Both the position numbers and the translations under genes were made by a program. The notes below the pieces were generated by a model. It was given only the letters and a program-made list of their open reading frames with translations. It did not search any database and had not been told where the DNA came from. Source: Patescibacteria group bacterium (lineage in GTDB: Bacteria > Patescibacteriota > Minisyncoccia > Ryanbacterales > GWA2-47-10b). Taken from it: a stretch of 64,000 nt of DNA. The stretch is taken from the NCBI GenBank assembly GCA_038065475.1, contig JBBTQY010000001.1, forward strand, positions 26,145 to 90,144, given 5' to 3'. Numbering within the stretch: position 1 is the stretch's first letter; each line of letters starts with the position of its first letter. Positions 1 to 64,000 of the stretch are shown one piece after another.

Positions 1-116
1 ACGCCATACTTGAGGAACCGCGCATTACTGCCCAACATAGTGTTATTGTAAACCTCGACAATCTCTTCTCCATACCAGATTTTCGTATCAACGAGCGCAT
101 ACTTCTTATACTCCAT
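1..116 (-). CDS. hypothetical protein, N-terminal fragment (gene continues beyond window start)
   Basis: Reverse-strand ATG at 114-116 opens a frame (MEYKKYALVDTKIWYGEEIVEVYNNTMLGSNARFLKYGV...) that runs off the window edge. No recognisable family. Confidence 0.3.
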   Translation of the reverse strand, partial: MEYKKYALVDTKIWYGEEIVEVYNNTMLGSNARFLKYG

Positions 117-242
117 CGATTTGCAGAAAAAGCATCGGAATCATTTGTATGGATCCAAACTCGCTTTCCGACACACCAACTTTTCTCGCATTTTATACGC
201 CAAGATACAAAAGGTTTTCTCCAGCAAGAATGCAGTGAACGC

Positions 243-524
243 ATGCGCGCCGGCCTCCCCCCTGCAATTTTGTTTATCAAGGCTACATTGCATGAGAAAA
301 ATCGAGAGCAGCGGGAACAGAAAATAAAAATATTTGAAGAGCTTATAACACCCTTCGCAGAATACGTGTCGAGTTATCCTGCCTTCAACGACACATCAAC
401 ACACAACCTTCTCATCAGCATAAATGAACAGGTCTGGATGGCGAACGCTGAAGATCTCAAGGGCATTTTAGCTACTCACAACGGAGAGTGGGACGTTGCA
501 GTAGATCCAGAAAATATCCTATAG
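243..524 (+). CDS. hypothetical small acidic protein (start uncertain)
   Basis: 93-aa ORF ending 7 nt before def. No recognisable motifs. Confidence 0.3.
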   Translation: MRAGLPPAILFIKATLHEKNREQREQKIKIFEELITPFAEYVSSYPAFNDTSTHNLLISINEQVWMANAEDLKGILATHNGEWDVAVDPENIL

Positions 525-531
525 TAGTCCC

Positions 532-1074
532 ATGGCTTCCGATATCGTAACACTTCCTGCGCCCGTCCTGCGCAAAAAAGCTCCTTTGGTGACAAGGGAG
601 GAATTTGGTTCGAAAGAACTTACTCATATCATCCGTAATATGTCGAGTGCCCTTCGCAAAACGCCAGATGGTATCGGTATTGCGGCGCCACAAATAGGCA
701 TCTCGAAACAAATTTTTCTCGCCTCTGAAGAAGCACTTGCTATTGATGAGGGCTGGGAGCCAAAAGATGCGGCGGATGAACGCGCAAAGAAAAAAACTTG
801 GCAATATATTATTTTCATTAACCCCACGGTTATGAAGGTCTCATCAAAAAAAATACCAGGCAGCGAAGGATGTCTAAGCGTACCAAAAACCTATGGTATC
901 GTACCACGTGCGGAAAAAATCCGCGTGCGCGCCTATGACGAGCACGGCAAGGTGTTTGAACGTGGCGCCTCAAAATTGTTTGCGCGACTCTTGCAGCACG
1001 AGATCGATCATCTTGGTGGTACACTCTTTATCGATCACGCAACCAAAATCACAAAGATAGCGGACAAAAAATGA
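532..1074 (+). CDS. def: peptide deformylase
   Basis: Motifs GIGIAAPQIG, EGCLSVP and HEIDHLGG (the three PDF signature motifs). Followed directly by fmt. Confidence 0.9.
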   Translation: MASDIVTLPAPVLRKKAPLVTREEFGSKELTHIIRNMSSALRKTPDGIGIAAPQIGISKQIFLASEEALAIDEGWEPKDAADERAKKKTWQYIIFINPTVMKVSSKKIPGSEGCLSVPKTYGIVPRAEKIRVRAYDEHGKVFERGASKLFARLLQHEIDHLGGTLFIDHATKITKIADKK

Positions 1075-1997
1075 AAAAGATCTCGATCGTATTTTTTGGT
1101 AACAGCGCATTTTCGGTAACGATACTCAATGCCCTCGTGCAAGCAAACTTTGATATACGAGCAGTCATCACAAGCCCCGATGAACCGAAAGGGCGCGGCG
1201 GCAAACCAACCCCCCCGCCAACCGCGCTCTATGCAAAAGAGCACGGATTGCCACTCTTGCAATCAACGCAACTAGATAAAAATGCCGTGCCGTCATGCGA
1301 TCTTGGCGTGATCGCATCATACGGTCACATCATACCCGATAGTATTTTGAGCGTACCCTCACACGGTACACTCAATGTGCATCCGTCACTTTTACCGCAC
1401 TATCGCGGGCCTACTCCAATTCAGACGGCGCTCGCAAATGGCGACACTTCTACCGGCACAACTATCATGCTTACTGATAAAGAGATGGATCATGGCCCAA
1501 TCATTGCTCAAGAATCTATCACTATAGACAGTAACGACAGCGCAATAACTCTTGAAGAAAAACTCGCGCGCACAAGCGCTAATCTTTTGGTAGACACGAT
1601 TCCTGCGTGGATTGAAGGTCGCATCCAGGCGCGACCGCAGGATCACGCAAATGCTACTTTTACCAAAATGCTTACAAAAGAGTCAGGTCATATCTGCTGG
1701 GATATGCCAGCGCGCGATATTATCAACAGTATTCGCGCATATAAAGCATGGCCTACGAGCTGGAATATACTCGACAAAAAAAATTTTAAAATCATCAATG
1801 CATCTATTTCAGATATACCTCGTGCCGCTAGCACGGTGCCGGGGACACTCATCACACACGATGGCAAACTCTATGCTGCAGCAAACGATTTTCTTGTACA
1901 TCTAGAAACAATACAGCCATCGGGTGGTAAACCGATGGCTGGTAAAGCTTTTTTTGCAGGACTGCGAGTAGACATCAGCACACTCAAACTCCTTTAG
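1071..1997 (+). CDS. fmt: methionyl-tRNA formyltransferase
   Basis: N-terminal FFG formyltransferase fold with HPSLLPHYRGPTPIQ (SLLP motif). 4-bp overlap with def in the classical def-fmt arrangement. Confidence 0.9.
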   Translation: MKKISIVFFGNSAFSVTILNALVQANFDIRAVITSPDEPKGRGGKPTPPPTALYAKEHGLPLLQSTQLDKNAVPSCDLGVIASYGHIIPDSILSVPSHGTLNVHPSLLPHYRGPTPIQTALANGDTSTGTTIMLTDKEMDHGPIIAQESITIDSNDSAITLEEKLARTSANLLVDTIPAWIEGRIQARPQDHANATFTKMLTKESGHICWDMPARDIINSIRAYKAWPTSWNILDKKNFKIINASISDIPRAASTVPGTLITHDGKLYAAANDFLVHLETIQPSGGKPMAGKAFFAGLRVDISTLKLL

Positions 1998-2004
1998 CTT
2001 TTCT

Positions 2005-3009
2005 CTACTTGAAAAGCACCCGCGCATCTTCCCAGAGTTCTGGCTCACCGCGTTCTTTGAGAGCATACCAAAACTCAACGCCCCAAAGATAAAACATATC
2101 GAAACCGGTGCGCGACGCGTACGCAGCCATTTCTGATAAATCGTCATCGCCAAAAGATTTCTCTCGCTCCGCGCGGGAAAAATTTTGTACTGCACCGGGC
2201 CCCCATGGCTCCGCTTGCAGCTCGATGACAACACTCTGACGCTTGTCGGTAAAAAGCGTGGCGAGAGCGTACTTGAGACGAAAAAATGAAGGCGGTAATG
2301 GATAGGTTACATACCCAAAGCGCTCCGTGTACACCGTACGATACATGGTTGTACCAAAAATATCTGCGCGCGACATAGCGGGCACCCACAATGACAATTC
2401 ACCTGAGTCAGTAATCACAATGGGACGCGAAGGGTCGAGTGAACGCACAAGCGCTATTTCCTGATCTAAAAATTCCTGATGAAATGGCGGGCAGATGCCA
2501 AATGGCAAAAATGGCTCATTCTCAACCTGCCATGCGACAATGGTATCCATGCCGCGATATCGCTCAACAACCATTTGTAGATAATTCAAAATAAGTTTGT
2601 CTTTTTCTGCATCAGTCATGTCGTGCGCCCATGCTGCTTCGTGACATTCTGGCCAACGTGGCACTTTGCGTCCAATCGCAACGATAACCTTTGCCCCTAC
2701 GTCGTCAGCGCGGCTCAACATATAATCGTAATCATCAAAATACCACTCGCCTTGTCGATGTTCGACCTCCGGCCAATAGACAGGAATACGCAAATGTCGC
2801 ACACCCAAATCTTGTAATATCGCCTCATACACCTCCGCCCACGCGATACCGAAGGATCGAGCATAGATATGTGAAAACGTTACCCCCCACACTTGTGGTT
2901 CACGTATGGGCGCGCGCACCACCAGCACATAACATCCGAGCAAAACTACTATCAATCCCCCCATAATGGCGCGAAGCACTTTGTGGCGTTTTCTGGCGTA
3001 ATACATCAT
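2005..3009 (-). CDS. membrane-anchored glycoside hydrolase, clan GH-A (GH5-like) TIM barrel
   Basis: N-terminal TM helix. WQVENEPF motif, typical of the NEP catalytic acid/base of clan GH-A hydrolases. Family assignment not resolved. Confidence 0.55.
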   Translation of the reverse strand: MMYYARKRHKVLRAIMGGLIVVLLGCYVLVVRAPIREPQVWGVTFSHIYARSFGIAWAEVYEAILQDLGVRHLRIPVYWPEVEHRQGEWYFDDYDYMLSRADDVGAKVIVAIGRKVPRWPECHEAAWAHDMTDAEKDKLILNYLQMVVERYRGMDTIVAWQVENEPFLPFGICPPFHQEFLDQEIALVRSLDPSRPIVITDSGELSLWVPAMSRADIFGTTMYRTVYTERFGYVTYPLPPSFFRLKYALATLFTDKRQSVVIELQAEPWGPGAVQNFSRAEREKSFGDDDLSEMAAYASRTGFDMFYLWGVEFWYALKERGEPELWEDARVLFK

Positions 3010-3896
3010 GCAAAAAATAAAAGATATGACGCAAGTCCCAATGCAGCGATACCGCCCATCTTTGCCATCAGTGCGCCGCGCGAAAAATCTTCAGCCTCGT
3101 ACTCAGGCAATACGCGCGAAAGGATACCAGCAAGTAAAAATGCAAACAGATATTCAAAGCTACCAAGCGCATGTACGAGGGAAACCGACGCGTGGGCAAG
3201 TGCAAGGTTAATAAGAAACAATGCTACCGCGCCGACAATTTTATTTATACCAAACAGCGCTACACCACGAGGAGCTGGGGTCTTTGTGGTACGAATAATA
3301 CGCCGCGCGCTGGGAATAAGAAAAAGCAACAAAGCAAAAAGTATAAGACCAAGGCGCGTCCATACGAGACCGTTGATAAATGATGTGTGATTAAATACAA
3401 GCCGTGCAAAAACAAAATGTGTACTCAAACCCAGAGCGGCCGCGAAAGTCAGACCTCCTAAAAGTGCGCTAAAGAGCGCCTGCCCCCTACCCTCCCACGC
3501 AAGCAACACACCGCCAACAATCAAAAGAGCGAAAACGCCCGCATTCCATGCGCCCACCTGTTCACCTAAAATTTCTGCCGAAAGTGCGATAGTAGTAAAG
3601 GGCGCAATACCCACAAAGAGCGGCACTACGCGTGAAACTTCAAACCTGCGCAATGCACTATAAAAACAAAAAAGTGAGGCACCAAACGCAAGACCTGATA
3701 CGAGTGCGTAGCCTGCAATTTGAGGCGACAATATCGAAAAATCATAAAATGCAAATATTACAACAAAGCTGCTCAAAACGCCCGTCCAAAAAGTATATAC
3801 TCGCGGATCGGGAATGGTGCCCGTCAAAAGCCCTTTATCGATAATCTTTGAAAGCGCTGCACAAAAATATCCTACAAGAGCTATGGCTGGCCACAT
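3006..3896 (-). CDS. EamA/DMT-family transporter
   Basis: Ten predicted TM helices arranged as two EamA-like halves (…SALRRFEVSRVVPLF…). 4-bp overlap with the downstream glycoside hydrolase. Confidence 0.65.
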   Translation of the reverse strand: MWPAIALVGYFCAALSKIIDKGLLTGTIPDPRVYTFWTGVLSSFVVIFAFYDFSILSPQIAGYALVSGLAFGASLFCFYSALRRFEVSRVVPLFVGIAPFTTIALSAEILGEQVGAWNAGVFALLIVGGVLLAWEGRGQALFSALLGGLTFAAALGLSTHFVFARLVFNHTSFINGLVWTRLGLILFALLLFLIPSARRIIRTTKTPAPRGVALFGINKIVGAVALFLINLALAHASVSLVHALGSFEYLFAFLLAGILSRVLPEYEAEDFSRGALMAKMGGIAALGLASYLLFFA

Positions 3897-3898
3897 AG

Positions 3899-4183
3899 TT
3901 ATTGATTTCCTAGTAGTATCTGAACTTCTACTAACCCCTCGCCGATGGCATGAAGCTCGATAGCGCGAAGATCTTCCTCAATGGCACCCGGATCCAGAGA
4001 ATCGCCTGAGGTGAGTATGCGCTCAATAGCTGGATCGCCAAGAGGGGCTGCCGGCAACTCTGCCGCCTGCGTATGCTCGGTCACGCGAACGATATCACGC
4101 ATCCAAAGCGTACTAAAAGTCACAAGCGCTGACATCAGCACAATAGCCGCCAGAGGTAAATGTGCCTTGAGATGCGGTATCAT
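3899..4183 (-). CDS. hypothetical small membrane-anchored protein
   Basis: 94 aa with an N-terminal hydrophobic helix. Tightly packed with neighbouring genes. Confidence 0.4.
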   Translation of the reverse strand: MIPHLKAHLPLAAIVLMSALVTFSTLWMRDIVRVTEHTQAAELPAAPLGDPAIERILTSGDSLDPGAIEEDLRAIELHAIGEGLVEVQILLGNQ

Positions 4184-4695
4184 TGGGTCTCTTTGAGCTT
4201 GAGTACAATGCCGATAAGCGTTGTGTGTGCTGCGCGCATCGGGGTGGCGACTTCTTTTTCGAAACGCATAATAATTCTACTGGCACGCGTACGCAACGTG
4301 GTGCGTATATCGGCGACTAAAATTTTTTCAAACTCAATTTTTATACTATCGAGAGCGTCTTGGGCTTCAGCAATACGCGTACGGCTGTAGGCAAGCTTGG
4401 TGCGCAATTGTTCAGAGTCTTCCGTAAGTTCTCGCGCACTCAATGCTCGCTCAATGCGACCTGCCTCATGTTCCAAACGAATGAGAGAGGCTAGCGTTTT
4501 ATTGTACGTAGAAAGAAAATGCTCTTTGAGTCGTGCACGTGTATCTACAGAAAGCATATATTCCGGTGCAGGGTTTTGAAAATCAAGAAATTTAAGTTCG
4601 CCTCGTAAAAACATCTCGCGAGGCCCTGCGAAGATAGCAAGCGGCAACGCAAGAGAAGATATAATAATGCCAACTACGAAAAAAGGCCGCATCAT
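4180..4695 (-). CDS. hypothetical exported coiled-coil protein
   Basis: Signal-peptide-like N-terminus followed by helical, charged sequence. 4-bp overlap with 3899..4183. Confidence 0.45.
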   Translation of the reverse strand: MMRPFFVVGIIISSLALPLAIFAGPREMFLRGELKFLDFQNPAPEYMLSVDTRARLKEHFLSTYNKTLASLIRLEHEAGRIERALSARELTEDSEQLRTKLAYSRTRIAEAQDALDSIKIEFEKILVADIRTTLRTRASRIIMRFEKEVATPMRAAHTTLIGIVLKLKETQ

Positions 4696-4770
4696 AAGCC
4701 TATTTTACGGCTCATCGCCTCCACAGGCTATGCATATCTTATCCACATGATATCCAGAGATATCGTATTT

Positions 4771-5202
4771 CTACTTTTCGCGGACAATCAACTTTCCTAC
4801 TTGGTCGTAATGACCTCGCGGCTTACCATCAATCACTCCGTCGCCGCAGGCAACCGAGCAATAAAACTGAAACTCCCCCGCTTGCGAGGCGATAAATTGT
4901 ATCGTTGTCGTGCTCTTTGGAAAAATACGTTCATTGACTGCAAATTCATCGAGACCGATACCGTGATCGTACGCATCTTCATTGTAAATATGCAAAATTA
5001 CTTTTGCGCCTTTAGTTGTTTCAAACATATTCGGCTCAAAAAGCCAGCTGCCCTCAACCGATCGCATGTTTCGCTCGAGCACCGTTACGCCATCCCAAGC
5101 GACAGCACCTATATTGGCAGGTCGAAAATATTTTTGATAGACAACGCCACCTCCAATCAAAACCGCAGCAAATAGAAGAAAAACAATATATTTGTTACCC
5201 AT
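4771..5202 (-). CDS. cupredoxin-like domain protein, membrane anchored (putative copper-binding)
   Basis: N-terminal TM. C-terminal FQFYCSVACGDG…HYDQVGKLIV matches the Cupredoxin_1-type pattern FxCxxxCGxxHxxMxGxLxV. Divergent from copA. Confidence 0.6.
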   Translation of the reverse strand: MGNKYIVFLLFAAVLIGGGVVYQKYFRPANIGAVAWDGVTVLERNMRSVEGSWLFEPNMFETTKGAKVILHIYNEDAYDHGIGLDEFAVNERIFPKSTTTIQFIASQAGEFQFYCSVACGDGVIDGKPRGHYDQVGKLIVREK

Positions 5203-5279
5203 AGGTATGCACAGGGAGCTTTATATTCCCGTGATAAGATAGAGTTAATACTATTACTATAGCATAATTCTTCTTTTTT

Positions 5280-7664
5280 ATGGCAACCATTCGTCAAAGT
5301 TATCGCGTACAGGGCATGCACTGCGCAAACTGCCAAGTACTCATCAACAAAATTCTCTCTGCGCAAAAGGGTGTCTCGAAGGCAAATGCAAATTATAGCT
5401 CCGAGCGCTTGATCGTCGAATATGATCCGGCGACCATCACCCTCGACGCTATGCAAGGTATTCTCAAAAAAGTGGGCTACGGACTTATCGTACCCAAAGA
5501 AGGGGCCTTGGAAGAAGAAGAAGTAGAAAAACATCGCCTCGCAGAGATAAAACACCTGCGCAACCGCACTATTATCTCGTTTTTGCTTGCCACGCCGATC
5601 ATCCTCTACTATATGGCGGTGCACATGTTTAACCTTCAGCACGGCCACGCGCTTTGCGCGGGGGGTGATGCCATCATCAAGGTAATCGATGGCGCATGCA
5701 CCAACGGCACCTTCATTGATCTCAACTGGATTTATCTGATCATGACTACGCCTATTCAGTTTTTTGTGGCATGGCCCTTCTATCGCAACGCCTATACAGC
5801 ATTGAGGGTGGGCTCAACCAATATGGATGTACTTGTAGTACTTGGTACTACAACCGCCTATCTCCTCTCTGCATTTGGATTTTTCTTCTCAATTTCATTC
5901 AAAGCTGGCTACCAAGACGTTTGGCAAGGTTTGAGTCATCCCTATTGGGAATCGTCAGCGGCACTCATATCATTTCTTATTTTGGGACGCTATTTTGAAG
6001 CGCGCGCCAAGGGGCAGGCATCGAGTGCCATTCGAAAACTTCTCAAGCTTGCACCCCAAGATGCCATTATCATTCGTGATGGCAAGGAAGTAACCGTAAA
6101 AATTGGTGATATCCAGATTGGTGATATATTCCTCGTAAAACCGGGCGAAAAAGTTGCTACTGACGGCATTGTAGTTGAGGGTGAGACTGCAATTGATGAA
6201 AAAATCATTACTGGTGAATCAATACCGGTTAACAAAAAAGCTGGCGATCAGGTTATCGGGGCAACGGTAAACAGCTATGGACTCCTCAAGTGTCGCGCAT
6301 CCAAAGTGGGCAAAGACACCCTACTCCATCAAATCGTAAAGATGGTAGAAGAAGCTCAATCAGCACGCGCGCCCATTCAAGATTTTACTGATCGTGTTTC
6401 CGAATATTTTGTACCAGCCATTGTGGTCATCGCCCTCCTTTCGTTTTTCTATTGGTATTACATCGCGGGCAAAATCATTGCGGTCGCACTCTTGGCCGCC
6501 GTCTCTGTCCTTGTAATCTCATGCCCTTGCGCTATGGGGCTCGCAACACCAACCGCCATCATGGTAGGTACGGGCCGTGGTGCCGAGTTTGGCGTACTGC
6601 TTAAGGGTGGCGAGGCACTCGAAAAAACTCGCTCACTCAACGCTATAGCCTTTGATAAAACGGGAACGCTCACAAAAGGTGAGCCTTCAGTCACCGACAT
6701 AGTACCTTTAGGTGAACTCTCGCGCGACGAGGTTTTGAAAATTGCTGCTACCGCTGAACGCGGATCTGAGCATCCGCTTGCACAAGCAGTAGTAAAAGCG
6801 GCAAAAGATTTAAATCCCCCAGAACCCAAAGAGTTTAAAAACGTTTCAGGCAAAGGAGTTTCCGCCCTTTATGAAGGCAAAACAGTTTTGGTTGGCAACG
6901 ACGAGCTCATGAAATCAATGAATATTGATTATATTGCAGGCGAGAAAGACCTTGACCGCCTACAGGGCGAAGCCAAGACCGCAGTTTTTATCGCCTATGA
7001 TGGCAAATTGATCGGCGTACTTGCGATGGCTGATACCCTCAAAGAATATGCAAAAGAGACTATTGCTGAGCTTAAAAAGCGCGGGCTTGAGATTATCATG
7101 ATCACGGGTGACAATCAAAAAACCGCAGACGCGATAGCAAAACTTGTTGGTATTGATCGCGTCATGGCGAAAGTTCTACCCGAGAAAAAAGAAGAAGTCA
7201 TCAAAGAGCTTCAAAAGCAGGGCAAGCGTGTGGCTATGGTCGGCGACGGGGTAAACGACTCCCCTGCCCTCGCGCAAGCTGAGGTCGGCATCGCTGTGGG
7301 ATCAGGTACTGATGTCGCCATCGAGACCGGCAGCATTGTACTCATCAAAGACGATTTGCGTGACATTGTGACGGCTCTCGATCTCTCACGTAAAACTATC
7401 CGCAAGATTTGGCAAAATCTTTTCTGGGCCTTTATTTATAATATTGTGGGTATTCCCCTTGCCGCAGGGCTTCTTTACTACATCGGGCAAAATTATCCTG
7501 CATTTGTTGCGGGTCTTCCGTGGGGCAAAAGTGCGTTTAACGCATTTCTCAAGCCTGAATACGCCGGTTTTGCCATGGCATTTAGTTCGGTATCAGTAGT
7601 AGGAAACTCGCTCCTTCTCAAATATTTCCGCGAACCCAAGATTGCGAGAGAAAAAGCAGCGTAG
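5280..7664 (+). CDS. copA: copper-translocating P1B-type ATPase
   Basis: N-terminal HMA domain (GMHCANCQ), CPC motif in TM6 (SCPCAMGLATP), DKTGTLT phosphorylation site and GDGVNDSPAL hinge. Confidence 0.9.
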   Translation: MATIRQSYRVQGMHCANCQVLINKILSAQKGVSKANANYSSERLIVEYDPATITLDAMQGILKKVGYGLIVPKEGALEEEEVEKHRLAEIKHLRNRTIISFLLATPIILYYMAVHMFNLQHGHALCAGGDAIIKVIDGACTNGTFIDLNWIYLIMTTPIQFFVAWPFYRNAYTALRVGSTNMDVLVVLGTTTAYLLSAFGFFFSISFKAGYQDVWQGLSHPYWESSAALISFLILGRYFEARAKGQASSAIRKLLKLAPQDAIIIRDGKEVTVKIGDIQIGDIFLVKPGEKVATDGIVVEGETAIDEKIITGESIPVNKKAGDQVIGATVNSYGLLKCRASKVGKDTLLHQIVKMVEEAQSARAPIQDFTDRVSEYFVPAIVVIALLSFFYWYYIAGKIIAVALLAAVSVLVISCPCAMGLATPTAIMVGTGRGAEFGVLLKGGEALEKTRSLNAIAFDKTGTLTKGEPSVTDIVPLGELSRDEVLKIAATAERGSEHPLAQAVVKAAKDLNPPEPKEFKNVSGKGVSALYEGKTVLVGNDELMKSMNIDYIAGEKDLDRLQGEAKTAVFIAYDGKLIGVLAMADTLKEYAKETIAELKKRGLEIIMITGDNQKTADAIAKLVGIDRVMAKVLPEKKEEVIKELQKQGKRVAMVGDGVNDSPALAQAEVGIAVGSGTDVAIETGSIVLIKDDLRDIVTALDLSRKTIRKIWQNLFWAFIYNIVGIPLAAGLLYYIGQNYPAFVAGLPWGKSAFNAFLKPEYAGFAMAFSSVSVVGNSLLLKYFREPKIAREKAA

Positions 7665-7678
7665 TATCATAACCTTAT

Positions 7679-7897
7679 ATGGCAATTGTAAAAAAACAAT
7701 TTGATGTAGGTGGCATGCACTGCGGCTCGTGTGCGGCAGGCATCCAGATGGTGCTCTCAACCCAAGACGGCATTAAAAACGCCTCAGTCAGCTGGGACAC
7801 CAAATCGGGCGAGGTTGAGTTTGATGACTCAAAAGTAACCGTAGAACAAATCCAAAAATCAGTCTCCGAGCTCGGATACTCAGCTACACCAAAGTAA
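7679..7897 (+). CDS. copZ: heavy-metal-associated copper chaperone
   Basis: 72 aa with GMHCGSC metal-binding motif and ferredoxin-like HMA fold. Lies 14 nt after copA. Confidence 0.85.
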   Translation: MAIVKKQFDVGGMHCGSCAAGIQMVLSTQDGIKNASVSWDTKSGEVEFDDSKVTVEQIQKSVSELGYSATPK

Positions 7898-7911
7898 TAA
7901 TACTCTGAGAA

Positions 7912-7948
7912 CAAAAAAAGCGTGACCCCATGTCACGCTTTTTTGTTT
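7912..7948 (+). terminator. rho-independent terminator after copZ
   Basis: Hairpin aagcgtgac-CCCA-tgtcacgctt followed by a TTTTGTTT run. Confidence 0.6.
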
Positions 7949-7966
7949 AGCCCAGCAGCACCGCGT

Positions 7967-8143
7967 TTACAAAAACGCGATGAGCAGCCAGCTGAGCGCT
8001 GCCGATATCACAAGTGCTATGAGTCCCGTGATGAGTGCGCGCGATGCGGAAATTTTTTCTTTTTTATAGAAGATGCCCGCAACTGTCGGGCCAGCGATAA
8101 AAAGTACCAGTGACGCGATCCAAACGACTGAGAGAAAATCCAT
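7967..8143 (-). CDS. putative 58-aa two-helix membrane peptide (below ORF-track cutoff)
   Basis: Translated by hand from the reverse strand: MDFLSVVWIASLVLFIAGPTVAGIFYKKEKISASRALITGLIALVISAALSWLLIAFL. Two hydrophobic helices. Starts 11 nt downstream of the stop of 8155..10083. Confidence 0.3.
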   Translation of the reverse strand: MDFLSVVWIASLVLFIAGPTVAGIFYKKEKISASRALITGLIALVISAALSWLLIAFL

Positions 8144-8154
8144 AATAAGCAGAT

Positions 8155-10083
8155 TTAGTGCGCGTGCCCACCGCCACCCTGCATCATCGAGCCCCCTTCG
8201 GGTCCTTGAGTGACTGAAATATCAAAGGTGGTTGTATATACGTCACCCCCGCGCGAAAACTGCGCAAATGCCCTATAGAGGCCTGGGTACGGAAATGCAG
8301 CATGAACGTCAATGAGAGGGCCAAATACGGCGTCTGGGGGCACCTCATGGCCGTAGCCGGGTACCTCACCATGCGTATGGATAAAATAACCAAGATCATA
8401 ACTCCAGATAGCCAAATGCATGGGCGCCCCAAGATACGCGACCATGTCATTTACTGGAGTGCCATCGTCGTTAGTCATTGTGTATTCAAGATGTGCTGAT
8501 ACGCCTGATTGAATTTGCCCCGGATCAGTTTTGAGGTTTACCGTAAGGTCATCAAATTTTTCTTCGCGCATCAGGTTTTTTGTGATTGCAACCGGCTCCG
8601 GTTTGCCACCTGGCACTGTCACAATATTCTGCACCGTGCCTGCGTGCCCCTGGTGCAAAAATCCACTCGCCAGCGAATAGGTACCCGCCTTAGGAAATGT
8701 GACGTAGATAGGATATTCTCCCTTGGCACGCATCTCGTCAGTGATCTGACCGTAATCATCAGGATGCACATGCATAAATGTCTCAAGGTCTTCAGAGACA
8801 ATGATGACGTGCACCAAACGCTCATGCTCGATCTTGAGATCTTGCAATGGTGCGCCGTTCTCATCTTTGAGCGCGATAGTTATTCGGGTCAACTCGCCAG
8901 GCCTTGGCATCAGTGGATCAGTAGTAACCACACCTTGAAACGCTGGCGCAGTTTCCATATGAGTCGCATGAAATTGGAAATTATGAGGCAATACCCAGCC
9001 AAACAGCGTATAGAGACCAATGCCGAGCCAAATTACAAAACCCAAATAGGTGCGTGACGCGGCAACTTTCTGAGCACGCTCCGCCTCAAGAGCCTCGTGC
9101 GCTTCTTTGCGCTTTTTCCACCAAATCCAGACAAACGGTATGAGCCATATGGTGACCATAACGTAGCTGCCCAGCCATAAATTGTCTCCCAGAGGTAACT
9201 CGTGCGCATGACCCAATTGGCCAATATTTGACCCTAGCAAGCCCGTAATCGCCTCTTCTTGCGTCACGCTCTCCAGATATGTGTGGATGCCTGAATATAC
9301 ATACCAGTCATGAGTAAAGGTACCGAGGGTAAACAAAAATCCTGCGACAAAGACCATTGCCCATCCGGTCGTCTTCTCAACCTTGGTGCGGTGTTTTACC
9401 AAAAAGCCAGTAGCGTTGACCCCCAAGATTGCGTAAAACGTCAAAATAAAGAGCGGAGTGACGCGCCCGAGTGCTTGCACTACCATGATAAGCCAGCCCT
9501 GAAACGCGCTGCCGCTGACCAAAATCTGCGGGATGATCACGCCATTGAACAACGGATTGGGGCACCCAACACCCACATTGCCCAAAAAGAGACCGAGCAA
9601 AAATGCTTTGACATATTCCTGCTGCTTTTGGATAAAATCAGGAAACGCGCCACCGTAGGTAGGCATCTTGATACCTTTAAGACCTATATCATGAAATGCA
9701 AAAAGGAGCCCCATGGCACCTGCAAACATATACATCCAATTTTTTGCAGTCTCAGCGCTACCCAAAAAGGTTTGGCCGATAGCGCCCAAAAGCGCCCCGT
9801 AAAAACTGAGAGTAATCGTCACACCAGCGGCAAATGCAGCTGCAATACCAATGCCACGAATATATCCCTTGCCCATGGCGAGCGGCACTACCACGAATGC
9901 AAGCGGCAGCGTGCAGGGCAAAAAGATCATAGTGAGACCTACCGCATAGTCATATATATAGAAAAAGGCGCTGTCAGTAGTGGGTGCGGCAAAAAATACC
10001 CACCGGAGGCCGATGGCAAAAACTGCAGTCAGGATAACGGTAAGGACAAGAAGCGGAAGGCGCGTCTTTTGGCTTTCTTCCAT
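8155..10083 (-). CDS. CcdA/DsbD-like thiol-disulfide transporter fused to a duplicated His-rich periplasmic domain
   Basis: The N-terminal ~370 aa is polytopic and carries the two conserved Cys of the CcdA/DsbD family (FLPCTLPL in TM1, GVGCPNPLF). The C-terminal ~270 aa contains two related ~110-aa repeats with H-x-H motifs (FMHVHPDD, FIHTHGEVPGYGHE) and ends in GGGGHAH. Confidence 0.65.
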   Translation of the reverse strand: MEESQKTRLPLLVLTVILTAVFAIGLRWVFFAAPTTDSAFFYIYDYAVGLTMIFLPCTLPLAFVVVPLAMGKGYIRGIGIAAAFAAGVTITLSFYGALLGAIGQTFLGSAETAKNWMYMFAGAMGLLFAFHDIGLKGIKMPTYGGAFPDFIQKQQEYVKAFLLGLFLGNVGVGCPNPLFNGVIIPQILVSGSAFQGWLIMVVQALGRVTPLFILTFYAILGVNATGFLVKHRTKVEKTTGWAMVFVAGFLFTLGTFTHDWYVYSGIHTYLESVTQEEAITGLLGSNIGQLGHAHELPLGDNLWLGSYVMVTIWLIPFVWIWWKKRKEAHEALEAERAQKVAASRTYLGFVIWLGIGLYTLFGWVLPHNFQFHATHMETAPAFQGVVTTDPLMPRPGELTRITIALKDENGAPLQDLKIEHERLVHVIIVSEDLETFMHVHPDDYGQITDEMRAKGEYPIYVTFPKAGTYSLASGFLHQGHAGTVQNIVTVPGGKPEPVAITKNLMREEKFDDLTVNLKTDPGQIQSGVSAHLEYTMTNDDGTPVNDMVAYLGAPMHLAIWSYDLGYFIHTHGEVPGYGHEVPPDAVFGPLIDVHAAFPYPGLYRAFAQFSRGGDVYTTTFDISVTQGPEGGSMMQGGGGHAH

Positions 10084-10131
10084 GCGATTAGTATAGCAAG
10101 CCGCAAAGCAAAACCGCTTGTTGATAAAAAG

Positions 10132-10749
10132 TCACTTAGGCTTCGATTTATTGATAGCGTGGTCGTTCTTCACAATTATGTCTGCAAGAGGTAACTGTTT
10201 CTCTCGAAATGGCACATCCGGCCGATAGATGCCTATGTAGTAATCAGCCGCATATCTTGGCATTTCTTGTCGTTGGAATTTCTCTGTGAGACTCTCTGCC
10301 GTCCAGTCTATCTCTTCGCTAAAATAAACACTTTGAGGCTTGCTGCCAGGTTTTGTGTGTGCCTCACCAAGCTTGCGACGCTCAACATCTAAACCGGTAT
10401 ATGCATTTATAGAACCCCCTACAGGCACTCCTCTTTTCGCCAACTCTTCTACGAGGGTGCGCCTAAAAAACGATTTACCGACGTTGACGGAGCTACCGTT
10501 AATAACGACGATAATATCCTCTTTTGCCTTCTCATATACGCTACTCAGTGCATCTGCCGCCTCGTGTACGCCCGCCTCAAAGTCATATTCTCGGACTTCC
10601 TCTATCTTACTCACCACTCCACGAAAATCTCTCTCATAGCCAACATTCACCAACTCCTCCATGGGAATATCTTTGATATTCTTGTGTGCTGCGATCAACT
10701 CCTGAAGTCTTTGTGATTGCTCATCGAGAGCTGGCATTTGCTCGGGCAT
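10132..10749 (-). CDS. hypothetical protein (weak P-loop-like GSSVNVGKS segment)
   Basis: 205 aa. VVINGSSVNVGKSFF resembles a degenerate Walker A motif but is not canonical. Family unknown. Confidence 0.4.
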   Translation of the reverse strand: MPEQMPALDEQSQRLQELIAAHKNIKDIPMEELVNVGYERDFRGVVSKIEEVREYDFEAGVHEAADALSSVYEKAKEDIIVVINGSSVNVGKSFFRRTLVEELAKRGVPVGGSINAYTGLDVERRKLGEAHTKPGSKPQSVYFSEEIDWTAESLTEKFQRQEMPRYAADYYIGIYRPDVPFREKQLPLADIIVKNDHAINKSKPK

Positions 10750-10904
10750 GTTTTGATTATCGCCTAAAATCAGCGCAAATCAACATCAAACCTATCTAGG
10801 CTCGAGCTGGTTTAATTAGATTGCCCAAGGCGTCAGCGCGCAGCACGTGACAAACTCTACGCGCTTGATAAACCTTTTGAGAGATACTTGAGGGCTGATT
10901 AACA

Positions 10905-10960
10905 ATATAAAAAACTCCCCCGACAGTACTTTGCGCTTCGCGCATTTCCTGTCGGGGGTG
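10905..10960 (-). terminator. rho-independent terminator after the SPFH-like gene
   Basis: ctcccccgacag…ctgtcgggggtg inverted repeat (11 of 12 bp) with a nested gcgcttcgcgc hairpin, followed on the minus strand by TTTTTTATATT. Confidence 0.5.
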
Positions 10961-10984
10961 ATACTGTCGCCTGCTTGGCGAAGA

Positions 10985-11917
10985 CTACTGCTTCTCGGGC
11001 TGCTGATCCTGCTGCGGGACCGGCTTGATCTGCCCACGAAGGTACTCTGCTGCTACCAGCGAGTCTCCCAGGGGGCTCGCCTCACCCGTGATGATGAGCG
11101 TATTGGTGCCCGACTTGGAGCCCGTCTCGGCGATGCGTTCGAGCGACTCCCACTTCATGAAGGTCACGTACTCGGGGTTGGCACGGAGCGCGGCACCGAT
11201 GGCGTTGATGGCCGTCACCTTGGCGGCGGCTGACGCACTTTGGTTTTGCGCTCCCCATACCGTCTCGTCGGGCTTCACATTCGATAGCGAGACGTTCTGG
11301 AGGTCGAGCGGAACACCGTTGGCAGCAAAGGTATCCTTGACCATCTTGGCAATCTTGTCGTTGACCGCCTGATAGTCGGAGTACACGGCCTGGTAATCGT
11401 CGTAGCCCGCGAAGATGGCGCGCACCTTGCTGCGCACATCCATGCGAGCGAAACGATTGTAGACGTCTTCGACCGTGATGTAGCGGACGAGGACATCATT
11501 CTTGCCATCGCGCGGCGTGACGAGCGCGAAGACGTTGTTGCGCTGCTTGTTCGCATCGGTATTGCCACCCGGAATCACCGCCCTGATGTAGACGTCGACG
11601 GCGAGTGGCGTACCCTTGCGAGTCAGCACGCGGTGATCCTGCTTGTCTTCGTTGCCCACGGCATCAGGAGCCATGAACTGCTCTTTGACCAGCGTCGAGG
11701 TCGCCTCGAGTAGCACCAGCGTGTTGTAGGTGCCGTTGGCATTCGACTGCCCAAGGTCAACCTGACCCGCTTCGCGGATGTCATCCTCCCAACCAGTGGG
11801 CGTGAGTATGCGACCCACGAATCCTGCTGGGATCTCCTTGACATTGCTGCACGCGCTACCGAACAGCGCCAGCGCGATGACAATGCCAAACACAAGCCTC
11901 TTGATATCTCTCTGCAT
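10985..11917 (-). CDS. SPFH/band-7 (HflK/C-like) domain lipoprotein
   Basis: Signal peptide with a Cys near the cleavage site (LFGSAC). The C-terminal …AIGAALRANPEYVTFMKWESLERIAETGSKSGTNTLII… resembles the HflC/stomatin C-terminus. GC-rich gene with a strong SD (gaGGAGGGcatcATG). Confidence 0.5.
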   Translation of the reverse strand: MQRDIKRLVFGIVIALALFGSACSNVKEIPAGFVGRILTPTGWEDDIREAGQVDLGQSNANGTYNTLVLLEATSTLVKEQFMAPDAVGNEDKQDHRVLTRKGTPLAVDVYIRAVIPGGNTDANKQRNNVFALVTPRDGKNDVLVRYITVEDVYNRFARMDVRSKVRAIFAGYDDYQAVYSDYQAVNDKIAKMVKDTFAANGVPLDLQNVSLSNVKPDETVWGAQNQSASAAAKVTAINAIGAALRANPEYVTFMKWESLERIAETGSKSGTNTLIITGEASPLGDSLVAAEYLRGQIKPVPQQDQQPEKQ

Positions 11918-11930
11918 GATGCCCTCCTCT

Positions 11931-12233
11931 TCAGTGAGCGTTGGAGTGGGCGTCGCCGGCCCGATCTTCGAAGCGATCGATCTGCCGATTGACGTCGGTA
12001 CGGTCGATGACCGCGCGTGGCGTCACGTTGACGCTCGCGGCTGCGAAGAGCTGCCAGATGAAGGCGGCCATGAGGATCAGGCCAAGAATGTTGCGCCCTC
12101 TGCGGATGAACACCTTGACGTCATCCTCGACCTCGGGCTGGGTCAAGAAGACCCACGCGACGCCAAACACGAAGGCGAGCGCTCCGAGCGTGCCTAGCAC
12201 ACCTGGATGTGCCCATCTCAAGAAATCTTCCAC
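11931..12233 (-). CDS. small two-TM membrane protein, co-operonic with the SPFH-like gene (NfeD-like partner?)
   Basis: 100 aa, GTG start preceded by AAGGGAG. 13-nt gap to the SPFH-like gene. GC-rich. Confidence 0.4.
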   Translation of the reverse strand: MEDFLRWAHPGVLGTLGALAFVFGVAWVFLTQPEVEDDVKVFIRRGRNILGLILMAAFIWQLFAAASVNVTPRAVIDRTDVNRQIDRFEDRAGDAHSNAH

Positions 12234-12454
12234 GACTTCTCCCTTCTGCCCATGCCTGCCGTTTGGTCAGGACTTATTGAGCATCCTCTGTTTATTGGAG
12301 CAGAAAGTGAACGAACAACCGAAAAAATAATACACTATTTTAAACTATATGTCAATCATCGCCGAGCGCGGGTTCTGAAAAATATTTCTAAGGATTGAGT
12401 CCGAAGTCAGCACAGCTGGTCCAGAATGGCTGTGGCTCTGCGTCAGCGCATATA

Positions 12455-12637
12455 CTACGACGACCGCAGCATGTCAAAACTGGGCAGTTCAATACCATAC
12501 CAACGAGCAACAAAAAATAGCAAACATACAGCGGCAATAAAGCAAACCAATACGATCAAAAATAGACCGCGCGGCTTGCCGCGTGCTGGTGGTTTTTCTT
12601 CTTCTAAATCATCAAGATTCCAAATTTCTTCTGGCAT
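12455..12637 (-). CDS. hypothetical small membrane protein
   Basis: 60 aa with one TM helix. Last gene downstream of GH6 on the same strand. Confidence 0.3.
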   Translation of the reverse strand: MPEEIWNLDDLEEEKPPARGKPRGLFLIVLVCFIAAVCLLFFVARWYGIELPSFDMLRSS

Positions 12638-12652
12638 ATAATAAATATATAA

Positions 12653-13885
12653 CTATTCAAAACGAAATGGCGAGTTTTTAATCATTTCGAGAGCTCTTTC
12701 CGTCCAAAATTTGCCCGTGGGTACCCCGCCGTTACATGGTCCATCGGATTCTCCTGGTAGTTTAACCCATAAAAGCGCATCTACAAGCACATTACCTGTC
12801 GTAGTAGTCGGCACCTTGCCTATAGTTACTCCAGGGGCATTACACCACTCTGTTTTATGCGGACCAGAACCATTGCGGCTCGTATCGATCACAAAGTGTT
12901 TATTACCAATAAGCGTGGAGACCTCTTGCCCAAAGGCAATCTCATCTGAAACGTACTGATAGTTAGAGACATTAAGAGCAAAGCCATCAGCCGAATCAAT
13001 GCCCGCTGTTTTAAGAAAATTAGCGATACTGCTCGCCTTGCGCCAATTGCTATGACCGGCATCAAGATATATTCGCGCTTTTGGCGCCTTGGCTCTCAGA
13101 GTCAAAATGGCTTTTTTGAGGTCCGCCAGACGGACAGCTTGGTCAGAATCACTCAAATTCGCAACAAGACCTATACTATCGGGCTCAAGGATGATCCAAG
13201 CATCATGATCTCCTATAGACTCAGCGACAGCGGTAACCCACTGAGCATAACTATCTCCCGCCGTTATGCCGCTCCAGTAACGTAGCGTTGTATGGTCAGG
13301 AATATTGTAAAGTACCAAAATAGGCATTTTACCTGCAGCTGTAGCCTTAGAAACAGTAGAAATTACGCGAGAACGAATAGTATCGAGGTTGTCGCCAATG
13401 ATCCATGTACCCTGAGGTCTACAAGAAATTTGCTGCAATAAATCAGCATCTGCTATATTGCCAGCGTTTCGTAATTCTTTCTCAACGCGAACTGCTTGCA
13501 TGGTGGGATCAACATAAAAATTTGTTGAATTTTTCGCGTATTCGCAGCTAAAAACCTTTTGTGGATTTGGTGGCGGGGGTGGGTTAACAACGACTACTGG
13601 AGGAGGAGTAGGGTTTACCGGTGGTGGAGGTGGGGAGATTGGTTTTGGCGGAGGCACAGGCAATACTGGTGGAGGAGGATTAACCACTTGAATGGGCGGC
13701 GGTACATTAGGTTGAGGAATTGTTGGTGGATTGGGAGAAATAACGACTGGAGGAATTTCTTCTTCTCTCTCCCAAGTTTGAGTCGTTTGTGTATACGTAG
13801 ATGCAAAAAGTACGAAAATAAAACCCGCAGCGATAAACACCACAGCAAGATACTGAATAAGCCCGCTTGTATTATCTCTTCCCAT
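12653..13885 (-). CDS. glycoside hydrolase family 6 (endoglucanase/cellobiohydrolase-like), membrane anchored with proline-rich linker
   Basis: N-terminal TM and a Pro-rich PPxP linker. Catalytic domain has the GH6 signatures AWIILEPDSIGL (cf. VIEPDSL) and DALLWVKLPGESDG (cf. WVKPGGESDG). Confidence 0.75.
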   Translation of the reverse strand: MGRDNTSGLIQYLAVVFIAAGFIFVLFASTYTQTTQTWEREEEIPPVVISPNPPTIPQPNVPPPIQVVNPPPPVLPVPPPKPISPPPPPVNPTPPPVVVVNPPPPPNPQKVFSCEYAKNSTNFYVDPTMQAVRVEKELRNAGNIADADLLQQISCRPQGTWIIGDNLDTIRSRVISTVSKATAAGKMPILVLYNIPDHTTLRYWSGITAGDSYAQWVTAVAESIGDHDAWIILEPDSIGLVANLSDSDQAVRLADLKKAILTLRAKAPKARIYLDAGHSNWRKASSIANFLKTAGIDSADGFALNVSNYQYVSDEIAFGQEVSTLIGNKHFVIDTSRNGSGPHKTEWCNAPGVTIGKVPTTTTGNVLVDALLWVKLPGESDGPCNGGVPTGKFWTERALEMIKNSPFRFE

Positions 13886-13890
13886 TATTC

Positions 13891-14619
13891 TTAGAATTTC
13901 CAGGCCTCCGAACGTTTTAAGGGAAAGGTGCGCCGATCACTATTGATAACGGTTTCAGCACGCTGAATGTCTTCCGGTGTTGATAGTGGATGCCAAAAAC
14001 TCGACGGCACCGCCATAATCTTTTTAGTTGCAAGCATTTGCCCAACAGCATGGGAAAGAAAATACTCACCAGTAGCGCTATGTACCTCGGGTGCGTAGTC
14101 AAAAACAGAATAATCGAGCAGCAAAACTCCCGTACTCACCATATTTGTTTTTGGATACAACGGTTTTTCTTCAATATCTCTAATATGGCCTGCGCGATCA
14201 ACTTCAACTACACCGTATGGGCGAGGATCATCGACCTCAGCAACTAAAAGAGCTCTATCATATTTTAAACACTCTTTAAATCCATCTGCTCCATGCAAAT
14301 CGTCGGCGAAGACAACAAAAAAGCGCTCGCCAGGCGACAAAAGATGCTTGGTCTTTTCTAGGGCTTTATATGTACCCTTGATCTCATCATCGCCCACATA
14401 GGTGACACGACGCCCCAAAAAATAATCTCCACAATATTCACGAATCATATCGCCGAGATATCCGACAACGATAACCAACTCATCCACCTGGCGTGGGAGC
14501 TGAGAAACCACATGCTCAATAAGGGCCCTTTTATTTACTTCGACAAGCGGCTTGGGCCTTTCAAGAGTTAAGGGGCGCATACGCGTCCCCTTGCCTGCCG
14601 CCAGAATAATTGCTTTCAT
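13891..14619 (-). CDS. sugar-phosphate nucleotidyltransferase (RmlA/GalU-like)
   Basis: MKAIILAAGKGTRMRPLTLERPKPLV is the canonical NTP-transferase N-terminus. Short (242-aa) form. Confidence 0.8.
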   Translation of the reverse strand: MKAIILAAGKGTRMRPLTLERPKPLVEVNKRALIEHVVSQLPRQVDELVIVVGYLGDMIREYCGDYFLGRRVTYVGDDEIKGTYKALEKTKHLLSPGERFFVVFADDLHGADGFKECLKYDRALLVAEVDDPRPYGVVEVDRAGHIRDIEEKPLYPKTNMVSTGVLLLDYSVFDYAPEVHSATGEYFLSHAVGQMLATKKIMAVPSSFWHPLSTPEDIQRAETVINSDRRTFPLKRSEAWKF

Positions 14620-14629
14620 GTTCGATCAA

Positions 14630-15505
14630 TCAAAACGGAATAGCCTTATAATCATCAAACGACACATCCATAAAATCCGTACGGATGCCCGCATACCCCT
14701 CTTTGACGATTGGGCTTACTCCGTACTTTGATCCTGTATCTTTTGCTTCCAATACTAGCGTCCAAGTGCCAGTTTTGCCTTTATCCATAAAAAGCTTTAT
14801 CGCGACACTGCCATCAGCATTATTTTGCGATTCACTGCGAAGGCCTATCCAAACATTTTTTGGCAATAAATTTGGATTTGTATCTCGATTATAGATGCCT
14901 GGAAATATTTTTTTATAGGCAATCGTGTGGTAAGTGCCATTTTGCTTCTTTTTGATAACCGCCGCTCCATCAACACGAGTACCTACGTAATACAGGTTAT
15001 TACCATCTTGATAGCGATTAAAAAGAAGAAGACCATTAGACGCGTCACGATTTGGGCTTTTACTCAGATTGTCTTTGTTGATCTTAAAATATGCTTCCTG
15101 CTTAAAATTGCCCCATTTGGAACGCGTTAACAAACGAAAAATGTTTTGCGGATGATACCCATTATCTGTATCGACAGGATTGGAGCTACTATAAATAAGA
15201 CGCCACTTATCAATAATGGATAAATTACCATCTATAGTTTTTCCAACTCCATCAACAATATGTAAGTAAGCACCGGAATTTAACCACCAATACGGACTAG
15301 AACTATAATCCATCTGCCCACTCTCCACTAATTTGCCGGGAACATTAAAAGTATAAACAAAATTAGAAGTAATAATCGCTGACGGTGTCTTTAACTCTGC
15401 AGCTGACAGTAAAGCTAAGCCCAATGTATTATCAAAATAATACTGACTAATGCCCGCAAGAATAAAAGATATTAACAATAACAAAATAAAAATTGGTCTT
15501 TTCAT
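14630..15505 (-). CDS. secreted hypothetical protein in the EPS operon
   Basis: Signal peptide. 291 aa, β-rich and Asn/Tyr-rich. 4-bp overlap with the deacetylase gene. AT-rich. Confidence 0.5.
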   Translation of the reverse strand: MKRPIFILLLLISFILAGISQYYFDNTLGLALLSAAELKTPSAIITSNFVYTFNVPGKLVESGQMDYSSSPYWWLNSGAYLHIVDGVGKTIDGNLSIIDKWRLIYSSSNPVDTDNGYHPQNIFRLLTRSKWGNFKQEAYFKINKDNLSKSPNRDASNGLLLFNRYQDGNNLYYVGTRVDGAAVIKKKQNGTYHTIAYKKIFPGIYNRDTNPNLLPKNVWIGLRSESQNNADGSVAIKLFMDKGKTGTWTLVLEAKDTGSKYGVSPIVKEGYAGIRTDFMDVSFDDYKAIPF

Positions 15506-17118
15506 AGTAATTTCTCAACAATTAATTGATTAACGATCACCTCGCTGTTGTTTTCAACAGGATCCCATACTTTAAACCCTATACCACCGCGATCTAAAGA
15601 GGAATCCAAGGAATCTACAGACAAAAGCTCTTCGCCATCAATAAAGCACTTTATGGTGTTCTTGTGAACGGACAACTCGAAGGTGGCATTATCCCAAGAA
15701 AAATTCTGATCTATGGAAGTTTCGGCGATCTTCTTTCTTTCTCCGTTTATAGATTCATCTATACGAATAAAACGTCCAGAGACATTACAAGAAGTAAAAT
15801 TTTTACTATCTTTATATCGCGCGACCAGAGATAGCGATTCTCCTCTCGTCCAATCAATTAATGCCTTCAAATGATAATTTTCCCAATTACGCGTACCGTC
15901 TAAAACAACAGCAGCACCCGTTGTTTTTTCTCCTGCGCGCAAAACTAGCGAAGAATTCTTTAATCCTATGTTTCCCCATTCCTTTATCCATTCCTCATTA
16001 AGAGAAAAATCATAAATATGTAAAGGTATTTCTTTAGACCGCCCCGCATTCAATACCCTTAATAAGTCTGCATCTGTCCATGCTCCTCCAACATCTATAC
16101 GCTTAACTAAAAAAGTATTGTCGTCAAAATAATTTTGAGTAAAACCAGCACTAGGATATGTTTGGAAAAATGCTAAATCATAATTATCTTTAACTGAATT
16201 GAGCAAAACCCTTTGGGCCTCGGGATAATTTGTTATATTTTGGGCAAAGTCACCATAAGGAAAAGCGAAAGAAACAGAAGCTATATCCAAAACTCTCTCA
16301 ATTTTTTCCTTAACTAAGCTTATATCATGCCCGATACGTTGCTCATATTCATCATCTGTCTCTAATCTTCCAAGCTCTTTCAACCAAAGTTTATTAGTAT
16401 AATAGTGTCCCTGTTCGCCGTTTATAGAGATTGATTGAAAAACATGGCCACTATCGGCATGTGCTTGAATCTCCCAACGTCCACTGCGCTTCATCGCCCG
16501 TAGTTCATTAGCATTTAGATAATAAGAACTTTTTCTATCACTATCAGTCAACGAATGGCCACTGATAATAAAAGTGACAGCATTATAATCCAATGCTCTC
16601 AAAATGGGATCGACTGGGTAGTAACTTGACTTCGCTCCATCATCAAACGTTAATAAAAATGATTTATTCGGTAGGGTCTTTTCACCCTTAACGAAGGAGT
16701 TAAAATCCTCGACACTTATAGTTTTCCAGCCAGCTTGTTTGAGCGCAAACATCTGAGCCTCAAAATTCGTTTTCGTAATATTTTCTCCATCAGGGATGTC
16801 TACAAGGCCGTGGTAAAGAAGCACGGGTACAGACTCCGCGGTACCCGTAACAACGACGTTTTCTACTGTTGATCTATTTGAGAATATTCTCGCTAGACTG
16901 CCGAGCATATCATTCTCCGCATAAGCCAATTTTGCAGCATAAAAGCCATAAGCTGCAGTTTCTTTGCTATCCAAAATCATTCCGTCGGTAAATTGGGATA
17001 AACTCTCCCTAATGAACAAGAAGGCATAACTGCCACAAAAAAGTAATATAGCAATTACGGTAACTCGCAAAACCTTTAATCTTGAAAAATCTAAATATTT
17101 CATTATCGAGTTCCCCAT
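15502..17118 (-). CDS. polysaccharide deacetylase (CE4/NodB-domain) with C-terminal β-rich domain, membrane anchored
   Basis: N-terminal TM. NodB-type motifs (LLTFDDGAKS, …HADSGH). A ~250-aa C-terminal extension gives a PgaB-like overall layout. Confidence 0.75.
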   Translation of the reverse strand: MGNSIMKYLDFSRLKVLRVTVIAILLFCGSYAFLFIRESLSQFTDGMILDSKETAAYGFYAAKLAYAENDMLGSLARIFSNRSTVENVVVTGTAESVPVLLYHGLVDIPDGENITKTNFEAQMFALKQAGWKTISVEDFNSFVKGEKTLPNKSFLLTFDDGAKSSYYPVDPILRALDYNAVTFIISGHSLTDSDRKSSYYLNANELRAMKRSGRWEIQAHADSGHVFQSISINGEQGHYYTNKLWLKELGRLETDDEYEQRIGHDISLVKEKIERVLDIASVSFAFPYGDFAQNITNYPEAQRVLLNSVKDNYDLAFFQTYPSAGFTQNYFDDNTFLVKRIDVGGAWTDADLLRVLNAGRSKEIPLHIYDFSLNEEWIKEWGNIGLKNSSLVLRAGEKTTGAAVVLDGTRNWENYHLKALIDWTRGESLSLVARYKDSKNFTSCNVSGRFIRIDESINGERKKIAETSIDQNFSWDNATFELSVHKNTIKCFIDGEELLSVDSLDSSLDRGGIGFKVWDPVENNSEVIVNQLIVEKLL

Positions 17119-18389
17119 CTAGAATCGCGAATAGTTATCATCGCCCAAGGCAGTTGCCACATAAGCATCACTGTATAAAACCAAAAAGTCATCACGGACA
17201 AAAACCAAGCACGCGGACCCACTTGAGTACGATAATAAATCCCGTGCAATAATAACATTAAGAATAAACCAGCCAAATAGGCGAGAGGAATGCTTCCTGT
17301 CAAATACGGATGCCAAATAACAGCCCTTATAAAAACAATGGGCGCACTAAGGGCAAGAATGACATAGGAATAATACGATAGAGCAGCAAAAAAATTTTTA
17401 CGCCACATAAACGCGCTGGCAATTAGCGTCTCTCTAATCCAAGATTTTTTCCATCTCTGCTGCTGTTTAATATATTTACCAAGCGTATCTGGCACAACTG
17501 TGTGCGCCTTTGCTTCTGGAGAATAAACAGCTTCATATTTTCGAATAATAAAATTTGTTAAACTTCTGTCATCACCGAATGTACACTCACTTCCTAAGAA
17601 CCTCTGATTTAGCCAAACGTCAATAAACTCGAGTAAATACTCTCTACGATATGCAGAACAACAGCCGGGACAGCAAGTTACATTACCAAAAACGGATTCA
17701 GCTGCCTTATAAACACTAAAAGCGATAAAATATCTTGTGGCCTGCATCTGTGTTAAAAGATTTGTATCTCTATTAAAAACATCTGTATGCCCAGAGACAG
17801 CTCCAACTCTCGGATTAGAAAAATATTTTACAAGATGCTTGACACAATCAGGGGCAATAAAACTATCCGAATCAATAAATATAACTATTTCATGGTTTGC
17901 CCTTCTTACCCCTTCTGCCATACCTGCTCTTTTACCGCGATTAACTTTCCAATTAACAACGGTAACTGGTATTTCTTGACCTATCTCCTTTTTAATTTTC
18001 AACATCTCAGCATAGGTACTATCTGTTGAGCCATCATTAATAGCAATAATTTCTATTTTTTCTTTAGGATAATCCGCATGCAAAAAGCGCCTAATCGTCT
18101 CAGCAACATTATCTTCTTCGTTTTTTGCTGGAACAACAAAAGTGATTGAAGGCTGATAGCCCTCATCATGCTTAATAGATCTATGGAAATATGCAAGAAA
18201 AAATCTTGAAATAATATAAATAAAAATTAAAATACTATAGAATTTAAAAAAGGTTACCCCCCCGACAAAGCTAGTCGTGCTAATTTTAAATAAAAGTATC
18301 AAATAGAGCACAACAAAAAAAAGAAACCAAAAACCAAAATCACTAAATACTGCGAGCCTTTTTTTAATTTTATTAAAAATTTTTGCCAT
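17103..18389 (-). CDS. processive family-2 glycosyltransferase (PgaC/HasA/cellulose-synthase-like synthase)
   Basis: Two N-terminal TMs, then a GT-A domain with DGSTD and DSDS motifs and QQQRWKKSW (QxxRW), then C-terminal TM helices. Confidence 0.8.
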   Translation of the reverse strand: MAKIFNKIKKRLAVFSDFGFWFLFFVVLYLILLFKISTTSFVGGVTFFKFYSILIFIYIISRFFLAYFHRSIKHDEGYQPSITFVVPAKNEEDNVAETIRRFLHADYPKEKIEIIAINDGSTDSTYAEMLKIKKEIGQEIPVTVVNWKVNRGKRAGMAEGVRRANHEIVIFIDSDSFIAPDCVKHLVKYFSNPRVGAVSGHTDVFNRDTNLLTQMQATRYFIAFSVYKAAESVFGNVTCCPGCCSAYRREYLLEFIDVWLNQRFLGSECTFGDDRSLTNFIIRKYEAVYSPEAKAHTVVPDTLGKYIKQQQRWKKSWIRETLIASAFMWRKNFFAALSYYSYVILALSAPIVFIRAVIWHPYLTGSIPLAYLAGLFLMLLLHGIYYRTQVGPRAWFLSVMTFWFYTVMLMWQLPWAMITIRDSRWGTR

Positions 18390-18391
18390 AC

Positions 18392-19690
18392 CTATCGCCC
18401 TATACCATTGTAGATAATATTGGAGTCCAAAAATATATCTTTTTCTAGACAGTTACGCCCGTCTACAATTGTTCTGACTCCATATTTTTTTAGATCATCA
18501 GGAGTAAGTTTCTTGAAAATGCTATGTGCGGTGGCGACGATAACACCGATTGATCCCTGTAAGGCTTCCTCTAAAGTTTTTACATCTGAACGATCAAGTA
18601 CAAATGGATCATAGGCAACCACCTCTGCTCCAAACTCTTTCAAAATTTTAATAATCTCAAACGATGGGCTCTCGCGACAATCATCAATATCTGCCTTATA
18701 TGAAAGTCCCAATACAGCTATGCGTGACCCATTGATAGCAATCTTCTTTTCATTGAGTCCTGCGATCAATTGCTCAACGGCGAAATGGGGCATGCCGTTG
18801 TTTATACGGCGAGCGAGCGCCAAAAAATCATGATCGAAACCATTCTTTTTTGCATACTCAATAAGATAATACGGATCAACAGGTATACAGTGTCCGCCTA
18901 CACCGCAGCCTGGATAGTGAGGCATAAAAGCAAAGGGCTTGGTGGCTGCGCCATCAATTACATTTACTACATCAATGCCGAGGCGTGAGAATGACCGCGC
19001 GAGTTCGTTTACAAATGCAATATTGATATCTCGAAAAGAATTCTCAACAACTTTAACTGCCTCTGCCTCTTTGAGGTTTCCCATCGGCTTTACCGTGCCA
19101 GTCAAAATTGATTCATAAAATGCCACGGCCTTTTTGAGTCCTGCCTCATCAAAGCTGCCAACAACGCGCGGTATATTTTCCACGTTCCATTTTTTATCAC
19201 CCGGATTGATACGCTCAGGACAGTGTGCCAAAGAAAAATCTTTACCACACTCCATGCCGGAGATTGATTCGAGTATCGGTAATACCACGCTCTCTGAAAC
19301 TCCCGGGTTCACTGTTGACTCTAAGATAACTAAGGTATCTTTTTGAAGATACGGAGCAATCGAGCGCACGGCATTTTCCACCGGCTCAAGATTTGGCATA
19401 TGATTTTCATACACCGGTGTTGGTACGCAAATAATCACAATGCCGCAATCTTTAACTACAGAGAAATCATGGGTGGGTGTAAATGAAACTTCCTGCAAAG
19501 CCTGCTCAATCGCCTCATCCTGTATTGGGGATTTCTTTTGTTTTAAGAGCTCTATCTTCTGCTGGCTGACATCTATGCCAAAAACCTCATAGCCCTTGCG
19601 GGCCGCAAGCAAAACAAGCGGAAGACCCACATACCCAAGGCCTACAACCGCTATTTTTTCCTTATCTGGTAATGTTTTTTTGGCCTCCAT
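18392..19690 (-). CDS. nucleotide-sugar dehydrogenase (UDP-glucose / UDP-N-acetylhexosamine 6-dehydrogenase family)
   Basis: N-terminal Rossmann motif IAVVGLGYVGLPLV, central catalytic Cys region, and a C-terminal UDP-binding domain. Confidence 0.85.
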   Translation of the reverse strand: MEAKKTLPDKEKIAVVGLGYVGLPLVLLAARKGYEVFGIDVSQQKIELLKQKKSPIQDEAIEQALQEVSFTPTHDFSVVKDCGIVIICVPTPVYENHMPNLEPVENAVRSIAPYLQKDTLVILESTVNPGVSESVVLPILESISGMECGKDFSLAHCPERINPGDKKWNVENIPRVVGSFDEAGLKKAVAFYESILTGTVKPMGNLKEAEAVKVVENSFRDINIAFVNELARSFSRLGIDVVNVIDGAATKPFAFMPHYPGCGVGGHCIPVDPYYLIEYAKKNGFDHDFLALARRINNGMPHFAVEQLIAGLNEKKIAINGSRIAVLGLSYKADIDDCRESPSFEIIKILKEFGAEVVAYDPFVLDRSDVKTLEEALQGSIGVIVATAHSIFKKLTPDDLKKYGVRTIVDGRNCLEKDIFLDSNIIYNGIGR

Positions 19691-19955
19691 AGTTGGCCTA
19701 GTTTACAATAAAATAATAAAAGAGTCAATAGCTCCCTAGAGTATAGAGAACCATTTCCATTAACAATAACGTTCTAACTGGGGTTGTGTGATGATAACAC
19801 CGCCATCCACCTACTAACTAAGCCTCGTTCGCTTAAGATTTATTACAACCCTATAAACTTATACAACAAAAAGAATTCTTAAAAAGAATACGGTCAGGCC
19901 CAGAAAAAACATTGCGGTCAAAACTGATACTTGCGCCTGTTGAGACATATAATAT

Positions 19956-22900
19956 TTAGAGTTGTGTAATGCTGGCGGCGTTATTTACCCACTGATAGAG
20001 CCCTGTCCAGTTGAGTTTAATAACGCCAACCGCTACGCGATAGGTGCCTGGGCCTGGCGGCGTAAATTCATAGTTAAACACACGAGACTCACCTGCTTGC
20101 AAGGTTTCGCCATTGTAAAATTCTTGGAATACTTGCGTGCCTCCAGCGTCGTACACTTCAAGATTGAGTACTACATGACCGGGTTGAGTGCCGGTATTTT
20201 GAAGGGTCACATCGATATCACGCATACCGGACGCTCCAGTGACCACTGTACTCGCGTGTGTGGGCACAAAATCGGTCATCGGCGTGGTAGATCCGCCCAA
20301 TGACCATGCAGGGTCATTTACATCAACATCCGCCGTTGAACCAAATCGCCCATGGTGACCACTATTTGATCGATCGATAATATCTTGCCCGAAGTTTTCA
20401 TTGAACTTCCAGTATTTGATAAGACCAATCTGAGAGCCGATAAGAGGTTGACCGAGCGTCGCCAAAATATCATCATCTGCACGCACAATATTCCAAACAC
20501 GCATATCCTCGAGAACACCTTTAAATCCCCTTGCGGAATGATCCGCAGGATTGCCGCCGATCACCACAGGAGCTGACGTTTGTGCGATATTGCCCGTTTT
20601 CGGCACCGTTGCGACCACCGCTCCATTTTTATAGAGCCGCATCGCAGCACCGTCATAGCGCGCAGCAATGTGCGTAGTCTCGTTGAGTCCAAATGAACCG
20701 CCAACAAGTTTTGTGACTACACCGTCAGTATTAAGCCTAAAAACAAATTGATTTTGATCATTCACCCCGATAGACCAAACATAATCATTGTCAGTAATAC
20801 CTGTAGCCTTCGCGAGTAGGTCTGCGTTGCGACCAAGCTCTGACGCCTTAAACTCGGCCTCGAAAGTAAAGGTGGGCTCTTCTACGTCCCACACTCCGAT
20901 ATCGACATAATCATTTACACCGTCAAAAACGAGCGCGCCATCGTTATTCGTTGGTATAACAGAAGGTACACTCGCGCAATCGCCAAACCCCTCTGCTGGA
21001 TAACTAAAGATAGCCGTATTATCACCCCACTTATTTTTGACCCATGATGCAGGTCCGGGTGTTTCAAACGATGGATTCTTTACAAGATTGGAAGTATCAT
21101 TACCCTCCTTGCGTACATAAAACTGATCAACAGTTAATGAGCCGACACCATCAATAATATGGAAAAAAGTAACCGTACCTGTATTTGGGGGCGTCAGTAT
21201 AGATGCAGTGGCATCTTGCCATGTTGCTGCGGCGGGCAAAGTACCAAGCCCTCGATATTGTACCGATCCGTCATGCATTCTAAGCACCGCAACAATACGC
21301 GTTGGTACAGTTGCCTTATATTTATCTGAAAAATAATAAGTTAAATCTGATGCAACTACTAACGGCTCGTGATACCACTTGGCATCACCAGTCACATATT
21401 CAGTGATCTCAACTTTCGCTCCACGAACGGTGCAGGCTTCTATTTTTTCATATTCAAAGTTAACGAGTGCAGCGTATGCATTTTCATAGTATTCAAGCTT
21501 CATCGTATGGATTCCGGGTGTCATTTGATGAGTAACAGTATAAGTTGTCGCTGCCTGATCATGCCACTCATCTATGACAAGAACATCATCAACATAAAGC
21601 CGCACACCATCGTCAGCTGTTACAGTAAATTGATAAGTTGCGTCTTCAAAGTCTGCTTGCTTTATCCAGCGCGCTGAGAACCGGTCTGGTTGGATAAGTG
21701 CATGCGGAGAATTAAGCCCCCAATCAAAATTGATCGAGGCATCTTGCTGTACAACGCTCGGAGCTCCGCTCAGATTTATGTTATTGAAATATGATGCGCA
21801 AAATTCATCAGCACCGACGACACCCGATACCGGATAAGAAAAAGTTACCGTATTATCGCCCCAACTATTCTGAGCCCAGTTATCTGATCCTCCCTCTTCA
21901 AATGACCAATCGCTAATAAGATTATTTTCTTGATCTGATATATCGTAAAGTTCATAAGCATCCACTTCCAAAAACCCTACAGATCGAATGAGATGAAAAA
22001 TAGAAATACGTTGAGCATCCTCGGGTACAAAAAACGTTTTTTCGTTTTTTGTCCAGGTGTCAGACGGCGCCACTTCTCCTAACCAGCGGTACAAAAACGT
22101 TCCGTTGGTCAGACGGATTTGCAAAATTAAAGTTGAGGAAACATCTGATCGAGAGTAATTAGAAAAATTATATAATCCAGCGCCTGGCACAACATCTACC
22201 TCTTTCATGCGCCACTTGGCGTCACCGGACGTATATGCCGACATATCAATGCGAGCTGCCTTCGCGCTACAAATATCTTTCTTGGCATACGCAAGTTTTG
22301 CGACCGCCGCAAAACCATTTTCATAATATTCCATACGAATAGTATGGAGCCCCGGAGTGATTGAGCGCTCAACGGTATGAGCTGTCGCTGCTTGATCGTG
22401 CCATTCATCTATGATAGCGACATCGTCAATAAAGAGGCGCACGCCATCATCAGCATTTACCGTGAACTCATATAGCCCTCCATCAAAATTTTCTTGTCGC
22501 GTCCAACGAGCAGAAAAATGGTCATCAGGAATTACAGGATTCGGTGAACCAAGCCCCCAATCAAAATTGATCGAGGCATCACTACGCGTAAGAGCTGGCG
22601 TACCTATCGGCGTTTGAGTATTATAATACTCGCCGATAAAACCATTCGAAGCATCAACTAATCCTATATTAATACTTTTCTTCACAGAAAGACCTTGGGA
22701 ATCTGTTGCTGTTAAAGCAAGCTCGAAATATGTATCACTACCATGATCAGGAACGACGAAGCTACCAGACTCGCCCGTCATATCTAATAGAGGATGGTTA
22801 TGACACGTGCCAAACGGACAATGATGAACAATAACCACCCACTGAAGACTGCCCCCAGCAAGGGCACCGTCCTCAAGGTCACTGGCGGATCCGGAAAAAT

Positions 22901-24497
22901 TCAATGTATCACCTTGATGTACTGATGTTCCGTCAGTTGGAGCGATGATTGTCGCTGTAGGCTGATGATTGCCTGGCTGAATCTGCACAGAAGCCGAACC
23001 GGCTGCATTAAAGCTATCGGTGACAGTTAATGTTACGTTAAATATGCCAGCTGTCGTATATGTATATGTTGGATTTGCCTCTTCAGAGGTTGCCCCGTTA
23101 CCAAAATCCCAATGATAACTAATAGTATTTCCATCTTGGTCGGAAGATCCAGCGCTTGAAAAATGTACAGTCATTGGTACAGAGCCGCCTACTGCATCGG
23201 TAGAAATTTTTGCTGTGGGGGCATGATTATCGCTCGAGTAACGCACGCGCACAATCTCATCAGGATAAATAGAAACATAATAAAGATGCCCATCCGGCCC
23301 CATGGTGATATCCACCGGTGTTGCAACCTGCTGACTAAAAATCTTGTTACTATCAGGAACAAGGTTATTTAAATCGTCCAACCTTAAGGTACGCATTTCA
23401 TTGCGGCCGTAATCACTGAAAAAGAAAGAGCCCTGATACTCAGCCGGGAACTCTGTACCGGTATAAAAAGTACCACCAACTACCGCAGCTCCCGGCGGAT
23501 GATTATACGTATAGAGAGGTTTTGTATCTCCGCCTGCCGCATAAAAATCTTGGCACGCACCCATAAAATGATACCCCTCCTGCTGCTCGTCTCCCTCCCA
23601 ACATGGCCATCCATAATTGCCACCTGGAGTAATAACGTTGATTTCTTCAATAGCCGACCAGCCAACATCGCCTACAACAAGAGTGTTCGTACCAGGCTTA
23701 ATATTAAAACGGTATGGATTGCGAAACCCATATGCCCATACTTTTGAGCGATTTTCGTTTGGATCGCCAGTATAAAAAGGGTTTGATTCAATACCGGTGC
23801 CGTCTGTATTAATGTGTAAAATTTTACCCGCCAAACTATCAAGGTTTTGGGTACGCAACGCAAGCGGATCTACTGTCGTGAATGACGAGGCGTCACCTGA
23901 ACTGACAAAAAGAGTACCATCATCGGCAACCCGAACAGATCCAATAGTATGGCTTGGGGAGTCGCTCGGAATACAATCAGCACCTACGGGAAGATCTTCG
24001 CAAGACGCGGCACTAGCCGTCCCTAAGATGATCGTTTCACTGCCAGGTAGAGCAACATCGCCATCAGCGACAACACGAGAAAGACGACTTGTTTTAGTGC
24101 CAGTGTAATCATCGGGATTATTTTCATAAGTATAGAGTAGATAAATAAAATGGTTCGTCTCAAAGTCCTTATCAAAGGCAAGATCAAGTAAACCACGATC
24201 ATTATAATCATTGACGTGTGAGAGAGTGATAAATGGCGTAGGTAAAACAACACCATCCTTTACAACTTTCACCACTCCTCCCTTTTCCACCACAAACATT
24301 CGGCCATCGGGAGCAAAGCGTGTCGCTACGGGCAAATTAAAACCAGAGGCTACAGACTCAAGGTAAAAACCTGCTGGCAAATCAGTTGCCGCAGCACCCC
24401 ACGATACGGGGATGAAATGCCAAACACTCAAGGCTAAAAAAAGCCCGAGAACTATAGATATTTTTACTTTTATGGATTTCGTTTTCATGCTTAGCAT
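19956..24497 (-). CDS. giant secreted multidomain surface protein: GSDH-like β-propeller + PKD + 2×(PA14 + β-sandwich) + LamG/ConA-like + CARDB-like
   Basis: Signal peptide MKTKSIKVKISIVLGLFLALSV. GSDH motifs (VASGFNLPVATRFAPDGRMFVVEKGG). PKD domain (…YHWDFGNGATS…). Two PA14 domains (…DHFSARWTRQ…DDGVRLFIDDV and …DRFSARWIKQ…DDGVRLYVDDV). LamG-like and CARDB-like C-terminus. The ORF track extends to 24593, but the signal peptide begins at the internal Met (24488/24497), which also removes the overlap with the upstream GT39 gene. Confidence 0.8.
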   Translation of the reverse strand: MLSMKTKSIKVKISIVLGLFLALSVWHFIPVSWGAAATDLPAGFYLESVASGFNLPVATRFAPDGRMFVVEKGGVVKVVKDGVVLPTPFITLSHVNDYNDRGLLDLAFDKDFETNHFIYLLYTYENNPDDYTGTKTSRLSRVVADGDVALPGSETIILGTASAASCEDLPVGADCIPSDSPSHTIGSVRVADDGTLFVSSGDASSFTTVDPLALRTQNLDSLAGKILHINTDGTGIESNPFYTGDPNENRSKVWAYGFRNPYRFNIKPGTNTLVVGDVGWSAIEEINVITPGGNYGWPCWEGDEQQEGYHFMGACQDFYAAGGDTKPLYTYNHPPGAAVVGGTFYTGTEFPAEYQGSFFFSDYGRNEMRTLRLDDLNNLVPDSNKIFSQQVATPVDITMGPDGHLYYVSIYPDEIVRVRYSSDNHAPTAKISTDAVGGSVPMTVHFSSAGSSDQDGNTISYHWDFGNGATSEEANPTYTYTTAGIFNVTLTVTDSFNAAGSASVQIQPGNHQPTATIIAPTDGTSVHQGDTLNFSGSASDLEDGALAGGSLQWVVIVHHCPFGTCHNHPLLDMTGESGSFVVPDHGSDTYFELALTATDSQGLSVKKSINIGLVDASNGFIGEYYNTQTPIGTPALTRSDASINFDWGLGSPNPVIPDDHFSARWTRQENFDGGLYEFTVNADDGVRLFIDDVAIIDEWHDQAATAHTVERSITPGLHTIRMEYYENGFAAVAKLAYAKKDICSAKAARIDMSAYTSGDAKWRMKEVDVVPGAGLYNFSNYSRSDVSSTLILQIRLTNGTFLYRWLGEVAPSDTWTKNEKTFFVPEDAQRISIFHLIRSVGFLEVDAYELYDISDQENNLISDWSFEEGGSDNWAQNSWGDNTVTFSYPVSGVVGADEFCASYFNNINLSGAPSVVQQDASINFDWGLNSPHALIQPDRFSARWIKQADFEDATYQFTVTADDGVRLYVDDVLVIDEWHDQAATTYTVTHQMTPGIHTMKLEYYENAYAALVNFEYEKIEACTVRGAKVEITEYVTGDAKWYHEPLVVASDLTYYFSDKYKATVPTRIVAVLRMHDGSVQYRGLGTLPAAATWQDATASILTPPNTGTVTFFHIIDGVGSLTVDQFYVRKEGNDTSNLVKNPSFETPGPASWVKNKWGDNTAIFSYPAEGFGDCASVPSVIPTNNDGALVFDGVNDYVDIGVWDVEEPTFTFEAEFKASELGRNADLLAKATGITDNDYVWSIGVNDQNQFVFRLNTDGVVTKLVGGSFGLNETTHIAARYDGAAMRLYKNGAVVATVPKTGNIAQTSAPVVIGGNPADHSARGFKGVLEDMRVWNIVRADDDILATLGQPLIGSQIGLIKYWKFNENFGQDIIDRSNSGHHGRFGSTADVDVNDPAWSLGGSTTPMTDFVPTHASTVVTGASGMRDIDVTLQNTGTQPGHVVLNLEVYDAGGTQVFQEFYNGETLQAGESRVFNYEFTPPGPGTYRVAVGVIKLNWTGLYQWVNNAASITQL

Positions 24498-24531
24498 TAC
24501 TAGGATATTCTTAGCACACAACAAGCCCCCA

Positions 24532-26133
24532 TTACAAAGCCTCGGGCACCGTGAGATCGCTGTTTTGATTACAGCCAAGTGTAGCTGCGACACGCTGCGA
24601 CTTGTCTCGAAGCTTATAAATCTTCACATCTTGATACGAATACACGCAATCAAACTCGCTCGCCAACCACTCACCGCTACGAAATCGCTCATCAATACGA
24701 TCTTTTTCTCTTAACACGGCCCAATCAACCGCGCGCTCAGGCGCCTCTAGTGCGGCGCCGAAAAGCTTGGGATCGCCCACATGCACCCAATACTTGAAAG
24801 GAATACGACTTGCAAAAGGCACAGCATCATTATTAAAAATATCGACCAAGATTAAACCGTGATCGTAATTATCTTGCAACCACTCACCCGCTTCCAGTCG
24901 ACTTTCATTGGCGTGCGCTCCGGCAAAACCATCAACAGCCTCATGCAGAGTTATAATATTATTACTAAGCAACATAACACCGTACTCAATAAAAATTACA
25001 ACGAGCATAAAGATACCAACCTTTTGAAATCGCGCCCCGATAACACCGACAAGGATGGCAAAAAATGGCACAAACATAAGTGCGTAGCGAACATTAAATA
25101 TAAGATACGGTGCTAGTTGGGGAACAAAGATAACGGCATTACCGCCAAATATATTGAGAATATAGTAAACGATGTGAACACCTATCAAGAGAACAAAAAG
25201 ATATCTTAATTGTTTATGCTTTAAGATTTGCCACACAATATATATGAGCCCGAAAATGCTAAAAATAATTAAGAACCATCCTGAGACCATTTGCGCCGCA
25301 TACCATATGTGAGCCAGGGTATTTTCAAGGTCGCCACGCGAGGGTAAGAAGCCGGCAGCTGCGAGTGACTCTTGTTGACCCTTCGAAGAATACTCCCCTA
25401 CTGCAAAATAAAATGGGTTATCAAAAATTGCATAATTCCAAGTAAGCCATAGAACGGGGCCGAGGAACGCAAGAGACGCAAATAAAATAATGGTTGCCTC
25501 AACCTTTTTAGAATCTCGAGAAGTAAGATATAAATAGAGAGCAACAACACATACCGTTGCGATAGCAAAAATCCAACCATCATAACGCGATAGCGTCGCG
25601 AATAAAAACGCTACGCCACTGGCGACCAAATAAATATCTTTAAGAGAACGTGCCCACAGCAAAGCATACATTAGAGCACCGAGCATGGCAGCTATATAAA
25701 ACATCTCTGACAAAGGCGTAGCCTGCATATAAAGCGTATTGGGATTTAGCATAAAGATAAGAGCTGCCAAACCCCCAGCAATCGGTCCTGCCAAAGTCTC
25801 TCCAATTTTGAAAAGAAACCATGAAGCAAGAATGTAAGCGAGCATCGAGAAAAAAATACCAGCAAACCCCGAATAGTAGAGAAAATCTATCCAGATAAAC
25901 GGCAGCATAACAAGGCTTGGTGCAGGCAACCATACATATCCCAATTGAGAAAATCCCGGAGACGTGCCGTCGACCACACGTCGCGACAAATTTAATCGAG
26001 CGGTGGCATCACCGCTAGCATTAGCGAGATCAAGATACATTACTAAAGCCGTCACGACCAAGCTCAAGAAAATAGCTAGAGCTAAAACAAAATATTTTAT
26101 ATATGGTTTATATTTTTCGATCATAGCAATCAT
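24532..26133 (-). CDS. GT39/PMT_2-family membrane glycosyltransferase (protein O-mannosyltransferase / ArnT-like)
   Basis: 533 aa with ~12 TM helices and the loop/TM layout of the PMT_2/ArnT superfamily. 4-bp overlap with the upstream GT2. Confidence 0.65.
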   Translation of the reverse strand: MIAMIEKYKPYIKYFVLALAIFLSLVVTALVMYLDLANASGDATARLNLSRRVVDGTSPGFSQLGYVWLPAPSLVMLPFIWIDFLYYSGFAGIFFSMLAYILASWFLFKIGETLAGPIAGGLAALIFMLNPNTLYMQATPLSEMFYIAAMLGALMYALLWARSLKDIYLVASGVAFLFATLSRYDGWIFAIATVCVVALYLYLTSRDSKKVEATIILFASLAFLGPVLWLTWNYAIFDNPFYFAVGEYSSKGQQESLAAAGFLPSRGDLENTLAHIWYAAQMVSGWFLIIFSIFGLIYIVWQILKHKQLRYLFVLLIGVHIVYYILNIFGGNAVIFVPQLAPYLIFNVRYALMFVPFFAILVGVIGARFQKVGIFMLVVIFIEYGVMLLSNNIITLHEAVDGFAGAHANESRLEAGEWLQDNYDHGLILVDIFNNDAVPFASRIPFKYWVHVGDPKLFGAALEAPERAVDWAVLREKDRIDERFRSGEWLASEFDCVYSYQDVKIYKLRDKSQRVAATLGCNQNSDLTVPEAL

Positions 26134-27704
26134 TCTAATACTCTCTGCTCACGTAAATGGCTCCCGTGACGCGTCTTCTCCCAAGTGTGTGGGCTACTGA
26201 TCATCTGTAAAACGGCGCGCATAGTGGCAACGGCCAAAAGCATCCAATAGAGCGGGGTCAGCAAAACATATTTTAATAGGGCGTAACGTTTGCGACGATA
26301 AACAGCTAAAAGATTCATATACATGAAAACAAAGTTTCCTACCAAAAAAGAAAAAATAGAGAAATAAAGTATCAGAGGAGGATAGAGTCTCTGGATAAAA
26401 GCAGCTTCGGTGGTGAACCAAATAAATTGAGTGATCCAAGATAAAAAATTGAGCAAGTTAAGAACAATTGTCCCCGGTACAATATATAAAAATGCAAAAA
26501 AGTTAATCCAGCCGCCTATCTCTTTTTTAAAACGAAAAGGATGTCGTAAATGTACAATGCTTGTCTGTATAAAACCCTTCATCCAACGAGTACGCTGCGG
26601 AATCCAAGAATCGAGAGTACTCGTAGCCTCTTCTAAGCTCGCACTATTAAGCATACCAACCTGGTAACCTTTACGATGAAGGCGCATACCGATATCGCAA
26701 TCTTCCGTAACATTGTATGGGTCCCAGGCGCCTATCGCTTTTAATGCCTCCATACGAAAGTGAGTGCTATGTCCAGATAATGGTATTGGAAAGCCTAGCT
26801 TTTGAAGACCTGGCAAAAATAAATCGTAGTAAAAAGCAAATTCTGCGTTAAAAAGCCTAGTGAGAATATTTTGATCAGCATTGTAATGATCAAGCCTTAC
26901 CTGGAGCGCTCCAACATCTGGATATTTTCCAAAAGCAAGAATAGCTTTTTTAAGCTGATCAGCATCCGGAATAATTTCTGCGTCATAAATAACAACATAC
27001 TCCCCCTTGGCCTGGTGCAAGGCAACATTAAGTGCCTTTGGTTTTGTCTTTGGCTTTACATTGGGCAAGATGAGAACACGAAAATTGTCCGGAGGATTTA
27101 TAGCTTTAATAGCATCGTGGGTGGCTTTATCATATTCTTCGAGAGTGATAATAAACTCGAGTTTTTCTTTAGGATAATCAATAGCTTTCATTGCACGCAC
27201 AATCTGCGGGATCACTTCGGCTTCATTTAAGAGCGGAATAAAAACAGTATAAAAAGGTAAATCATCTGTAAGCTCGGCTATTTCTTTCTTTGAGAAATCA
27301 ATGAGCGGATAATGCGAACCCTTATAGACTACCCAGAGCTTAAAAATAACGAAAGTAAAATAGAAGAGCGCTATCAATCCGGACAAGATAGCAAGAAATG
27401 AAAGATTAAGTGCTAGGTGCAAAAAAATTATAAAAAACGCAAACAGTACGGTAACGAATGCGCCCGCAGCGACAGTTTCATGATATACATGTTTTTTTGC
27501 GCTATGAATCTCCGGAAGAAACAGAAAATCGCCAGAATTATCAAAATCATGACCTCTAGCTTCTGAATGATGGGGATGATCTAAAAATTTGAATACAAAG
27601 AAAAACCAGACGCGCACCGTGCGCAATAAAGCCAATATAAAACCAGAAACCTCGTCCAAGACCGAGGAAATGAGAGGCTTAACTATTTTTACCATTCTTT
27701 CCAT
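26130..27704 (-). CDS. family-2 glycosyltransferase with QxxRW motif and flanking TM bundles
   Basis: GT-A core (YDAE, TED) with QRTRWMKG. Hydrophobic N- and C-terminal segments. Confidence 0.75.
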   Translation of the reverse strand: MERMVKIVKPLISSVLDEVSGFILALLRTVRVWFFFVFKFLDHPHHSEARGHDFDNSGDFLFLPEIHSAKKHVYHETVAAGAFVTVLFAFFIIFLHLALNLSFLAILSGLIALFYFTFVIFKLWVVYKGSHYPLIDFSKKEIAELTDDLPFYTVFIPLLNEAEVIPQIVRAMKAIDYPKEKLEFIITLEEYDKATHDAIKAINPPDNFRVLILPNVKPKTKPKALNVALHQAKGEYVVIYDAEIIPDADQLKKAILAFGKYPDVGALQVRLDHYNADQNILTRLFNAEFAFYYDLFLPGLQKLGFPIPLSGHSTHFRMEALKAIGAWDPYNVTEDCDIGMRLHRKGYQVGMLNSASLEEATSTLDSWIPQRTRWMKGFIQTSIVHLRHPFRFKKEIGGWINFFAFLYIVPGTIVLNLLNFLSWITQFIWFTTEAAFIQRLYPPLILYFSIFSFLVGNFVFMYMNLLAVYRRKRYALLKYVLLTPLYWMLLAVATMRAVLQMISSPHTWEKTRHGSHLREQRVLE

Positions 27705-27821
27705 ATATGTAGCCGTCTAGACATTCGTACAACATATTAATTAAATTGTCAATACTCCTTTAAGAAAAAAGCGAGGTAGCCGATGCTACCTCGCTGATGA
27801 TGAGACGCCTTCCAAGCCCTC

Positions 27822-28400
27822 TTACTGGGCCCAGCAAAACGCCTTGCAATAGTTGAACCTTGCTCGGCATTGCTTGATGGACACTCCGAGCGAAGCGCAC
27901 AAGCCCCTGGTGCAGGGGCGCTCACCGACTATCGGGTCGCAGATCTGCTCGCAGCAGTTCACCTCGGGCGGGCACTGCCCGCAGTACTGGCCGACGCATG
28001 TGCGCCAGACCTGATTGACGTAGCGCAGCGTGCACCCGTTTTGTCCGTACATGCCGACGCCGATACCGTGGTTACCATCCTGAGCGGTGAAGGACACCTC
28101 GAAGGTGTCGGACGTGAGTGCGCCGAGGACAACGTCGGAGTAAGGCTGATGCTCGATCCTGACGCCGTCTCGGAAGACGTCGAGTACGATCGTGACCGGC
28201 ACGTTGGGTGCGAGCGTCACATTCGTGATCTCGGCCGAGCAGTTGACCGGCTGACCTGCCGTCGGATTGTCCGGCACGCAGGTCGTCTGGATGTGGGCCA
28301 GCGGTGAAGTGGCCGGGCACTCGGCCGTCGCATGCGCATCCTCGGTGAAAACGGCGCAAAGCACGGCGAGAGCGATGATCGTTGCGGTAATGAACTTCAT
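27822..28400 (-). CDS. secreted Cys-rich protein (paralog 1)
   Basis: Signal peptide. Cys-rich C-terminal tail ending …CKAFCWAQ. GC-rich with a strong SD (AGGGAG). Paralog of 28426..29019. Confidence 0.55.
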   Translation of the reverse strand: MKFITATIIALAVLCAVFTEDAHATAECPATSPLAHIQTTCVPDNPTAGQPVNCSAEITNVTLAPNVPVTIVLDVFRDGVRIEHQPYSDVVLGALTSDTFEVSFTAQDGNHGIGVGMYGQNGCTLRYVNQVWRTCVGQYCGQCPPEVNCCEQICDPIVGERPCTRGLCASLGVSIKQCRARFNYCKAFCWAQ

Positions 28401-28425
28401 GTCTTTCTCCCTTGTGTTGTGACGG

Positions 28426-29019
28426 CTACTGCCAGTAGCCGCAGGTTTCTTTGCATTCCTTGAGAAGGGCGGCGCACTTCGAACTGTTCTTCTTCTGCCA
28501 GACGCACTGACCGTACGCCTTCATGTTGGTCATGTTCTCGTAGGCCTTGCACTCGTCTGAGCACGCAGGCGCTGGCGGCGCCTCACACGCCAACTCCTTC
28601 ACATCGAGAACGGCGACCTCATTCCATGCGTAGTTGGGACACCAACCGACACCGTACAGACCGAGGCGAGCAAAGTGCTTGCCCGCGGGCAGTACACATT
28701 GGAACTCGAGGATCTTGATCTCGTCCTGATCGAACCAGACCCCCTCGTTCTGCACCTTGCATGAGGTCTCGCCGCCATTATAGAAAACTTCGAGTAGCAC
28801 GACGAAGTCCGCGCCCACTCCGCGGTTCTCGATCCACGCCTTGCAGACCGACACATCGCCCGCACTTGCGGGGACGCACTCGGTCCGGTGATGCTGGAGC
28901 GGCGAGCAAAGCGCATCACCACAGGTCGCGCTGGCGAAGGAGGCGAACACGCCGAAGATGAGTGCCGCCAGCAACGAAACTGCTGACCGGACCCAGCGCC
29001 CTCTCTTGATTCTTTTCAT
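28426..29019 (-). CDS. secreted Cys-rich protein (paralog 2)
   Basis: Signal peptide. Colinear with paralog 1 (TECVP/TTCVP, GLYGVGWCP/GMYGQNGCT) and ends …CKETCGYWQ. GC-rich. Confidence 0.55.
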   Translation of the reverse strand: MKRIKRGRWVRSAVSLLAALIFGVFASFASATCGDALCSPLQHHRTECVPASAGDVSVCKAWIENRGVGADFVVLLEVFYNGGETSCKVQNEGVWFDQDEIKILEFQCVLPAGKHFARLGLYGVGWCPNYAWNEVAVLDVKELACEAPPAPACSDECKAYENMTNMKAYGQCVWQKKNSSKCAALLKECKETCGYWQ

Positions 29020-29195
29020 AGCGTCACCCCAAATTGTTACAGAATATCTCTGTAACGCCCGAATCGTCGGGTCCGCGGTTATGAGTTAGAGTAGAATATA
29101 TTGTCAACGAACGTATTAATGAATATCAAGAAATCGTCGTTTTGTCAATAATTTATCTGGCGCAGTTTTTAAAAATCCTACATACTAAGATACAT

Positions 29196-29984
29196 ATGCA
29201 AAGCTATTTTATCGCAACGCTTTTAGGACTCATACAGGGGTTTACTGAATTTCTTCCCGTCTCCTCTACTGGGCATCTCATCGTTTTTGAAAACTTTTTT
29301 GGCATTGCCGCCTCAGATGCCGTGCCGTTTGATGTAGCGGTACACTTGGCCACCGTACTTGCCGTCATCTGGTACTTTCGTGCCGATTGGATACATCTGG
29401 TCAAATCATTTACTTCACGCATTGATACGCGCGGTAGGCAGCTGTTGCTAAATATTATTTTGGGTACGATACCTGCGGGTATTGCGGGTATTTTATTTGA
29501 AGAAACCATCACCAATACTTTTCGCACACAAATGGCGGTCGCCATAGGACTGATTGCGGGTAGCGCACTCATTGCTGGCGCCGAATATATGCGCCATCGC
29601 AAAAATCGCGACAGCGGCATGATCTTGCCCTATGAGGGCTTTATCATTGGTATTTTTCAGGCGATCGCTCTCTTTCCAGGCATTTCGCGCTCAGGGGCGA
29701 CTATCTCTGGTGGATTGCTCTTGGGTAAAACGCGCACCGAAGCTACTCATTTTTCTTTTTTGCTCTCAACGCCCATCATTTTGGCGGCGGGCCTCAGAAC
29801 GCTTGCCAGCAAACCTGAAATCATCATCACAGGCCCCAATATTTTTGGATTTATCGCCGCGTTTATCTCTGCTATTGCCGCCATCAATCTCATCAGCCGC
29901 ATTGCCGAGCGCTCAACACTCATGCCGTTCGTCTACTATCGCCTCGCACTCGCGGGGGTGATTATTCTCTCCTTGACTTTTTAG
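29196..29984 (+). CDS. uppP: undecaprenyl-diphosphatase
   Basis: GFTEFLPVSSTGHL signature plus the second conserved PGISRSGATI region. I start at the internal Met at 29196 rather than the ORF-track start at 29142. Confidence 0.85.
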   Translation: MQSYFIATLLGLIQGFTEFLPVSSTGHLIVFENFFGIAASDAVPFDVAVHLATVLAVIWYFRADWIHLVKSFTSRIDTRGRQLLLNIILGTIPAGIAGILFEETITNTFRTQMAVAIGLIAGSALIAGAEYMRHRKNRDSGMILPYEGFIIGIFQAIALFPGISRSGATISGGLLLGKTRTEATHFSFLLSTPIILAAGLRTLASKPEIIITGPNIFGFIAAFISAIAAINLISRIAERSTLMPFVYYRLALAGVIILSLTF

Positions 29985-30048
29985 ATAAAAGTTGTAAAAA
30001 TATTTCCAGCTCCAAACGTCCTTCCACGCAAACAAAAGGAGAACACGC

Positions 30049-30558
30049 GTGACCGATGAAGACAATATCAAGCCGAAGTTCCTCACGAAAGACGTTGCGG
30101 AAACCGCCACCGATAGGGTCATCGCGATGGCCACACGCGACTTCCCCCTCAAGCGACAAGACTGCCACATCGTGGTGCTCGCTCCGTCTATGGAACAAGA
30201 CTCCATGTGGCCGAACTACAACATCACACCATTCGTCCTCTACGAGAAAAGCGTCGGCGCAAGAAGTGAATGGCAACACTCTTACGACGTGATTGCACGG
30301 CGCAAAGCGGCGCAACTCTGGCAAGAGCGCAACGACGGCCGCACCGACTGCATGCCGCATCTGCTCTTCCCCGGTGACACGCCCTACTGGGGTGGCGTGG
30401 AGCGAGATGGCATCGTCGTCGCCTGCTCCGGCTTCCAAGCCTGGTTCGATAAAATGGTCGCTGGCATGATCGCCGATGCATGCATCGCACTCGCCTACAA
30501 TCTCTGGGTGGAAAGCGACGACAAGCGCAAGGGTCTCGACTTCCTCTCACGATTCTGA
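30049..30558 (+). CDS. hypothetical protein (GC-rich island)
   Basis: GTG start preceded by AAAGGAGA at optimal spacing. Terminator immediately downstream. No recognisable family. Confidence 0.5.
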   Translation: MTDEDNIKPKFLTKDVAETATDRVIAMATRDFPLKRQDCHIVVLAPSMEQDSMWPNYNITPFVLYEKSVGARSEWQHSYDVIARRKAAQLWQERNDGRTDCMPHLLFPGDTPYWGGVERDGIVVACSGFQAWFDKMVAGMIADACIALAYNLWVESDDKRKGLDFLSRF

Positions 30559-30570
30559 CCAACACACCAA

Positions 30571-30603
30571 CCTCGCCACGAACCGTGGCGAGGGCTTTTT
30601 TAT
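30571..30603 (+). terminator. rho-independent terminator (bidirectional; overlaps the DedA stop)
   Basis: Hairpin cctcgccacgaaccgtggcgagg followed by a TTTTTTAT run. Confidence 0.55.
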
Positions 30604-31211
30604 TTATTTCGTTTTTTATGCGCCAAATACTCGCGCCCTATGTGAAATACACCCGGCAGCATTGAGATAGTAATGATGACTAAAATAATTGGCAGTAGAT
30701 ACTGATCGACACCGGGTACAAATGCACCCAAGAAATACCCGAGAAGCGGCATGCCAATAGCCCACAACACTGCGCCGACAACATTGTAAAACAAAAAAGT
30801 TGGGTAATGCATATGGCCCACGCCCGCAACAATGGGCGCAAACGTACGAATCACGGGCGTGAAGCGCGCAAGCACCAAGGTCTTGGGCCCATGCTCTTTG
30901 AAAAATGCCTCGGCACGACGCACATGATCTTTGTGAAAGAAAATAGAATCTTCTTTTTTGAAAATGTGCGGCCCCACTCGCCTGCCAAACGCATAGCCTA
31001 CGTTGTCACCCAAGATTGCCGCTGAAAACACAAGCGGCACCAGAAACCAGATATTGAGAAAATCTTGCGAGGCCAAAAATCCTGCGGTAAAGAGCAATGA
31101 ATCACCTGGTAGAAAAAAACCTATGAAGAGGCCTGATTCGGCAAAGACAATAAAAAACAAACCGATATATCCGGCTGTCTTGATTAAAAATACAGGCTCG
31201 AGAAAACTCAT
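30600..31211 (-). CDS. DedA/VTT-domain family membrane protein
   Basis: …FAESGLFIGFFLPGDSLLFTAG… is the characteristic DedA motif. Confidence 0.8.
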   Translation of the reverse strand: MSFLEPVFLIKTAGYIGLFFIVFAESGLFIGFFLPGDSLLFTAGFLASQDFLNIWFLVPLVFSAAILGDNVGYAFGRRVGPHIFKKEDSIFFHKDHVRRAEAFFKEHGPKTLVLARFTPVIRTFAPIVAGVGHMHYPTFLFYNVVGAVLWAIGMPLLGYFLGAFVPGVDQYLLPIILVIITISMLPGVFHIGREYLAHKKRNK

Positions 31212-31283
31212 AGAGTTACTGAGCTTAGTGTAGCAGGAAAATACTTTCGTAAAAAAGAAAAAAGCGGCGGGTGAACCCGGCCG

Positions 31284-31811
31284 CTACGGCAACGTGCAAA
31301 TGGCGATGATGAACACCACGTAGTGTGCTGTGAGCATGCCGCCGGGTACGACACCCAGCGCCTTGAGCCTTGCATCGTATGTCTGACACCCCTTCGCTTG
31401 ATATTCTCGATAACTCGACGGAATGAAGAGAGCGCCCAAGAGCGCACCCGCCACCGTGATACCGAGAGCAAACTGCGGCGCCGTCCAGAAGAGAAAGGTG
31501 GGCCACACAAGCACGATCAAGCTGATAGTGCCCATGACGAGCGCTGGCCGCAAGATACGCCAGCATGTTGCGATGAATGCCGCTGTAGCCCTGCGGGGCC
31601 GCGTGATGTACTGGCGTCGAGCATAGCGAAGTACCTTCTTGCCCCGGCGCCAACCATGGCGCAGAGGAATTCGCATCACACGAAACGGTCGCGTAACCCA
31701 TGTATGCCGTAGTGAATGGTTGTCTGCCATCCAGACAAAACCTCCAAACACCGCACACGCCATGGCAGCTGCAAGTATCAACCCGAACCCCCAAAAGAAC
31801 GTTGGCTTCAC
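31284..31811 (-). CDS. hypothetical membrane protein (GC-rich island)
   Basis: Hydrophobic segments alternating with basic loops. GGAGG SD upstream. I prefer this over the alternate-frame ORF 31225..31854, which has Cys/His/Arg-rich wrong-frame composition. Confidence 0.4.
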   Translation of the reverse strand: MKPTFFWGFGLILAAAMACAVFGGFVWMADNHSLRHTWVTRPFRVMRIPLRHGWRRGKKVLRYARRQYITRPRRATAAFIATCWRILRPALVMGTISLIVLVWPTFLFWTAPQFALGITVAGALLGALFIPSSYREYQAKGCQTYDARLKALGVVPGGMLTAHYVVFIIAICTLP

Positions 31812-31872
31812 AAGAGACCTCCTCGGTTAGGTAATCTGTGTTAGAGGTTAGCAAAAAATCTATAGTAAAACA

Positions 31873-31897
31873 AAAACCCTCGCATGCGAGGGTTTTT
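31873..31897 (-). terminator. bidirectional rho-independent terminator
   Basis: Perfect palindrome aaaaaccctcgcatgcgagggttttt. Confidence 0.5.
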
Positions 31898-31910
31898 GTT
31901 TTGTTACCGC

Positions 31911-32114
31911 TTAGCGGCGGAAGCCGCCTCCACCACCACCTGTGCGAGGTTGGCGATTGCGGTTACAGTCGCGGCAGAAGATGCGGCCGTAAGTTCCATC
32001 ATCACGCTTTGTGGGCGCAAACGGAAGCTCGGTCACAGCGTTGCCACAGCTTGCGCACGTGATTCCCAATGATGTGACATCGTGAATCTGGCGCGCTGGT
32101 CGTTGCATATCCAT
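31911..32114 (-). CDS. small C4 zinc-ribbon protein with Gly/Arg tail
   Basis: CASCG…(19 aa)…CRDC and a C-terminal GGGGGGFRR. Confidence 0.4.
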   Translation of the reverse strand: MDMQRPARQIHDVTSLGITCASCGNAVTELPFAPTKRDDGTYGRIFCRDCNRNRQPRTGGGGGGFRR

Positions 32115-32244
32115 GTGAATGTGCCGTTGCCTAGTTTTCTTTATAATCTCTCCTTCCGGCTAGGCAAACGACTTCTTGTTTCTCAAACTCTGAAAATTGC
32201 CTAATCGTTGAGTGCATTCATTGTGCCACCCACACCCAGAGAGG

Positions 32245-32835
32245 TCAAACACCAACGTGCACAAGTGCAAGAAGTGCCCAGATACCAATCGTATTGAGCA
32301 CGAAAGATATGATTAAAAATGTTTTATTACTCATGCGCGAGAGACCTAAAAGCCCTACGCCCAGCTCGTCCGGTAGCGGTGAGGCAACAATAATTGCGCC
32401 GATAACGGGCGTAATCATACTAAAATAGCGCGAACGAAATACGTGCAAAATATGGAACCTCTTTATACCACCGAAAAGATGTTTGAGATCTTCTGCGAGG
32501 CCGTCTCGTACAAATCGAAAGATAAAATAATCACCTAGCGAGGCACCAAAACCCGCGCATAAGGCAGTTAGAAATATACTATCAAGCTCGCTACCCAAGA
32601 GTATCAACGCCGCCGATGCGGGTATGACAGTAAATGAGCTTACAAACGCCATCCCTACAGCAAACACGCTTATATACCCATACCCGTCAATATGCGTAAT
32701 AACATATTGAAAAATGTGTGCCTGCCAAAACGCCCACGTCAGCACAACGCTCGCAAGAAATGCGGTAACGTTATGATAAATATACCGATGATGATTATTT
32801 GACTTCATTGGGTTTTTTCTGCCACAAAAGGGCAC
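32245..32835 (-). CDS. hypothetical polytopic membrane protein
   Basis: ~5 TM helices. Start may be the internal Met at ~32808. Confidence 0.45.
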   Translation of the reverse strand: MPFCGRKNPMKSNNHHRYIYHNVTAFLASVVLTWAFWQAHIFQYVITHIDGYGYISVFAVGMAFVSSFTVIPASAALILLGSELDSIFLTALCAGFGASLGDYFIFRFVRDGLAEDLKHLFGGIKRFHILHVFRSRYFSMITPVIGAIIVASPLPDELGVGLLGLSRMSNKTFLIISFVLNTIGIWALLALVHVGV

Positions 32836-33013
32836 GACTCAGCACCATACCTACCGCAACACCTATCAAAAATCCACCGATAGCGGCAGGTGTTTGTAAT
32901 GGTACTGCAGCCACTGGGGGCTCTTCGTGCGGTTCATCAGACGCGTGCGCACTCAGAGTCAACGGCACCGCAAGTACCGTCACCATAAAACATACGCCAA
33001 AAAACTTTTTCAT
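32795..33013 (-). CDS. small exported/anchored protein
   Basis: 72 aa with a signal peptide and a C-terminal TM. 4-bp overlap with the upstream gene. Confidence 0.4.
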   Translation of the reverse strand: MKKFFGVCFMVTVLAVPLTLSAHASDEPHEEPPVAAVPLQTPAAIGGFLIGVAVGMVLSRALLWQKKPNEVK

Positions 33014-33525
33014 AGTATTTTTTTATAGACAACAAAGCGCGCGAATACAAATCCAACTATCAAGCCGGCTATCGCAGCGTAAATCAAAGCGATAGCATCA
33101 CTCGCCTGCTCTCGAGGCTGTATGTCGAGCAAATAATCTTCAGCGTGAAAGATTTTTTTAGGCTCATCCGCAAACGCAAAATCAATATAGATCTCATGAA
33201 ATCCTTCTTCGGTAAAATCATAGGTATACCCCACGGTCGAGCGTTCAGCTTTGATGTCGCGTTCTTCAAAAATAAATTGCGGCTCGTCCCCCGGGCTTGC
33301 GAGTCGCGCTACACGTATATGCATAATTGCATCGTGATCAAGTACATTGCCTGACTTGATGTCTGATATTGAGATAAGAAGCTTGGTGGGTGTGCCTACA
33401 CGCGGTGTGAATGGCGCGCGCGACATGGTGACAATATATTTGCCATCAACCACACGCTGCTCGCCACCATGCGCACCCGCCAAAAACGGCAGAACAAAAA
33501 ATAGCGCGAAAAATATTTTTTTCAT
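33010..33525 (-). CDS. YtkA/FixH-like exported β-sandwich protein with C-terminal TM anchor
   Basis: Signal peptide. …PRVGTPTKLLISISDIKSGNVLDHDAIMHIRVA… resembles the repeats in the periplasmic domain of 8155..10083. C-terminal TM. Confidence 0.45.
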   Translation of the reverse strand: MKKIFFALFFVLPFLAGAHGGEQRVVDGKYIVTMSRAPFTPRVGTPTKLLISISDIKSGNVLDHDAIMHIRVARLASPGDEPQFIFEERDIKAERSTVGYTYDFTEEGFHEIYIDFAFADEPKKIFHAEDYLLDIQPREQASDAIALIYAAIAGLIVGFVFARFVVYKKIL

Positions 33526-34181
33526 TAGTATTCCTTGCCCGTCATCTGGGGCACATATTCGGGGCCCTTATCACGATAGCGATCAATGAAATCTTGTACG
33601 CGCACAGCATCAAAACTGCCATCGGCATTGAGATTGAACGTATCGAGCCGATTCCATGCAGCCAAAGCTACGTCAGTTTCATTAGCATTTCTGATGCTTA
33701 CTACTATGCGCACATTGTCACGTGCGATTGCCTTGAGTGCCTCTTTGGTGCTCTCGGGAATACTTGATTTATAGGAAATCCAAATGCGACCGTGCTCGAG
33801 CGAATGCACTACGCCCTCTTCGGGCAATTCTTTGTCATAAACCCCGTCACGCTGAGGGTCGGGCCAGTGCGGGCCTGATGTGGGCGGGTTTGATTTCCAA
33901 GTGGTTGTCTTTTCACCTTCTGTTGTATGATCGCTTCCAGCATCTTCAGTAGCGCGCGAATAATCAGTACCCAATTCACGAGCCTCTGGCAATGAACGGT
34001 AGATAAAATACCCGCCAGAGACAACAAGCAATACAATCAAAACCCAAAAGCCAATCTTTTTTGCTTTGCGCATTTGTACGCGGCGCAGCGCTGCGGCATC
34101 ACGCGCGGCGCGCTCTGCCATGCGCTGGTCTTTTTTAGTTGGCCCCTCTGCTATTTGAGGTTGTATTTGCTCATCTTCCAT
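33525..34181 (-). CDS. DUF3105-domain membrane-anchored protein
   Basis: …SGPHWPDPQRDGVYDKELPEEGVVHSLEHGRIWISYKS… matches the DUF3105 signature. Confidence 0.7.
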   Translation of the reverse strand: MEDEQIQPQIAEGPTKKDQRMAERAARDAAALRRVQMRKAKKIGFWVLIVLLVVSGGYFIYRSLPEARELGTDYSRATEDAGSDHTTEGEKTTTWKSNPPTSGPHWPDPQRDGVYDKELPEEGVVHSLEHGRIWISYKSSIPESTKEALKAIARDNVRIVVSIRNANETDVALAAWNRLDTFNLNADGSFDAVRVQDFIDRYRDKGPEYVPQMTGKEY

Positions 34182-34199
34182 AGAAACCAGTATATAAAA

Positions 34200-34991
34200 T
34201 CACGGGCCGAAAAGCGAGTTTTGCTTTTTGACTCTTGGTTTTTTGCCAAGCGGCTTCAAGGCCTTTTCTGCCTCAGCGCGATACAAGCAATATTGGCAAC
34301 CGCCGCCTGATGGTGGCAACTCGTCGCCGGAAAACGCTTGATGAATAGCTTTGATGGTGCCTTCAAGCCATGAGTCATCGCCTATGTACGGGATAATCTT
34401 TACATCAAATTCAAGCTTGGCATCAAACGCCGCGCGGTCACGCTTGCCATTGGCGTACACAAAATAACCAGTATTGGAAACTTTGAAACCAACGCGACGC
34501 AACAACCACTGATAGATCTCCATCTGACGCTTATAGCCATCTTGCCATTCGGCATCAAGAGTTACCTCGGTATCTTTGCTGGTAGCTTTGTAATCAACCA
34601 CGTGGAGTTCGCCCTTGGGGTTTACCCAAATATCATCAACGGCTCCTGTGATAATAAAGTTGGTCGGCTCGTGATGATACTGCACTCCCACAAAGTTCTC
34701 GCGCCACCTGTCTATCTCCGGGTGATCAAAAGGAATAGCATCAACACCATAATGTTCCATGAGCGGATGCGCGTTGCCACGCGCCCGATGCACATCAAAT
34801 TCTTTTTTGAGCAAATGATCAACCGCGCTGTTGAGATTAAATGGATACCCATCAGGCTCGGAGACACCCAAACGCCTATCAAGATATGAACAGCGCGGGC
34901 AGCGCATATAATTTTCGATCTTTGAGCGCGAGAGTCGAAAAGGAGCCGAAGATTTGGGATCGTAAATATTTGATCTACGCCTGACAGCCAT
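34200..34991 (-). CDS. PD-(D/E)XK nuclease, Cas4-like with Cys cluster (stand-alone)
   Basis: N-terminal CPRCSY, core GAVDDIW…ELHVVDYKAT (D…E-x-K), and C-terminal CQYC. No CRISPR or cas genes nearby. Confidence 0.7.
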   Translation of the reverse strand: MAVRRRSNIYDPKSSAPFRLSRSKIENYMRCPRCSYLDRRLGVSEPDGYPFNLNSAVDHLLKKEFDVHRARGNAHPLMEHYGVDAIPFDHPEIDRWRENFVGVQYHHEPTNFIITGAVDDIWVNPKGELHVVDYKATSKDTEVTLDAEWQDGYKRQMEIYQWLLRRVGFKVSNTGYFVYANGKRDRAAFDAKLEFDVKIIPYIGDDSWLEGTIKAIHQAFSGDELPPSGGGCQYCLYRAEAEKALKPLGKKPRVKKQNSLFGP

Positions 34992-35458
34992 TAGATTGAT
35001 TTTTGATCAGCCAATACTTGATCTGCATGCTCTTTGGGTTTTACCTCACTATACATCTTGGCGATCTTGCCCTCAGGATTTATGAGAAACGACATACGCC
35101 TCGTACCCATATACGTGCGCCCCATAAATTTCTTCTCACCCCACACACCATACGCCTCTACCATTTTTTTGTCAGTATCGGCTAAAAGTGGAAATGGCAA
35201 CTGATACTTTCGGGCAAATTTTTCATGCGAAGTAATCGAGTCAGTGGATACTCCCAATATCGCTATCTTTGATTTTTTAAAATCAGTAAAACTATCACGA
35301 ATAGTACACGCCTCGGTGGTGCATCCCGGAGTATCGTCTTTGGGATAGAAATAAATCAGCAACCACTTGCCCACATAATCTTTGAGCGAGTGGTTGGTGC
35401 CCGACTGATCGGGCAAATTAAATGCTGGCGCTTTAGATCCTTCTTTGAGTTGTGCCAT
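34991..35458 (-). CDS. bcp: thiol peroxidase / peroxiredoxin Bcp
   Basis: FYPKDDTPGCTTEAC active-site motif. Internal Met at 35458 chosen as start. Confidence 0.85.
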   Translation of the reverse strand: MAQLKEGSKAPAFNLPDQSGTNHSLKDYVGKWLLIYFYPKDDTPGCTTEACTIRDSFTDFKKSKIAILGVSTDSITSHEKFARKYQLPFPLLADTDKKMVEAYGVWGEKKFMGRTYMGTRRMSFLINPEGKIAKMYSEVKPKEHADQVLADQKSI

Positions 35459-35463
35459 GCTCC

Positions 35464-35661
35464 TTAGTGTAGCGAGATCAGCGAAGAAAACCAACCCGAG
35501 CGAATACCGCTACGCTCAAGACGTGCGAGCTGCCTCGTGAGCATGCGATGACGCTCAGCATCTTTGCGATATGGTCTGCCGCGTAAGATCTTGATATCAA
35601 TGCGATCATTGACCCGGCCAATCTCGTGAACGATGCTTTTGTGAAGTTGTGTTTTGCTCAT
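35464..35661 (-). CDS. hypothetical small basic protein in the lexA operon
   Basis: 65 aa, sandwiched between lexA and bcp with 5–10 nt gaps. Confidence 0.35.
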   Translation of the reverse strand: MSKTQLHKSIVHEIGRVNDRIDIKILRGRPYRKDAERHRMLTRQLARLERSGIRSGWFSSLISLH

Positions 35662-35670
35662 ATAGATGGG

Positions 35671-36240
35671 TTAGCGATATTTTCTGATAATGCCGGTTAC
35701 GACCGCGCCGATGTTGAGTGATTCTTCGGCAAATATTGGTTTGAAATTTCTATTTGCAGGCTCGAGATACGTAGCACCATTTTTCTTGCGTAAATATTTC
35801 ATGGTCCATCCGCCATCAACTTCAGCTATGACGATATCTCCCTCTTTCGCGGCTCTACCGTGCTCTGCTACTACCAAATCACCATCGCGTATACCTGCCT
35901 CAATCATCGAATCGCCTTTTACAGTCAGTACATACGTATGTTCGCGATTTCTGATCAAAAGTTGATCGATACTGATCATTTCGGCTGCTTCTTCGGCGAG
36001 CGACGGGATGCCAGCTTCTACTACACCAAGCATTTTAACTTCACCGAGCATGCTGGTGGGCACCAGGCGCCCTTGCGAATCTTTGTCGAGCACGCCCATC
36101 CCTATCAATTTATCAACTACTTTGGAGACAGCGTTTTTTGATTTGAAGCCCAATATGGCAGCAATCTCGCCATAACTTGGCATGCGCCGATTGCCTTCAT
36201 AAAAGTTTAAAATTTTTGATTTGTAACGCTCAATACTCAT
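35671..36240 (-). CDS. lexA: LexA repressor
   Basis: N-terminal winged HTH and C-terminal S24 peptidase domain (VKGDSMIEAGI, …KYLRK…). Internal Met MSIERYK taken as start. Confidence 0.85.
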   Translation of the reverse strand: MSIERYKSKILNFYEGNRRMPSYGEIAAILGFKSKNAVSKVVDKLIGMGVLDKDSQGRLVPTSMLGEVKMLGVVEAGIPSLAEEAAEMISIDQLLIRNREHTYVLTVKGDSMIEAGIRDGDLVVAEHGRAAKEGDIVIAEVDGGWTMKYLRKKNGATYLEPANRNFKPIFAEESLNIGAVVTGIIRKYR

Positions 36241-36253
36241 GCAATTATCATAA

Positions 36254-36269
36254 GTGAACGGTCGTTCAC
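36254..36269. promoter_or_regulatory. LexA box (Cheo-box type GAAC-N4-GTTC), autoregulatory
   Basis: Perfect palindrome GTGAACGGTCGTTCAC 14 nt upstream of the lexA start codon. Confidence 0.6.
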
Positions 36270-36380
36270 CGCGCAAGACGTAACACACAAAAAGTTGTGG
36301 ACAACTGCGTGTATCTTTACAAAAAAGCTCATGTGTGATTTGGTAAAGAAGAACCGCAACTTACAACGAAAGGAGCAGCG

Positions 36381-36497
36381 ATGCCTCACACAGATAGAGA
36401 ATCAGGCTCACCGTACGTGCGGCTCGCCGCCATTGTACTGGGAGTAGTGGTAGTTGCCTGTGTGGCTACTAGGGTCATCATGGCATTTGTGCGCTAG
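36381..36497 (+). CDS. tiny hydrophobic peptide 1 (38 aa)
   Basis: Hand-translated as MPHTDRESGSPYVRLAAIVLGVVVVACVATRVIMAFVR. AAAGGAG SD at 36374–36380. Confidence 0.35.
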   Translation: MPHTDRESGSPYVRLAAIVLGVVVVACVATRVIMAFVR

Positions 36498-36505
36498 GAG
36501 GAGAG

Positions 36506-36730
36506 ATGGCCGCAAAGGTCGTAAAACTCAATCCGGATCGATTTCGCCCCAAGCACGCCTCTGGCAAACCGAAGAGATGGAAACCCGTCAGCAACATGGT
36601 GGCGCGACGCAAGAAAGCCAAAGCGACAAAAGGCAGAGAGTTCTTTCTCTATGTACTGATCGCAGCACTCGTGTGCCTGATCCTTTCTGGCGTCACTCGA
36701 GATCTCTTTCCCCCGCTGTTCGGCCGCTGA
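36506..36730 (+). CDS. small basic protein with C-terminal TM (74 aa)
   Basis: GGAGGAGAG immediately upstream of the ATG. Lys/Arg-rich N-terminus, then a TM helix. Confidence 0.45.
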   Translation: MAAKVVKLNPDRFRPKHASGKPKRWKPVSNMVARRKKAKATKGREFFLYVLIAALVCLILSGVTRDLFPPLFGR

Positions 36731-36751
36731 TATATCACGGAGGACAATCGG

Positions 36752-36856
36752 ATGCACAAAGCGTACATTGTACCTTTGGTGATCGTCGTTGTCGGCTTCC
36801 TCTGGGTGAGACACGACTCGCGGCCGAGAGGCAAACGCGACGAGAATGACTCGTGA
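36752..36856 (+). CDS. tiny hydrophobic peptide 3 (34 aa)
   Basis: MHKAYIVPLVIVVVGFLWVRHDSRPRGKRDENDS, with a GGAGGA SD. Confidence 0.35.
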   Translation: MHKAYIVPLVIVVVGFLWVRHDSRPRGKRDENDS

Positions 36857-36863
36857 CTCTCGC

Positions 36864-36950
36864 AATGTGGGCAATGCTGTGCGCCACGACAGCGCAAGCA
36901 GCACTGCTCATCTACGCTTTCGTGAAAGACTGGCGCGACCCGCCGCCCTG
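36864..36950 (+). CDS. tiny hydrophobic peptide 4 (28 aa)
   Basis: MWAMLCATTAQAALLIYAFVKDWRDPPP, followed directly by a terminator. Confidence 0.3.
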
Positions 36951-36952
36951 AC

Positions 36953-36988
36953 CCCCAAGCACTCGATGCTTGGGGGGATTTTTTATTC
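36953..36988 (+). terminator. rho-independent terminator
   Basis: cccccaagcactcgatgcttgggggg hairpin followed by a TTTTTTAT run. Confidence 0.55.
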
Positions 36989-37013
36989 AGTATAAAATTC
37001 AGTATGTAGTTTT

Positions 37014-37186
37014 TCAGCGGCGATATAACGTAGCGAGATTTTCGCCCTCGAGCTGCAAGGCTACAGCTTCTTCGATATTCTTTGCAAGCTCATCGAGCGT
37101 AGACGCCTCTGTCACAACAGGCAAATCAACCCCTTCCGCCACATAAGAGTGTTCACCGCGCGTGATACGAAATTGGATGATATTTT
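37014..37186 (-). pseudogene. possible HicB/UPF0150-like antitoxin remnant
   Basis: Reverse-strand frame …FRITRGEHSYVAEGVDLPVVTEASTLDELAKNIEEAVALQLEGEN… resembles the HicB N-terminal domain but has no ATG; an in-frame TAA lies just upstream. Confidence 0.25.
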
Positions 37187-37299
37187 AATAACACAGTGCC
37201 TCTACGTAGACAAACAGCTATTTATATGGTACTAATAATACGAATTTGATCTTCAACAACGAGAACGAAAGTTCTCCTGACGGGAAAGGAAACACGAAA

Positions 37300-37866
37300 A
37301 TGAAAACGCAAAACGGACGACCGACCTGCAAGACAAACCTCTGGGCAGCGATCAACCACACGGCGATCCTACTCGCCTTCATCATCGGCTTCATCGCCGG
37401 CAGCATCGCCACCGCGCATGCCGAGGCGCTATGCCGACCCAAGAGCGGAGTAGCCGTGCGTGTGCGTACCGAATGCAAGAAGCAGGAAGTGCAGCTCGAC
37501 CCGATCACCCTCGGCCTGCAAGGCCCTGCTGGCCCCACCGGCCCGCAAGGTCCTGAAGGAATACTGCCAGCGGGCTTCCTCCCAACTCCGGCATTCGACA
37601 GCGGCTGGATCGAACTACCGAACCATGGCGCGGTCATCGATGTACCACACAACGTCGGAGGAGATTACAACGACTACTTCATCGAAGCCAGCTACAGACG
37701 GCCCGCTGAAAACGGTACGCTGAAATCTCATCAAACCGCAGCGGATGTTATCTGGTGGGAAGACGTGACACCAAATAACATCCAAATCGTCACAAATGGA
37801 GATGTGACGAACAACTTCGATGCAGCGCGTATCAGAATCTGGATCATTCACCAGGGCCAGCCCTGA
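37300..37866 (+). CDS. secreted protein with collagen-like (GXY)5 repeat
   Basis: Signal peptide, then GLQGPAGPTGPQGPEG, then a ~100-aa C-terminal β-rich domain. GC-rich. AAGGA SD-like element. Confidence 0.55.
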   Translation: MKTQNGRPTCKTNLWAAINHTAILLAFIIGFIAGSIATAHAEALCRPKSGVAVRVRTECKKQEVQLDPITLGLQGPAGPTGPQGPEGILPAGFLPTPAFDSGWIELPNHGAVIDVPHNVGGDYNDYFIEASYRRPAENGTLKSHQTAADVIWWEDVTPNNIQIVTNGDVTNNFDAARIRIWIIHQGQP

Positions 37867-37891
37867 CCATCGCGCACAGTGCGACACACGC

Positions 37892-37922
37892 CAACCGGCA
37901 ATACCGGCTGGCGATTTTTTTA
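37892..37922 (+). terminator. rho-independent terminator (bidirectional)
   Basis: caaccggcaataccggctgg hairpin plus a TTTTTTTAT run. Confidence 0.5.
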
Positions 37923-38642
37923 TTCAAAAATTATTTTTGCGTCAATCGCATCTGCCCACAGTTTGTATCCAGCATCGCTCGGATGAAAGCGGTCATTGGC
38001 ATAATATATATCAGGCTCATTTTGAAAATGCCCTTCATCAACCGCATACATATTGACGTATGTTACGTTTGGCATATCTTTTATAACGCTCGATACATGC
38101 CCACCGAGCTGTGAGCTTCCGCGTGACCAAAATTTGCGCACGGGATATGGCATATTGAGCACGTCGCCCAAATCACCCGGCGTGAGCAACACGATACGCT
38201 TTGTTTTTTTTGACACGGCATCAAGCGCATTTTGTAAATCACGCTCAAAGCTTGACCACCGGGTCGCATGCGTTACATTATTGCCACCGATCGATATGAT
38301 GGCAAGATCGCTATCGCGCATTTCTGTTATTTGACTCATCAAGTCACCCACACGCGCACCGACTATACCTTTGTTTTCTACATCAAAAGAATATGTATCT
38401 TTATGTCGTTCTAAAACTTGATAATGATACGTCTTTGTATAATCGCTCGCTCCCGTACCTACTGACGCACTATCACCAAGCACTGTTACTATTAATTTTT
38501 TAGAATCGCCCTCGATAATATAATTTTTTGCTGGCGTTACCTCTATCAACGCCCAGGTACGACTCAGATAAAACCAAAAACGCGCACCTGACGCGAGCGT
38601 ATAAACCACCAAAAATATAATAATCGCTTTAATAAATATCAT
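37920..38642 (-). CDS. SGNH/GDSL-family hydrolase, membrane anchored
   Basis: N-terminal TM. Block I VLGDSASVG, block III IGGNNV, block V DRFHPSDAGY. Confidence 0.7.
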   Translation of the reverse strand: MIFIKAIIIFLVVYTLASGARFWFYLSRTWALIEVTPAKNYIIEGDSKKLIVTVLGDSASVGTGASDYTKTYHYQVLERHKDTYSFDVENKGIVGARVGDLMSQITEMRDSDLAIISIGGNNVTHATRWSSFERDLQNALDAVSKKTKRIVLLTPGDLGDVLNMPYPVRKFWSRGSSQLGGHVSSVIKDMPNVTYVNMYAVDEGHFQNEPDIYYANDRFHPSDAGYKLWADAIDAKIIFE

Positions 38643-38899
38643 GTACGTGGCTTGTATCCTTCGGCGCGTAATTTTTGCGCTTTTACTTTTGTGCCGCCCA
38701 TACTGTACCCACCGAGTGTGCCGTCACTGCGAATCACGCGGTGACATGGTATCTGTGGGCTGCGGTTAGTACCGATGATATTGCCCACCGCACGCTGGGC
38801 ACGTGGGTTACCCGCGCGGCGAGCTACCTCACTATACGTGAGTACTTTACCTCGAGGAATCTTTTTTACTATTGAAAAAACTTTATCGCGAAAGGTCAT
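38639..38899 (-). CDS. MGMT-family (methylated-DNA–protein-cysteine methyltransferase DNA-binding domain) protein
   Basis: IPCHRVIRSDGTLGGY contains the PCHR active-site motif. Short single-domain form. Internal Met start. Confidence 0.65.
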   Translation of the reverse strand: MTFRDKVFSIVKKIPRGKVLTYSEVARRAGNPRAQRAVGNIIGTNRSPQIPCHRVIRSDGTLGGYSMGGTKVKAQKLRAEGYKPRT

Positions 38900-38903
38900 A
38901 CCA

Positions 38904-40322
38904 TTAGTATGACAAAAGAAGCTCGACAAGCAAGCGCACTGGCTCGCCAGTTGAACCCTTGGCAAGAAAATCTCCGTCGGCAGTACCTATACGGGATCCT
39001 ATATCAATATGTACCCACGGTGTACCTTTGATAAATTGCCACAAAAACATCGCACCCTCGATAGTGCCTGCGCCCCGCGTTTTACTCGAGTTCGTCACAT
39101 CTGCAAACGTGCCCTTGATCATTCCCTCGTACTCTTCCCACAATGGTAGTGGCCAGATATAGTCACCAGACTTCTCACTAAAATTACGAATTTTCTTCTC
39201 GAGCATTTCGTCAGTAGCAAAAAAAGATGATGCCTTTTGACCGAGGGGTCCCATGGTCAGTGTTGCCACATCAATGACAACCTCTGGCTTGTAGCGCTTT
39301 GAATATTCGAGTGCATCGGCGAGCACCACGCGTCCTTCTGCATCAGTATGACCAATCTCGATCGTCTTGCCGTTCATCGTGCGTAAAATATCACCCACGC
39401 GATAACTGCGACCCGATGGCATGTTTTCTGCAGCGGGTACCAACGCCACGATATTGCGTTTAATGCCAAGCTTGGCCGCCGCCGTAATCGCGTGGATGAC
39501 CGCGGCTCCACCTGACATATCCATATGCATCTCCTCCATACTGTTGCCGGGTTTGATATTGAGCCCGCCCGTATCAAAAGTGATACCCTTGCCTACCAAT
39601 ACTATCGGCTTTTGCCCCAAGTCGCCTGCCATATATTCCATGATGATAAATTTGGGCTCTGAGTCTGATCCTTTGCCAACGCCCAAAATACCGCCCATAC
39701 CCAAAAGCTCCATATCAACAGAACCCAATACCTGTACGTTGATATCCGTACCGTCGGCTGCATCCATCGCCGCGCGCGCAAGTACGGCAGGTGTCATCTC
39801 ACCGCCCGGTGTATTGGCAAGGTCGCGCATCTTGTTGGTTTCCGTGGCGATAATCTGACCTCTACGAAAGCCATCGCGCATGTCACGGCTTTTAGCTCCT
39901 TTGATAAAAATTTTCTCAACACCATTCCAACCTTCTTTGGGTTTAGTTTTGTAGCGATTAAATTCATAGTTTGCGAGCTGCATGTTGACCGCGCACATCT
40001 CACCAATGTCAGCGATCGCTAACGCCAAGTTGGCAAACGCGAAGTCATTCATGTCGATTGAGAGCTGGCGTATATGGTTTTGCTTGGCAATATTAATAAC
40101 GCGACGAAAGAGTGTCTGCAAACGTCGACGCGTCATCTTTTTGAAAGAATCAATACCAATACGAATCTCGCGTCCACCGGTTTTGGTGCGCGTGACCTCA
40201 GTTTCTTTCGACTCAAGCAATACGATGCGGGCAATGTCTTTGCCCTTGGGAAGTGAGTCCACAAAGCTAAAAATGATTGGTTTCATCGCCATTACCCTAG
40301 CAGGTGGAAGAGCTTTTTTCAA
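38904..40322 (-). CDS. pepA: leucyl aminopeptidase (M17)
   Basis: NTDAEGRVVLADAL signature and VGKGITFDTGGLNIKP. Start could be one of the Mets in MKKALPPARVMAMKP. Confidence 0.85.
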   Translation of the reverse strand: MKKALPPARVMAMKPIIFSFVDSLPKGKDIARIVLLESKETEVTRTKTGGREIRIGIDSFKKMTRRRLQTLFRRVINIAKQNHIRQLSIDMNDFAFANLALAIADIGEMCAVNMQLANYEFNRYKTKPKEGWNGVEKIFIKGAKSRDMRDGFRRGQIIATETNKMRDLANTPGGEMTPAVLARAAMDAADGTDINVQVLGSVDMELLGMGGILGVGKGSDSEPKFIIMEYMAGDLGQKPIVLVGKGITFDTGGLNIKPGNSMEEMHMDMSGGAAVIHAITAAAKLGIKRNIVALVPAAENMPSGRSYRVGDILRTMNGKTIEIGHTDAEGRVVLADALEYSKRYKPEVVIDVATLTMGPLGQKASSFFATDEMLEKKIRNFSEKSGDYIWPLPLWEEYEGMIKGTFADVTNSSKTRGAGTIEGAMFLWQFIKGTPWVHIDIGSRIGTADGDFLAKGSTGEPVRLLVELLLSY

Positions 40323-40339
40323 TATGGTAGAATGACCCC

Positions 40340-41569
40340 ATGCCTGAGGTGCTTGCGGTCGCTCTGCCGCTCTCGAAACTCGCGCGTGAACTCTACTTCA
40401 CCGATGTTTTTGACGTGCTCATGGTGACCATCATCATGTATGCGGGGCTCATGCTCTTTAAACGGACACGTTCAAACTCGGTCTTTGCGGGCATCGCCAT
40501 CGTGGTAGGTATCTACGCCGTCTCGCAAGTATTCAACCTCTATCTTACCTCACTCATACTGCGCGCATTCTTTGGCGTATTTATCGTAGTATTGGTAGTC
40601 ATTTTTCAAGACGAGCTGCGAAGATTTTTTGAATTTTTAGCTCTTCTCGGCACACGCCGTGAACAGCGCGATGAAGCCATGGCGGTCTCGCCCCTTATTA
40701 ATAGCCTGTTGCAGGCGGCAACCAACCTTGCGTACCGGAAGATTGGGGCACTCGTCATACTCAGTGGTATAGAAAACATTGACCGACATGTGGAAGGCGG
40801 ACGGGTGGTTGATGGTATCGTCTCACAAGAACTTTTGGAAAGTATTTTTGATCCCACCTCGCCCGGACACGATGGCGCTGTCATCATCAGACACAATCGT
40901 ATCGCTATGCTCGGCACTCATCTGCCACTCTCAAATGATTTTGAACAAATTGGTAAATATGGCACGCGACACGCCGCAGGCCTCGGTATCGCCGAGCGAT
41001 CTGATGCGCTCGCACTCATCGTCTCTGAAGAGCGGGGGCAGATCTCGATCGCGCAAAATGGTAAATTTGAAACCTTTGATGATATCAGCAAAGTAGAAGA
41101 TCGCCTGCGCGATTTCTTTCGCGTTAAATTCCCGCGCGAAGCGTCACCCGTGTGGCGCAATATTGTTCGCAGAAACACAAGCGAAAAAATAGGCGCACTC
41201 GCCATCTCGTCAGTCCTTTGGTTTTTCTTAGTATATCAAACGGGAACCGTGCGACGTGATTTTGTAGTCCCCATCACCTACCGCAATCTCAATGAGACAC
41301 TGGTGGTTGAAACCTCAAACCCCAAGGAGATCACTATCACACTCGAATCACGCGGACGCGCATTTGACCAGCTTGATCCTGCATCACTCGAGATACTGGT
41401 GGATGCCAGCGGCTTTACACCCGGTAAGAAAAAGCTTGTCATTGGTGACAACATGGTCAAACGGCCACTCACCTTCTCGGTCATCTCACTCTCACCACCC
41501 AACATTCAGCTGACTATCGGTAAATCTCCCGAAATACTAGAGACTGATTTGGCACCTCAGGGCCGCTAG
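40340..41569 (+). CDS. cdaA: diadenylate cyclase CdaA fused to a YbbR (CdaR-like) domain
   Basis: Three N-terminal TMs, then a DAC domain (DGAVIIRHNRI, GTRHAAGLGIAERSDALALIVSEERGQISIAQNGK). This is followed by an additional TM and a YbbR-like β domain (…ILVDASGFTPGKKKLVIGDNMV…). Confidence 0.8.
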   Translation: MPEVLAVALPLSKLARELYFTDVFDVLMVTIIMYAGLMLFKRTRSNSVFAGIAIVVGIYAVSQVFNLYLTSLILRAFFGVFIVVLVVIFQDELRRFFEFLALLGTRREQRDEAMAVSPLINSLLQAATNLAYRKIGALVILSGIENIDRHVEGGRVVDGIVSQELLESIFDPTSPGHDGAVIIRHNRIAMLGTHLPLSNDFEQIGKYGTRHAAGLGIAERSDALALIVSEERGQISIAQNGKFETFDDISKVEDRLRDFFRVKFPREASPVWRNIVRRNTSEKIGALAISSVLWFFLVYQTGTVRRDFVVPITYRNLNETLVVETSNPKEITITLESRGRAFDQLDPASLEILVDASGFTPGKKKLVIGDNMVKRPLTFSVISLSPPNIQLTIGKSPEILETDLAPQGR

Positions 41570-41625
41570 CGCGCCATTGACAACTAACCCCTTACGGGGG
41601 TTTACTTGACTACGGAGGGGAGCCG

Positions 41626-42513
41626 TTGGGGTTCCTTTTGTGTTTTAGGATCTTTGACTACACAACGGGGGGAAATGTGAGCCTAGACACTTTACGTGCA
41701 AAAGCGAAGATCTGGTCCTCCAGATTCATTCCGCCACAGCATTGCATACCTCTATCCAACGAGGCGTATCGGGAGATCCGATTCTTCCGGCATCCAGACG
41801 TACGCGTCCTCGACGGCGTGATCCATCACAAGGTCAAAATCGAAAACGGCGTGATCGTCCTCATGTGCTGCGACGGCGATCGCTTTCTTGCTGGACTCCT
41901 GTCCATCGCAGGGCTGTTCGCGACCAAGCACCGGTGGTCGACGCGCGTCGCAAGCTGGATGAAACGTACTTCGCTACTCTTCATCTGGGCCTTCGTGTTC
42001 ATCTATCCACGCATGCACGTCATCTCACGACACGCGGGTGCCCATCGAGTCGTGAAGGGGTCACGCACCAATGCGCCGGGTCGCGCAACAGACAAAGACC
42101 TGCTCGACGACATCATGATGGCGATAGAGCGCATGGGCATCTACCAGATTGTCCTGCTCGACCACTGCGCCTGCCTGAAGCTTGGCGATCATAACTTCAC
42201 GGTCAACGAGCAATTCCACGATCTATTCGAAGCTCGAGATCGCATTGTCGCAGAGTATGCGAAGGTGCGATCTGAAAAAGCCGTTCGTCTTGCTGCGGAT
42301 GGCGACCTGCACGCAGCGACTACCTTGCCAAACCTCCAGGTCATCTGCATGTGCCAGGTCGACTACGGAAAGAAAACTTGGTGGCAAAGACGAAAACTAC
42401 GCACCTACCACCTGGATGGTGCACGGCTCATCGAAGTCGACATCACCAGGCACAAGCCGGCTCACAACCCGAAGATCGCGCGAGCGATCTCCGACTATCT
42501 CGAGGCTGCCTGA
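41626..42513 (+). CDS. hypothetical protein (GC-rich island)
   Basis: TTG start preceded by GGAGGGG. Terminator follows. No recognisable family. Confidence 0.45.
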   Translation: MGFLLCFRIFDYTTGGNVSLDTLRAKAKIWSSRFIPPQHCIPLSNEAYREIRFFRHPDVRVLDGVIHHKVKIENGVIVLMCCDGDRFLAGLLSIAGLFATKHRWSTRVASWMKRTSLLFIWAFVFIYPRMHVISRHAGAHRVVKGSRTNAPGRATDKDLLDDIMMAIERMGIYQIVLLDHCACLKLGDHNFTVNEQFHDLFEARDRIVAEYAKVRSEKAVRLAADGDLHAATTLPNLQVICMCQVDYGKKTWWQRRKLRTYHLDGARLIEVDITRHKPAHNPKIARAISDYLEAA

Positions 42514-42532
42514 AAGCAACTTCGGACACCAA

Positions 42533-42575
42533 AAGGCCAACGCGACATCATCGTGCGTTGGCCTTTTTTATTTTC
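42533..42575 (+). terminator. rho-independent terminator (bidirectional)
   Basis: ggccaacgcgacatcatcgtgcgttggcc hairpin followed by TTTTTTATTTT. Confidence 0.6.
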
Positions 42576-42578
42576 TCT

Positions 42579-44270
42579 TTATTGATACTCGTGTGCAATA
42601 TTGAGCTTGAAACCAAGCGTCTCTAATGCATCGGCAGTATGAGGAAATACTTGACCGTGCTTTTCGAGTCTCTTGAATGCATGACTCTGGCGCAAAATAT
42701 GAATCGTCAGATCGTTGGCTCCGGTGATATATACTTTTTTTTCACGCCGCTCGATGATGGAGACAATTTCATCAAACGCATCAACGCCATCGAGATCGAT
42801 AAAGTAAAGCTCGCGAAGACGTAAAATAATATTTTCATAACCATTGAGATTTAATTCAAAGCGAGAAATGTGTGCCTGACTATCAATATAGGTCAGATGA
42901 CCCTTAATAGAATATACAAGCGTGTGAGAATTTTGCGTAATCTCACCGATATCATGACCTGAAAGCCGACCGACAATTTTTTTGTTCGTATCATTGATGA
43001 CGAGATCGAACTGCCCGCGTGAGAGCGTATCAAGAAAGAGTACCAGCGACACAGCAGCGCCTACCAAAATACCAGCGATGGGATCTTCGTAGATGGTAAT
43101 ACCCGCTACAATCAGTGCGATGATAAAACTCTTTTTATCAATAAGCCACATGCGACGAAAATGCTCGCGCTCAACCATGCGCACCGCAACCGTCACCAAA
43201 ATAGCTGCGATCACCGCGAGCGGTATATATTGAAACGACGTTAAAAGCAGAAAAGAAATCAGCGCTACAAAAAGTGCGCTCATCGCGGCGGACACTTTGT
43301 GGGAAGCGCCACTCTTAATATTGAGCGCGGTTCGAGCCAGCGCAGCCGTCGCAGGTATACCTCCCGCAAAACCTGAAGCAAGGTTTGCCAAACCAAGCCC
43401 AAGCATTTCATTTCGCTTGTTGTGCTTGGTTTTGGTCATACCATCAGCAATTTTTGCCGAAAGCATCGTCTCAAGGATAGCGATAAGTGCAATAGTTACT
43501 GCAACGACAAATAACGAGCGATCGATGTGAAATTCAAATGAGTACGGCAAAAAGAGTCGAGGCGCCATATCGGTATAACGCATACCAAGCGTCTGTAAAC
43601 CTAACGCCACTTTCCCCGTTGCGGACAAGTATCCTAAAAGAATACCGAACGGAGTCAAAATAACAGCTGCGGGTAAATGTGGCACTTTTGGTATTTTTCT
43701 CCATGCGCGCTCAACCGTAAACATCAAGAAAAAGAAAACGGCAAATGTTGCGAGAGCCGCCAAAGACGAGTCGCCAATATGCCGAAAAGACTCGATAAGA
43801 TTGTCGATAAACGCTTCGTGTTTAGGAAGACCGGAGAGTCCAAACGCAAAATTAAACTGATTGAGCCCGATAATAAACGCAACGCCCAACGTAAAGCCCT
43901 GAATGGTATTGGCTGGAATATAAATCAAATATCGTTCGAGCCGAAAAAACCATGCGACTAAGATAAGTGTACCTACAAGCACGGTCAGTAACCATAAACT
44001 GTTTGCGCCATTTGTAAAAACAAATGTTGCCAAAAGACCTGAGAGCGCGCCCGTGGGACCCGTGATATTGTAGTTGCTTCCGCCGAAGATGCCCGCAATA
44101 ACACCTGCCCAAATGGCAGTAACAATGCCTTGGGTCGGTGTTGCACCTGCTGCCACCGCAAGCGATATAGAGAGAGGAATAGCAACTAGTGAGACAGTGA
44201 GTGCCGCCTTCCAGTTATGCTTTGCTTGCTCGAGTGAAAACGGAAAAAAGTAAGAAGCACGCTTCTTCAT
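42579..44270 (-). CDS. SulP-family anion transporter with C-terminal STAS domain
   Basis: Polytopic Sulfate_transp core followed by a ~120-aa STAS-like C-terminus. Confidence 0.85.
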   Translation of the reverse strand: MKKRASYFFPFSLEQAKHNWKAALTVSLVAIPLSISLAVAAGATPTQGIVTAIWAGVIAGIFGGSNYNITGPTGALSGLLATFVFTNGANSLWLLTVLVGTLILVAWFFRLERYLIYIPANTIQGFTLGVAFIIGLNQFNFAFGLSGLPKHEAFIDNLIESFRHIGDSSLAALATFAVFFFLMFTVERAWRKIPKVPHLPAAVILTPFGILLGYLSATGKVALGLQTLGMRYTDMAPRLFLPYSFEFHIDRSLFVVAVTIALIAILETMLSAKIADGMTKTKHNKRNEMLGLGLANLASGFAGGIPATAALARTALNIKSGASHKVSAAMSALFVALISFLLLTSFQYIPLAVIAAILVTVAVRMVEREHFRRMWLIDKKSFIIALIVAGITIYEDPIAGILVGAAVSLVLFLDTLSRGQFDLVINDTNKKIVGRLSGHDIGEITQNSHTLVYSIKGHLTYIDSQAHISRFELNLNGYENIILRLRELYFIDLDGVDAFDEIVSIIERREKKVYITGANDLTIHILRQSHAFKRLEKHGQVFPHTADALETLGFKLNIAHEYQ

Positions 44271-44281
44271 ACAAGAAAAAC

Positions 44282-46817
<2,536 letters not shown>

Positions 46818-46818
46818 A

Positions 46819-48345
46819 CTACTTTATAAATACTTCAGTAAATGATTGAATAGCAGACTTGAGCGCAGTCTCGGTGTCATCATCAATCGCACGACTCGAG
46901 GCAATCTTACTAAATATATCGCCTTGCATTGATTCGATATATTGTAAAAGACCCGCCTCAAACTCTTTGATGCGTGGCTTTGGAATCTCATCGATATACC
47001 CGCCGAGCGCCGCATAAAGCACAACCGCTTCGCGCTCAAACGCGAGCGGCTGGAGATCAGATTGCTTGAGTACTTCGGTCAAAATTTGCCCGCGGTGAAT
47101 TTTTGCCTTGGTAGCGTCATCGAGGTCTGATGCGAATTGCACGAATGCTTCTAGCTCGCGAAATTGTGCGAGCTCAAGACGCAGGCGGCCTGCTACTTTT
47201 TTGACTGCTTTGGTCTGTGCAGCAGATCCTACGCGCGAGACTGACAAGCCCACATTGACCGCAGGACGCAAGCCCTTGGTAAAAAGATCTGACTCGAGAT
47301 AAATCTGCCCGTCCGTAATTGAGATAACGTTGGTGGGCACGTAAGCCGAGATATCACCAAGCTTGGTCTCGATAATAGGAAGTGCCGTGAGTGACCCGCC
47401 ACCAAACTCGCGCGAGAGACGTGCGGCTCGCTCCAAAAGGCGTGAATGCAAAAAGAAAATATCACCCGGGTAGGCCTCTCTACCTGGCGGGCGGCGCAAG
47501 AGAAGCGAGAGCTCGCGATAGCTATCCGCATGCTTTGAGAGATCGTCGTACACGACCAACACATCTTTGCCCTGATCCATAAAATATTCGCCGATGGCGC
47601 ATCCGGCGAACGGCGCTAAATACTGTAATGCCGCGGGAGAAGATGCGGGAGCTGACACCACAATAGTATATTTGAGCGCATCTGCTTCTTCGAGCACGCG
47701 CATGATGCGCGCTATTTTCGCGCTCTTCTGGCCAATAGCTACGTAAATACAAATCGGGCGATTTGATTCATTTTTTTGATTTAAAATGGTATCGATAGCA
47801 ATTGCAGTCTTACCTGTTTGGCGGTCACCAATAATAAGCTCGCGCTGACCACGACCAATCGGGATCATGGCATCAATCGCTTTGATGCCCGTATGAAGAG
47901 GCACATTGACTGATTCACGCGCAACGACTGATGGGGCCTTGCGCTCGAGCGGTGCGGTTTCTGCATCGTCAACATCTTTAAAAAGCGATCCCTTACCATC
48001 AACAGCAATACCCAAAGGACTGACCGCGCGACCTATCATCTCTTTACCTACCGGGATAGAAAGAATTGCACCCGTACCACGTACCTTGGCGCCAACGCGC
48101 ACAGCGGTCGCCTCACCCAAAAGTACCGCACCGATAAAATGTTCTTCGAGATTAAATGCTACCGCGAACACTTCGCCTTCCGGTGTTTCGATTACTAAAA
48201 GTTCTTGTGACTGAGCACGCGAGAGGCCTGAAATTTTTGCGATACCATCGCCCGCTTCAACGACCGCGCCGACAGACTCAAGACCTGGTTCATCACGAAA
48301 ACCAGCGATTTCTTTTTTAAGTTTTTCGACAAGATCGTATTGCAT
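46819..48345 (-). CDS. atpA: ATP synthase alpha subunit
   Basis: GDRQTGKT P-loop. Conserved alpha-subunit architecture. Confidence 0.95.
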
Positions 48346-48352
48346 ATATTAA

Positions 48353-48730
48353 TTAACGAAAAAGTTTTTTAATACGACGCAGAGCCGTGTGATCAAACTC
48401 GCGTTCATGATCGATGGTGATACGCACGCCTGCGACAAGTTCAGGTTCAGTATGAAATATCACCTCATCATGTTTTGCAAAAAGCCCGCGAAACGCATCA
48501 AGTACTGATTTTTTATGACGACGAGCAAGAGCAATTTCAATAAGCTTACCGCCCGTTTTCTTGCGTTCAATTTCACTCACCGCTGCCGTGATAAGAGGCA
48601 AAAGACGCAAATCGCCTCTACGGTGTATGGCCGATATAAATCTCTTGATAATCCCCGCGTGCGTCGAGGCAGGAGCTGAAGCGAGAGAATCTACAAGCGC
48701 TTTGGCGTAGATGCGGGGCGTATATTTCAT
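48353..48730 (-). CDS. atpH: ATP synthase delta subunit (short form)
   Basis: 125 aa, OSCP-like, in the canonical operon position. Confidence 0.65.
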   Translation of the reverse strand: MKYTPRIYAKALVDSLASAPASTHAGIIKRFISAIHRRGDLRLLPLITAAVSEIERKKTGGKLIEIALARRHKKSVLDAFRGLFAKHDEVIFHTEPELVAGVRITIDHEREFDHTALRRIKKLFR

Positions 48731-49236
48731 AACGCTTTTTGTTTTCTGATATACGCTACTGCTTCGCCTATCAGCTTATCATCAACCCTAGCAGATTCTG
48801 TATCGATCGCTTTAGCGAGTGCGGAGCGCACAAGTGAACGCGCGCTATCGGCAAATTTTTCAAACTCTTCTTGCTCACGCTGAGCGATAACTTCGAGTGC
48901 CGCTCTGCGCAATTCTTCTGCGCGCACATCAGCCTTGTGAACAATATCAGCACCTTTTATTTCAGCCTTTTTCTCTGCTTCACGAATAATACTAAACGCT
49001 TGTTTGTCTGCCTCGAGCGTACGCTCGCGCAGCACTCCATCAATCTCGCCGAGTTGTTGCGTTGCCTTGTCGGCATCGCGTAGGCCTTCTTCTATTTTTT
49101 CTTTGCGCTCGCGCATGACACGCAAGAGCGGACGCCACACCAAAAACGTAAGAGCTGCGAGCAAAATAAAAAAGTTAACTCCTTGGGATACCAGAAGTTT
49201 CCAGTTGATGCCCAGCTGGCTTGCAAGCTCACTCAT
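48727..49236 (-). CDS. atpF: ATP synthase subunit b
   Basis: A single N-terminal TM followed by a long charged helix. Confidence 0.8.
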   Translation of the reverse strand: MSELASQLGINWKLLVSQGVNFFILLAALTFLVWRPLLRVMRERKEKIEEGLRDADKATQQLGEIDGVLRERTLEADKQAFSIIREAEKKAEIKGADIVHKADVRAEELRRAALEVIAQREQEEFEKFADSARSLVRSALAKAIDTESARVDDKLIGEAVAYIRKQKAL

Positions 49237-49257
49237 ATATGGCGCCTAAAAAATAAT

Positions 49258-49497
49258 TTATTCGACGAATTTCAAGACGAGCGACACAACAAGCGCGTAG
49301 ATGGCGATCGCCTCCGCAAATGCGATAGACAAAATCATCGCTGTTTGGATTTTGGGAGCAGCCTCGGGATTGCGACCCATAGCGTCAACGCCCTTTGAAC
49401 CCATCCAACCGATTGCGAGCGCTGGCGCGATAGTACCAACACCCATAATAAACGCGATTGACATGATCTTGATTACTTCAGGACTCATTCCTTCCAT
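49258..49497 (-). CDS. atpE: ATP synthase subunit c
   Basis: Helical hairpin with the conserved carboxylate in …AFAEAIAIYALV…. Confidence 0.85.
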   Translation of the reverse strand: MEGMSPEVIKIMSIAFIMGVGTIAPALAIGWMGSKGVDAMGRNPEAAPKIQTAMILSIAFAEAIAIYALVVSLVLKFVE

Positions 49498-49541
49498 AGT
49501 GATGTTCTTTCAGTCTTATAAATAATGACCTTTCATCTCGT

Positions 49542-50303
49542 TTAGTGGGATGGTTCTTCGCTCGTTGCCATGGCCACAAAAACCATCGTAAGCATGGCAA
49601 AGATAAATGCTTGAATAAATCCTACAAAAACTTCAAGGAAAAGAAATGGGAGAGGTACTATGTATGGCACCAAAAATCCAATAATGATGAGTAGTACCTC
49701 GCCCGCAAACACATTGCCAAAGAGTCGAAACGAGAATGAGATTATTTTAACAAATTCGGCTACAAATTCAAGGAGCCCGACAAAGGTAAAGACAGGATTT
49801 TTAAAAGTAAAATATTTTGAAAAATGCTTCACGAAACCTACTGCGAGCACTCCAAAAAACTGCACTGCGAAAACTGAGATGATAGCAAGCGCAATAGTAA
49901 AGTTTAAATCTGCAGCCGGCGCGCGCAAGAGCGGTACAAACGCTTCATGTCCATCATGAACCACATGAAGACCCAGCGATCCTACAATTGGCAACAGACC
50001 AAACCAATTGGAGATCATAATAAACAAAAATACTGTGGCAATGAGCGGAAAATATTTTTCTGATGTGTGGCGATTACCAAAAACTGAATCCATCACGCCT
50101 AAAAGCTGCTCCATTAACAACTCGAAAACGCTCTGAAGTTTACCGGGTACAAGCGCTATTTTTTTTCGCACCACCAGCGCGACGATAAGCAAAACGAGAA
50201 GTGTAATGACGGAAAGCAAAAAAGAATTTGTCACACTAAACGTGCCGATATGAAAAAGTTCTTCTGCTTTGATAGAGATTTCAGTCATGAATAGGCTTAT
50301 CAT
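49542..50303 (-). CDS. atpB: ATP synthase subunit a
   Basis: FSFRLFGNVFAGE (the a-subunit Arg motif) in the penultimate TM. Confidence 0.85.
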   Translation of the reverse strand: MISLFMTEISIKAEELFHIGTFSVTNSFLLSVITLLVLLIVALVVRKKIALVPGKLQSVFELLMEQLLGVMDSVFGNRHTSEKYFPLIATVFLFIMISNWFGLLPIVGSLGLHVVHDGHEAFVPLLRAPAADLNFTIALAIISVFAVQFFGVLAVGFVKHFSKYFTFKNPVFTFVGLLEFVAEFVKIISFSFRLFGNVFAGEVLLIIIGFLVPYIVPLPFLFLEVFVGFIQAFIFAMLTMVFVAMATSEEPSH

Positions 50304-50328
50304 GCCAAAAAATAACGCTTTTTGGATG

Positions 50329-50357
50329 TTGACATTTACTTAAAAATAGAGTATAAT
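50329..50357 (+). promoter_or_regulatory. consensus sigma70-type promoter (TTGACA-17-TATAAT)
   Basis: Exact TTGACA at 50329–50334, a 17-nt spacer, and exact TATAAT at 50352–50357. Lies between the atp operon start (minus strand) and a GC-rich ORF (plus strand). Confidence 0.45.
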
Positions 50358-50422
50358 GCACATAGGTACGTTCATCTTTTTTTTCATCAACAGCGCGACA
50401 ATAGTCGCAGGAGGACATAAGA

Positions 50423-50674
50423 TTGGCAAAACAAGTAGAGTACAAAGGCCCCCCGTGTCCGACTCACGGAGAGGATACGACGGAGAAATGCAGAGAGCTC
50501 TGCGTCTGGCCAGACAGCGAGCTCGCAGCGCGAGTAGCGCTCGTGCCCGCAGCTCCCAACTGCTCGACAAAGCCAGTCGACGGCCTCTGCGGCAAGCACG
50601 GAAGGCCGATGGAGCGCGGCATGAGCCGTCGCCATCCGCGCCGGCCTCTGTGCGTGGGCGCCTTCCCCTCCTGA
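50423..50674 (+). CDS. Cys-rich 83-aa protein (GC-rich island)
   Basis: TTG start 8 nt after AGGAGG. 8 Cys residues. Two stem-loops after the stop, the second with a T-run. Confidence 0.4.
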   Translation: MAKQVEYKGPPCPTHGEDTTEKCRELCVWPDSELAARVALVPAAPNCSTKPVDGLCGKHGRPMERGMSRRHPRRPLCVGAFPS

Positions 50675-50705
50675 CTACGCTCGTGGCGTAGTCGCCAACC
50701 CCAAC

Positions 50706-50746
50706 CCGCCAGCAGTCACGACGACTGCTGGCGGCTTTATTTTTTG
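50706..50746 (+). terminator. rho-independent terminator
   Basis: Perfect 12-bp stem ccgccagcagtc/gactgctggcgg followed by CTTTATTTTTTG. Confidence 0.6.
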
Positions 50747-50777
50747 TAGAAAAAAACGGCCCGTGATGACCGTTTGA

Positions 50778-50966
50778 CTATCCGAGATATTGACCGAAGC
50801 GATCGCGCACAGGACACCCCTCGGGATCGCAATAGGCTTCACGTGCTGGATCATAGTGAAGCCCATGCGCCTCGGCTACCTGAATATTGCGTGGATTGTC
50901 CGGCGAGAGATCCGGATCGAACCCTGGCAACCTCTCGTCATTAGTACCTTGTTTACTGTTCTCCAA
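50778..50966 (-). CDS. hypothetical small protein
   Basis: TTG start preceded by AAGGAGG at 7-nt spacing. 62 aa. Confidence 0.4.
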   Translation of the reverse strand: MENSKQGTNDERLPGFDPDLSPDNPRNIQVAEAHGLHYDPAREAYCDPEGCPVRDRFGQYLG

Positions 50967-51023
50967 TGCAAAACCTCCTTAATGAGCTAGAAAAAATATA
51001 CCACACCGTCTAAGAAACCAAAA

Positions 51024-51056
51024 TCCCGCCGAAGGCGGGATTTTGTGTTTTTTAAA
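51024..51056. terminator. bidirectional rho-independent terminator
   Basis: aatcccgccgaaggcgggatt hairpin flanked by A- and T-runs. Confidence 0.5.
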
Positions 51057-53055
51057 ATTCTTTATCCATCGCGGGTTTGTCGGCGGTCTTGCCGTAACCG
51101 CACTGTGGGCCCGGGTCAGGTACGCGTGTACCGTCGGTAGCGGTTACCACGCCTTGGGCCGCATGCCAGTGATCAGCCCCACACCCAACCTCACTTTCAA
51201 TAATCAACTGGTCAACAGGCAAATATTTGCCATTGTATTCGATAACTTTTATTTTCTTTTTCTCTGTAGCGCCAGTTGCGCCACCTCCGGTAGTGCCTGC
51301 TGCTGGCGGATCAATATCGCGTATGGGCTGACCGGGATCAGTCATGGGAGGCGGAGGAGTTTTCGCATCAATCGGACACTGAAGTTCGCCGGGCTTACCA
51401 TCAGCACCGTTGGGCTTGCCAAGACCTCCTTTGCCTCCACCACCCGGGCCGCAACCATCGCCGCCATTGCCACCAACGCCACCAGTCTCATCTTGCACAA
51501 TACCGTCAGCGCCATCACCTGTCGTTCCTTTTCCGGCCTTTCCAATCTTTGTAATTGCATTACCTCCGTTGCCACCTTTGCCGCCGGTCGGTTTCAAGGG
51601 GCAGTTGCCTCCAACGCCGCCATCAGCGCCGTGTGCATTGGCATCGCCGCCATCACCACCAACCGCCTCGCCTGTAGCCCCCGTAAGTTTTAATGACGCA
51701 TCGCCACCTTTGCCACCAGTTGCATTAGCACTGCCACCCTTGCCGCCAGCACACTTGCATCCTGTGCCATTGCCACCCCTACCGGGTTTTGCGAACGCGG
51801 GGCCACCCTCGCCGCCCTCTACTTTATCAACCGTCACACTGCCAATACCTTCAACGGCACCAAGGGCCGCGAGTTCTTTTTTGTTTTTGCCGCCATCACC
51901 ACCTGTTGCAATCGCATCCCCACCCTTGGTACCTGGACAAGCATCGATACCTGGCTTGCCGATTGCAGTGGCTGACCCACCCTGGCCACCCATACCTGGT
52001 ACCACATGAAAATTATTGATAACAATTTTTCCAAGAGCTGTCATTTTGAAGTTGCCAGCAGCACCTCCCACTCCACCGGTCGCATGAGCAGAATCACAGT
52101 CAGCCGTGGTCTCTGCGTCACCTCCTTTGCCGCCATCACCGAGCTCCAGTCTAAAGTTATCAATAGTAATATTTGCGGCATTCACGCGCATACGAAACGC
52201 ATCCTCACCCTTGCCGCCACGCGCGTTGCATGACTTACCAATATCATCATCACCATCGCGCCCATCGGGACCCACAAGATGAAAATCTTTTATCTCAATA
52301 TTACCCTTGTCTCCAAAATCAAAATTGAGAAGGATCTTTTTAACATCTTTTGGTGGTACCGGCACCGCAACGCCAGAAGGAGCTGTGCCTCCGTTGCCGA
52401 TCGTCCACCTGCCGCTCAATATTACTTGTGGCAAAAGATTGCCATCTTTGTCGCGCGCGTCTTGCGCATGAGCCTCACGTATTAAAGAAAACTCTGGGAT
52501 TGATACGGGTTGCCCATTGAGACTTATTTTCTGTATAGCACCTTCGGTAAATGGACCAATGCGCGTCCCCGCGCCACTATTGGTACCCGCTTCCAAAAAC
52601 AATGCGTCGATCTCGCCTTGAGTTTCTTTCGCGAGCGCCGCACTTTGTACAATCTGGACAGAACCATTTGAAGAAACTTCGGCGTCTTTGCTAAATGTTA
52701 TAGGGCCCGCAACCGCCAACACAATACCGACGCCGTCGGTACTGCCATCAGGACGTATACATTCAATGCGACGATTTACTTGGAGCGCGCCTGAAACCTC
52801 TATCGACGCGGAACCACCATCACACGCAAGCACTCCGTCAATCGTAAGGTCACCATCAACGGCAAGTGATGCATTGTTTTGCAAAACCATCTTGTGGTCA
52901 GATGCGATCGCCTGGCTACCGGCGAGCTTTGTGTCATTTGATATAGTATCGACAATGAACTGCTCTTCGGGCGTATCAGTATTACTGCCCAAATACCAAG
53001 ATCCGCCAATTACCAAAAAAAGTACAACGAGAACAACGAGGATTTTATTAGTCAT
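51052..53055 (-). CDS. glycine-rich repeat surface protein
   Basis: N-terminal TM/signal, a β-rich N-terminal domain, then ~250 aa of GG(K/D/N)GG-type repeats. Confidence 0.6.
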   Translation of the reverse strand: MTNKILVVLVVLFLVIGGSWYLGSNTDTPEEQFIVDTISNDTKLAGSQAIASDHKMVLQNNASLAVDGDLTIDGVLACDGGSASIEVSGALQVNRRIECIRPDGSTDGVGIVLAVAGPITFSKDAEVSSNGSVQIVQSAALAKETQGEIDALFLEAGTNSGAGTRIGPFTEGAIQKISLNGQPVSIPEFSLIREAHAQDARDKDGNLLPQVILSGRWTIGNGGTAPSGVAVPVPPKDVKKILLNFDFGDKGNIEIKDFHLVGPDGRDGDDDIGKSCNARGGKGEDAFRMRVNAANITIDNFRLELGDGGKGGDAETTADCDSAHATGGVGGAAGNFKMTALGKIVINNFHVVPGMGGQGGSATAIGKPGIDACPGTKGGDAIATGGDGGKNKKELAALGAVEGIGSVTVDKVEGGEGGPAFAKPGRGGNGTGCKCAGGKGGSANATGGKGGDASLKLTGATGEAVGGDGGDANAHGADGGVGGNCPLKPTGGKGGNGGNAITKIGKAGKGTTGDGADGIVQDETGGVGGNGGDGCGPGGGGKGGLGKPNGADGKPGELQCPIDAKTPPPPMTDPGQPIRDIDPPAAGTTGGGATGATEKKKIKVIEYNGKYLPVDQLIIESEVGCGADHWHAAQGVVTATDGTRVPDPGPQCGYGKTADKPAMDKEF

Positions 53056-53147
53056 AGCAAATTAAGAAAACCAGTAAATGATTATCTTCAGCCTAGCAAA
53101 AAATACACCCGCGCGTCCAAGCGTTAAAAAGAAAAACTATTTTCTGA

Positions 53148-54365
53148 CTACTCTGTCAAGAATGCACGCGCCACTTTATAAATCACACCTGCATGATCGT
53201 CGGAAATATACATTGTGCCGCCTGGCTGAATGAGAATACCTACAGGTCTGCCGAGCGCGCCATCGGGCGTGAGCCAGCCAGAGATAAAATCTTCGATGCC
53301 TTCAAAGTTGCCCTGCGCATCAAGCTTTACGCGTACTACTTTGTAACCGGTAGGGGTCGTACGATTCCACGATCCGTGATAAGCGACCAACAAATCGTAC
53401 CAATACTCTTCGGGCCAACCCTCTTCAGGGATAAAGCCAAGCCCCAGCGGCGCCGAGTGTGCGGGTAAATCAACGCGCGAAGGAATTTCAAACGGCTCCA
53501 TACAAGGGTTGCGAATATACGTATTTTTATCAAAATCGGTATCGTGAATATTTTTGCCGTAACAAATAGGCCACCCATAGTTTTTATCTTCTTCAATAAT
53601 ATTTATCTCATCGGGCGGCAAGTCATCGCCCAGCAAGTCTCTACCCATCTCGGTCGCCCACATGCGACCATCAACATAACTCCAAGTAAAAAATGGCGCG
53701 TTGCGAAGCCCTCGCGCAAATTCTTTAAAATCTGATCCATCAGGGTTGAGTGAATAAATAGCTGCGCGACGTTGATCCTGTTCGAGACATACATTGCAGG
53801 TAGAACCCATTGAGACATAGAGGCGCCCATCAGGACCAAAGCGCAGCGAATAGTAGTTGTGATTGCCGCCTGAGGGCAATTCGATGACACGTGTGGGCGC
53901 CTGCGCCTTGGCAGTATCAACGCGAAGCAACTCTCCTGCGCTCGCGATGTAAAGCACCTGCGGCTCACGATAATCAAATGCGATGCCGTGCGGGCGGCGC
54001 AACCCAGAGTAAACAACCTTTTGCTCGCCCGCCCTACCATCTTGCATGGCAATACGTATGATCTTGCCTTCACTCGTTTGCGAGAACCAGAGAGCGCCAT
54101 CGGGACCGAACGCCATGTCACGTGCGCCCGGAATATTTTTTGCAAAAATAGATATATCAAAACCCGGCGGTAACTTGAGCGGCATGTCAGTACTATTGGT
54201 ACCTGGTAACAACTCTTTGCCCGTCTCGGGAATTTTTTCTGTAATATCTGCGGGTGGTGGTTTGAGTGCAAAAAATGCACCACGAATATTGGGCCAGAAG
54301 TAAATAGAAGGCAGTACCACTATAAAGGAAAAGACAATAACAAATACTTTTCTCATTGCCTTCAT
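53148..54365 (-). CDS. soluble glucose/sorbosone dehydrogenase (GSDH/YliI)-family β-propeller, membrane anchored
   Basis: …RDMAFGPDGALWFSQ… and DEINIIEEDKNYGWP (the GSDH NYGWP motif). Confidence 0.75.
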   Translation of the reverse strand: MKAMRKVFVIVFSFIVVLPSIYFWPNIRGAFFALKPPPADITEKIPETGKELLPGTNSTDMPLKLPPGFDISIFAKNIPGARDMAFGPDGALWFSQTSEGKIIRIAMQDGRAGEQKVVYSGLRRPHGIAFDYREPQVLYIASAGELLRVDTAKAQAPTRVIELPSGGNHNYYSLRFGPDGRLYVSMGSTCNVCLEQDQRRAAIYSLNPDGSDFKEFARGLRNAPFFTWSYVDGRMWATEMGRDLLGDDLPPDEINIIEEDKNYGWPICYGKNIHDTDFDKNTYIRNPCMEPFEIPSRVDLPAHSAPLGLGFIPEEGWPEEYWYDLLVAYHGSWNRTTPTGYKVVRVKLDAQGNFEGIEDFISGWLTPDGALGRPVGILIQPGGTMYISDDHAGVIYKVARAFLTE

Positions 54366-54409
54366 TGTAGTACGGCCTTTCGCACTTGTATAATAAAGAT
54401 GTGTAGCTA

Positions 54410-54441
54410 TAAAAAAGCGCCCTAGTGGCGCTTTTTTGTTT
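54410..54441. terminator. bidirectional rho-independent terminator
   Basis: aaaaaagcgccctagtggcgctttttt. Confidence 0.55.
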
Positions 54442-54449
54442 CATTCGTC

Positions 54450-55376
54450 CTACTCTTTCTTAAAAAACTGAAAACTCTTTATGAGATCCTCCATCTCTGT
54501 AATCGCTTGGTCAACGCCCTCTGATACGCTGGATGGCAAATTATTGGAATCTTTGCGCACCTCTTCTAACTGACTTTCGGTTACTTTGGCTGAATAACAT
54601 GCACTGGAATCCCCCGTTCGATAGGTTGTTTTATCGCTATTTTCAAAAAATATACCGACATTATCGTAGACACAAAACACCTGACAATCTTTCGCGCCAA
54701 GCTTTGATTGGGGTCTCAATTCTATTTGTTTTTCTCTTTGGTAGGCTGCTTCGCCTGCAACCGTTTTTAATTTTTTAAAAATATGAGCATCTCTATAAAG
54801 CGCATTATCAGACCATTCCCTCATCTCACTATCGAGGGTACTGTGCGGCGGCTCTCCGGGCGGAGTTTCCGTGGTAGATAGAGAAGCACGCGAGTTAAAA
54901 CCTAAAATTAACAGAGACCGATCACACATACCCCCATTATCTAAATAAGCACCGAGCCTCTCTCGAAACGCCTTCTCAACCTCAGGTTCCCTGATATTAG
55001 CAAACCTTGGTAATAAATTGGGAGCATTTACGAACGTCCACTCACCATTTCTTTTCATATCGACAAACGAGTATGCTCTCGGTGATGTAAAAGTAAAAAA
55101 AGCACCTGGATGATGCGGCAAAAATCCATCAGGGCTTTTAACGAGGTGAGGCCCTTCTGAAGAATTTTTATTCCCCTCATCCAATGACTCCATGACAGTC
55201 AACAAACCAAACTGCCATGCAAGCAGACCCATCGCTACCAATACCACTATCATGATAATGATAATCACCCATGCATACGATTTCGGCCGACCGCCTTGTG
55301 GTGTCATGGAAGGTACTTGCCCAAAGGGTGGTTGGGATACCGGCTGATTTTGCTGAAATGAGTCTTGCTCGTTCAC
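54450..55376 (-). CDS. hypothetical membrane-anchored protein
   Basis: Gln/Pro-rich N-terminus, one TM, then a ~230-aa extracytoplasmic domain. 4-bp overlap with the ABC permease. Confidence 0.5.
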   Translation of the reverse strand: MNEQDSFQQNQPVSQPPFGQVPSMTPQGGRPKSYAWVIIIIMIVVLVAMGLLAWQFGLLTVMESLDEGNKNSSEGPHLVKSPDGFLPHHPGAFFTFTSPRAYSFVDMKRNGEWTFVNAPNLLPRFANIREPEVEKAFRERLGAYLDNGGMCDRSLLILGFNSRASLSTTETPPGEPPHSTLDSEMREWSDNALYRDAHIFKKLKTVAGEAAYQREKQIELRPQSKLGAKDCQVFCVYDNVGIFFENSDKTTYRTGDSSACYSAKVTESQLEEVRKDSNNLPSSVSEGVDQAITEMEDLIKSFQFFKKE

Positions 55377-56146
55377 TCCCTTATTTTATATCCGATCTTG
55401 AATAGATACCAGACCCAATAACCGAGGCCGAGGATAAGACCTATGGTAAGTGCCATGCCAGCAATCATATTGGACTCAGAAATACCGAGCATCGTGTAGC
55501 GAAGACCATCGACAAAATAGAAAAACGGATTGAGCCGCACCACCCACTGCAAGAGCGGCGGCATCATGTAGATCGAGTTAAACACGCCGCCCAAAAAAGT
55601 TAATGGCGTGATAATAAAAATACTCGGGAGCGAAAGCTGTTCGAAATTTTTTGCCCAGAGCGCGACGAGCATACCCGCGAGTGAGAAGATGGTCGAGATA
55701 GCAGCCGCGTAAAGAATCATCAAGAAAAAATGTGCAACGGTAGCCTGAGTAAAGAAAACCCCTAGAGCATACACACCTGCGCCCACAATGACGCCTCTGA
55801 CCACGCCGCCTGCCAAAAATCCAATAATCATCTCAAAATATGAGAGCGGCGCTACAAGCAACTCATCGATCGCGCGGAACCACTTCATGACGTAAAGTGA
55901 GGTCGAGGTATGCGAAAATGCCGAGTTCATAATATTCATCATCACGATACCGGGAAGCACGAAATCAATATAAGATACGCCAGCAATCGTATCGATGCGC
56001 TGACCTACAACGTGACCAAAGATCAAAATATAGAGAAGCGAGGAGATCCACGGTGCGCCCAACGTCTGGATCCACACGCGAAACATGCGCCCCGTCTCGC
56101 GAGCAACAAACGTATAAAGACCTACCCAGTTTATTTTATGCATCAT
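55373..56146 (-). CDS. ABC-2 type transporter permease
   Basis: Six TM helices and ABC-2 family topology. Overlaps the ATPase gene. Confidence 0.8.
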   Translation of the reverse strand: MMHKINWVGLYTFVARETGRMFRVWIQTLGAPWISSLLYILIFGHVVGQRIDTIAGVSYIDFVLPGIVMMNIMNSAFSHTSTSLYVMKWFRAIDELLVAPLSYFEMIIGFLAGGVVRGVIVGAGVYALGVFFTQATVAHFFLMILYAAAISTIFSLAGMLVALWAKNFEQLSLPSIFIITPLTFLGGVFNSIYMMPPLLQWVVRLNPFFYFVDGLRYTMLGISESNMIAGMALTIGLILGLGYWVWYLFKIGYKIRE

Positions 56147-56871
56147 AATGATTTGCCATCCTTGGTAATTTCCAAATATGTCTGCTCGAGTTTTTTACCA
56201 CCTGTCGTAAACTCGCTCTTGTCTCCTATTGCTGCGATCTTGCCACCACTAATAATCGCGATGCGATTACATAAAAACTCTACTTCTTCTAAATAATGAG
56301 ATGTGAGCAAAATAGTCTTACCGGCTTTATTTAAGTCCTGTAAATATCGCCATAGGTCGTGACGCATCTCTACATCAACGCCTGCGGTCGGCTCGTCGAG
56401 AATCAGCAGATCGGGATCATGCACCATGGCACGCGCAAGCATCACGCGACGCTTGAGCCCACCTGACAAGGCCATAAAGCTTTTTTTGCTGTGCGCGCCG
56501 AGCTCAAAGCGTTCAAGTACATCATCGACTCTCTTTTTGCGCGAAGCACCCGGGATGCCATAATAACCACCCACGTACCATAAAATATCATACGCGGTCG
56601 CAAAAATGTCGACATTAAAATCTTGCGGGGCTAATCCAATCTTTTTGCGTGCTTCACGATAATCAGCAACCACGTCGATACCAAATACTTTGATCGTACC
56701 GCCCTGAAACGATGCAATGCCCGTCGTACATTTGATAGTCGACGTCTTGCCGGCACCATTAGGTCCTAAAAAACCGAAAAACTCACCCGGCTCGATAGAA
56801 AACGAGATTTCTTTGACGGCGTCCGTAGCACCGTATGATTTGCGCAGATTTTTTATTTCAAGAGCTTTCAT
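56143..56871 (-). CDS. ABC transporter ATP-binding protein
   Basis: Walker A GPNGAGKTS, signature LSGGLKRR, Walker B LLILDEPT. Confidence 0.9.
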   Translation of the reverse strand: MKALEIKNLRKSYGATDAVKEISFSIEPGEFFGFLGPNGAGKTSTIKCTTGIASFQGGTIKVFGIDVVADYREARKKIGLAPQDFNVDIFATAYDILWYVGGYYGIPGASRKKRVDDVLERFELGAHSKKSFMALSGGLKRRVMLARAMVHDPDLLILDEPTAGVDVEMRHDLWRYLQDLNKAGKTILLTSHYLEEVEFLCNRIAIISGGKIAAIGDKSEFTTGGKKLEQTYLEITKDGKSL

Positions 56872-56875
56872 AATA

Positions 56876-57253
56876 TCATTTTACCGTAGCGCCAGGTGGC
56901 ACCTCTCTGTCGGGTGTTAAGAGTACCGGCACATCGGCACCAGCCGCAAGTAGCATCCCCTGACTTTCCAAACCCATGAGTTTACGCGGCTCGAGATTGA
57001 TAACCACCACAATCTGACGACTTATCAAATCTTCAGGCGCATATCCTTTACCGATACCAGCAATAATCTGACGCGGCCGCTCGGTACTTGCCTCATCGAC
57101 TTCTCCGGTATCAACCGAAAGACGAATCAATTTATCAGAACCCTCGACGCGCTCGGCGGCACGTATCGTGCCTACACGCAGTTCAGTTTTTGCAAAATCG
57201 TCATAAGAAATCGTCATGTCTTCTATCATGCTATGCCTGAGGTCAATTGGCAA
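56876..57253 (-). CDS. tRNA-binding (CsaA/Trbp111-like OB-fold) protein
   Basis: …FAKTELRVGTIRAAERVEGSDKLIRLSVDTGE… resembles the MetRS C-terminal/CsaA tRNA-binding domain. Start may be an internal Met. Confidence 0.65.
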   Translation of the reverse strand: MPIDLRHSMIEDMTISYDDFAKTELRVGTIRAAERVEGSDKLIRLSVDTGEVDEASTERPRQIIAGIGKGYAPEDLISRQIVVVINLEPRKLMGLESQGMLLAAGADVPVLLTPDREVPPGATVK

Positions 57254-57256
57254 CTT

Positions 57257-58417
57257 TTAGATGCGTCCCGCGCGAATATCATCACGCACGCGAGCAACCA
57301 ATGCATTAAAATAAAAAAGATTGTGTTTTGAAAGAAGTGACATCGCCGTCATCTCACCTGCGCGCCACAGATGTGTGATGTATGCGCGCGAATAAGTTTT
57401 ACATACTTCGCACGCACATTTCTTATCAAGCGGTTTTTGATCTTTGAGATAGGCGATTTTTTTTATATCAAGCTTGCCGGTACTCGTATAGGCAAACCCG
57501 CGACGAGCATAGTGAGTAGGTACAATACAATCAAATGTATCGGCACCCGCCCTAACGATTGGTACAATATCTTCCGGATATCCAATACCGAGCAAATGCC
57601 GAGGTTTTTCTTCTGGTAGTTCGTCTACTACCCAACCTACCATCCGTGTCATAGCACTCTTGTCATCACCAAACTCGCCACCAATACCAATACCATCAAA
57701 CGGCAATGCCCCCGTAAAACGCGCCGATGCTCTGCGCAAATCTTCAAACTTGCCGCCCTGCACAATACCATAGAGCGCCTGTTTGTTTTTCTTTTTATAT
57801 TTAAGACAAAGCTTGGCCCACAGGTGACTCCGCTCAAGTGAACGCTCAGTATAGGCGCGATCGGCTATCGGCGAGGTGCACTCGTCAAACGCAAAAATAA
57901 TATCAGCACCTAGTTGCTCCTGAATACGCATTGATTCACGCGGGCCGATAAAGATTTTGGCGCCATCGATTGGCGAGCGAAACTCGACGCCTTTGTCAGT
58001 AATGCGCAGTTTCTGCGGTTGTGCACCTTTTTTTATTTCCTTATCACTCTTTTCTTTGAGCATTTTACCCGTACCAAAATCATGCCCAAAGCCAAGACTA
58101 AATACTTGAAATCCACCCGAATCAGTCATCAGCGGCCGCGGCCACTGCATAAACTTATGAAGCCCGCCTGCGCGCGCGACAACCTTCTCACCAGGGCGCA
58201 GGTGGAGGTGAAACGTATTGGCAATCAAAAGTTGCGCTTTTGCGTCAAGTGCATCTTGTGAGGTCAGCGTTTTAACCACTGCTCGCGTCGCTACCGGCAC
58301 AAACGCAGGAGTTTCTATCTCACCGTGCGCGGTACGCAAAACCCCGAGACGCGCTCGGGATTTTTTGGATTTTTTTGTTATGCGAAACGAGAACATAATC
58401 GGCCAATCATACGGCAA
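57257..58417 (-). CDS. tgt: queuine tRNA-ribosyltransferase
   Basis: TIM-barrel TGT and a C-terminal zinc site CACEVC…H. Confidence 0.9.
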   Translation of the reverse strand: MPYDWPIMFSFRITKKSKKSRARLGVLRTAHGEIETPAFVPVATRAVVKTLTSQDALDAKAQLLIANTFHLHLRPGEKVVARAGGLHKFMQWPRPLMTDSGGFQVFSLGFGHDFGTGKMLKEKSDKEIKKGAQPQKLRITDKGVEFRSPIDGAKIFIGPRESMRIQEQLGADIIFAFDECTSPIADRAYTERSLERSHLWAKLCLKYKKKNKQALYGIVQGGKFEDLRRASARFTGALPFDGIGIGGEFGDDKSAMTRMVGWVVDELPEEKPRHLLGIGYPEDIVPIVRAGADTFDCIVPTHYARRGFAYTSTGKLDIKKIAYLKDQKPLDKKCACEVCKTYSRAYITHLWRAGEMTAMSLLSKHNLFYFNALVARVRDDIRAGRI

Positions 58418-58426
58418 ATCAAGTAC

Positions 58427-60337
58427 TTACTCAAGCCTTCCCCCCTTCCAAACTAAAATCGAAAGTTTATCTGCTGGGATGCTGATCGGACGATTCTTGA
58501 ATGTAAACGAAAGACCTTCTTGCTGCTGCCAATTATCAATCACAAACAATTCCTCGCGCGAGCTTCCACGAAAGCGTCTGACATCAATGCCCGCAGGAAT
58601 ATTAGAAAGGCTAATACGGTCCATGTAGACAGGCTTGCGCGCCCACCAGTTTTTTTCATTACGCTCCTCAACGATCATTTTGACTGCTGTGTTGAGTACG
58701 CCAGCTGCTTCCTGCCCAGTCTCAAATGGCCGCATGATATCAAGCTTTGCGCCGAGCAAAAATGCCTCCCGCTCCGTAATGTAGTTGTTGGCAACACCCC
58801 AGTACGCATGACCACCGTTTGATTCTCCCAAAAACATTGCTTGTCCATTGAGAAAATATCTTCCGAACCGAGGAAAACGTGTACGCGCCCCGCCCGGATC
58901 AACCACGTCATTGTTGTTATCAAGAAATCCGCTGATCAAAAACGCGGCAGGATAAATATCATGCACTCCTTCAATGACCGCATCTTTGGGCAATCGATCA
59001 CGCAAGAAACGCGCGACCGTCAAAATATCGCCAAAATCTTGCCGCGCAAAGATATCGATATAGTGTGCATTTGCCTTGTACTCATCGCGATTGCGCGCGA
59101 CCCAGTCAAGGAGGTACGCGGTGTTTGTAGTATTTTCAACGCCGTCTACACCAAAGAGTGGACCGCCCTCGGTGATCAAATGCGGGCGAGAATAATAACC
59201 TACGCGACCTCCGCTCACCGCAACGGACTCTGCAAACTGCGGTAATGACGACACGTAGCGCGGATGCATTTCTGTTTTATCAACACAGCATCCTACCAGT
59301 TCACCTGGGAGCGGCGACGGCACCGCAAGATTGGGCGGTCCTGCATACGTACTCATTTGCCCCCACAGCTGCATCCAAGGAAAATGGGTCTTTGTCTTAT
59401 CATAAAGTGCTTGAATGCTTGCAATATCAAATGACGCGCGATTCTGAAGCTGCACGTTGATCCAGCCGTGAGATGTATTGAGCCAATCGGGGTAAGTTGG
59501 CTTTTCGATTTTTGCGACGCGCAACTGCCGATCAAGCCACGAGCGATATTTATCGACTGCCGTTTGCCATGCTTCTGCTGCACCCACCGTTTTTTTCTTT
59601 TTTACTTTTGCAATGAGTGTTCGGTAGGTTACAGACGTATTGAGAGGCACATCTTGCTCATAACGCAACACCATACGATTGAGTGAATAGAGCGGGGTAA
59701 CTGTGCGTGGGGGCCAGTTTGTCGCAGCGACAATCTTTGCCTCCATATCATTTGCAGAGACTACTAGCGGCGCATAAATGGCCCCCGGGTATTCCAAGCC
59801 CTGCCAACCCCATTCGACAAGCGTGGAATCTTTTTGCGCAGCGCCAAGAAACACCGTACTGTAAATAACCGCATCATCACGCAGAGGATTGAGGGGGTTA
59901 CGCTGAGCTTCCCACGGAAAATAGACTTGGGTAATCGTGCGTACTTTTGTAGTCAGTGTTAACTGCCACTGATCGCGCCCGGCGCGGATAACCATGGCAC
60001 CTACATCAACATCACTTACCACCCCGCTATCGGGAACCGCATACTGTTTGAGTGTGCCATCAGAAAATTTCACCGCAAAACCCGGATACACACTGCCGGC
60101 GACCGATGCACTTTGAGCAAACGTAAGTGGAACATCTTCTGCAGCAAGGGCTTCGGCATCATCCGTGCTGGCGGTAACAATGCTTAATAGCTCTGCGAGG
60201 CCGTGATCAATCGCCTCAACATAAACACTGTAACGCCACCCGACAAACGAAAGAAAGAAAAAAACAGAAGCAGCAAGTATAACGACAACAAAACTTTTAT
60301 CGAGAATTTTAAACATCATGCGCTCCATCATCCCCAC
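58427..60337 (-). CDS. hypothetical large membrane-anchored extracytoplasmic protein (possible glycoside-hydrolase-like)
   Basis: N-terminal TM. 636 aa. No family recognised. Confidence 0.45.
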   Translation of the reverse strand: MGMMERMMFKILDKSFVVVILAASVFFFLSFVGWRYSVYVEAIDHGLAELLSIVTASTDDAEALAAEDVPLTFAQSASVAGSVYPGFAVKFSDGTLKQYAVPDSGVVSDVDVGAMVIRAGRDQWQLTLTTKVRTITQVYFPWEAQRNPLNPLRDDAVIYSTVFLGAAQKDSTLVEWGWQGLEYPGAIYAPLVVSANDMEAKIVAATNWPPRTVTPLYSLNRMVLRYEQDVPLNTSVTYRTLIAKVKKKKTVGAAEAWQTAVDKYRSWLDRQLRVAKIEKPTYPDWLNTSHGWINVQLQNRASFDIASIQALYDKTKTHFPWMQLWGQMSTYAGPPNLAVPSPLPGELVGCCVDKTEMHPRYVSSLPQFAESVAVSGGRVGYYSRPHLITEGGPLFGVDGVENTTNTAYLLDWVARNRDEYKANAHYIDIFARQDFGDILTVARFLRDRLPKDAVIEGVHDIYPAAFLISGFLDNNNDVVDPGGARTRFPRFGRYFLNGQAMFLGESNGGHAYWGVANNYITEREAFLLGAKLDIMRPFETGQEAAGVLNTAVKMIVEERNEKNWWARKPVYMDRISLSNIPAGIDVRRFRGSSREELFVIDNWQQQEGLSFTFKNRPISIPADKLSILVWKGGRLE

Positions 60338-60735
60338 AATGCCAATATGCTCGCCATCACCAAAAATGCAACGAGCTGATACGACACATAGATGAGGAAA
60401 CTCGTCTTGCTCTGACTTTCAAAAGCAACGTCGGCAAGTTTGGTTGTCACAATATATCCAAGCCACGTCCAAAACGCGAGCGGCAATGCGCCACCTACCG
60501 TTGTAATGTCGAGCATTTTAATAAAGTGCGCGAGCACAAACGCCGTGAGCATCGCGCCTACAAACCCCCACGCCATTGCCTGCACCTGTCCACCTTTTTT
60601 TAAATCTTCTTCGGTCTTACCTGATGCTGCCATCCACGCCTTGGCAAAGAGCAACGGTGAATACCAAAGCCCACCGATAATAAAATTGGCGATACCTGCC
60701 GCCAACACTGCCCAGTAATTTACAATGATATCCAT
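60328..60735 (-). CDS. DUF1761-family membrane protein
   Basis: MDIIVNYWAVLAAGIANFIIGGLWYSPLLFAKAW matches the DUF1761 N-terminus. Confidence 0.6.
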   Translation of the reverse strand: MDIIVNYWAVLAAGIANFIIGGLWYSPLLFAKAWMAASGKTEEDLKKGGQVQAMAWGFVGAMLTAFVLAHFIKMLDITTVGGALPLAFWTWLGYIVTTKLADVAFESQSKTSFLIYVSYQLVAFLVMASILALWG

Positions 60736-60764
60736 AAAAAATATATTTTTTATAAAGTGACCGT

Positions 60765-61106
60765 TTATGAACCTAAAATATGCTCAATTTTTGCCGCTAG
60801 AATAAAATCGTTTTCTGAAAGCCCCTTGATCGCATGCGTCCAAAGCTCGATCGTCACGATGCTATATGAAATGTGAATATCGGGATGATGACCTTCACGC
60901 TCTGCGATATCTGCCACTTTATTTACAAAACCAATGGCATCGCGAAACGTACCGAACTCAAACTCGCATAATATTTTCCCCGCATCGGGTGCAAGTTCCC
61001 ATGTTGCACGCAAGTCAGATATCTGACGAATTGCCTGCTGGCGCGTGAGTGGCTGAGCACTTCCTTCGCACGGTACACATTTTTTATCGAGCAATGAACT
61101 TACCAT
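60765..61106 (-). CDS. pterin-4a-carbinolamine dehydratase (PCD/DCoH)
   Basis: …EREGHHPDIHISY… (the [EDKH]-H-H-P motif). Confidence 0.8.
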   Translation of the reverse strand: MVSSLLDKKCVPCEGSAQPLTRQQAIRQISDLRATWELAPDAGKILCEFEFGTFRDAIGFVNKVADIAEREGHHPDIHISYSIVTIELWTHAIKGLSENDFILAAKIEHILGS

Positions 61107-61164
61107 ACACACAGTATCTCACGGTAAGAAAAAACGGGCAAAGAAAAAAGCCGCGCCCGATTGG

Positions 61165-61644
61165 CTACGGCTTTGCCTGACGAGATTTGCGACGAGCCTC
61201 TCTAATGCTGTGCTTTGAGGTGCCCGCGATCCTGCGAACAGAGAGGTACTTTGGCAATTCCTTACCCTGAAGCTTTTGCTTGCGCCATTCCTGGAGACCG
61301 GACCGCAAGTTGTCAGCGTCAAGATCGCAGGCCGAACAGATATTCGCGAACGAATACGGCCAGGTGATGTTCTGAGATTCGATCCAAGCCTGAGCCTCAC
61401 GAAAAAGTCTTTGTCCACGGCGGTTGGAAGGAGCGGCAGACGCATATCTCTGGTAGGTAGCGATGGCATCAGTGAGCACGGCGAGCATAAGCCGCATCTC
61501 CGCCCTGTCTCGAATTGCAGAACTACCACTCTGCGAAACCCCACCAAAGAACTGGCCGGGAAGAATTGCATTGCCGCCGAAAATCGTCACCGCTGAACTA
61601 CTCGCAAGAATGCCGGCCACTCGCGCATGAGCAGACATCATCAC
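61165..61644 (-). CDS. hypothetical protein, paralog A (GC-rich island)
   Basis: Shares the LAVLxDAIAxxQ…AWxxS…WPYSFxxICS…LRxxLxxWR module with 61651..62121. GAGGAG SD. Confidence 0.45.
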   Translation of the reverse strand: MMMSAHARVAGILASSSAVTIFGGNAILPGQFFGGVSQSGSSAIRDRAEMRLMLAVLTDAIATYQRYASAAPSNRRGQRLFREAQAWIESQNITWPYSFANICSACDLDADNLRSGLQEWRKQKLQGKELPKYLSVRRIAGTSKHSIREARRKSRQAKP

Positions 61645-61650
61645 CTCCTC

Positions 61651-62121
61651 TTAGTCACGAGCTTGAACAGAATGTCGATGTACTCGGTTAGCACGCCGCG
61701 GCGTACGAGGAACGGGCAGGACAATCATCCGACGCCACTTCCAAAGATTTTGACGTAGCTCCGTGGAGTCGAATCCGAAAAGACTGCAGATACTCTCAAA
61801 GGAGTAGGGCCACGAGCAATCGCGCGAGGTAAACCATGCACTCACCTCTTCGAACTGCTGCTTATCTCTTCGCCCAAACGCGCAAGCATGCAGCTGGAAG
61901 AGAGCAATCGCGTCTTCAAGTACCGCCAGCGCCAAACGGTATTCCCCCGAAAGATCGTCAACACCCACTTCGATACCTTGTGCGAATGTACCGAAGAAAA
62001 CCTCGGGCGGAACCCAGTCGGGTTCTAAGAGGCCCTCAACCCCATCCCGAGAAAAGACATTTCCGTACGTGTTGCCGAACCCCCGCTGTACCATGTTGGA
62101 AATAACGCCGATACGAACCAT
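61651..62121 (-). CDS. hypothetical protein, paralog B (GC-rich island)
   Basis: Same conserved module as paralog A. GGGGGAGGG SD. Confidence 0.45.
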   Translation of the reverse strand: MVRIGVISNMVQRGFGNTYGNVFSRDGVEGLLEPDWVPPEVFFGTFAQGIEVGVDDLSGEYRLALAVLEDAIALFQLHACAFGRRDKQQFEEVSAWFTSRDCSWPYSFESICSLFGFDSTELRQNLWKWRRMIVLPVPRTPRRANRVHRHSVQARD

Positions 62122-62244
62122 CGCAATGTCCCTCCCCCAAAGTAAGAAATCTGAATAAGATTGTAGAAGAAAGAAGAAGATTATGCAAGAGATTGACTAG
62201 CTTGTCAAAAACCTCTATCAATAGAGAGGAAAGGAGTTCGCACA

Positions 62245-62468
62245 TGAAAACTAAAAAGCCGTGCTCATCTTACGGCTACCATTCGATACGCGTAATCTCG
62301 ACAAAGCGTATCGCACGCGAAAAACAATCGACCATCCCCGGCCTTGGTGCGCTCGCCCTCTCATGGACGGAAGTGCGTACCCGGCACCGCTGCCGTACCT
62401 GCCGCCGCCAACGCACGATCATCACGCGGGAAAACTATCGCCAACAGCACTCGCCGCCTCCTACCTAG
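62245..62468 (+). CDS. small basic protein (74 aa)
   Basis: AAAGGAG 7 nt before the ATG. Lys/Arg-rich. Divergent from the paralog pair. Confidence 0.35.
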
Positions 62469-63067
62469 GGGTGGCTTTCTTTTTCCAATGCTTCAATTAC
62501 CTCTTTGCTATTCATATATTTATAAAATATTCCCACCACAATAAGGGCTACTAGTGAAAGCACAAGAGCGTACGCACCAAAAATATCTTCGGTCTTACCA
62601 AAGAAATATCCGATCGCCAAAAAGATAAGCGACCAGAGCCATGACGAGATAAAAATAATCGGCACAAAAACCGCGCGATGCATTTTAGAAACGCCCGCGG
62701 GAATCGGCGCGAACACTTTGATGGCTGGCAACATCTTTGCTACAAATAAAAACCATGCTCCTCGCCTCCGAAACGCGATAATAATTTTTTTTACTTCACG
62801 CTCAGGAAACATCGCCCATTTGGTAATATACGCAATACCATATGCGCGCACTAACTCATAGAGTATAATATTGCCGATCGTGTTACCAAGCGCACCCACA
62901 AGTGTAGTAATCCATATATTGAGGTGTCCTAATGAACCAAAATATCCAGCGACAATATATAAAACCTGACTCGATGGAAAGCTGATAAACCCATTGGCAA
63001 TCATCAGCAAGAAAACGCCTGCGTATCCTAACGCCTGCAAGATAGATTCAAAGGGTACGGCAAACAT
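62465..63067 (-). CDS. DedA/VTT-domain family membrane protein
   Basis: Second DedA paralog in the window, with the conserved G-rich re-entrant region. Confidence 0.75.
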   Translation of the reverse strand: MFAVPFESILQALGYAGVFLLMIANGFISFPSSQVLYIVAGYFGSLGHLNIWITTLVGALGNTIGNIILYELVRAYGIAYITKWAMFPEREVKKIIIAFRRRGAWFLFVAKMLPAIKVFAPIPAGVSKMHRAVFVPIIFISSWLWSLIFLAIGYFFGKTEDIFGAYALVLSLVALIVVGIFYKYMNSKEVIEALEKESHP

Positions 63068-63076
63068 ATCTCTATA

Positions 63077-64000
63077 CTAGCGAATCAGCATCGCATCACC
63101 AAAAGAATAAAAACGAAACTTTTTACGTATAGCGATTTTATAGAGATCGACGACTCCTCGCCTTGCGTGCTTGTGCTGTAAAAATGCGTCAACGAGCAGC
63201 ATAAGTGATGATTGGGGTAGATGAAAATTGGTAATCAGCCCATCGATGATGCGAAATCGATACGGCGGATAGATAAAAATATCCGTTGCTCTCTTGCCCG
63301 CCAAATGTGAACTCTCGCGCGCCGCGCTCTCGAGTGCTCGCGTGGCTGTCGTACCCACAGCAATGATAGGATGTCCCACTTTTTTTGCATCATTGATGCG
63401 GCGCGCGCTCCCACGAGAGATTTCATAATATTCGGTAAAAAGTTTTTTGGTGCGTAGTTCACGCTCACCAAAGGGTGCGAACGTACCCATGCCCACATGC
63501 AACGCTACCTCTGTATGTGTAACATGTTTTTTCTCAAGTGTACGAAATACCTGTGGCGTAAAATGAAGTGATGCGGTGGGCGCCGCAACTGACGCCGCAC
63601 GCTTGGCAAAAATACTTTGATAGCGCAAACGCAACGTGCGCTCGGGCATTTCGCCGCCCGCAAGATATTTTGGTATCGGCGTCTCGCCTACCTTTGATAA
63701 AAACCTGATGAGCGTCTCGCGCGAAACATTTGGCTTGAGAAAAAACAATTTTCCTTCCTGCCCCACCACACGAAATTGATGACGCGCGCCAGCGCGCAAT
63801 ATCTGACCAACCGTTACCTTGCGATCGCAAAGCGCCTTGAGCGGTTCTCCTGCACGCCATTCGTTGATCAGCAACAATGCAACCACCTTCCCACCCGTCT
63901 CCTTGGTGAGCGTAATACGCGCCGGTACTACTTTTGTTTCATTGAGCACTAACAGTGACTGGGGCGCCAGATACTGTGCGATGTTTCGAAACTCATCGAA
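63077..64000 (-). CDS. queA: S-adenosylmethionine:tRNA ribosyltransferase-isomerase (partial; N-terminus beyond window end)
   Basis: GTTATRALESAA, FHLPQSSLMLLV and RFYSFGDAMLI motifs. The frame stays open upstream of the annotated GTG (…FDEFRNIAQYLAPQSLLVLNETKVVPAR…) to the window edge, matching the QueA N-terminus. Confidence 0.85.
   Translation of the reverse strand, partial: FDEFRNIAQYLAPQSLLVLNETKVVPARITLTKETGGKVVALLLINEWRAGEPLKALCDRKVTVGQILRAGARHQFRVVGQEGKLFFLKPNVSRETLIRFLSKVGETPIPKYLAGGEMPERTLRLRYQSIFAKRAASVAAPTASLHFTPQVFRTLEKKHVTHTEVALHVGMGTFAPFGERELRTKKLFTEYYEISRGSARRINDAKKVGHPIIAVGTTATRALESAARESSHLAGKRATDIFIYPPYRFRIIDGLITNFHLPQSSLMLLVDAFLQHKHARRGVVDLYKIAIRKKFRFYSFGDAMLIR

Follow-up and report, generated by a model that had tools for sequence, protein, structure and literature searches.

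The 64,000-nt window analyzed here (contig JBBTQY010000001.1, GCA_038065475.1; coordinates follow the numbering of this window) belongs to the genome of a groundwater member of the Patescibacteria (CPR). Three minus-strand open reading frames within it encode a membrane-embedded GT2 glycosyltransferase (GT2a), a GT-C fold glycosyltransferase (GT-C) and a giant secreted protein whose longest frame covers 19956-24593 (Table 1). The ORF coordinates and a strong terminator upstream bore out the sequence-only reading that these genes form a tightly linked operon, and the trio is one transcription unit. The terminator-like hairpin closes the upstream genes immediately 5' of the GT2a gene; next comes a TTGACA box (27747-27752), read as a promoter by eye only. 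The downstream edge of the operon is a gap of 265 nt. An ATGA joins the GT2a stop to the GT-C start, in agreement with the 4-bp overlap described previously. The GTG start of the giant gene at 24593 does overlap the GT-C gene by 62 nt, and the internal starts suggested for the giant protein, Met 24497 and Met 24488, are exactly those used in public gene calls (1513 aa, and 1510 aa for P0188). A gap before the giant gene was likewise found, although Met 24497 makes it 34 nt rather than 35 nt, and Met 24488 makes it 43 nt.

Table 1. Features of the operon and its surroundings, in window coordinates
Feature	Coordinates	Strand	Remarks
GT2a, 524 aa, membrane-embedded GT2	26130..27704	-	BcsA/PgaC/HAS synthase class
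GT-C fold glycosyltransferase, 533 aa	24532..26133	-	~12 transmembrane helices, invariant Asp42
Giant secreted protein, 1513 aa	19956..24497	-	alternative start 24488
GSDH-type six-bladed beta-propeller, aa 54-408	23274..24338	-	Pfam GSDH 1.9e-50
PKD domain, aa 424-504, and Ig-like Big_7-type domain, aa 505-612	22662..23228	-	PKD_4 6e-20
Repeat module 1, PA14 then jelly-roll CBM-like beta-sandwich, aa 612-883	21849..22664	-	
Repeat module 2, PA14 then jelly-roll CBM-like beta-sandwich, aa 892-1161	21015..21824	-	
LamG / concanavalin A-like domain, aa 1192-1344	20466..20924	-	Laminin_G_3 4.1e-20
C-terminal Ig-like beta-sandwich, aa 1400-1513	19959..20300	-	sub-threshold Wzt_C, CARDB, FxLYD
Intrinsic-terminator-like hairpin	27770..27795	-	11 bp stem, 7 GC, T-run
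Downstream island genes: Ugd, GT2b, polysaccharide deacetylase, 291-aa protein, sugar-1-P nucleotidyltransferase, GH6	12653..19690	-	
BacA/UppP, candidate carrier-lipid recycling	29142..29984	+	
DedA/VTT protein, candidate carrier-lipid recycling	30600..31211	-	

Analysis of the first gene product placed GT2a, on its motifs and homology, in the BcsA/PgaC class of synthases. GT2a carries the D,D,D,QxxRW signature, with DAE241, TED333 and, at residue 370, the processive-synthase motif QRTRW that had been recognized earlier; among 120 homologues, 119 retain QxxRW and 83 retain TED. BcsA was the best solved-structure match, extending across residues 104-506 and including the transmembrane helices (1.5e-16), and profile searches matched PgaC (5.9e-26, the model spanning residues 113-503) and BcsA (6e-21). 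Hydrophobic segments flank the catalytic domain on both sides (19-41, 75-128, 396-424, 442-468 and 475-499). The equivalog cut-offs that would indicate orthology to a named synthase were not reached for PgaC (91.3 vs 422.3 bits) and lay far above the scores for BcsA (74.1 vs 992 bits) and NodC (23 vs 550 bits), and GT2a represents a separate, CPR-wide family with 3691 matches at E<1e-10, the 120 best listed being 53-82% identical to the query. GT2a had no match to GtrB (5ekp), DPMS (5mlz) or ArnC at E<=0.01 in a search that does find all three for the neighboring GT2b. The proposal that this enzyme makes a lipid-linked sugar donor, as Ppm1 or GtrB does, was thus contradicted by its BcsA and PgaC matches, its QxxRW motif and this lack of GtrB, ArnC and DPMS similarity. 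A short Dpm1/GtrB-type enzyme is ruled out on the same two grounds, QxxRW and the missing similarity. GT2a occurs in many CPR loci as a fusion with other glycosyltransferases and with a ~10-TM domain that gives a sub-threshold Polysacc_synt match. A classical self-translocating synthase would explain this arrangement less well than the stepwise building of a lipid-linked oligosaccharide.

The second gene product is, with confidence, a GT-C fold enzyme: it has the polytopic GT-C fold, an acidic residue (Asp42, invariant across the family) that opens the first extracytoplasmic loop, and a C-terminal extracytoplasmic domain of ~130 aa. It had been described as a 12-TM protein O-mannosyltransferase-like enzyme of the GT39/PMT_2 type; the ~12 helices and the fold were upheld, and the PMT/GT39 assignment was not. 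PMT_2, below its cut-off (22.1 vs 26.1 bits), was the only PMT-type match, and the Pfam search returned no PF02366, PMT_4TMC or MIR match; among 40 members of the family, two matched PF02366, at 1e-3. A DE motif in the first luminal loop defines the PMT family; loop 1 of GT-C reads SGD42ATARL, with an Asp that has no adjacent Glu. Foldseek matched GT-C to STT3, AglB and ArnT at 1e-7 to 1e-6 and to PMTs at only 3e-3 over about 267 columns. We rejected GT39/PMT as an assignment on this comparison, in which PMTs are not the nearest structural neighbors and oligosaccharyltransferases (OST) and ArnT are at least as close. The C-terminal domain has neither the WWDYG motif nor the DK/MI motifs of STT3, AglB and PglB. 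No curated model of its own was found for this family in Pfam or NCBIfam; it comprises 1560 clusters at E<=1e-30, mostly from CPR, and its fusion partners in other proteins are LysM as well as GH5 cellulase, polysaccharide deacetylase and secreted A2 domains, the last three joined directly to GT-C.

Several lines of genomic evidence strongly support a functional coupling of GT2a and GT-C, as judged from the 4-bp overlap, synteny and natural fusions. The two genes are adjacent in loci L004, L005, L007, L008, L094 and L095, and in 43 of the 67 GTDB GT-C loci that were informative, a GT2a-family gene is found either next to the GT-C gene or no more than 10 kb upstream of it on its strand. In addition, 12 of the 149 best GT-C family representatives are single-polypeptide GT2a-GT-C fusions.

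The giant protein begins with its one N-terminal hydrophobic segment, a predicted signal peptide, and no C-terminal anchor was found in its sequence. The GSDH, PKD, LamG and two PA14 domains called previously were all recovered by Pfam above gathering scores (GSDH, PF07995, 172.5 bits with a cut-off of 25; PKD_4, 71.5 bits; PA14, 109.8 bits and 1.3e-31 over two stretches; Laminin_G_3, 72.9 bits). Structure matches of the GSDH domain were YliI (2g8s, 1e-23) and PaeASD (3a9g, 2.6e-18), and its general-base His is kept, SHTIGSVRV aligning with IHNGGRIRF of PaeASD 3a9g. The domain did not reach the cut-off of the equivalog TIGR03606 (87 vs 434 bits), and no PQQ synthesis genes were present among the window ORFs scanned. 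PQQ synthesis is not known from CPR bacteria, raising the possibility that the GSDH domain is non-catalytic. Duplication of the PA14 module is real (E 5e-84), at 42% identity over 272 aa rather than the ~50% estimated initially. The AF2 model of the beta-sandwich after PA14 (pLDDT 69.9, core 75-91) adopts a jelly-roll fold close to solved CBMs (CBM4/22-like), in keeping with the CBM-like label it had been given. For the C-terminus, the earlier label CARDB-like is weakly supported by profile scores, which were all below cut-off (Wzt_C, 4.4e-5 and 23.9 vs 30.4 bits; CARDB, 0.012 and 16.2 vs 22.7 bits; FxLYD, 21.2 vs 23 bits); the region is likely an Ig-like beta-sandwich of this general type.

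Comparison with related genomes showed that the three-gene unit is conserved, as the proposed synteny predicted, at 74% and 50% GT-C identity (loci L004, L005 and L095). Outside the clade that shares at least 50% GT-C identity, the GT2a–GT-C pair is not followed by the giant gene, and the association of this gene with the pair may therefore be a recent, incidental one. Proteins of the giant type lie near GT-C in only ~6 of 80 loci, a secreted A2 protein is the downstream neighbor of GT-C in 58 of 80, and in L094 a GH8 gene occupies the third slot, downstream of GT-C. The sequence-only reading had considered GSDH and PA14 on one polypeptide unusual; on the contrary, GSDH-PKD-PA14xN proteins of 1300-1450 aa are abundant, with 1262 matches in Actinobacteria, Chloroflexi and CPR and a PA14-region identity of 28-58% among the 118 matches listed, besides two near-identical proteins. 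These proteins, named glucose/arabinose dehydrogenase, beta-propeller fold, share the size and N-terminal architecture of the giant protein, to which the window clade adds a jelly roll after each PA14, the LamG domain and the C-terminal Ig-like domain; the features restricted to this clade are the LamG domain and the PA14+jelly-roll module alone. No characterized GSDH-PKD-PA14 protein was found in the literature searched.

The operon sits in a ~19-kb glycan island that also has a hyaluronan-synthase-like locus, represented by GT2b. In relatives, the downstream island genes run on directly from the giant gene, separated by 47-75 nt. On the other side of the operon, the BacA and DedA genes are conserved in L004, L005 and L095; the span 29142..31211 also has unannotated ORFs. 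Our scan covered about 50 of the 64 window ORFs of at least 150 aa. These included neither a flippase nor a GtrB-type donor synthase, which leaves the GT-C donor unexplained unless GT2a provides it. Within ~10 kb of the operon, the scanned ORFs included no ABC-type polymer exporter, and the sole ABC-2 gene seen in the window is ~28 kb away.

We propose, with a probability of roughly 0.5, that the trio is a cell-envelope or exopolysaccharide module and not a protein O-mannosylation system. GT2a would use a nucleotide sugar to lengthen a glycan, probably a beta-linked one, at the membrane, as its motifs and homology suggest, and GT-C would be its obligate extracytoplasmic partner. The GT-C class implies a polyprenyl-phosphate-linked sugar or glycan as the donor. 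For the acceptor, a glycan or the cell wall is most probable and protein less so, as suggested by the fusion partners of GT-C, its GH8 and A2 neighbors and the GH6 and GH5 enzymes also encoded in the window; with such an acceptor, GT-C would decorate, prime or anchor the GT2a product. The giant protein is most likely a glycan handler, to judge from its PA14, LamG and CBM-like jelly-roll domains, the kept GSDH His and the contexts of its homologues. As a secreted, multivalent protein, it could bind the glycan or glycans of the island and possibly oxidize or process them.

The sequence-only reading had envisaged a dedicated protein-glycosylation machine, in which the GT2 makes a lipid-linked donor and a PMT-like GT-C O-glycosylates the giant surface glycoprotein or adhesin as its dedicated substrate. 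GT-C enzymes do need lipid-linked donors and GT2a is the only coupled glycosyltransferase; moreover, the giant gene comes immediately after the pair in relatives with identities as low as 50%, and PA14-containing proteins are encoded near GT-C genes in L008, L034, L042, L071 and L092. Nevertheless, we consider this model very doubtful and favor the envelope-polysaccharide reading, given a synthase-type GT2a with its QxxRW/TED signature, a GT-C devoid of the PMT and WWDYG hallmarks described above, and GT-C fusions to glycan-active or wall-binding domains. We found no evidence that the giant protein is a GT-C substrate: Ser/Thr/Pro-rich linkers are missing from it (no 20-residue stretch contains more than 8 Ser/Thr), most GT-C loci do not have a protein of its type, the third slot varies, and its homologues also occur in Wzx/Wzy loci and beside ABC-2 transporter genes without a GT2a–GT-C pair. 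The variable slot is compatible with an envelope-glycan pair that is merely co-transcribed with an independent, host- or substrate-directed giant protein. Three further points favor this view: the GSDH-PKD-PA14 family is widely distributed in Actinobacteria and Chloroflexi that are free-living, another GSDH protein stands alone elsewhere in the window, and PA14 and LamG domains are typical of adhesins or lectins. Examples of such an independent giant protein are an adhesin for the host of the episymbiont or a sugar-scavenging oxidoreductase. We regard this independence as rather unlikely, however, because polysaccharide-related genes surround the homologue in all three contexts looked up (one being a synthase locus, one a Wzx/Wzy locus and one with an ABC-2 transporter), L092 also holds a member of the same GT-C family, and the giant gene of the window clade has a synthase gene set on either side, all on one strand.

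A further model retains the glycan product and changes the reaction: GT2a would build its glycan on a polyprenyl-(pyro)phosphate primer and GT-C would move the finished chain en bloc to peptidoglycan, lipid or protein. Such a transfer would be OST/WaaL-like, with the freed carrier recycled by the neighboring BacA and DedA proteins. The GT2a-GT-C fusions and the fusions of GT2a to a multi-TM domain with a sub-threshold flippase-family (Polysacc_synt) match fit this model, as do the BacA and DedA genes adjoining the operon and a VTT+PAP2 fusion near an independent GT2a-GT-C-GH8 trio. It is nonetheless quite improbable, as BacA and DedA are peptidoglycan-synthesis housekeeping proteins that most GT-C loci lack, GT-C matches the monosaccharide transferase ArnT just as well in structure, and the scanned window ORFs included no phosphoglycosyl transferase to prime the chain.

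The proposed envelope-polysaccharide module combines features of several known systems. In GtrB-GtrC, ArnC-ArnT, Ppm1-Pmt and CsbB-YfhO, the GT-C enzyme works on the outer side of the membrane with a lipid-linked donor, and the trio resembles these pairs in its adjacent, translationally coupled GT2 and GT-C genes. In contrast, their GT2 is a short Dpm1/GtrB-type enzyme without QxxRW, and the scanned window ORFs included no counterpart of the small GtrA-type flippase. Mycobacterial arabinogalactan and synthase-dependent O-antigen plus ligase may offer a similar logic; for arabinogalactan, the processive GT2 GlfT2 works with the GT-C enzymes Aft and Emb. The differences are that GlfT2 is peripheral and cytoplasmic, whereas GT2a is membrane-embedded, and that the arabinogalactan polymer is exported by an ABC transporter. 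The synthases of bcsA-bcsB-bcsZ operons and PgaC/IcaA are, like GT2a, membrane GT2 proteins with D,D,D,QxxRW and transmembrane helices on both sides. The next products of bcs operons are a second membrane protein, which is obligate and in some cases joined to the synthase (BcsAB fusions exist), and a secreted glycan-active protein, roles that would fall here to GT-C and, in L094, to GH8. The trio differs in having GT-C in place of BcsB, a GT2a without a PilZ domain, and a lectin/GSDH giant rather than a glycosidase as its third gene product.

The giant protein parallels both BcsZ of bcs operons and GlxA/CslZ of the Streptomyces CslA system. In Streptomyces, CslA assembles with the extracellular oxidase GlxA into a cellulose synthase complex (PMC11022532), and this monoderm combines a cellulose-synthase-like GT2 with a synthase-required extracellular beta-propeller redox protein and a GH6 endoglucanase (PMC11022532, PMC9040799). 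Unlike the trio, the CslA system has no GT-C partner, and the kelch-type propeller of GlxA belongs to a copper radical oxidase rather than a GSDH; the likeness to the giant protein carries no claim of sequence homology. The window matches CslA-GlxA-CslZ in encoding GT2a, a giant protein with a GSDH propeller and a GH6 enzyme.

The operon consists of genes for a family 2 glycosyltransferase (GT2a, 524 aa), a polytopic GT-C enzyme (GT-C, 533 aa) and a secreted multidomain protein (the giant). The three genes look like one transcription unit in this genome because a strong terminator lies upstream of GT2a and the giant gene is followed by an AT-rich stretch of 265 nt containing a weak hairpin; in relatives the gap between the giant and the next glycan genes is just 47-75 nt. 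An ATGA common to the GT2a stop and the GT-C start confirmed the 4-bp overlap described previously, and the longest ORF of the giant does begin at a GTG, which gives a 62-nt overlap with GT-C. Met codons at 24497 and 24488 both precede its single hydrophobic segment (aa 7-34, ...SWG/AAATD), as had been noted, and public gene calls start at one or the other (1513 or 1510 aa), which corrects the claimed 35-nt gap after GT-C to 34 or 43 nt, respectively. Matches from a sigma-70 promoter scan were not above shuffled expectation; a promoter-like TTGACA box 5' of GT2a was read by eye. Scans of the window for tRNAs and Rfam families returned no features. The window belongs to a 347-kb contig recovered from the 0.1-um filter fraction of Hainich groundwater (ENA ERZ1292624); among named organisms, Candidatus Ryanbacteria and "Patescibacteria group" MAGs are its closest relatives.

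Coordinates of the operon and of other glycan-related features in the window
Feature	Coordinates	Strand	Remarks
GH5 cellulase-like protein	2005-3009	minus	334 aa; ~10 kb beyond the GH6 gene
Second synthase-type locus	12653-19690	minus	
Giant, longest ORF	19956-24593	minus	
GT-C ORF	24532-26133	minus	
GT2a ORF	26130-27704	minus	
Strong hairpin and T-run	27795-27770		ends upstream genes just before GT2a
Cys-rich paralogue with signal peptide	27822-28400	minus	192 aa
Cys-rich paralogue with signal peptide	28426-29019	minus	197 aa
BacA/UppP	29142-29984	plus	
DedA/VTT protein	30600-31211	minus	
Stand-alone second GSDH-like protein	53148-54365	minus	405 aa
ABC-2 type transporter permease	55373-56146	minus	~1 kb from the stand-alone GSDH-like gene

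Analysis of GT2a revealed a synthase signature. Pfam matches were Glyco_tranf_2_3 and Glyco_trans_2_3, and the top NCBIfam models were PgaC/IcaA (5.9e-26, residues 113-503) and BcsA (6e-21), both scoring far under the equivalog cut-offs. The closest solved structures were BcsA chains (1.5e-16, residues 104-506), with membrane helices within the alignment. The QRTRW motif was confirmed at residue 370, accompanied by DAE241 and TED333; QxxRW was kept in 119 of 120 homologues, and hydrophobic segments lie on both sides of the catalytic domain. Among solved structures no GtrB, ArnC or DPMS match was obtained at E<=0.01, an absence that is meaningful because the same search detects these proteins for GT2b, a hyaluronan-synthase-like GT2 downstream of the operon. 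On these matches, motifs, flanking helices and the missing donor-synthase match, we assign GT2a by sequence to the synthase class, in a family of its own, and not to the Ppm1/GtrB-type lipid-sugar donor synthases that the sequence-only reading had proposed. The family comprised 3691 matches at E<1e-10. Its best 120, at 53-82% identity to the query, came from Parcubacteria-type lineages, Saccharibacteria, Peribacteria and others; an extra N-terminal GT2 domain was present in a third of these, and the identities rank the family with the better-conserved membrane enzymes of CPR.

The second gene had been called a GT39/PMT-like O-mannosyltransferase, an identity that its sequence and predicted structure do not bear out. 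Its PMT_2 match was sub-threshold (22.1 versus 26.1 bits), and 19 of 40 family members carry the domain. Because PDB searches with either the single sequence or a 40-sequence profile found nothing, a fold search was needed. The AF2 model built from the 40-sequence alignment was very confident (pLDDT 93.9, pTM 0.92), and Foldseek aligned it with STT3, AglB and ArnT at 1e-7 to 1e-6 but with PMTs only at 3e-3, over ~267 columns. The protein contains no DE, WWDxG or MIR feature; the lack of WWDxG also led us to reject an OST identity. Asp42, immediately after TM1, is invariant, as are Q63, G65, W68, L69, P70, N130, E143, R183, Y184, W187, N347 and R349. As modelled, the protein is a GT-C fold enzyme not assignable to GT39. 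Enzymes of this fold need a polyprenyl-phosphate-linked donor and act at the outer side of the membrane.

Searching 1.84 billion cluster representatives with a GT-C profile retrieved at least 1560 clusters (50% identity clustering) at E<=1e-30 and 3454 at E<=1e-10, and no curated family model matched beyond the generic PMT_2 domain model. GTDB species genomes contained at least 590 GT-C loci, whose record titles named nearly always Patescibacteria lineages or, dubiously, ~1-Mb "Gammaproteobacteria" MAGs, with a few Chloroflexi. Many TPA MAG records with this CPR-type locus are titled "uncultured Gammaproteobacteria" (L014, L016, L017 and others), and these titles probably reflect wrong taxonomy in the source records; the L014 chromosome is ~0.94 Mb.

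Comparison of homologous loci revealed that GT2a and GT-C are coupled well beyond this genome. GT2a lies immediately 5' of GT-C in L004 (74% GT-C identity), L005 and L095 (50%), L007 (44%), L008 (34%) and L094 (30%). Of 67 GTDB loci whose upstream sequence was long enough, nine had the two genes adjacent; in a further 34, a GT2a-family gene with a high score lay on the same strand 2-10 kb upstream, often as a fusion of GT2, GT2a, a ~10-TM domain and GT4. In 12 of the best 149 GT-C representatives, GT2a and GT-C form the N- and C-terminal parts of a single polypeptide; gene-calling artefacts are unlikely, given 12 separate 50%-identity clusters and linkers of ~30-150 residues. This pairing of a synthase-type GT2 with GT-C differs from the textbook GtrB, ArnC and Ppm1 pairs, and literature on CPR GT-C proteins, GT2 with GT-C, and GSDH with PA14 yielded no description of the pairing or of the families. 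Patescibacteria (CPR) are ultrasmall episymbionts, and to our knowledge there has been hardly any work on their cell envelope and surface glycans. The conservation of GT2a, the size of the GT-C family and the clustering and fusion of the two define a concrete candidate for the machinery behind a CPR envelope polymer.

The upstream fusions recur as CPR mega-fusions of 1300-1570 aa in which the first GT2 is soluble (L014:89-4798 and ~30 similar loci), followed in L014 by GT2, deacetylase, methyltransferase, GT4, A3, GT-C and A2; this arrangement is a glycan cluster conserved CPR-wide. We did not adopt a Wzx identity for the ~10-TM domain, which has a sub-threshold Polysacc_synt match and ~10 hydrophobic segments, and for which phmmer matched no bona fide Wzx.

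Distant loci usually contain a triad in which GT-C is preceded by A3, a GT-C-like family, and followed by A2, a secreted ~420-aa family with a CarboxypepD_reg domain. A3 is immediately 5' of GT-C in 59 of 80 loci, A2 immediately 3' in 58, and both flank it in 50; neither occurs in the window. A3 is probably a second GT-C, judging by sequence, because its family HMM gave weak cross-matches with GT-C (1e-13) and PMT_2 was matched by eight of 54 members; an hhalign comparison of one A3 neighbour (~530 aa) with the GT-C profile was not significant. The PDB match of A2 was limited to its CarboxypepD_reg part, and a putative N-terminal TIM-barrel glycosidase, read from the consensus, had weak Glyco_hydro_cc matches in two of 58 members. 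Other fusions among the best 149 representatives were A3-GT-C, GT-C-A2 and GT-C-deacetylase, and GT-C was also found joined to a C-terminal LysM (P0008) and to a GH5 cellulase (P0043). These fusion partners and neighbours argue for a glycan or cell-wall setting of GT-C over a protein acceptor.

The domain calls for the giant held: GSDH (172 bits), PKD, two PA14 and Laminin_G_3 were all recovered, together with an Ig-like domain, whereas the proposed CARDB-like C-terminus drew only sub-threshold matches (Wzt_C, CARDB and FxLYD). The GSDH propeller keeps the general-base His and can be aligned with E. coli YliI, PaeASD and sGDH. The giant has no Ser/Thr/Pro-rich linker, sortase signal or C-terminal anchor. 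The internal duplication is real (aa 612-883 versus 892-1161, E 5e-84), at 42% rather than ~50% identity. The domain combination had been thought unusual; GSDH-PKD-PA14xN architectures are in fact common (Patescibacteria, Chloroflexi, Micromonospora, Dactylosporangium), and what sets the window clade apart is only the LamG and the PA14+jelly-roll module. The expected three-gene synteny holds in relatives with 74% and 50% GT-C identity; across 80 GT-C loci, only ~6 had a PA14, GSDH or LamG protein within 10 kb. The third operon slot varies across lineages: L094 has GH8 there, most loci have A2, and in some proteins GH5 or A2 is part of the GT-C polypeptide itself.

Taken together, the locus is of the synthase-dependent glycan type, for which known categories hold, with GT-C an unusual and evidently obligate partner of GT2a and the giant a clade-specific lectin/GSDH protein. 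We propose, with a probability of about one half, that GT2a elongates a beta-linked glycan at the membrane, that GT-C would decorate, prime or anchor this glycan on the outer face with a lipid-linked sugar or glycan as donor, and that the giant may bind, and possibly oxidise or process, the polymer(s) of the island. BcsZ in bcs operons is an analogue for this role of the giant, and GlxA/CslZ with CslA in Streptomyces provides a precedent (PMC11022532). The alternative that the giant acts independently of the pair and is directed at the host appears doubtful: all three homologue contexts looked up were polysaccharide-related, namely a Micromonospora locus with GT2, ABC-2 transporter, PIG-L and methyltransferase, a CPR-like locus with the same GT-C family, a cellulose-synthase-like GT2, GH81, A2 and sortase, and a Wzx/Wzy locus. 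The widespread GSDH-PKD-PA14 giants stand out as polysaccharide-locus proteins deserving characterisation.

Other alternatives concern the pair itself. An en bloc ligase model, in which GT2a would assemble the chain on a lipid carrier for GT-C to transfer, is in our estimate unlikely. It is the most novel of the readings: the BcsA-class synthase and GT-C, fused in some CPR lineages, would constitute one physical machine, with the glycan made on or handed to a polyprenyl-phosphate carrier and GT-C moving it to the cell wall or to a different acceptor in the envelope. If true, this would represent an undescribed "synthase plus GT-C ligase/decorator" pathway for a CPR-wide envelope polymer, which in the window clade a GSDH/PA14/LamG giant would organise outside the cell. 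The tight gene order would suit the sequence-only proposal of a PMT plus its glycoprotein substrate, an attractive idea that we regard as unsupported and quite improbable: GT2a is synthase-class, GT-C is not assignable to GT39, and the giant sequence has no Ser/Thr/Pro-rich linker.

Downstream of the operon, the second synthase-type locus encodes a UDP-glucose dehydrogenase (Ugd), GT2b, a polysaccharide deacetylase of 538 aa, a 291-aa protein of unknown kind, a sugar-1-P nucleotidyltransferase and a GH6. For GT2b the top solved match was hyaluronan synthase (2.4e-34). This layout of genes, similar to hasABC and cps3DSU, suggests a partly deacetylated polymer that contains GlcA. At 14-20 kb the GC content is 0.38-0.40, compared with ~0.47-0.53 elsewhere in the window. 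In the 74% relative (L004:13162-15150; also in the ENA copy of that contig), the deacetylase 3' of GT2b is a 1110-aa fusion carrying heparinase II/III N- and C-terminal domains, which fits a glycosaminoglycan-like product.

Immediately upstream of the operon, the two Cys-rich paralogues have an Ig/CARDB-like middle segment, no Pfam match, and conserved counterparts in L004. BacA/UppP and DedA/VTT genes beside the operon are conserved in L004, L005 and L095, and a VTT+PAP2 fusion (L094:1969-3249) lies near an independent GT2a-GT-C-GH8 trio. DedA proteins have been described as undecaprenyl-phosphate flippases (e.g. PMC12893004). A link to the operon through carrier-lipid recycling is only suggestive because most GT-C loci lack such genes.

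Other glycan-related genes were also observed. The GH5 and GH6 genes make two of beta-glucanase type in a very small genome, and one unannotated ORF separates the stand-alone GSDH-like gene from the ABC-2 permease gene. A separate trio recurring near GT-C loci (L010:12131-16421, L092:3805-7929), comprising a cellulose-synthase-like GT2 (~495 aa), an HlyD/BSH-like protein and GH81 (beta-1,3-glucanase), suggests a curdlan-like synthase system in CPR.

Follow-up and report, generated by a model that had tools for sequence, protein, structure and literature searches.

Patescibacteria (Candidate Phyla Radiation) are mostly uncultured bacteria with minimal genomes, and their DNA-damage sensing and repair are poorly understood. 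In the genome considered here, a lexA gene is closely followed on the same strand by a small ORF (ORF65), the peroxiredoxin gene bcp, and a gene for a Cas4-like nuclease. The locus raises the question of whether the nuclease and the peroxiredoxin are under SOS control, as a sequence-only reading of the window—the whole 64-kb stretch of DNA analyzed—had proposed, or whether they simply happen to lie behind lexA. The features of the locus are collected in Table 1; it was compared with 80 related lexA loci from metagenomes and with 80 fetched nuclease loci.

Table 1. Features of the lexA locus, with positions in the window
Feature	Position	Strand	Remarks
lexA promoter	36247..36276	-	Sequence reading, architecture kept in relatives; putative promoter function
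LexA box GAACGACCGTTC	36256..36267	.	Extended palindrome GTGAAC-N4-GTTCAC, within the promoter spacer
lexA, 189 aa	35671..36240	-	Putative N-terminal DNA-binding domain and S24 autopeptidase domain
ORF65, 65 aa	35464..35661	-	Conserved small protein, lexA partner
bcp	34991..35458	-	Thioredoxin-dependent peroxiredoxin, Bcp/PrxQ type
RecB-family PD-(D/E)XK nuclease, Cas4-like fold, 263 aa	34200..34991	-	PF12705 match and motifs
DUF3105 membrane-anchored protein	33525..34181	-	Next gene of the string, 18 nt past the nuclease
Three overlapping or abutting ORFs	32245..33525	-	171 aa (signal peptide and C-terminal TM), 72 aa, ~187 aa (multi-TM)

The four genes from lexA to the nuclease all lie on the minus strand and are separated by 9 nt (lexA–ORF65), 5 nt (ORF65–bcp), and −1 nt (bcp–nuclease, a TAATG overlap), the bcp ATG being placed at 35458 and not at 35452. 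The sequence-only reading had described them as codirectional with gaps of at most 10 nt or overlaps and had named lexA, bcp, and the nuclease; the positions bear out the former, and profile matches agree with the latter. Its bounding of the operon at 34200 has to be given up, as the same tight string goes on to ~32245 and comprises eight genes counted from lexA. The three ORFs at its far end have no Pfam match. The only terminator-like site between 36240 and 34200 is a weak stem of 5 bp within the nuclease gene, and a terminator scan gave no convincing terminator ahead of 32245. Tight codirectional packing is the norm in this genome, and hence spacing alone says little on function: of the window's 71 pairs of adjacent genes, 32 (45%) are codirectional with a gap of at most 20 nt, and the median codirectional gap is 9.5 nt. 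A DUF3105 gene lies 3' of the nuclease gene also in the relatives L081, L164, and L166; this gene and the membrane-protein genes further down the string have no obvious damage-response role. The window contains neither recA nor another SOS gene and no tRNAs, and its 30- to 40-kb part has no Rfam family match.

The lexA product features a Peptidase_S24 domain (PF00717; 88.3 bits, cut-off 23.3). Residues 17–188 align with positions 22–202 of the 203 positions of the LexA model TIGR00498 at 110.3 bits, 0.65 bits under the cut-off of 110.95, and PF01726 (LexA_DNA_bind) gives no match to the protein at E ≤0.01. Across Paceibacterota there are orthologues at 60–65% identity, which the source annotations call LexA. 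The cleavage site A76–G77 and the catalytic dyad S111/K148 are invariant in 16 LexA orthologues.

The lexA promoter consists of a −35 element TTGCGC (36276–36271), an 18-nt spacer, and a −10 element TATGAT (36252–36247) located 6 nt from the ATG. This geometry is of the leaderless type and suggests a leaderless transcript. The arrangement TTGCRY-N17/18-TAT(G/C)AT-N6-ATG is kept in the relatives L081 and L084 (LexA identity 92%) and L164 (71%). The LexA box sits between −35 and −10, 16 nt ahead of the lexA start codon, with the operator reading GTGAACGACCGTTCAC. The LexA box of the Gram-positive type, the "Cheo box," is GAAC-N4-GTTC, and the operator of the window shares both its half-sites, GAAC and GTTC, and its 4-nt spacer. 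The bare 12-mer pattern occurs twice in the window versus 0.84 times expected, which is not significant alone, two or more matches being reached in 20 of 100 shuffles; the box becomes significant because it sits in the promoter spacer, extends to GTGAAC-N4-GTTCAC, and is conserved before orthologous lexA units. Of the 80 orthologous loci, 62 have an equivalent palindrome in front of the gene that opens the lexA unit; among them are all 32 with the order ORF65–lexA. Only nine such boxes are found in 812 kb of unrelated patescibacterial DNA, so that the frequency at lexA units is ~300-fold higher, and the LexA box that had been claimed at lexA is genuine. With a matrix trained on 60 orthologous sites, whose median score is 27.3 bits, it reaches 25.3 bits and is the sole high-scoring site in the 64 kb. 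Judged by this operator in its own promoter, LexA would bind there and regulate its own synthesis. Two further sites were rejected. A second GAAC-N4-GTTC at 37263–37274, located 25 nt upstream of a collagen-repeat gene, is treated as a chance match: it lacks the GT/AC flanks, scores 15.0 bits versus 25.3, and is not conserved in L084, the relative at 92%. A third, weak site at 40388–40399 scores 9.7 bits and lies inside the cdaA coding region.

ORF65 belongs to an unannotated small-protein family found beside lexA in about half of patescibacterial lexA loci. Its homologues adjoin lexA in 40 of the 80 loci—32 upstream and 8 downstream—and one more locus carries a copy elsewhere. The family has at least 249 members, all of them patescibacterial and all labeled "hypothetical"; ORF65 has no match in Pfam, NCBIfam, PHROG, PADLOC, or PDB. 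Its AF2 model (pLDDT 86) features a helical hairpin and an aromatic C-terminal tail, and a fold search with it returned only generic helical hairpins at E >1. The window carries the same LexA orthologue, box, and ORF65 as the typical patescibacterial lexA unit, but differs from it in two respects: the typical order is mostly ORF65 then lexA, whereas lexA comes before ORF65 in the window, and elsewhere a Y-family polymerase is the commonest downstream cargo (14 of 80 loci), whereas the window has bcp and the nuclease.

YneA, ChiZ/Rv2719c, and DivS are small SOS-induced cell-division inhibitors encoded beside lexA in Gram-positive bacteria. By analogy only, ORF65 resembles them: it is small, adjoins lexA as a conserved neighbor, and shares the LexA-box-controlled region. 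Unlike them, it is modeled as a helical hairpin that looks soluble and ends in a short aromatic tail; it is similar to these proteins in neither sequence nor fold and lacks a LysM domain and a clear transmembrane segment. A tentative reading, which we consider possible but rather doubtful, takes ORF65 for a core LexA-box-controlled SOS gene of Patescibacteria that may encode an effector—a division or growth inhibitor like YneA, ChiZ, or DivS—or a modulator of LexA, and at the same time takes the placement of the nuclease behind lexA for a first contextual clue that this enzyme serves damage repair and not defense.

Bcp matches the thiol peroxidase model NF006960 at 181.8 bits (cut-off 140) and AhpC-TSA at 142 bits; its active site PGC-x4-C reads PGCTTEAC in the translation. 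Ahead of the gene, inside the 3' end of ORF65, lies a weak promoter-like element, TTGGTT-N17-TACACT-N7-ATG, which could allow for LexA-independent expression. It agrees with the consensus at 7 of 12 positions and failed the promoter scan; a TAnnnT at such a distance is found before ~20% of the genes in the window, whether first in their unit or not (6 of 29 versus 8 of 37). Shine–Dalgarno motifs precede less than 20% of the genes in the window, and because of this rarity their presence or absence is uninformative.

The nuclease matches PF12705 (PDDEXK_1) at 51.4 bits (cut-off 22) and has a fold like that of Cas4, Dna2, Exo5, and AdnA. The residues C31-x2-C34, D133-Y-K135, and C232-Q-Y-C235, together with Q156 and Y160, are invariant in all 121 aligned family members, and D120 is kept in 120; the residues that the sequence-only reading had named (CxxC, DYK, CQYC) are hence all present. 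Its designation as Cas4-like stands as far as RecB motifs, fold, and PADLOC profiles are concerned—the last match nearly over the full length at E ~1e-10, although they carry no curated cut-off—but HMM searches place the protein below the Cas4 cut-offs of TIGR00372 (41 versus 65 bits) and PF01930 (17.7 versus 22.7 bits). A sequence search of solved structures with the nuclease and its family profile gave spurious matches only. The C-terminal Fe–S-type cluster proposed earlier can be kept as a metal site, since the presence of four Cys residues makes a staple-like site still likely, but Fe–S is uncertain: the pattern is 2+2 (C31xxC34/C232xxC235), with a third C-terminal Cys absent in 119 of 121 members, whereas the "iron staple" of Cas4 and AddB has the pattern 1+3, C...CxxCx5C (PMC3466216), and the DUF3799 protein of related fold in PDB 3L0A binds zinc (PMC3466216). 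The set behind this comparison includes the nuclease domains of AddB and AdnA/B, Cas4 (SSO0001), Dna2, Exo5, and the Zn-containing 3L0A (PMC3466216); unlike these iron-staple RecB nucleases, the protein of the window has its putative ligands in two CxxC motifs and lacks a helicase, whether fused or adjacent.

More than 8000 close homologues at 60–70% identity occur across Patescibacteria, which argues for vertical and strongly constrained inheritance, and at least 579 stretches of species-representative genomes encode a relative. Distant or longer relatives in the representative search bear uninformative names, one being "DUF2779" and one "Cas4." No CRISPR-like repeats are found in the 64-kb window, and no cas gene is found among ~30 of its ORFs scanned against Pfam or among the genes called in related loci, in line with the missing CRISPR context noted before. 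The earlier view that such a solo nuclease is uncommon has to be reversed in light of the number of homologues and of the solo-Cas4 already described in genomes from the Candidate Phyla Radiation and DPANN by Hudaiberdiev et al. 2017 (PMC5704561). With these the nuclease shares the stand-alone Cas4-like RecB architecture, four Cys residues, vertical inheritance, and the occurrence in small-genome environmental bacteria lacking CRISPR–Cas. It differs from them in scoring as PF12705 instead of PF01930, below the Cas4 cut-offs, and in having ~80 extra residues and the 2+2 Cys pattern. In the 76 loci analyzed of the 80 fetched, the neighbors are scattered housekeeping genes without a conserved neighborhood and without defense islands. 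An enrichment of repair genes beside the nuclease was considered and rejected: uracil-DNA glycosylase (four loci), ExoIII, PolA, and Nth (three each) among 410 neighbor ORFs are, by a rough estimate, about random. Ubiquity without a fixed neighborhood fits a housekeeping role. The nuclease is regarded as a near-universal, stand-alone RecB/Cas4-like enzyme of Patescibacteria and not as a CRISPR or defense component; most likely, it is a metal-stapled exonuclease or end-processing enzyme of housekeeping DNA repair and recombination, presumably acting 5'-to-3' on ssDNA.

The linkage of lexA to bcp and the nuclease is confined to a narrow group. It occurs in the lineage of the window and in L164, and is absent in L083, L166, L167, and L002; the order lexA–ORF–bcp–(DUF3298)–nuclease–DUF3105 is kept in a relative with 72% nuclease identity. 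The other 78 of the 80 lexA loci have neither bcp nor the nuclease, which are found downstream only in the lineage of the window. None of the 80 nuclease loci has a LexA box within 400 nt upstream or lexA upstream on the same strand. This absence from both sets speaks against long-term selection on the linkage across the phylum, and the nuclease family as a whole is not characterized by SOS control. The linkage has the look of a local rearrangement, not of a new system. The SOS network of Patescibacteria has reportedly been the subject of a study by Sanchez-Osuna, Barbe and Erill (Environ Microbiol 2017).

How far bcp and the nuclease are controlled by LexA depends on where their transcripts start. 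The account we lean toward, with moderate confidence, is that of an ordinary autoregulated SOS unit (lexA and ORF65) of a Paceibacterota-type bacterium that now lies directly upstream of a pre-existing bcp–nuclease–DUF3105 block, into which the lexA promoter is proposed to read through. Such read-through into the nuclease is likely, as the genes lie only 9, 5, and −1 nt apart with no terminator among them, features from which co-transcription is predicted. Alternatively, the lexA–ORF65 cassette came to lie upstream by chance, the genome being compact, and bcp, the nuclease, and the later genes owe most of their expression to an internal promoter, independent of LexA, in the 3' end of ORF65, in which case nuclease and peroxiredoxin are not meaningfully SOS-regulated. 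We hold this incidental adjacency to be unlikely, though several observations favor it. In relatives with 70–75% nuclease identity (L083, L166, L167) and in L002, bcp and the nuclease head a unit of their own behind a clear promoter, canonical TTxxxx-N17-TATGAT-N6-ATG, without lexA or LexA box, and in the window a TAnnnT persists 7 nt ahead of the bcp start codon, with a −35 of the TTG type at 17 nt. Moreover, both genes are of the housekeeping kind, the nuclease being ubiquitous in the phylum; tight packing is common in the genome, and LexA boxes are lacking at all 80 nuclease loci. However, the internal element is the one that matches poorly and failed the scan, its TAnnnT being of a frequency found before genes in any position, and even an active promoter there would not keep lexA-promoter transcripts out of bcp, as no terminator separates the genes. 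In addition, the −10 element TATGAT of the lexA-less relatives has decayed to TACACT or TAGTAT in all three lexA-linked loci, as expected if expression now comes from upstream. The earlier claim of an SOS-regulated nuclease and oxidative-stress enzyme thus survives in part: the box is real and the genes from lexA to the nuclease leave no room for a terminator, but the linkage is lineage-specific, the sole operator in the window is that of lexA, and an operator kept across related genomes that would place bcp and the nuclease in the SOS regulon is not found.

Two other explanations concern the nature of the proteins. Were the nuclease a true Cas4-type or defense enzyme, active in spacer acquisition or against phages, its link to LexA would represent damage- or phage-induced activation of defense. 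The nearly full-length PADLOC matches point this way, as do source labels such as "CRISPR/Cas system-associated exonuclease Cas4" on some homologues, but the scores below curated cut-offs, the 2+2 Cys pattern, the lack of CRISPR-like repeats and of cas genes among annotated neighbors, the housekeeping surroundings, and the constrained inheritance make it highly improbable. Barely credible is a mobile-element or prophage origin, by which "LexA" would be a CI/UmuD-like S24 repressor and the gene string part of an integrated element instead of a chromosomal SOS unit. PHROG families of UmuD-like proteins and repressors do match the S24 domain, the LexA score is marginally under its cut-off, and the position of the lexA–ORF65 cassette differs among genomes. 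Against this, the Paceibacterota orthologues keep the length of 188 aa and the A–G, S, and K residues, the box is of the classical GAAC-N4-GTTC type, and the Y-family translesion polymerase that most commonly follows lexA elsewhere is typical SOS cargo. The neighboring genes serve core metabolism and the envelope and keep their synteny (M17 peptidase, CdaA, BacA), and no integrase or phage gene was found among the nearby ORFs scanned.

On the favored account of read-through from an autoregulated lexA unit, LexA would bind GTGAAC-N4-GTTCAC within its own promoter's spacer, thereby repressing transcription. Upon DNA damage, RecA-stimulated self-cleavage at A76–G77 by S111/K148 would relieve this repression. 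Transcripts from the lexA promoter would then most likely continue through ORF65, bcp, the nuclease, and the membrane-protein genes, by which the downstream genes would gain a basal level set by LexA and a damage-inducible boost. The lexA–dinF operon of Escherichia coli is an autoregulated lexA operon with co-transcribed cargo. The locus of the window resembles it in having lexA as first gene, a palindromic operator overlapping its own promoter, and downstream genes without an intervening terminator. It differs in its cargo—a peroxiredoxin, a RecB/Cas4-like nuclease, and membrane proteins in place of dinF—in the promoter geometry, which suggests a leaderless transcript, and in being limited to one patescibacterial lineage.

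As read from its sequence, the locus would present a canonical and clearly autoregulated LexA circuit in a patescibacterium with a minimal genome. In one lineage, a ubiquitous Cas4-like nuclease and a peroxiredoxin probably ride on an SOS promoter; should the nuclease be linked by nothing more than read-through in its compact genome, the finding would be ordinary. The position of the nuclease behind lexA is a weak hint that the "solo Cas4" of Patescibacteria is a repair enzyme. ORF65, conserved beside lexA, could be a missing SOS effector of the phylum.

The genes lexA, ORF65, bcp and the nuclease gene follow one another on the minus strand, with bcp and the nuclease gene sharing one base (TAATG overlap). 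This four-gene layout with lexA and a LexA box, as proposed by the sequence-only reading, is borne out by coordinates, domain matches and box position. The tight run extends past the nuclease gene to 32245 through the genes of a DUF3105 protein and three membrane or secreted proteins, giving eight genes in total. The intergenic gaps from lexA to the nuclease gene are too short to hold a terminator, and none is predicted in between except for a weak stem within the nuclease gene. Such compact packing is normal for this genome: the minus strand carries 57 of the 72 crude gene calls of the window, co-directional pairs with gaps of ≤20 nt make up 45% of adjacent gene pairs, and further tight runs of six to seven genes occur. 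Since this kind of packing is common in the window, the spacing favors physical read-through and not a functional module. A DUF3105 gene lies 3′ of the nuclease gene in the window and in the relatives L081 and L164 (LexA identity 92% and 71%) and L166 (lexA-less); within the clade this linkage is as conserved as that of bcp and the nuclease gene.

Features of the window around the lexA unit and elsewhere
Feature	Position	Strand	Description
lexA (189 aa)	35671-36240	-	Peptidase_S24 domain; TIGR00498 LexA model
ORF65	35464-35661	-	9 nt after lexA; no family match
bcp	34991-35458	-	5 nt after ORF65; NF006960 thiol peroxidase, 181.8 bits vs cut-off 140; active site PGC-x4-C
Nuclease gene (263 aa)	34200-34991	-	PF12705 PDDEXK_1, 51.4 bits vs cut-off 22
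DUF3105 membrane-anchored protein	33525-34181	-	Directly after nuclease gene
LexA box	36256-36267		12 bp
lexA -10-like hexamer	36247-36252		TATGAT
Hairpin	36952-36976		Strong, 10 bp, GC-rich, between A and T runs; resembles bidirectional terminator
42-aa ORF	37014-37142	-	Beside hairpin; weak sub-threshold DUF1902 match (E 0.009)
Second box	37263-37274		GAACGAAAGTTC; 25 nt upstream of next gene
Secreted or anchored protein (188 aa)	37300-37866	+	Collagen-like GPAGPTGPQGPEG repeat
Alkyltransferase domain (86 aa)	38639-38899	-	Stand-alone O6-alkylguanine-DNA alkyltransferase C-terminal domain; PCHR active-site motif
Glycoside hydrolase family 6 protein	12653-13885	-	
Surface protein (1545 aa)	19956-24593	-	Glucose/sorbosone dehydrogenase, PKD, PA14, laminin-G domains
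Low-GC block	14000-20000		GC 38-40% (46-53% elsewhere)
Six-gene run	12653-19690	-	Run across which GC drops

The TIGR00498 LexA model covers residues 17-188 of the lexA product with 110.3 bits, 0.65 bits below the curated cut-off. Aligned with 15 orthologues of 59-90% identity, the protein shares with all of them the Ala76-Gly77 cleavage site and the Ser111/Lys148 dyad. The window is part of a patescibacterial (Candidate Phyla Radiation, CPR) genome; for LexA as well as for the nuclease, the closest homologues are encoded by MAGs of 'Patescibacteria group', Paceibacterota, Taylorbacteria, Uhrbacteria and the like. Upstream of lexA, the sequence up to the start reads TTGCGC-GGT-GAACGACCGTTC-ACT-TATGAT-AATTGC-ATG: the LexA box lies within the 18-nt spacer between the -35-like and -10-like hexamers, and the latter ends 6 nt 5′ of the start codon, a leaderless-type geometry. 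By itself, the 12-mer pattern lacks significance: the 64 kb contain two matches where 0.84 are expected. Among 80 metagenome loci encoding LexA orthologues, 62 carry an exact GAAC-N4-GTTC no more than 200 nt 5′ of the gene that opens the lexA unit; the background frequency is nine such boxes per 812 kb of unrelated patescibacterial DNA. On an operator matrix built from 60 lexA-locus sites (consensus aGGTGAAC-N4-GTTCACCt), the lexA box of the window reaches 25.3 bits, against a training median of 27.3, and no other site in the window is good. The architecture of promoter and box is kept base for base in the relatives with LexA identities of 92% and 71%. As judged by these comparisons, the evidence for a genuine LexA and operator is strong; LexA would bind at the box and be cleaved upon DNA damage. 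The second box is probably a chance match because it is without the GT/AC flanks and is not kept in the 92% relative. The TATGAT-N6-ATG signature, with its -10 hexamer 6 nt from the start codon, recurs at lexA of the window and at bcp of the lexA-less relatives L002, L083, L166 and L167; it points to leaderless transcripts. Fewer than 20% of the genes in the window are preceded by a Shine-Dalgarno motif.

The nuclease belongs to a very large family with strong conservation. A homologue search yields >8000 candidates below 1e-3, the best 120 at 63-92% identity; relatives are encoded in at least 579 stretches of species-representative genomes, and 436 clusters at E ≤1e-30, mostly stand-alone proteins of ~250 aa, are found among 1.84 billion cluster representatives. 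D133-Y-K135, Q156...Y160, C31, C34, C232 and C235 are invariant across 121 family members and D120 is retained in 120 of them; the catalytic residues named from the sequence are hence right and the core is intact. The AlphaFold model (pLDDT 84) matches the RecB-type 5′-3′ exonuclease clade, and Foldseek concurs, which makes the predicted structure Cas4-like in fold. Scores are 11.1 for Cas4-Cas1, 10.5 for Dna2, 10.4 each for the Zn-containing DUF3799 protein 3L0A, RecE and Type I-C Cas4, 10.3 for AdnA, 10.1 for SSO0001, 9.8 for Exo5 and 9.7 for MGME1. The protein is not demonstrably a Cas4: it stays under the curated Cas4 cut-offs (TIGR00372, 41 vs 65; PF01930, 17.7 vs 22.7). Canonical Cas4 and AddB bind through one N-terminal and three C-terminal Cys (PMC3466216), whereas the nuclease features a 2+2 arrangement (CxxC...CxxC), and the third C-terminal Cys is absent from 119 of the 121 members; the site may carry either Fe-S or Zn. 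The window has no CRISPR array, and no cas genes occur among its scanned ORFs or in related loci, in agreement with the lack of CRISPR context first noticed. Calling such a nuclease uncommon does not hold, since CPR genomes without CRISPR-Cas were already reported to carry stand-alone Cas4 of unknown function (PMC5704561).

Across 80 nuclease loci from species-representative genomes, bcp precedes the nuclease gene once (L002), an S24-family gene lies nearby once (L005; opposite strand, 30% identity to LexA of the window), and no LexA box is found within 400 nt upstream of the nuclease gene. The neighbors in the 76 analysable loci are scattered housekeeping genes without conserved context. Conversely, of the 80 lexA loci, only L084 and L085, both of the window's lineage, have bcp and the nuclease gene 3′ of lexA. 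The commonest gene 3′ of lexA encodes a Y-family (DinB/UmuC-like) DNA polymerase (14 of 80 patescibacterial loci, e.g., L116 at 6353-7654); this more typical SOS cargo is absent from the window. The order lexA-ORF-bcp-nuclease-DUF3105 is retained in a relative with 88% nuclease identity, and in another, at 72% identity for the nuclease and 71% for LexA, the order is M17 peptidase-MGMT-lexA-ORF63-bcp-DUF3298-nuclease-DUF3105. Relatives with 75% and 70% nuclease identity carry M17 peptidase-bcp-nuclease without lexA and box, and L002 carries MGMT-bcp-nuclease. These gene orders indicate that the bcp-nuclease(-DUF3105) block is older than the lexA linkage; within a family-level clade, the lexA-ORF65 cassette was either inserted before the block or lost from this place. 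An alkyltransferase gene lies directly upstream of bcp-nuclease or lexA in L002 and L164 and thus belongs to the ancestral neighborhood.

In lexA-less genomes, the bcp promoter is a clean TTxxxx-N17-TATGAT-N6-ATG, and in the three lexA-linked loci the -10 hexamer is TACACT or TAGTAT; in this sample of only three against four loci, such decay would fit a dependence on the lexA promoter further upstream. A weak promoter-like element persists before bcp in the window, but elements of like quality precede ~20% of the window's genes. We moderately favor substantial read-through from the lexA unit into both genes under LexA control, and regard expression predominantly independent of LexA as the less likely alternative. 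The original reading of an SOS-regulated nuclease and peroxiredoxin is partly supported: the LexA unit is real, and both genes are probably co-transcribed with it. The lexA link is a recent juxtaposition in a compact genome, restricted to one lineage, and the nuclease is an ordinary phylum-wide solo RecB/Cas4-like enzyme.

Elsewhere in the window, the 42-aa ORF, read from its weak DUF1902 match as a HicB-like antitoxin fragment, is kept in L084, a lexA locus of the same lineage. The low-GC block may be horizontally acquired. The glycoside hydrolase and the 1545-aa surface protein are large extracellular proteins in a bacterium with a small genome.

The most novel part of the region is ORF65. 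Its homologues adjoin lexA on the same strand in 40 of the 80 lexA loci (tblastn), immediately upstream in 32 and immediately downstream, as in the window, in eight; one additional locus has its copy elsewhere. A LexA box lies upstream of ORF65 in all 32 ORF65-first loci, and in the window and the lexA loci L086-L161 it precedes whichever of the two genes is first. The family, with at least 249 members, is exclusively patescibacterial, labelled 'hypothetical' throughout and without Pfam domain. N18, I21, D22, Y31 and H38 are invariant, and the C-terminal tail is aromatic or hydrophobic. The AlphaFold model (pLDDT 86) is a confident hairpin of two helices, residues 3-27 and 32-53, followed by a disordered tail; profile, PDB and fold searches give no match. 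As judged by comparative sequence analysis, ORF65 is a genuine gene whose partnership with lexA is conserved. Gram-positive bacteria encode small SOS-induced division inhibitors beside lexA, and by analogy, a role of ORF65 as an SOS effector would be a reasonable guess. The ORF65-lexA partnership merits follow-up ahead of the nuclease.

Follow-up and report, generated by a model that had tools for sequence, protein, structure and literature searches.

Four predicted membrane micro-proteins encoded divergently from lexA in a Patescibacteria bacterium: a lineage-specific operon that may be linked to DNA damage

In Bacillus, Listeria, Mycobacterium, Corynebacterium, and Staphylococcus, the gene for a single-pass SOS inhibitor of cell division lies next to lexA and is divergent from it, these inhibitors being unrelated in sequence (PMC6851548), and the core Gram-positive SOS regulon includes a cell-division inhibitor (PMC7739468). 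The class comprises YneA in B. subtilis and Listeria, ChiZ in M. tuberculosis, DivS in C. glutamicum, and SosA (77 aa) in S. aureus; because there is little or no sequence similarity across lineages, it is defined by position rather than by homology (PMC6851548). Judged by layout and product size, these inhibitors are the closest known pattern to a cassette of four very short genes found beside lexA in the 64-kb stretch of DNA analyzed here (the window). Like those inhibitors, the predicted cassette products are small, have one membrane segment each, and are encoded divergently from lexA, with a GAAC-N4-GTTC-type operator in the shared intergenic region. Unlike the Gram-positive loci, the cassette belongs to a Patescibacteria (CPR) bacterium and encodes four tandem micro-proteins, three of them of 38 residues or fewer; the large domain of the second product (p2) is N-terminal, basic, and predicted to be cytoplasmic, and the sole operator sits on the lexA promoter. 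A LysM domain, usual in the YneA/ChiZ class but absent from DivS and SosA, is lacking here, as are any other Pfam domain and the extracellular C-terminal part of YneA and ChiZ. Like the cassette, yneA is part of an operon, yneA-yneB-ynzC.

Two other groups of small proteins offer partial parallels. In Caulobacter crescentus, the damage-induced, hydrophobic inner-membrane proteins SidA (29 aa) and DidA (71 aa) bind late divisome proteins (FtsW/FtsN) and thereby block division; SidA resembles the first, third, and fourth cassette products (p1, p3, and p4) in size, and DidA resembles p2. Both differ from the cassette in being encoded by single genes that are not beside lexA, neither has sequence similarity to it, and DidA is LexA independent. 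The TisB/IstR-1 and DinQ/AgrB systems of E. coli involve LexA-linked hydrophobic peptides of ~27 to 29 aa that insert into the inner membrane. Their loci have a LexA box over the toxin promoter, an inert primary transcript that needs processing, an antisense sRNA, and a monocistronic arrangement, none of which was found in the cassette.

The cassette, whose host is an uncultured groundwater bacterium, has been found on a single other metagenomic DNA fragment, which belongs to ERZ27297344 and is here called L089. The features of the locus, in window coordinates, are as follows.

35671 to 36240, minus strand: lexA (189 aa), with an S24 peptidase domain and a winged-helix DNA-binding N-terminal domain (from Pfam/NCBIfam and sequence).
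36247 to 36276, minus strand: predicted lexA promoter (from sequence), with -10 TATGAT at 36247 to 36252 and -35 TTGCGC at 36271 to 36276.
36254 to 36269, no strand assigned: LexA operator GTGAACGGTCGTTCAC, filling the lexA promoter spacer and identical in L089.
36296 to 36304, minus strand: DnaA-box-like 9-mer TTGTCCACA, within the palindrome AGTTGTGGACAACT (36293 to 36306).
36307 to 36380, plus strand: cassette-specific upstream region (promoter and/or 5'UTR) that includes the p1 SD and is 91% identical to L089.
36381 to 36497, plus strand: p1, 38 aa, a polar N-terminus and then one hydrophobic helix (residues ~15 to 37).
36506 to 36730, plus strand: p2, 74 aa, a 45-residue Lys/Arg/Pro-rich N-terminal domain and then a C-terminal hydrophobic helix (residues ~46 to 66).
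36752 to 36856, plus strand: p3, 34 aa, an N-terminal hydrophobic helix and then a charged tail (RHDSRPRGKRDENDS).
36853 to 36951, plus strand: p4, 32 aa, one hydrophobic helix and the end KDWRDPPP, with a GTG start and without an SD.
36952 to 36985, plus strand only: intrinsic terminator, a 10-bp GC-rich stem and a T-run, closing the operon.

The lexA product has the features expected of a LexA repressor as far as they can be read from sequence: an S24 domain (Peptidase_S24, E 4e-25), a DNA-binding N-terminus (a weak match to LexA_DNA_bind, E 0.049), the Ala-Gly cleavage site VEAG, and a Ser/Lys dyad formed by the GDSM serine and the TMKYL lysine. Its score against NCBIfam TIGR00498 (110.3 bits) is just under the cutoff of 110.95. 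The operator lies 14 nt upstream of the lexA ATG (36240, minus strand), in the 18-nt spacer between TTGCGC and TATGAT; since the -10 ends 6 nt before that ATG, the lexA mRNA is probably leaderless. A GTGAAC-N4-GTTCAC box with at most 2 mismatches, one per locus, occupies the orthologous promoter position in ~48 of 52 related Patescibacteria, always within the promoter spacer of lexA or of a p65-lexA operon, and the -35/box/-10 arrangement is shared by the 52 relatives. The protein p65 is a conserved small protein of the clade, encoded with lexA inside this LexA-controlled operon. The perfect palindrome that the first-pass annotation placed upstream of lexA is thus upheld, and its conservation identifies it as a genuine, clade-conserved LexA operator on an autoregulated lexA promoter. 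It is of the same type as the motif of the Patescibacteria SOS network; Sanchez-Osuna, Barbe and Erill reportedly described in 2017 a Patescibacteria LexA with a Gram-positive-type palindromic motif and lexA autoregulation. As for further boxes, for which a genome-wide search had been proposed, a scan of the window with a matrix built from the 52 orthologous sites ranked the lexA box first at 23.2 bits and the next site at 11.3.

The DnaA-box-like element is part of the conserved lexA promoter architecture and not of the cassette: TTATCCACA (at most 1 mismatch) recurs ahead of the -35 in 47 of the 52 relatives, compared with 0.027 per 60 nt in the background. TTGTGG (36295), a candidate -35 for the cassette, was rejected as belonging to this element, which is conserved in relatives that have no cassette.

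On the opposite strand, p1 begins at 36381, adjacent to and divergent from lexA, and the layout of L089 is identical. The cassette is GC rich (54 to 57% versus ~47% in the surroundings), as first described, and the strong terminator said to end it was recovered with a stem at 36952 to 36976, a T-run to 36985, and a fold z-score of -3.25. The SDs of p1 (AAGGAG, 36370 to 36375), p2 (AGGAGG), and p3 (GGAGG) stand 5, 4, and 8 nt ahead of their respective ATG codons. For p4, the most likely start is the GTG at 36853, which shares letters with the p3 stop in the string GTGA, the homologous string in L089 being ATGA; through this overlap, p4 is translationally coupled to p3. The lengths first proposed for p1 to p3 therefore hold, whereas the fourth product has 32 residues instead of 28, and the strong SD attributed to each gene is present in all except p4. 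Each of p1 to p3 contains one 17-residue stretch with a mean Kyte-Doolittle hydropathy of 2.25 to 2.76, and p4 has a single, moderately hydrophobic helix (read from its sequence). Only 8 to 15 residues lie beyond the helix in p2, p3, and p4, and p1 stops at the helix end. All four are, by these profiles, single-pass membrane micro-proteins (38, 74, 34, and 32 aa). The earlier portrait of a helix with a few charges does not fit p2, whose 45-residue N-terminal domain has a net charge of ~+14.

Several lines of evidence indicate that these reading frames are genuine. In 20,000 dinucleotide-preserving shuffles of 36290 to 36990, scored for small ORFs with an SD, an ATG, and a hydrophobic stretch, eight contained one qualifying ORF and none contained two or more, compared with three in the cassette; elsewhere in the window, only one further such ORF was found on either strand. 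In L089, a diverged second copy, the four ORFs with their SDs and the terminator are all preserved; the p1 stop again falls within the p2 SD, and p3 and p4 again overlap. Between the two copies, dN/dS is 0.42 for p1 (84% identity), 0.35 for p2 (dS ~1.1), 0.23 for p3 (59% identity, dS ~1.2, the upper end of the range), and 0.33 for p4 (72% identity). Indels within p2 are multiples of 3, and only the 5'UTR and the p2-p3 spacer contain any that would break a frame. In the window p3 is in the same frame as p2, but in L089 it is not; the two therefore do not form one read-through gene. Longer alternative ORFs (plus strand, 131 aa; minus strand, 136 aa) were discarded, as they have no homologues or family matches and are lost in L089. 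Host-trained codon statistics could not tell the frames apart because the composition of the cassette is atypical. Comparative sequence evidence of this kind establishes 36381 to 36951 as a real protein-coding, four-cistron operon, p1-p2-p3-p4. Gene callers recovered it unevenly: the ENA call on the source contig has none of the four genes, Prodigal on the Logan assembly has p1 and p2, and the NCBI annotation has p2 (AAB367_00275). Small membrane proteins are under-annotated, and these calls illustrate it.

Homology searches indicate that the cassette is specific to its lineage. The family has two members, on two contigs, among ~15 billion proteins. Among 1.84 billion representatives, p2 has a sole homologue (P0037, 72 aa, 46% identity, E 5e-8); among 5.8 billion proteins it matched only itself, and a profile of p2 and P0037 retrieved those two alone. 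No homologues of p1 to p4 or of the alternative-frame ORFs were found by tblastn in 80 lexA loci of relatives, and no additional copies turned up when JGI metagenome contigs (scanned twice) and IMG/VR were searched with DNA patterns. Searches of the peptides against Pfam, PHROGs, NCBIfam, and PADLOC returned nothing significant (no PHROG at E <0.04), a PDB sequence search found nothing, and Rfam matches were absent at gathering thresholds and no better than noise when E was relaxed to 5. An assignment of p3 to NF045534 ("EYxxD small membrane protein") was rejected at 16.4 bits against a cutoff of 29. The window holds no paralogues of the cassette; weak matches near 62.5 kb reflect transmembrane composition inside a DedA-like gene.

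The cassette and the lexA promoter are adjacent in both lineages, while homology with L089 ends just after the terminator and the DNA past it, at 28% identity, is unrelated. Over its full 140 nt, the intergenic region is 91 to 94% identical to L089, compared with 34% in the neutral p2-p3 spacer, which is saturated. The p1 ATG and the near edge of the operator (36269) are 112 nt apart, and no convincing cassette promoter overlapping the operator was found. Of three weak candidates, two lie past the box by 26 to 70 nt or more and the third requires a -35 within the lexA coding region. No divergent gene shares the box in any of the ~52 relatives; most have a co-directional gene that ends 30 to 130 nt upstream of the box, and no comparable divergent small ORFs were found in those with long gaps there. 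The adjacency of cassette and lexA could thus be an accident of the insertion site.

Control of the cassette by DNA damage is plausible: the operator is conserved, both lineages keep the cassette next to the lexA promoter, and the Gram-positive inhibitors provide a precedent. By analogy with YneA, SosA, DivS, ChiZ, and SidA, we propose as the likeliest reading, with a probability of roughly 0.42, that the four-cistron operon is a DNA-damage-linked membrane effector module resembling the SOS division inhibitors. DNA damage would lead to RecA-stimulated self-cleavage of LexA and free the shared control region, upon which p1 to p4 would be produced and inserted into the membrane. The positive-inside rule would place the N-terminus of p2 inside, with the C-terminal helix as an anchor, and likewise the charged tail of p3. 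The targets of the peptides would then be machinery embedded in the membrane, for example late divisome proteins, or the integrity of the membrane itself, and growth or division would be paused. Against this reading, the single operator is positioned to repress lexA, and p65, in the LexA-controlled operon, could itself serve as the SOS effector. The cassette also lacks the LysM or extracellular domain of YneA and ChiZ, the bulk of p2 being predicted to be cytoplasmic, and its foreign-looking GC3 and neighboring variable region fit mobile cargo.

That last point leads to the reading in which a small membrane-protein operon with its own promoter, unrelated to SOS, was acquired horizontally and inserted in the gap ahead of the lexA promoter; such peptides might, for example, be holin-like or act in superinfection exclusion, immunity, or abortive infection. 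We regard this as a serious possibility, at somewhat less than even odds. The GC3 of the cassette is 0.5 to 0.7 versus 0.45, and its host-codon score is low. It has strong SDs, whereas a correctly spaced SD is missing from 12 of 13 neighboring called genes and any SD at all from 35 of 38 long ORFs, so that its translation signals are atypical for a host in which SD-less and leaderless starts prevail. The same reading would account for the very narrow distribution on two contigs, for the operator not lying over any plausible cassette promoter, and for a p2-p3 core whose divergence far outpaces that of its flanks, a pattern shared with phage loci and polymorphic toxin/immunity loci. The adjoining region, which is variable and contains a hicB-like fragment lacking a start as well as an accessory gene, "col," that occurs elsewhere in mobile and restriction-modification contexts, points the same way. 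Weighing against it are the lack of an integrase, endolysin, phage, or transposase gene and of flanking repeats, the lack of any PHROG or PADLOC match, and the linkage to the lexA control region, which both lineages keep while the other flank differs. A model of the col product has a confidently predicted C-terminal beta-sandwich with no significant PDB match. Two possible traces of rearrangement were set aside: a diverged tandem duplication linking the cassette and the downstream col unit was suggested by nothing beyond short repeats of 11 to 18 nt, which chance could explain, and the 11-mer GTTCACCGCGC (36264 and 37151), considered as an insertion duplication, has its second copy inside the hicB-like reading frame.

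The first-pass annotation had favored SOS-induced membrane toxins of the TisB type. Real genes for small membrane proteins do stand beside a real operator, but their character as type I toxins is not supported, and we consider it quite unlikely that they are tandem LexA-induced toxins that depolarize the membrane and promote dormancy, each checked by an antisense RNA. p1, p3, and p4 are single-helix peptides of 32 to 38 aa, within the size limit of ~60 aa, and a genuine LexA operator is close by; p2 exceeds that limit and carries a 45-residue basic domain. Nucleotide-level conservation is unusually high in the 5'UTR and p1 (pS 0.18 versus 0.57 to 0.60; Fisher p = 3e-4), which counts in favor of such toxins because a region of RNA-RNA interaction would show this pattern. 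However, the antisense signals suggested opposite the peptides did not materialize in the computational check: there is no conserved antisense promoter or terminator, promoter-like sites on the minus strand (36795 and 36460) have no conserved counterpart in L089, and Rfam gave no match. In addition, the predicted 5'UTR structure is no more stable than that of shuffled sequence (z -0.27 and -0.36), and the strong SDs are unpaired in the predicted folds rather than sequestered. The operon is polycistronic and translationally coupled, whereas the type I toxin loci known to us are monocistronic. Nor is there a match to Pfam, NCBIfam, PHROG, or PADLOC toxin families, and the operator does not lie over a recognizable cassette promoter.

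A bacteriocin-like system, also raised at first, finds no counterpart in a leader motif or in transporter or modification genes nearby, and a phage lysis cassette (holin/endolysin/spanins) was rejected, with no endolysin or phage gene within ±5 kb and no PHROG match at E <0.04. That there are no genes here at all, only chance ORFs in a GC-rich spacer or remnants of a decayed membrane-protein gene, is extremely improbable and already contradicted by the sequence comparison: host-trained codon scores do not favor the proposed p3 and p4 frames and ENA called none of the four genes, but shuffling never yielded two such ORFs, and starts, stops, and SDs are kept at dS ~1 with dN/dS below 0.5 and frame-preserving indels, a preservation that the long alternative ORFs do not share.

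Returning to the proposed DNA-damage-linked effector, a more specific version is conceivable, although we hold it to be unlikely: a Patescibacteria-specific, four-component SOS module in which LexA-controlled micro-proteins would jointly arrest division or growth after DNA damage, with a fast-evolving p2-p3 core (possibly effector and modulator) and a nucleotide-conserved 5'UTR-p1 control region. If true, neither a multi-peptide DNA-damage checkpoint nor an SOS effector in CPR would have been described before it.

Patescibacteria are ultra-small bacteria with reduced genomes, and their cell-cycle control is essentially unknown. Should the cassette prove unrelated to SOS, it would be an ordinary lineage-specific orphan operon, and the results of wider interest would be the conserved lexA promoter with its DnaA-box-like element and the conserved partner gene p65. 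If it is induced by damage, the rule of a tiny, single-pass, lexA-adjacent SOS checkpoint would extend from Firmicutes and Actinobacteria to Patescibacteria, and the checkpoint role could be divided among several peptides.

Four small open reading frames (ORFs), p1 to p4 (38, 74, 34, and 32 amino acids), form a cassette divergent from lexA and, judging by comparison with a diverged second copy, are real genes. The first-pass annotation had read them as candidate SOS-induced, TisB-type membrane toxins, each with its own Shine-Dalgarno (SD) sequence.

Features of the lexA-cassette region (window positions)
35671-36240, minus strand: lexA, with an S24 peptidase domain; Ala-Gly site and catalytic Ser and Lys residues readable
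36254-36269: LexA operator GTGAACGGTCGTTCAC, in the lexA promoter between -35 and -10
36296-36304, minus strand: DnaA-box-like 9-mer TTATCCACA, in the window form TTGTCCACA, part of the lexA promoter
36381-36497, plus strand: p1, SD AAGGAG at 5 nt
36506-36730, plus strand: p2, SD AGGAGG at 4 nt
36752-36856, plus strand: p3, SD GGAGG at 8 nt
36853 (GTG start), plus strand: p4, overlapping the p3 stop as GTGA, no SD
37300-37866, plus strand: "col," the next plus-strand gene beyond the cassette; its product combines a short run of collagen-like G-X-Y repeats with a signal/anchor helix and, at the C terminus, a conserved domain of ~95 amino acids

The SD sequences hold for p1 to p3, whereas p4, whose start had been misplaced and most probably lies at the GTG overlapping the p3 stop, has none. 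The strong terminator described at the cassette end is present 3' of p4, active on the plus strand only, and recurs in the second copy. None of 20,000 dinucleotide shuffles of positions 36290-36990 gave two or more ORFs combining an SD, an ATG, 25 to 90 codons, and a hydrophobic stretch; the entire window holds one other SD-preceded, ATG-initiated hydrophobic ORF. Host genes mostly do without SD sequences (35 of 38 long ORFs lack one, as do 12 of 13 neighboring called genes when correct spacing is required, several being apparently leaderless); the cassette is therefore an outlier in translation signals, besides its GC3 (0.5-0.7 versus 0.45). The description of the peptides as a helix plus a few charges fits the single-helix proteins p1 (14 polar N-terminal residues, then a helix reaching the C terminus), p3 (N-terminal helix, charged tail), and p4 (helix, then KDWRDPPP). 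It does not fit p2, in which a 45-residue Lys/Arg/Pro-rich domain (net charge about +14) precedes a single helix and a short tail.

The cassette proteins have no family, defense-system, phage, or PDB match. Among 5.8 billion clustered proteins, p2 had no relative; when 1.84 billion representatives were searched in full with HMMER, one homolog emerged, P0037 (72 amino acids, 46% identity, E = 5e-8), which keeps the basic and proline positions of p2, and a profile search recovered the same two proteins only. P0037 is encoded on L089, a 920-nt contig (ENA ERZ27297344) carrying the entire cassette unit; JGI metagenome contigs and IMG/VR yielded no further copies. L089 contains the first lexA codons, an identical operator, an intergenic region 91 to 94% identical, and counterparts of p1 to p4 with amino acid identities of 84, 47, 59, and 72%, the last starting with ATG in an ATGA overlap. 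Past the terminator, similarity falls to 28%. Between the copies, dN/dS is 0.42, 0.35, 0.23, and 0.33 for p1 to p4 (dS, ~0.2, 1.1, 1.2, and 0.5). Indels within the ORFs keep the frame, while those of 2 and 8 nt lie in the 5' untranslated region (5'UTR) and the p2-p3 spacer. Since L089 retains all four ORFs under these constraints, chance ORFs and pseudogene debris are excluded. p2 and p3 are separate genes, since the frame they share in the window is not common to them in L089. Alternative long ORFs (131 amino acids, plus strand; 136, minus strand) lack homologs and are not preserved in L089.

Nucleotide identity across 36230-36990 is a mosaic: 90 to 94% in the upstream region and p1, 60% in p2, 34% in the p2-p3 spacer, 70% in p3, 81% in p4, and 80% in the terminator. 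Silent-site divergence (pS) is 0.18 for the 5'UTR and p1 versus 0.57-0.60 for p2 and p3 (Fisher P = 3e-4). The low value may mark a regulatory element constrained at the nucleotide level, or a junction between p1 and p2 left by recombination.

The window derives from a 347-kb contig of a 0.1-µm-filtered Hainich groundwater metagenome (Hain_H41_01um); the same genes are entered at NCBI as AAB367_00265, _00275, and _00285 ("Patescibacteria group bacterium" MAG). The product of 35671-36240, which scores 110.3 bits against TIGR00498 (cutoff, 110.95), is LexA. Its nearest relatives among 185,579 species genomes (50 to 63% identity) come from Paceibacteria-type MAGs (Taylorbacteria, Zambryskibacteria, and Kaiserbacteria), so the earlier premise of a reduced-genome host was right.

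The palindrome upstream of lexA also proved to be a real operator. Of 52 related loci, ~48 carry GTGAAC-N4-GTTCAC, each with a single copy in 8.5 kb and at a constant promoter position, before either lexA or a two-gene operon of p65 and then lexA. The window site scores 23.2 bits with a matrix built from relatives' sites (training median, 29); the next two sites are 37261-37276, with 11.3 bits, and 40386-40401, within the cdaA coding region, with 9.8 bits. It fills the 18-nt spacer between the lexA -35 (TTGCGC) and -10 (TATGAT) and, from this placement, is positioned for lexA autoregulation. Because the -10 ends only 6 nt from the ATG, as in the relatives' loci L006, L018, L053, and L054, lexA mRNA is probably leaderless.

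Upstream of the -35, 47 of 52 Paceibacteria relatives, all without the cassette, carry the DnaA-box-like 9-mer (≤1 mismatch; background, 0.027 per 60 nt). It lies ~9 to 10 nt 5' of the -35, about 15 to 35 nt upstream of each LexA box (L004-L065), and one helical turn farther in a few loci; the full layout is AGTTATCCACA-N9/10-TTGACA-N-GTGAAC-N4-GTTCAC-N-TATACT. Its conservation in LexA-controlled promoters suggests an input from DnaA, or from some other factor, into the transcription of lexA. Escherichia coli uvrB is coregulated by DnaA and LexA (PMC6015884); our literature search found no report of such an arrangement at a lexA promoter.

The small gene p65 (60 to 70 amino acids; window 35464-35661, minus strand) directly adjoins lexA in ~40 of 55 relatives (L004-L065), mostly upstream in a common LexA-boxed operon; the window has it downstream of lexA. 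It has a conserved core (LN..ID.KI..G..Y..EA.RHK.L), a hydrophobic C-terminal tail (SGWF...), and no match in Pfam, NCBIfam, PHROG, or PADLOC, and may serve the clade as a conserved SOS effector.

Beyond the cassette, a HicB/DUF1902-like antitoxin frame (…IQFRITRGEHSYVAEGVDLPVVTEASTLDELAKNIEEAVALQLEGE…; 37014-37184, minus strand) lacks both a canonical start 5' of its domain and a hicA partner and is probably a remnant; for this reason, 36990-37900 was marked as a variable region. A second perfect GAAC-N4-GTTC palindrome, GAGAACGAAAGTTCTC (37261-37276), lies 24 nt 5' of the col ATG. This 11.3-bit site lacks the conserved GT/AC flanks and a -35/-10 context, col homologs elsewhere have no such box, and it is probably a weak or chance match. 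Col is a collagen-repeat surface protein whose ~30 homologs vary in repeat number and occur elsewhere in mobile-element and restriction-modification contexts (with recombinase/ParB-methylase genes or, in other cases, a type I restriction system as neighbors); AlphaFold confidently predicts a C-terminal beta-sandwich (pLDDT 80 to 94) with no significant PDB match. Farther away, two SD-preceded minus-strand ORFs (61165-61644 and 61651-62121; 159 and 156 amino acids) share the motifs LAVL.DAIA..Q and SWPYSF..IC and look like tandem paralogs.

The main rival is that the cassette is unrelated accessory cargo, horizontally acquired membrane-peptide genes that landed beside lexA by chance. Its atypical composition, SD usage, extreme rarity, and adjoining variable region, with the start-less hicB-like fragment and col, make this a serious possibility. 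The sole operator of the shared region sits in the lexA promoter, and no relative has a divergent gene sharing the LexA box. Positions 36277-36306 are likewise lexA-promoter DNA, the 9-mer being kept in cassette-less relatives, so cassette-specific DNA begins at ~36307. From there to 36380 we found weak promoter candidates only; another, TTGTAA-16-TGcAATTAT, has its predicted start inside the operator, but its -35 falls within the lexA coding sequence. Favoring coupling, the cassette stays next to the lexA promoter in the two lineages, whose other flanks differ, and conservation across all 140 nt of the intergenic region far exceeds that of the saturated p2-p3 spacer.

Of the SOS-toxin interpretation, real genes beside a real operator remain, but the features of type I toxins were not found. 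The antisense signals sought opposite the peptides did not appear (no conserved antisense promoter between the window and L089, no Rfam match), predicted 5'UTR folds are unexceptional, and the genes are coupled in one polycistron whose SD sites are open, which leaves TisB-type toxins improbable. That the cassette contains no genes at all is very hard to reconcile with its conservation in L089.

Division can be inhibited by peptides this small, as by the 29-amino-acid SidA of Caulobacter. The SOS cell-division inhibitors YneA, ChiZ, DivS, and SosA of Gram-positive bacteria bear little resemblance to one another; all are small membrane proteins with a single pass whose genes diverge from lexA (PMC6851548), and the core Gram-positive SOS regulon includes a division inhibitor (PMC7739468). 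This class is the best positional and architectural match to the cassette. Yet it has one inhibitor gene rather than four cistrons, the cassette lacks a LysM or extracellular domain, and its LexA regulation is putative; unlike the Gram-positive class, moreover, this clade already has in a LexA-controlled operon the conserved small p65, which could be an SOS effector. Tentatively, with a probability of roughly 0.4, we favor the reading that the cassette may be a membrane module linked to DNA damage, either an effector or a checkpoint.

Follow-up and report, generated by a model that had tools for sequence, protein, structure and literature searches.

Organization of the locus

The window, that is the whole 64-kb stretch of DNA that was analysed, holds at 40340-41569 on the plus strand a single uninterrupted open reading frame, which in the ORF listing starts with an ATG at 40340, ends with a stop codon at 41569 and encodes 409 amino acids. 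A sequence-only reading had described it as a diadenylate cyclase of the CdaA type and a YbbR (CdaR) regulatory domain in one polypeptide, and the one-frame part of this claim is confirmed. The exact protein is named 'MAG: diadenylate cyclase [Patescibacteria group bacterium]' at NCBI. Judged by architecture and family, the gene very probably encodes a membrane-bound CdaA-type diadenylate cyclase with a CdaR-like partner in the same chain. The features are as follows.

40340..41569, plus strand: complete CdaA-YbbR fusion gene, 409 aa, stop included (ORF listing; identical product on five contigs)
40388..40618, plus strand: CdaA N-terminal membrane domain with three transmembrane (TM) helices, aa 17-93 (PF19293 CdaA_N; hydropathy; AlphaFold)
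40712..41065, plus strand: DAC catalytic domain, aa 125-242 (Pfam PF02457, E 6e-35)
40871..40879, plus strand: DGA active-site motif, aa 178-180 (sequence reading; invariant in alignment A1)
40967..40975, plus strand: RHA replacing the canonical RHR active-site motif, aa 210-212 (sequence reading)
41084..41176, plus strand: cytoplasmic linker, with a helix behind DAC, aa 249-263, and then a basic segment next to the membrane, aa 264-279 (AlphaFold; alignment)
41177..41245, plus strand: fourth transmembrane helix (TM4), aa 280-302 (hydropathy; AlphaFold; conservation)
41246..41524, plus strand: single YbbR domain, predicted to be extracytoplasmic, aa 303-395
41525..41569, plus strand: C-terminal tail, short and with little conservation, aa 396-409, together with the stop codon (alignment A1; low pLDDT)
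41615..41649, plus strand: tentative terminator-like hairpin with a U-rich tail in the interval between cdaA and the next gene (consensus scan; RNA fold)

The identical 409-aa product is found on five contigs from separate assemblies, among them a 347-kb ENA contig (sample label Hain_H41) and one in a Logan assembly of another run, and a relative with 90% amino acid identity, which stems from a third sample, agrees with it in length and frame. In an alignment of 118 homologues there are essentially no gaps from where the DAC domain ends, across TM4 and into the YbbR domain. A frameshift or stop between the two halves, which would have undone the idea of a fusion, is thus not present.

The gene is divergent from pepA, a gene for a leucyl aminopeptidase (M17). 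On its 3' side, on the same strand, follows a gene for a 278-aa protein, for which searches of Pfam, NCBIfam and PDB gave noise only, and beyond this lie a SulP/STAS transporter gene and then, on the other strand, the F-type ATP synthase operon. The downstream neighbours vary in distant relatives (CAP-domain protein, pantothenate kinase, TGT), with no conserved operon partner. The earlier statement that no glmM lies downstream holds, since the signature of a glmM-type phosphohexomutase ([STGA][AG]SHN[PK] together with D[GP]D[GAC]DR) is absent throughout the 64-kb window, and it is absent from the flanks of 83 related loci as well; a glmM may be located elsewhere in the genome. Neither a stand-alone YbbR/CdaR ORF, searched for with family HMMs, nor a second DAC gene was present in the window or in the flanks of the 83 loci. 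The terminator-like hairpin is not above background (4 sites found against 2.3 expected, fold z-score -1.2), and the same is true of everything seen in the promoter and terminator scans and in the intergenic RNA fold. A search for a c-di-AMP riboswitch or other RNA gave zero Rfam matches at gathering thresholds.

Membrane domain and cyclase domain

The N-terminal part of the protein matches Pfam CdaA_N (PF19293) at aa 17-93, with 45.9 bits against a cut-off of 23.8 (E 6.4e-12). Its hydropathy peaks are centred at approximately aa 27-32, 55-65 and 73-88, and the AlphaFold model has helices at 20-42, 46-64 and 68-88; profile, hydropathy and model concur on the three N-terminal transmembrane helices that had been proposed. 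The DAC domain (PF02457, aa 125-242) scores 119.9 bits against a cut-off of 27, and with an E-value of 6e-35 over profile positions 2-118 of 119 it can be regarded as complete, in agreement with the first description. The NCBIfam CdaA equivalog TIGR00159 aligns to aa 19-254 (profile positions 10-244 of 254) with 184.8 bits, narrowly below its cut-off of 188.8. The family profile matches solved CdaA catalytic domains at 1e-38 to 1e-52, and the full-length solved CdaA 9g69 at 3.5e-52.

The catalytic motifs can be read directly as HDGA (aa 177-180), GTRHAAGLG (aa 208-216) and VSEERGQISIA (aa 228-238), and the residues H177, D178, G179, A180, T209, R210, H211, S229, E230 and E231 are invariant in alignment A1. 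The DGA motif was found in 118 of 120 homologues. The sequence-only reading had quoted DGA, GTRHAAGLG and VSEE.G.ISIA correctly, but the RHR that it also listed reads RHA here. CdaA_N, DAC and DGA were accordingly recovered, while the RHR motif and a score above the TIGR00159 cut-off were not. The replacement of RHR by RHA is one form of a clade-wide change: of the 120 fused homologues, 116 have S, A, T or G as the third residue and a single one has R. RHR is required for ATP binding in DacA of M. tuberculosis, as shown with a triple mutant, and this exchange of RHR for AAA is the only RHR mutant that we found tested in the literature. To judge from the conserved columns, the RHA substitution appears compatible with cyclase activity, and full catalytic competence is assumed because the state of the active site is conserved throughout the clade. 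The clade-wide change from RHR to RH(S/A/T) is a small point about the DAC active site.

Linker, fourth helix and topology

The AlphaFold model has two helices in the linker (249-263 and 271-277). The linker is gap-free in 118 homologues, with L252, F259, P265 and N279 conserved. It is followed by a fourth hydrophobic segment at about aa 284-302, which is weaker in hydropathy than the three N-terminal ones and only moderately hydrophobic (Kyte-Doolittle about 1.5). The full-length AlphaFold model, built on a 31-sequence alignment and with a mean pLDDT of 77, places a helix at aa 280-297. Of the 118 homologues, 99% have K283, 100% have W294 and 97% have P311, which puts these three among the most conserved positions outside the active site. 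The fourth transmembrane helix that had been suggested is thus borne out by the hydropathy peak, the modelled helix and the conserved K283 and W294.

The TM helices are bordered by positive charges at their presumed cytoplasmic ends, and the basic residues of WRNIVRRNTSEK sit before TM4, on what would be its cytoplasmic side. A lone hydrophobic helix between the DAC and YbbR domains would place the YbbR domain across the membrane, and the basic residues ahead of TM4 fit a position on the opposite membrane side. It was also possible to find a relative, P0103, in which an OmpA-type domain (PF00691) is appended after the YbbR domains. OmpA-type domains bind peptidoglycan and are extracytoplasmic, and this arrangement likewise fits an extracytoplasmic YbbR. 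By analogy with what is established for CdaA, the DAC domain is presumably cytoplasmic. We infer that DAC probably lies inside and YbbR outside, and the support for this is good.

Identity of the C-terminal domain

The protein itself scores 16.2 bits with Pfam YbbR (PF07949; E 0.013, aa 310-365) and so misses the gathering score of 22.3. When the C-terminal 113 residues were isolated and compared with 177,635 distinct PDB sequences, there was one match only, the YbbR domain 2l3u, with an E-value of 0.0086. A profile of the domain built from 29 family members (A2) matches three solved YbbR-type structures, 2l3u at 7.8e-7, 5hqh at 3.7e-4 and, weakly, BH0266. The entry title of 5hqh is 'Ybbr like Domain of lmo2119' (Listeria), and lmo2119 is a gene which we take to be cdaR. 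PF07949 is matched directly by 24 of the 31 aligned full-length relatives, the best with an E-value of 2.4e-15.

In the full-length AlphaFold model aa 303-395 are mostly beta, with a pLDDT of 80-87. When the domain was modelled separately the pLDDT was 89.6, and all solved YbbR structures rank first in the fold comparison. The C-terminal domain is therefore a member of the YbbR family at the level of both profile and fold, despite a single-sequence Pfam score under the cut-off, and the β-domain described earlier as YbbR-like is correctly named; the profile searches that could have spoken against it found YbbR structures instead.

Distribution of the fused architecture

Among the best 120 database homologues the median length is 486 aa, with 102 proteins in the range of 475-499 aa. 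A survey of cdaA gene lengths in related genomes had been proposed as a check, and by this measure the fused size is typical. Most of these homologues have a precomputed annotation of CdaA_N + DAC + YbbR, and their sources are Patescibacteria lineages, Abyssubacteria, Poribacteria and Omnitrophota. When GTDB was scanned with one genome for each species, at least 539 relatives were obtained. Among the best 80 of these the match extends through the first YbbR domain in all loci except L006, where it stops at residue 321. The same 80 include Ca. Ryan-, Niyogi-, Lipton- and Nealsonbacteria and WWE3, as well as Syntrophales/Smithella/Syntrophus, Desulfomonilia, Omnitrophota, Planctomycetota and Elusimicrobia. 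The fusion is the standard form of CdaA in Patescibacteria and several other phyla, and not exceptional. Since the fused form is widespread, and the norm in this part of the tree, the separate genes of Firmicutes are one solution among several.

The fused form has been noticed before. The Pfam and InterPro architecture tables presumably list CdaA+YbbR, and the same combination is reportedly listed in the surveys of Galperin 2023 ('All DACs in a row') and He et al. 2020. The architecture 'DAC-ybbR' was named in a 2011 paper from database analysis (PMC11254362), and beyond that remark our full-text searches turned up no text that describes the fused form explicitly for the candidate phyla radiation (CPR). 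The protein in the window is an ordinary short form, with one YbbR domain, within this known fused family. In itself the finding matters little, as this very protein is already public under the name diadenylate cyclase and its architecture is the usual one in the phylum.

Number of YbbR domains and selection

The YbbR domains were counted with family HMMs on the stop-to-stop ORFs of 83 loci (L003-L085) and of the window itself. Among the 84 DAC-bearing ORFs, 76 have two YbbR domains, seven have one and one has none. The group with one domain consists of the protein studied here, P0014/L005, L038, L039, L048, L070 and L072, and spans several lineages; the one-domain form of P0014 is present on five contigs. 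The ORF without YbbR is L006, the representative of Ca. Ryanbacteria, with 78% identity to our protein, which ends about 20 residues past TM4. YbbR is wholly missing in P0004, a close relative at this level of identity (78%), which implies that the ectodomain is dispensable in at least one lineage and speaks against a strict dependence of the cyclase core on it.

In alignment A1 the relatives run about 85 residues further, into the second YbbR domain, whereas the protein here stops 14 residues past the first and is about 77 aa below the family norm, a shortening that the sequence-only reading had missed. No remnant of a second YbbR domain was found downstream of the stop codon in any frame, and tblastn with the C-terminal tails of full-length homologues matched only the end of the first domain, at 41474-41524. 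A YbbR remnant was likewise looked for in L006 and none was found, which suggests that the deletion there was clean.

To estimate selection we calculated dN/dS by the Nei-Gojobori method against the gene of the 90%-identical relative, a comparison in which the synonymous sites are near saturation (dS about 1.2-1.5). Omega is 0.036 in the membrane domain, 0.039 in DAC, 0.044 in the linker and TM4, and 0.037 in YbbR, where 87 of 95 residues are identical to the 90%-identity relative. The sole relaxed region is the 14-residue tail, with an omega of 0.085 that is calculated from very few sites and with 8 of 14 residues identical to P0002. P0002 keeps the same length of 409 aa. As the YbbR domain has an omega equal to that of DAC, the one-domain form is a maintained architecture and not debris. 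The best explanation is that the fused CdaA-YbbR family is large and old, and that the lineage studied here has lost the second YbbR domain and retains the first under strong selection.

Proposed mechanism and alternative explanations

In Firmicutes CdaA has its regulator, CdaR, and its inhibitor, GlmM, as proteins of their own, whose genes share a module with cdaA (PMC10636490, PMC8316131, PMC10117814). CdaR is membrane-anchored with extracellular YbbR domains, contacts CdaA directly, reportedly via its TM domain, and modulates its activity (PMC10636490, PMC8316131, PMC10117814). Direct binding to CdaA has been found in three Firmicutes (PMC10117814). The direction of the effect is disputed, with activation in B. 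subtilis and inhibition in Listeria and S. aureus, and in L. lactis the effect is absent and cdaR is a pseudogene (PMC10117814).

Because CdaR is anchored, contacts CdaA and alters its activity, sensing by the ectodomain via TM4 is proposed by analogy for the fused protein. The three N-terminal helices would anchor a cytoplasmic DAC domain, and, going by established knowledge of CdaA, c-di-AMP would be formed from two ATP by a pair of DAC domains in head-to-head contact. From the post-DAC helix and the basic linker the chain would continue into TM4, exit the cell and finish with one terminal YbbR domain. It is conceivable that this wall-facing domain reports some property or state of the envelope, and that packing of TM4 against TM1-3 transmits the signal, tunes the pairing of the DAC domains and thereby sets the level of c-di-AMP. 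The job of CdaR in Firmicutes would then be done here in cis, with a fixed 1:1 stoichiometry and without an adjacent GlmM. We give a role of the YbbR ectodomain as an allosteric envelope sensor of the cyclase about an even chance of being right.

An artefact of assembly or sequencing, in which separate cdaA and cdaR genes have been joined, could have produced the 'DAC-ybbR' protein of a draft S. pneumoniae genome (PMC11254362), given that streptococci normally have separate genes. We found nothing that points to such an event at this locus, and the probability of it is vanishingly small: the identical protein recurs on five contigs from separate assemblies, the frame and length are kept by the 90%-identity relative across a dS of about 1.4, the junction has no gap in 118 homologues, and 83 of the 84 DAC-bearing ORFs are fused. 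For all practical purposes this rules out that the fusion stems from misassembly or a frameshift error. The one-domain form could also be seen as a decaying remnant en route to loss, with a non-functional YbbR domain, as it is about 77 aa shorter than the family norm, its last 14 residues are poorly conserved and nothing of the YbbR region is left in the nearest species representative. This we hold to be highly improbable, because a YbbR omega of 0.037, at the level of DAC, across a dS of about 1.5 and with 87 of 95 residues identical, largely refutes decay. Furthermore, P0002 has kept the length of 409 aa, pseudogene debris is absent downstream, and independent one-domain forms exist elsewhere (P0014 on five contigs, L038, L039, L048, L070 and L072).

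The other two alternatives concern what the protein does. If the RHA motif meant an altered or inactive DAC homologue, the protein would be a sensor or scaffold and not a cyclase, and the S, A, T or G in 116 of 120 fused homologues, the need for RHR in ATP binding by the M. tuberculosis enzyme (the triple mutant) and the narrowly missed TIGR00159 cut-off could be read in that way. It is nevertheless very unlikely, since R210, H211, HDGA, SEE and other active-site columns are invariant, DAC has an omega of 0.039 and a very strong Pfam score, and the substitution is clade-wide across many phyla. A clade-wide substitution, together with the lack of a second DAC gene in the 64-kb window and in the flanks of the 83 loci, suggests that this is probably the working enzyme. 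The main rival to the sensor mechanism is passive wall anchoring, where the YbbR domain is a module for localisation or anchoring that ties the cyclase to the wall or, for instance, to the septum, and the cyclase is controlled otherwise. This would agree with the variable number of YbbR domains (two, one or none), with a close relative without the domain, which suggests that the cyclase core works alone, with the OmpA-type domain of P0103, which fits wall anchoring, and with the effect of CdaR being inconsistent between species and absent in L. lactis (PMC10117814). However, TM4 holds the most conserved residues outside the active site (W294 in 100%, K283 in 99%), which would be more readily expected of a specific contact between helices than of a passive tether, the YbbR domain is under the same constraint as the catalytic one (omega 0.037), and CdaR binds CdaA directly in three Firmicutes (PMC10117814). 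We therefore consider passive anchoring rather unlikely, and allosteric sensing through TM4 is the explanation that we prefer.

A broader idea can be put forward tentatively, and we think it more doubtful than probable: the fused family with RH[S/A/T] and without a linked glmM may represent a distinct, GlmM-independent control of c-di-AMP, and the series of two, one and no YbbR domains in the Ryanbacteria-like lineage may record a stepwise loss of envelope sensing in bacteria with reduced genomes and a possibly episymbiotic life. If this is true, the proteins would be natural single-chain CdaA-CdaR complexes, and the truncation series could settle whether YbbR activates or inhibits. A single-chain CdaA-YbbR fixes both stoichiometry and topology, and the natural versions with two, one and no domains (78-90% identity or same family) are ready-made constructs for work on activity and structure. 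This is of use as the control of CdaA by YbbR/CdaR is debated, with activation described in B. subtilis and inhibition in Listeria and S. aureus (PMC10117814).

Comparison with known systems

Ribosomal protein L25/CTC is a relative of the YbbR domain in fold only. It has no sequence similarity to the domain here and its context differs, the domain here being membrane-tethered and, as predicted, extracytoplasmic; L25 is not taken as a family assignment.

The closest counterparts are the fused CdaA-YbbR cyclases of about 485 aa, which include those of Thermodesulfobacteriota (Syntrophales/Smithella), Desulfomonilia, Abyssubacteria and Poribacteria and have the same order of parts as the protein here; one example is P0010, 'diadenylate cyclase CdaA [Patescibacteria group bacterium]'. 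They are 36-57% identical to it over the whole shared length. In common they have the K283/W294 motifs of the junction and TM4, RH[S/A/T] at the site of RHR, and neither glmM nor a separate cdaR alongside. The difference is in the number of YbbR domains, which is mostly two in the relatives (76 of 84) and one in the protein here, which ends 14 residues later.

[quoted passage not shown] It ends after DAC and a C-terminal helix, whereas the protein here continues into TM4 and YbbR, has RHA for RHR and has no glmM nearby. CdaR of Firmicutes (Listeria Lmo2119, S. pneumoniae SP_1560, D. hafniense Dhaf_0833, B. halodurans BH0266) is a protein in its own right, which has a TM helix at its N-terminus. 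In B. subtilis it carries four YbbR domains (PMC10636490), as compared to the one found here in cis with the cyclase. The cdaA-cdaR-glmM module of Firmicutes thus has an adjacent separate cdaR and an adjacent glmM, in contrast to the locus described here, where the YbbR domain is part of the cyclase chain and neither of the two genes lies next to it.

Number of YbbR domains and the RHR motif

The sites needed here are:

Window 40967-40975 (amino acids 210-212): motif of the DAC domain known as RHR, here reading RHA
L006 4001-4966: gene of P0004, a cyclase with no YbbR domain, on the Ca. Ryanbacteria MAG contig CALRCC010000001.1

P0004 is the nearest species-representative homologue (78% identity), and it stops about 20 residues past the fourth transmembrane segment. 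No YbbR domain was found in P0004 and no remnant of one downstream in L006, which is a single MAG contig, and on the strength of this contig there are therefore two-, one- and zero-YbbR forms within the lineage. One family member, P0103 (574 aa), carries an OmpA-type domain (PF00691) at its C-terminus, beyond its two YbbR domains. This domain would tie the ectodomain to the cell wall, which supports an extracytoplasmic location.

Among 120 fused CdaA-YbbR homologues, the RHR site reads RH[S/A/T/G] in 116, and RHR itself is found in only one. In the literature, we found no single-residue data on the third position of this motif.

The gene downstream and other features of the window

Window 41677-42513, +: 278-aa protein of unassigned family, directly 3' of cdaA on the same strand
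Window 37246-37866, +: 206-aa ORF with a predicted signal or TM segment
Window 44282-44521, -: ATP synthase epsilon subunit, 79 aa (PF02823)
Window 19956-24593, -: 1545-aa giant protein
Window 12653-19690, -: surface-polysaccharide gene cluster, a low-GC block

The 278-aa protein, for which an alternative start (TTG, 41626) can also be read, is cysteine-rich (CCDGDRF, DHCAC) and had no match above noise in Pfam, NCBIfam or the PDB. Its gene adjoins cdaA in the close relatives L006 and L086, and is not conserved beside cdaA in distant relatives.

In the giant protein, a glucose/sorbosone dehydrogenase beta-propeller is accompanied by PKD, two PA14 and laminin-G/ConA-like domains; the protein probably acts as an adhesin at the cell surface or binds carbohydrates. 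The polysaccharide cluster encodes a GH6 glycosidase, a sugar-nucleotidyl transferase, a 291-aa protein without assigned family, a polysaccharide deacetylase, a GT2/chitin-synthase-like transferase and a UDP-glucose dehydrogenase. Its GC content is 0.38-0.40 as compared to about 0.48 elsewhere, and the block may have been acquired horizontally.

The epsilon subunit consists of the N-terminal beta-sandwich domain only, the C-terminal regulatory helices being absent. The 206-aa ORF, which has no recorded Pfam annotation and no NCBIfam match, contains a short collagen-like GPxGPxGPxGP stretch. An Rfam scan of window 1-64000 at gathering thresholds gave zero RNA families (tRNA, riboswitch and rRNA all absent).

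Returning to the cyclase, the change from RHR to RH[S/A/T/G] may mark the fused CdaA-YbbR subfamily.
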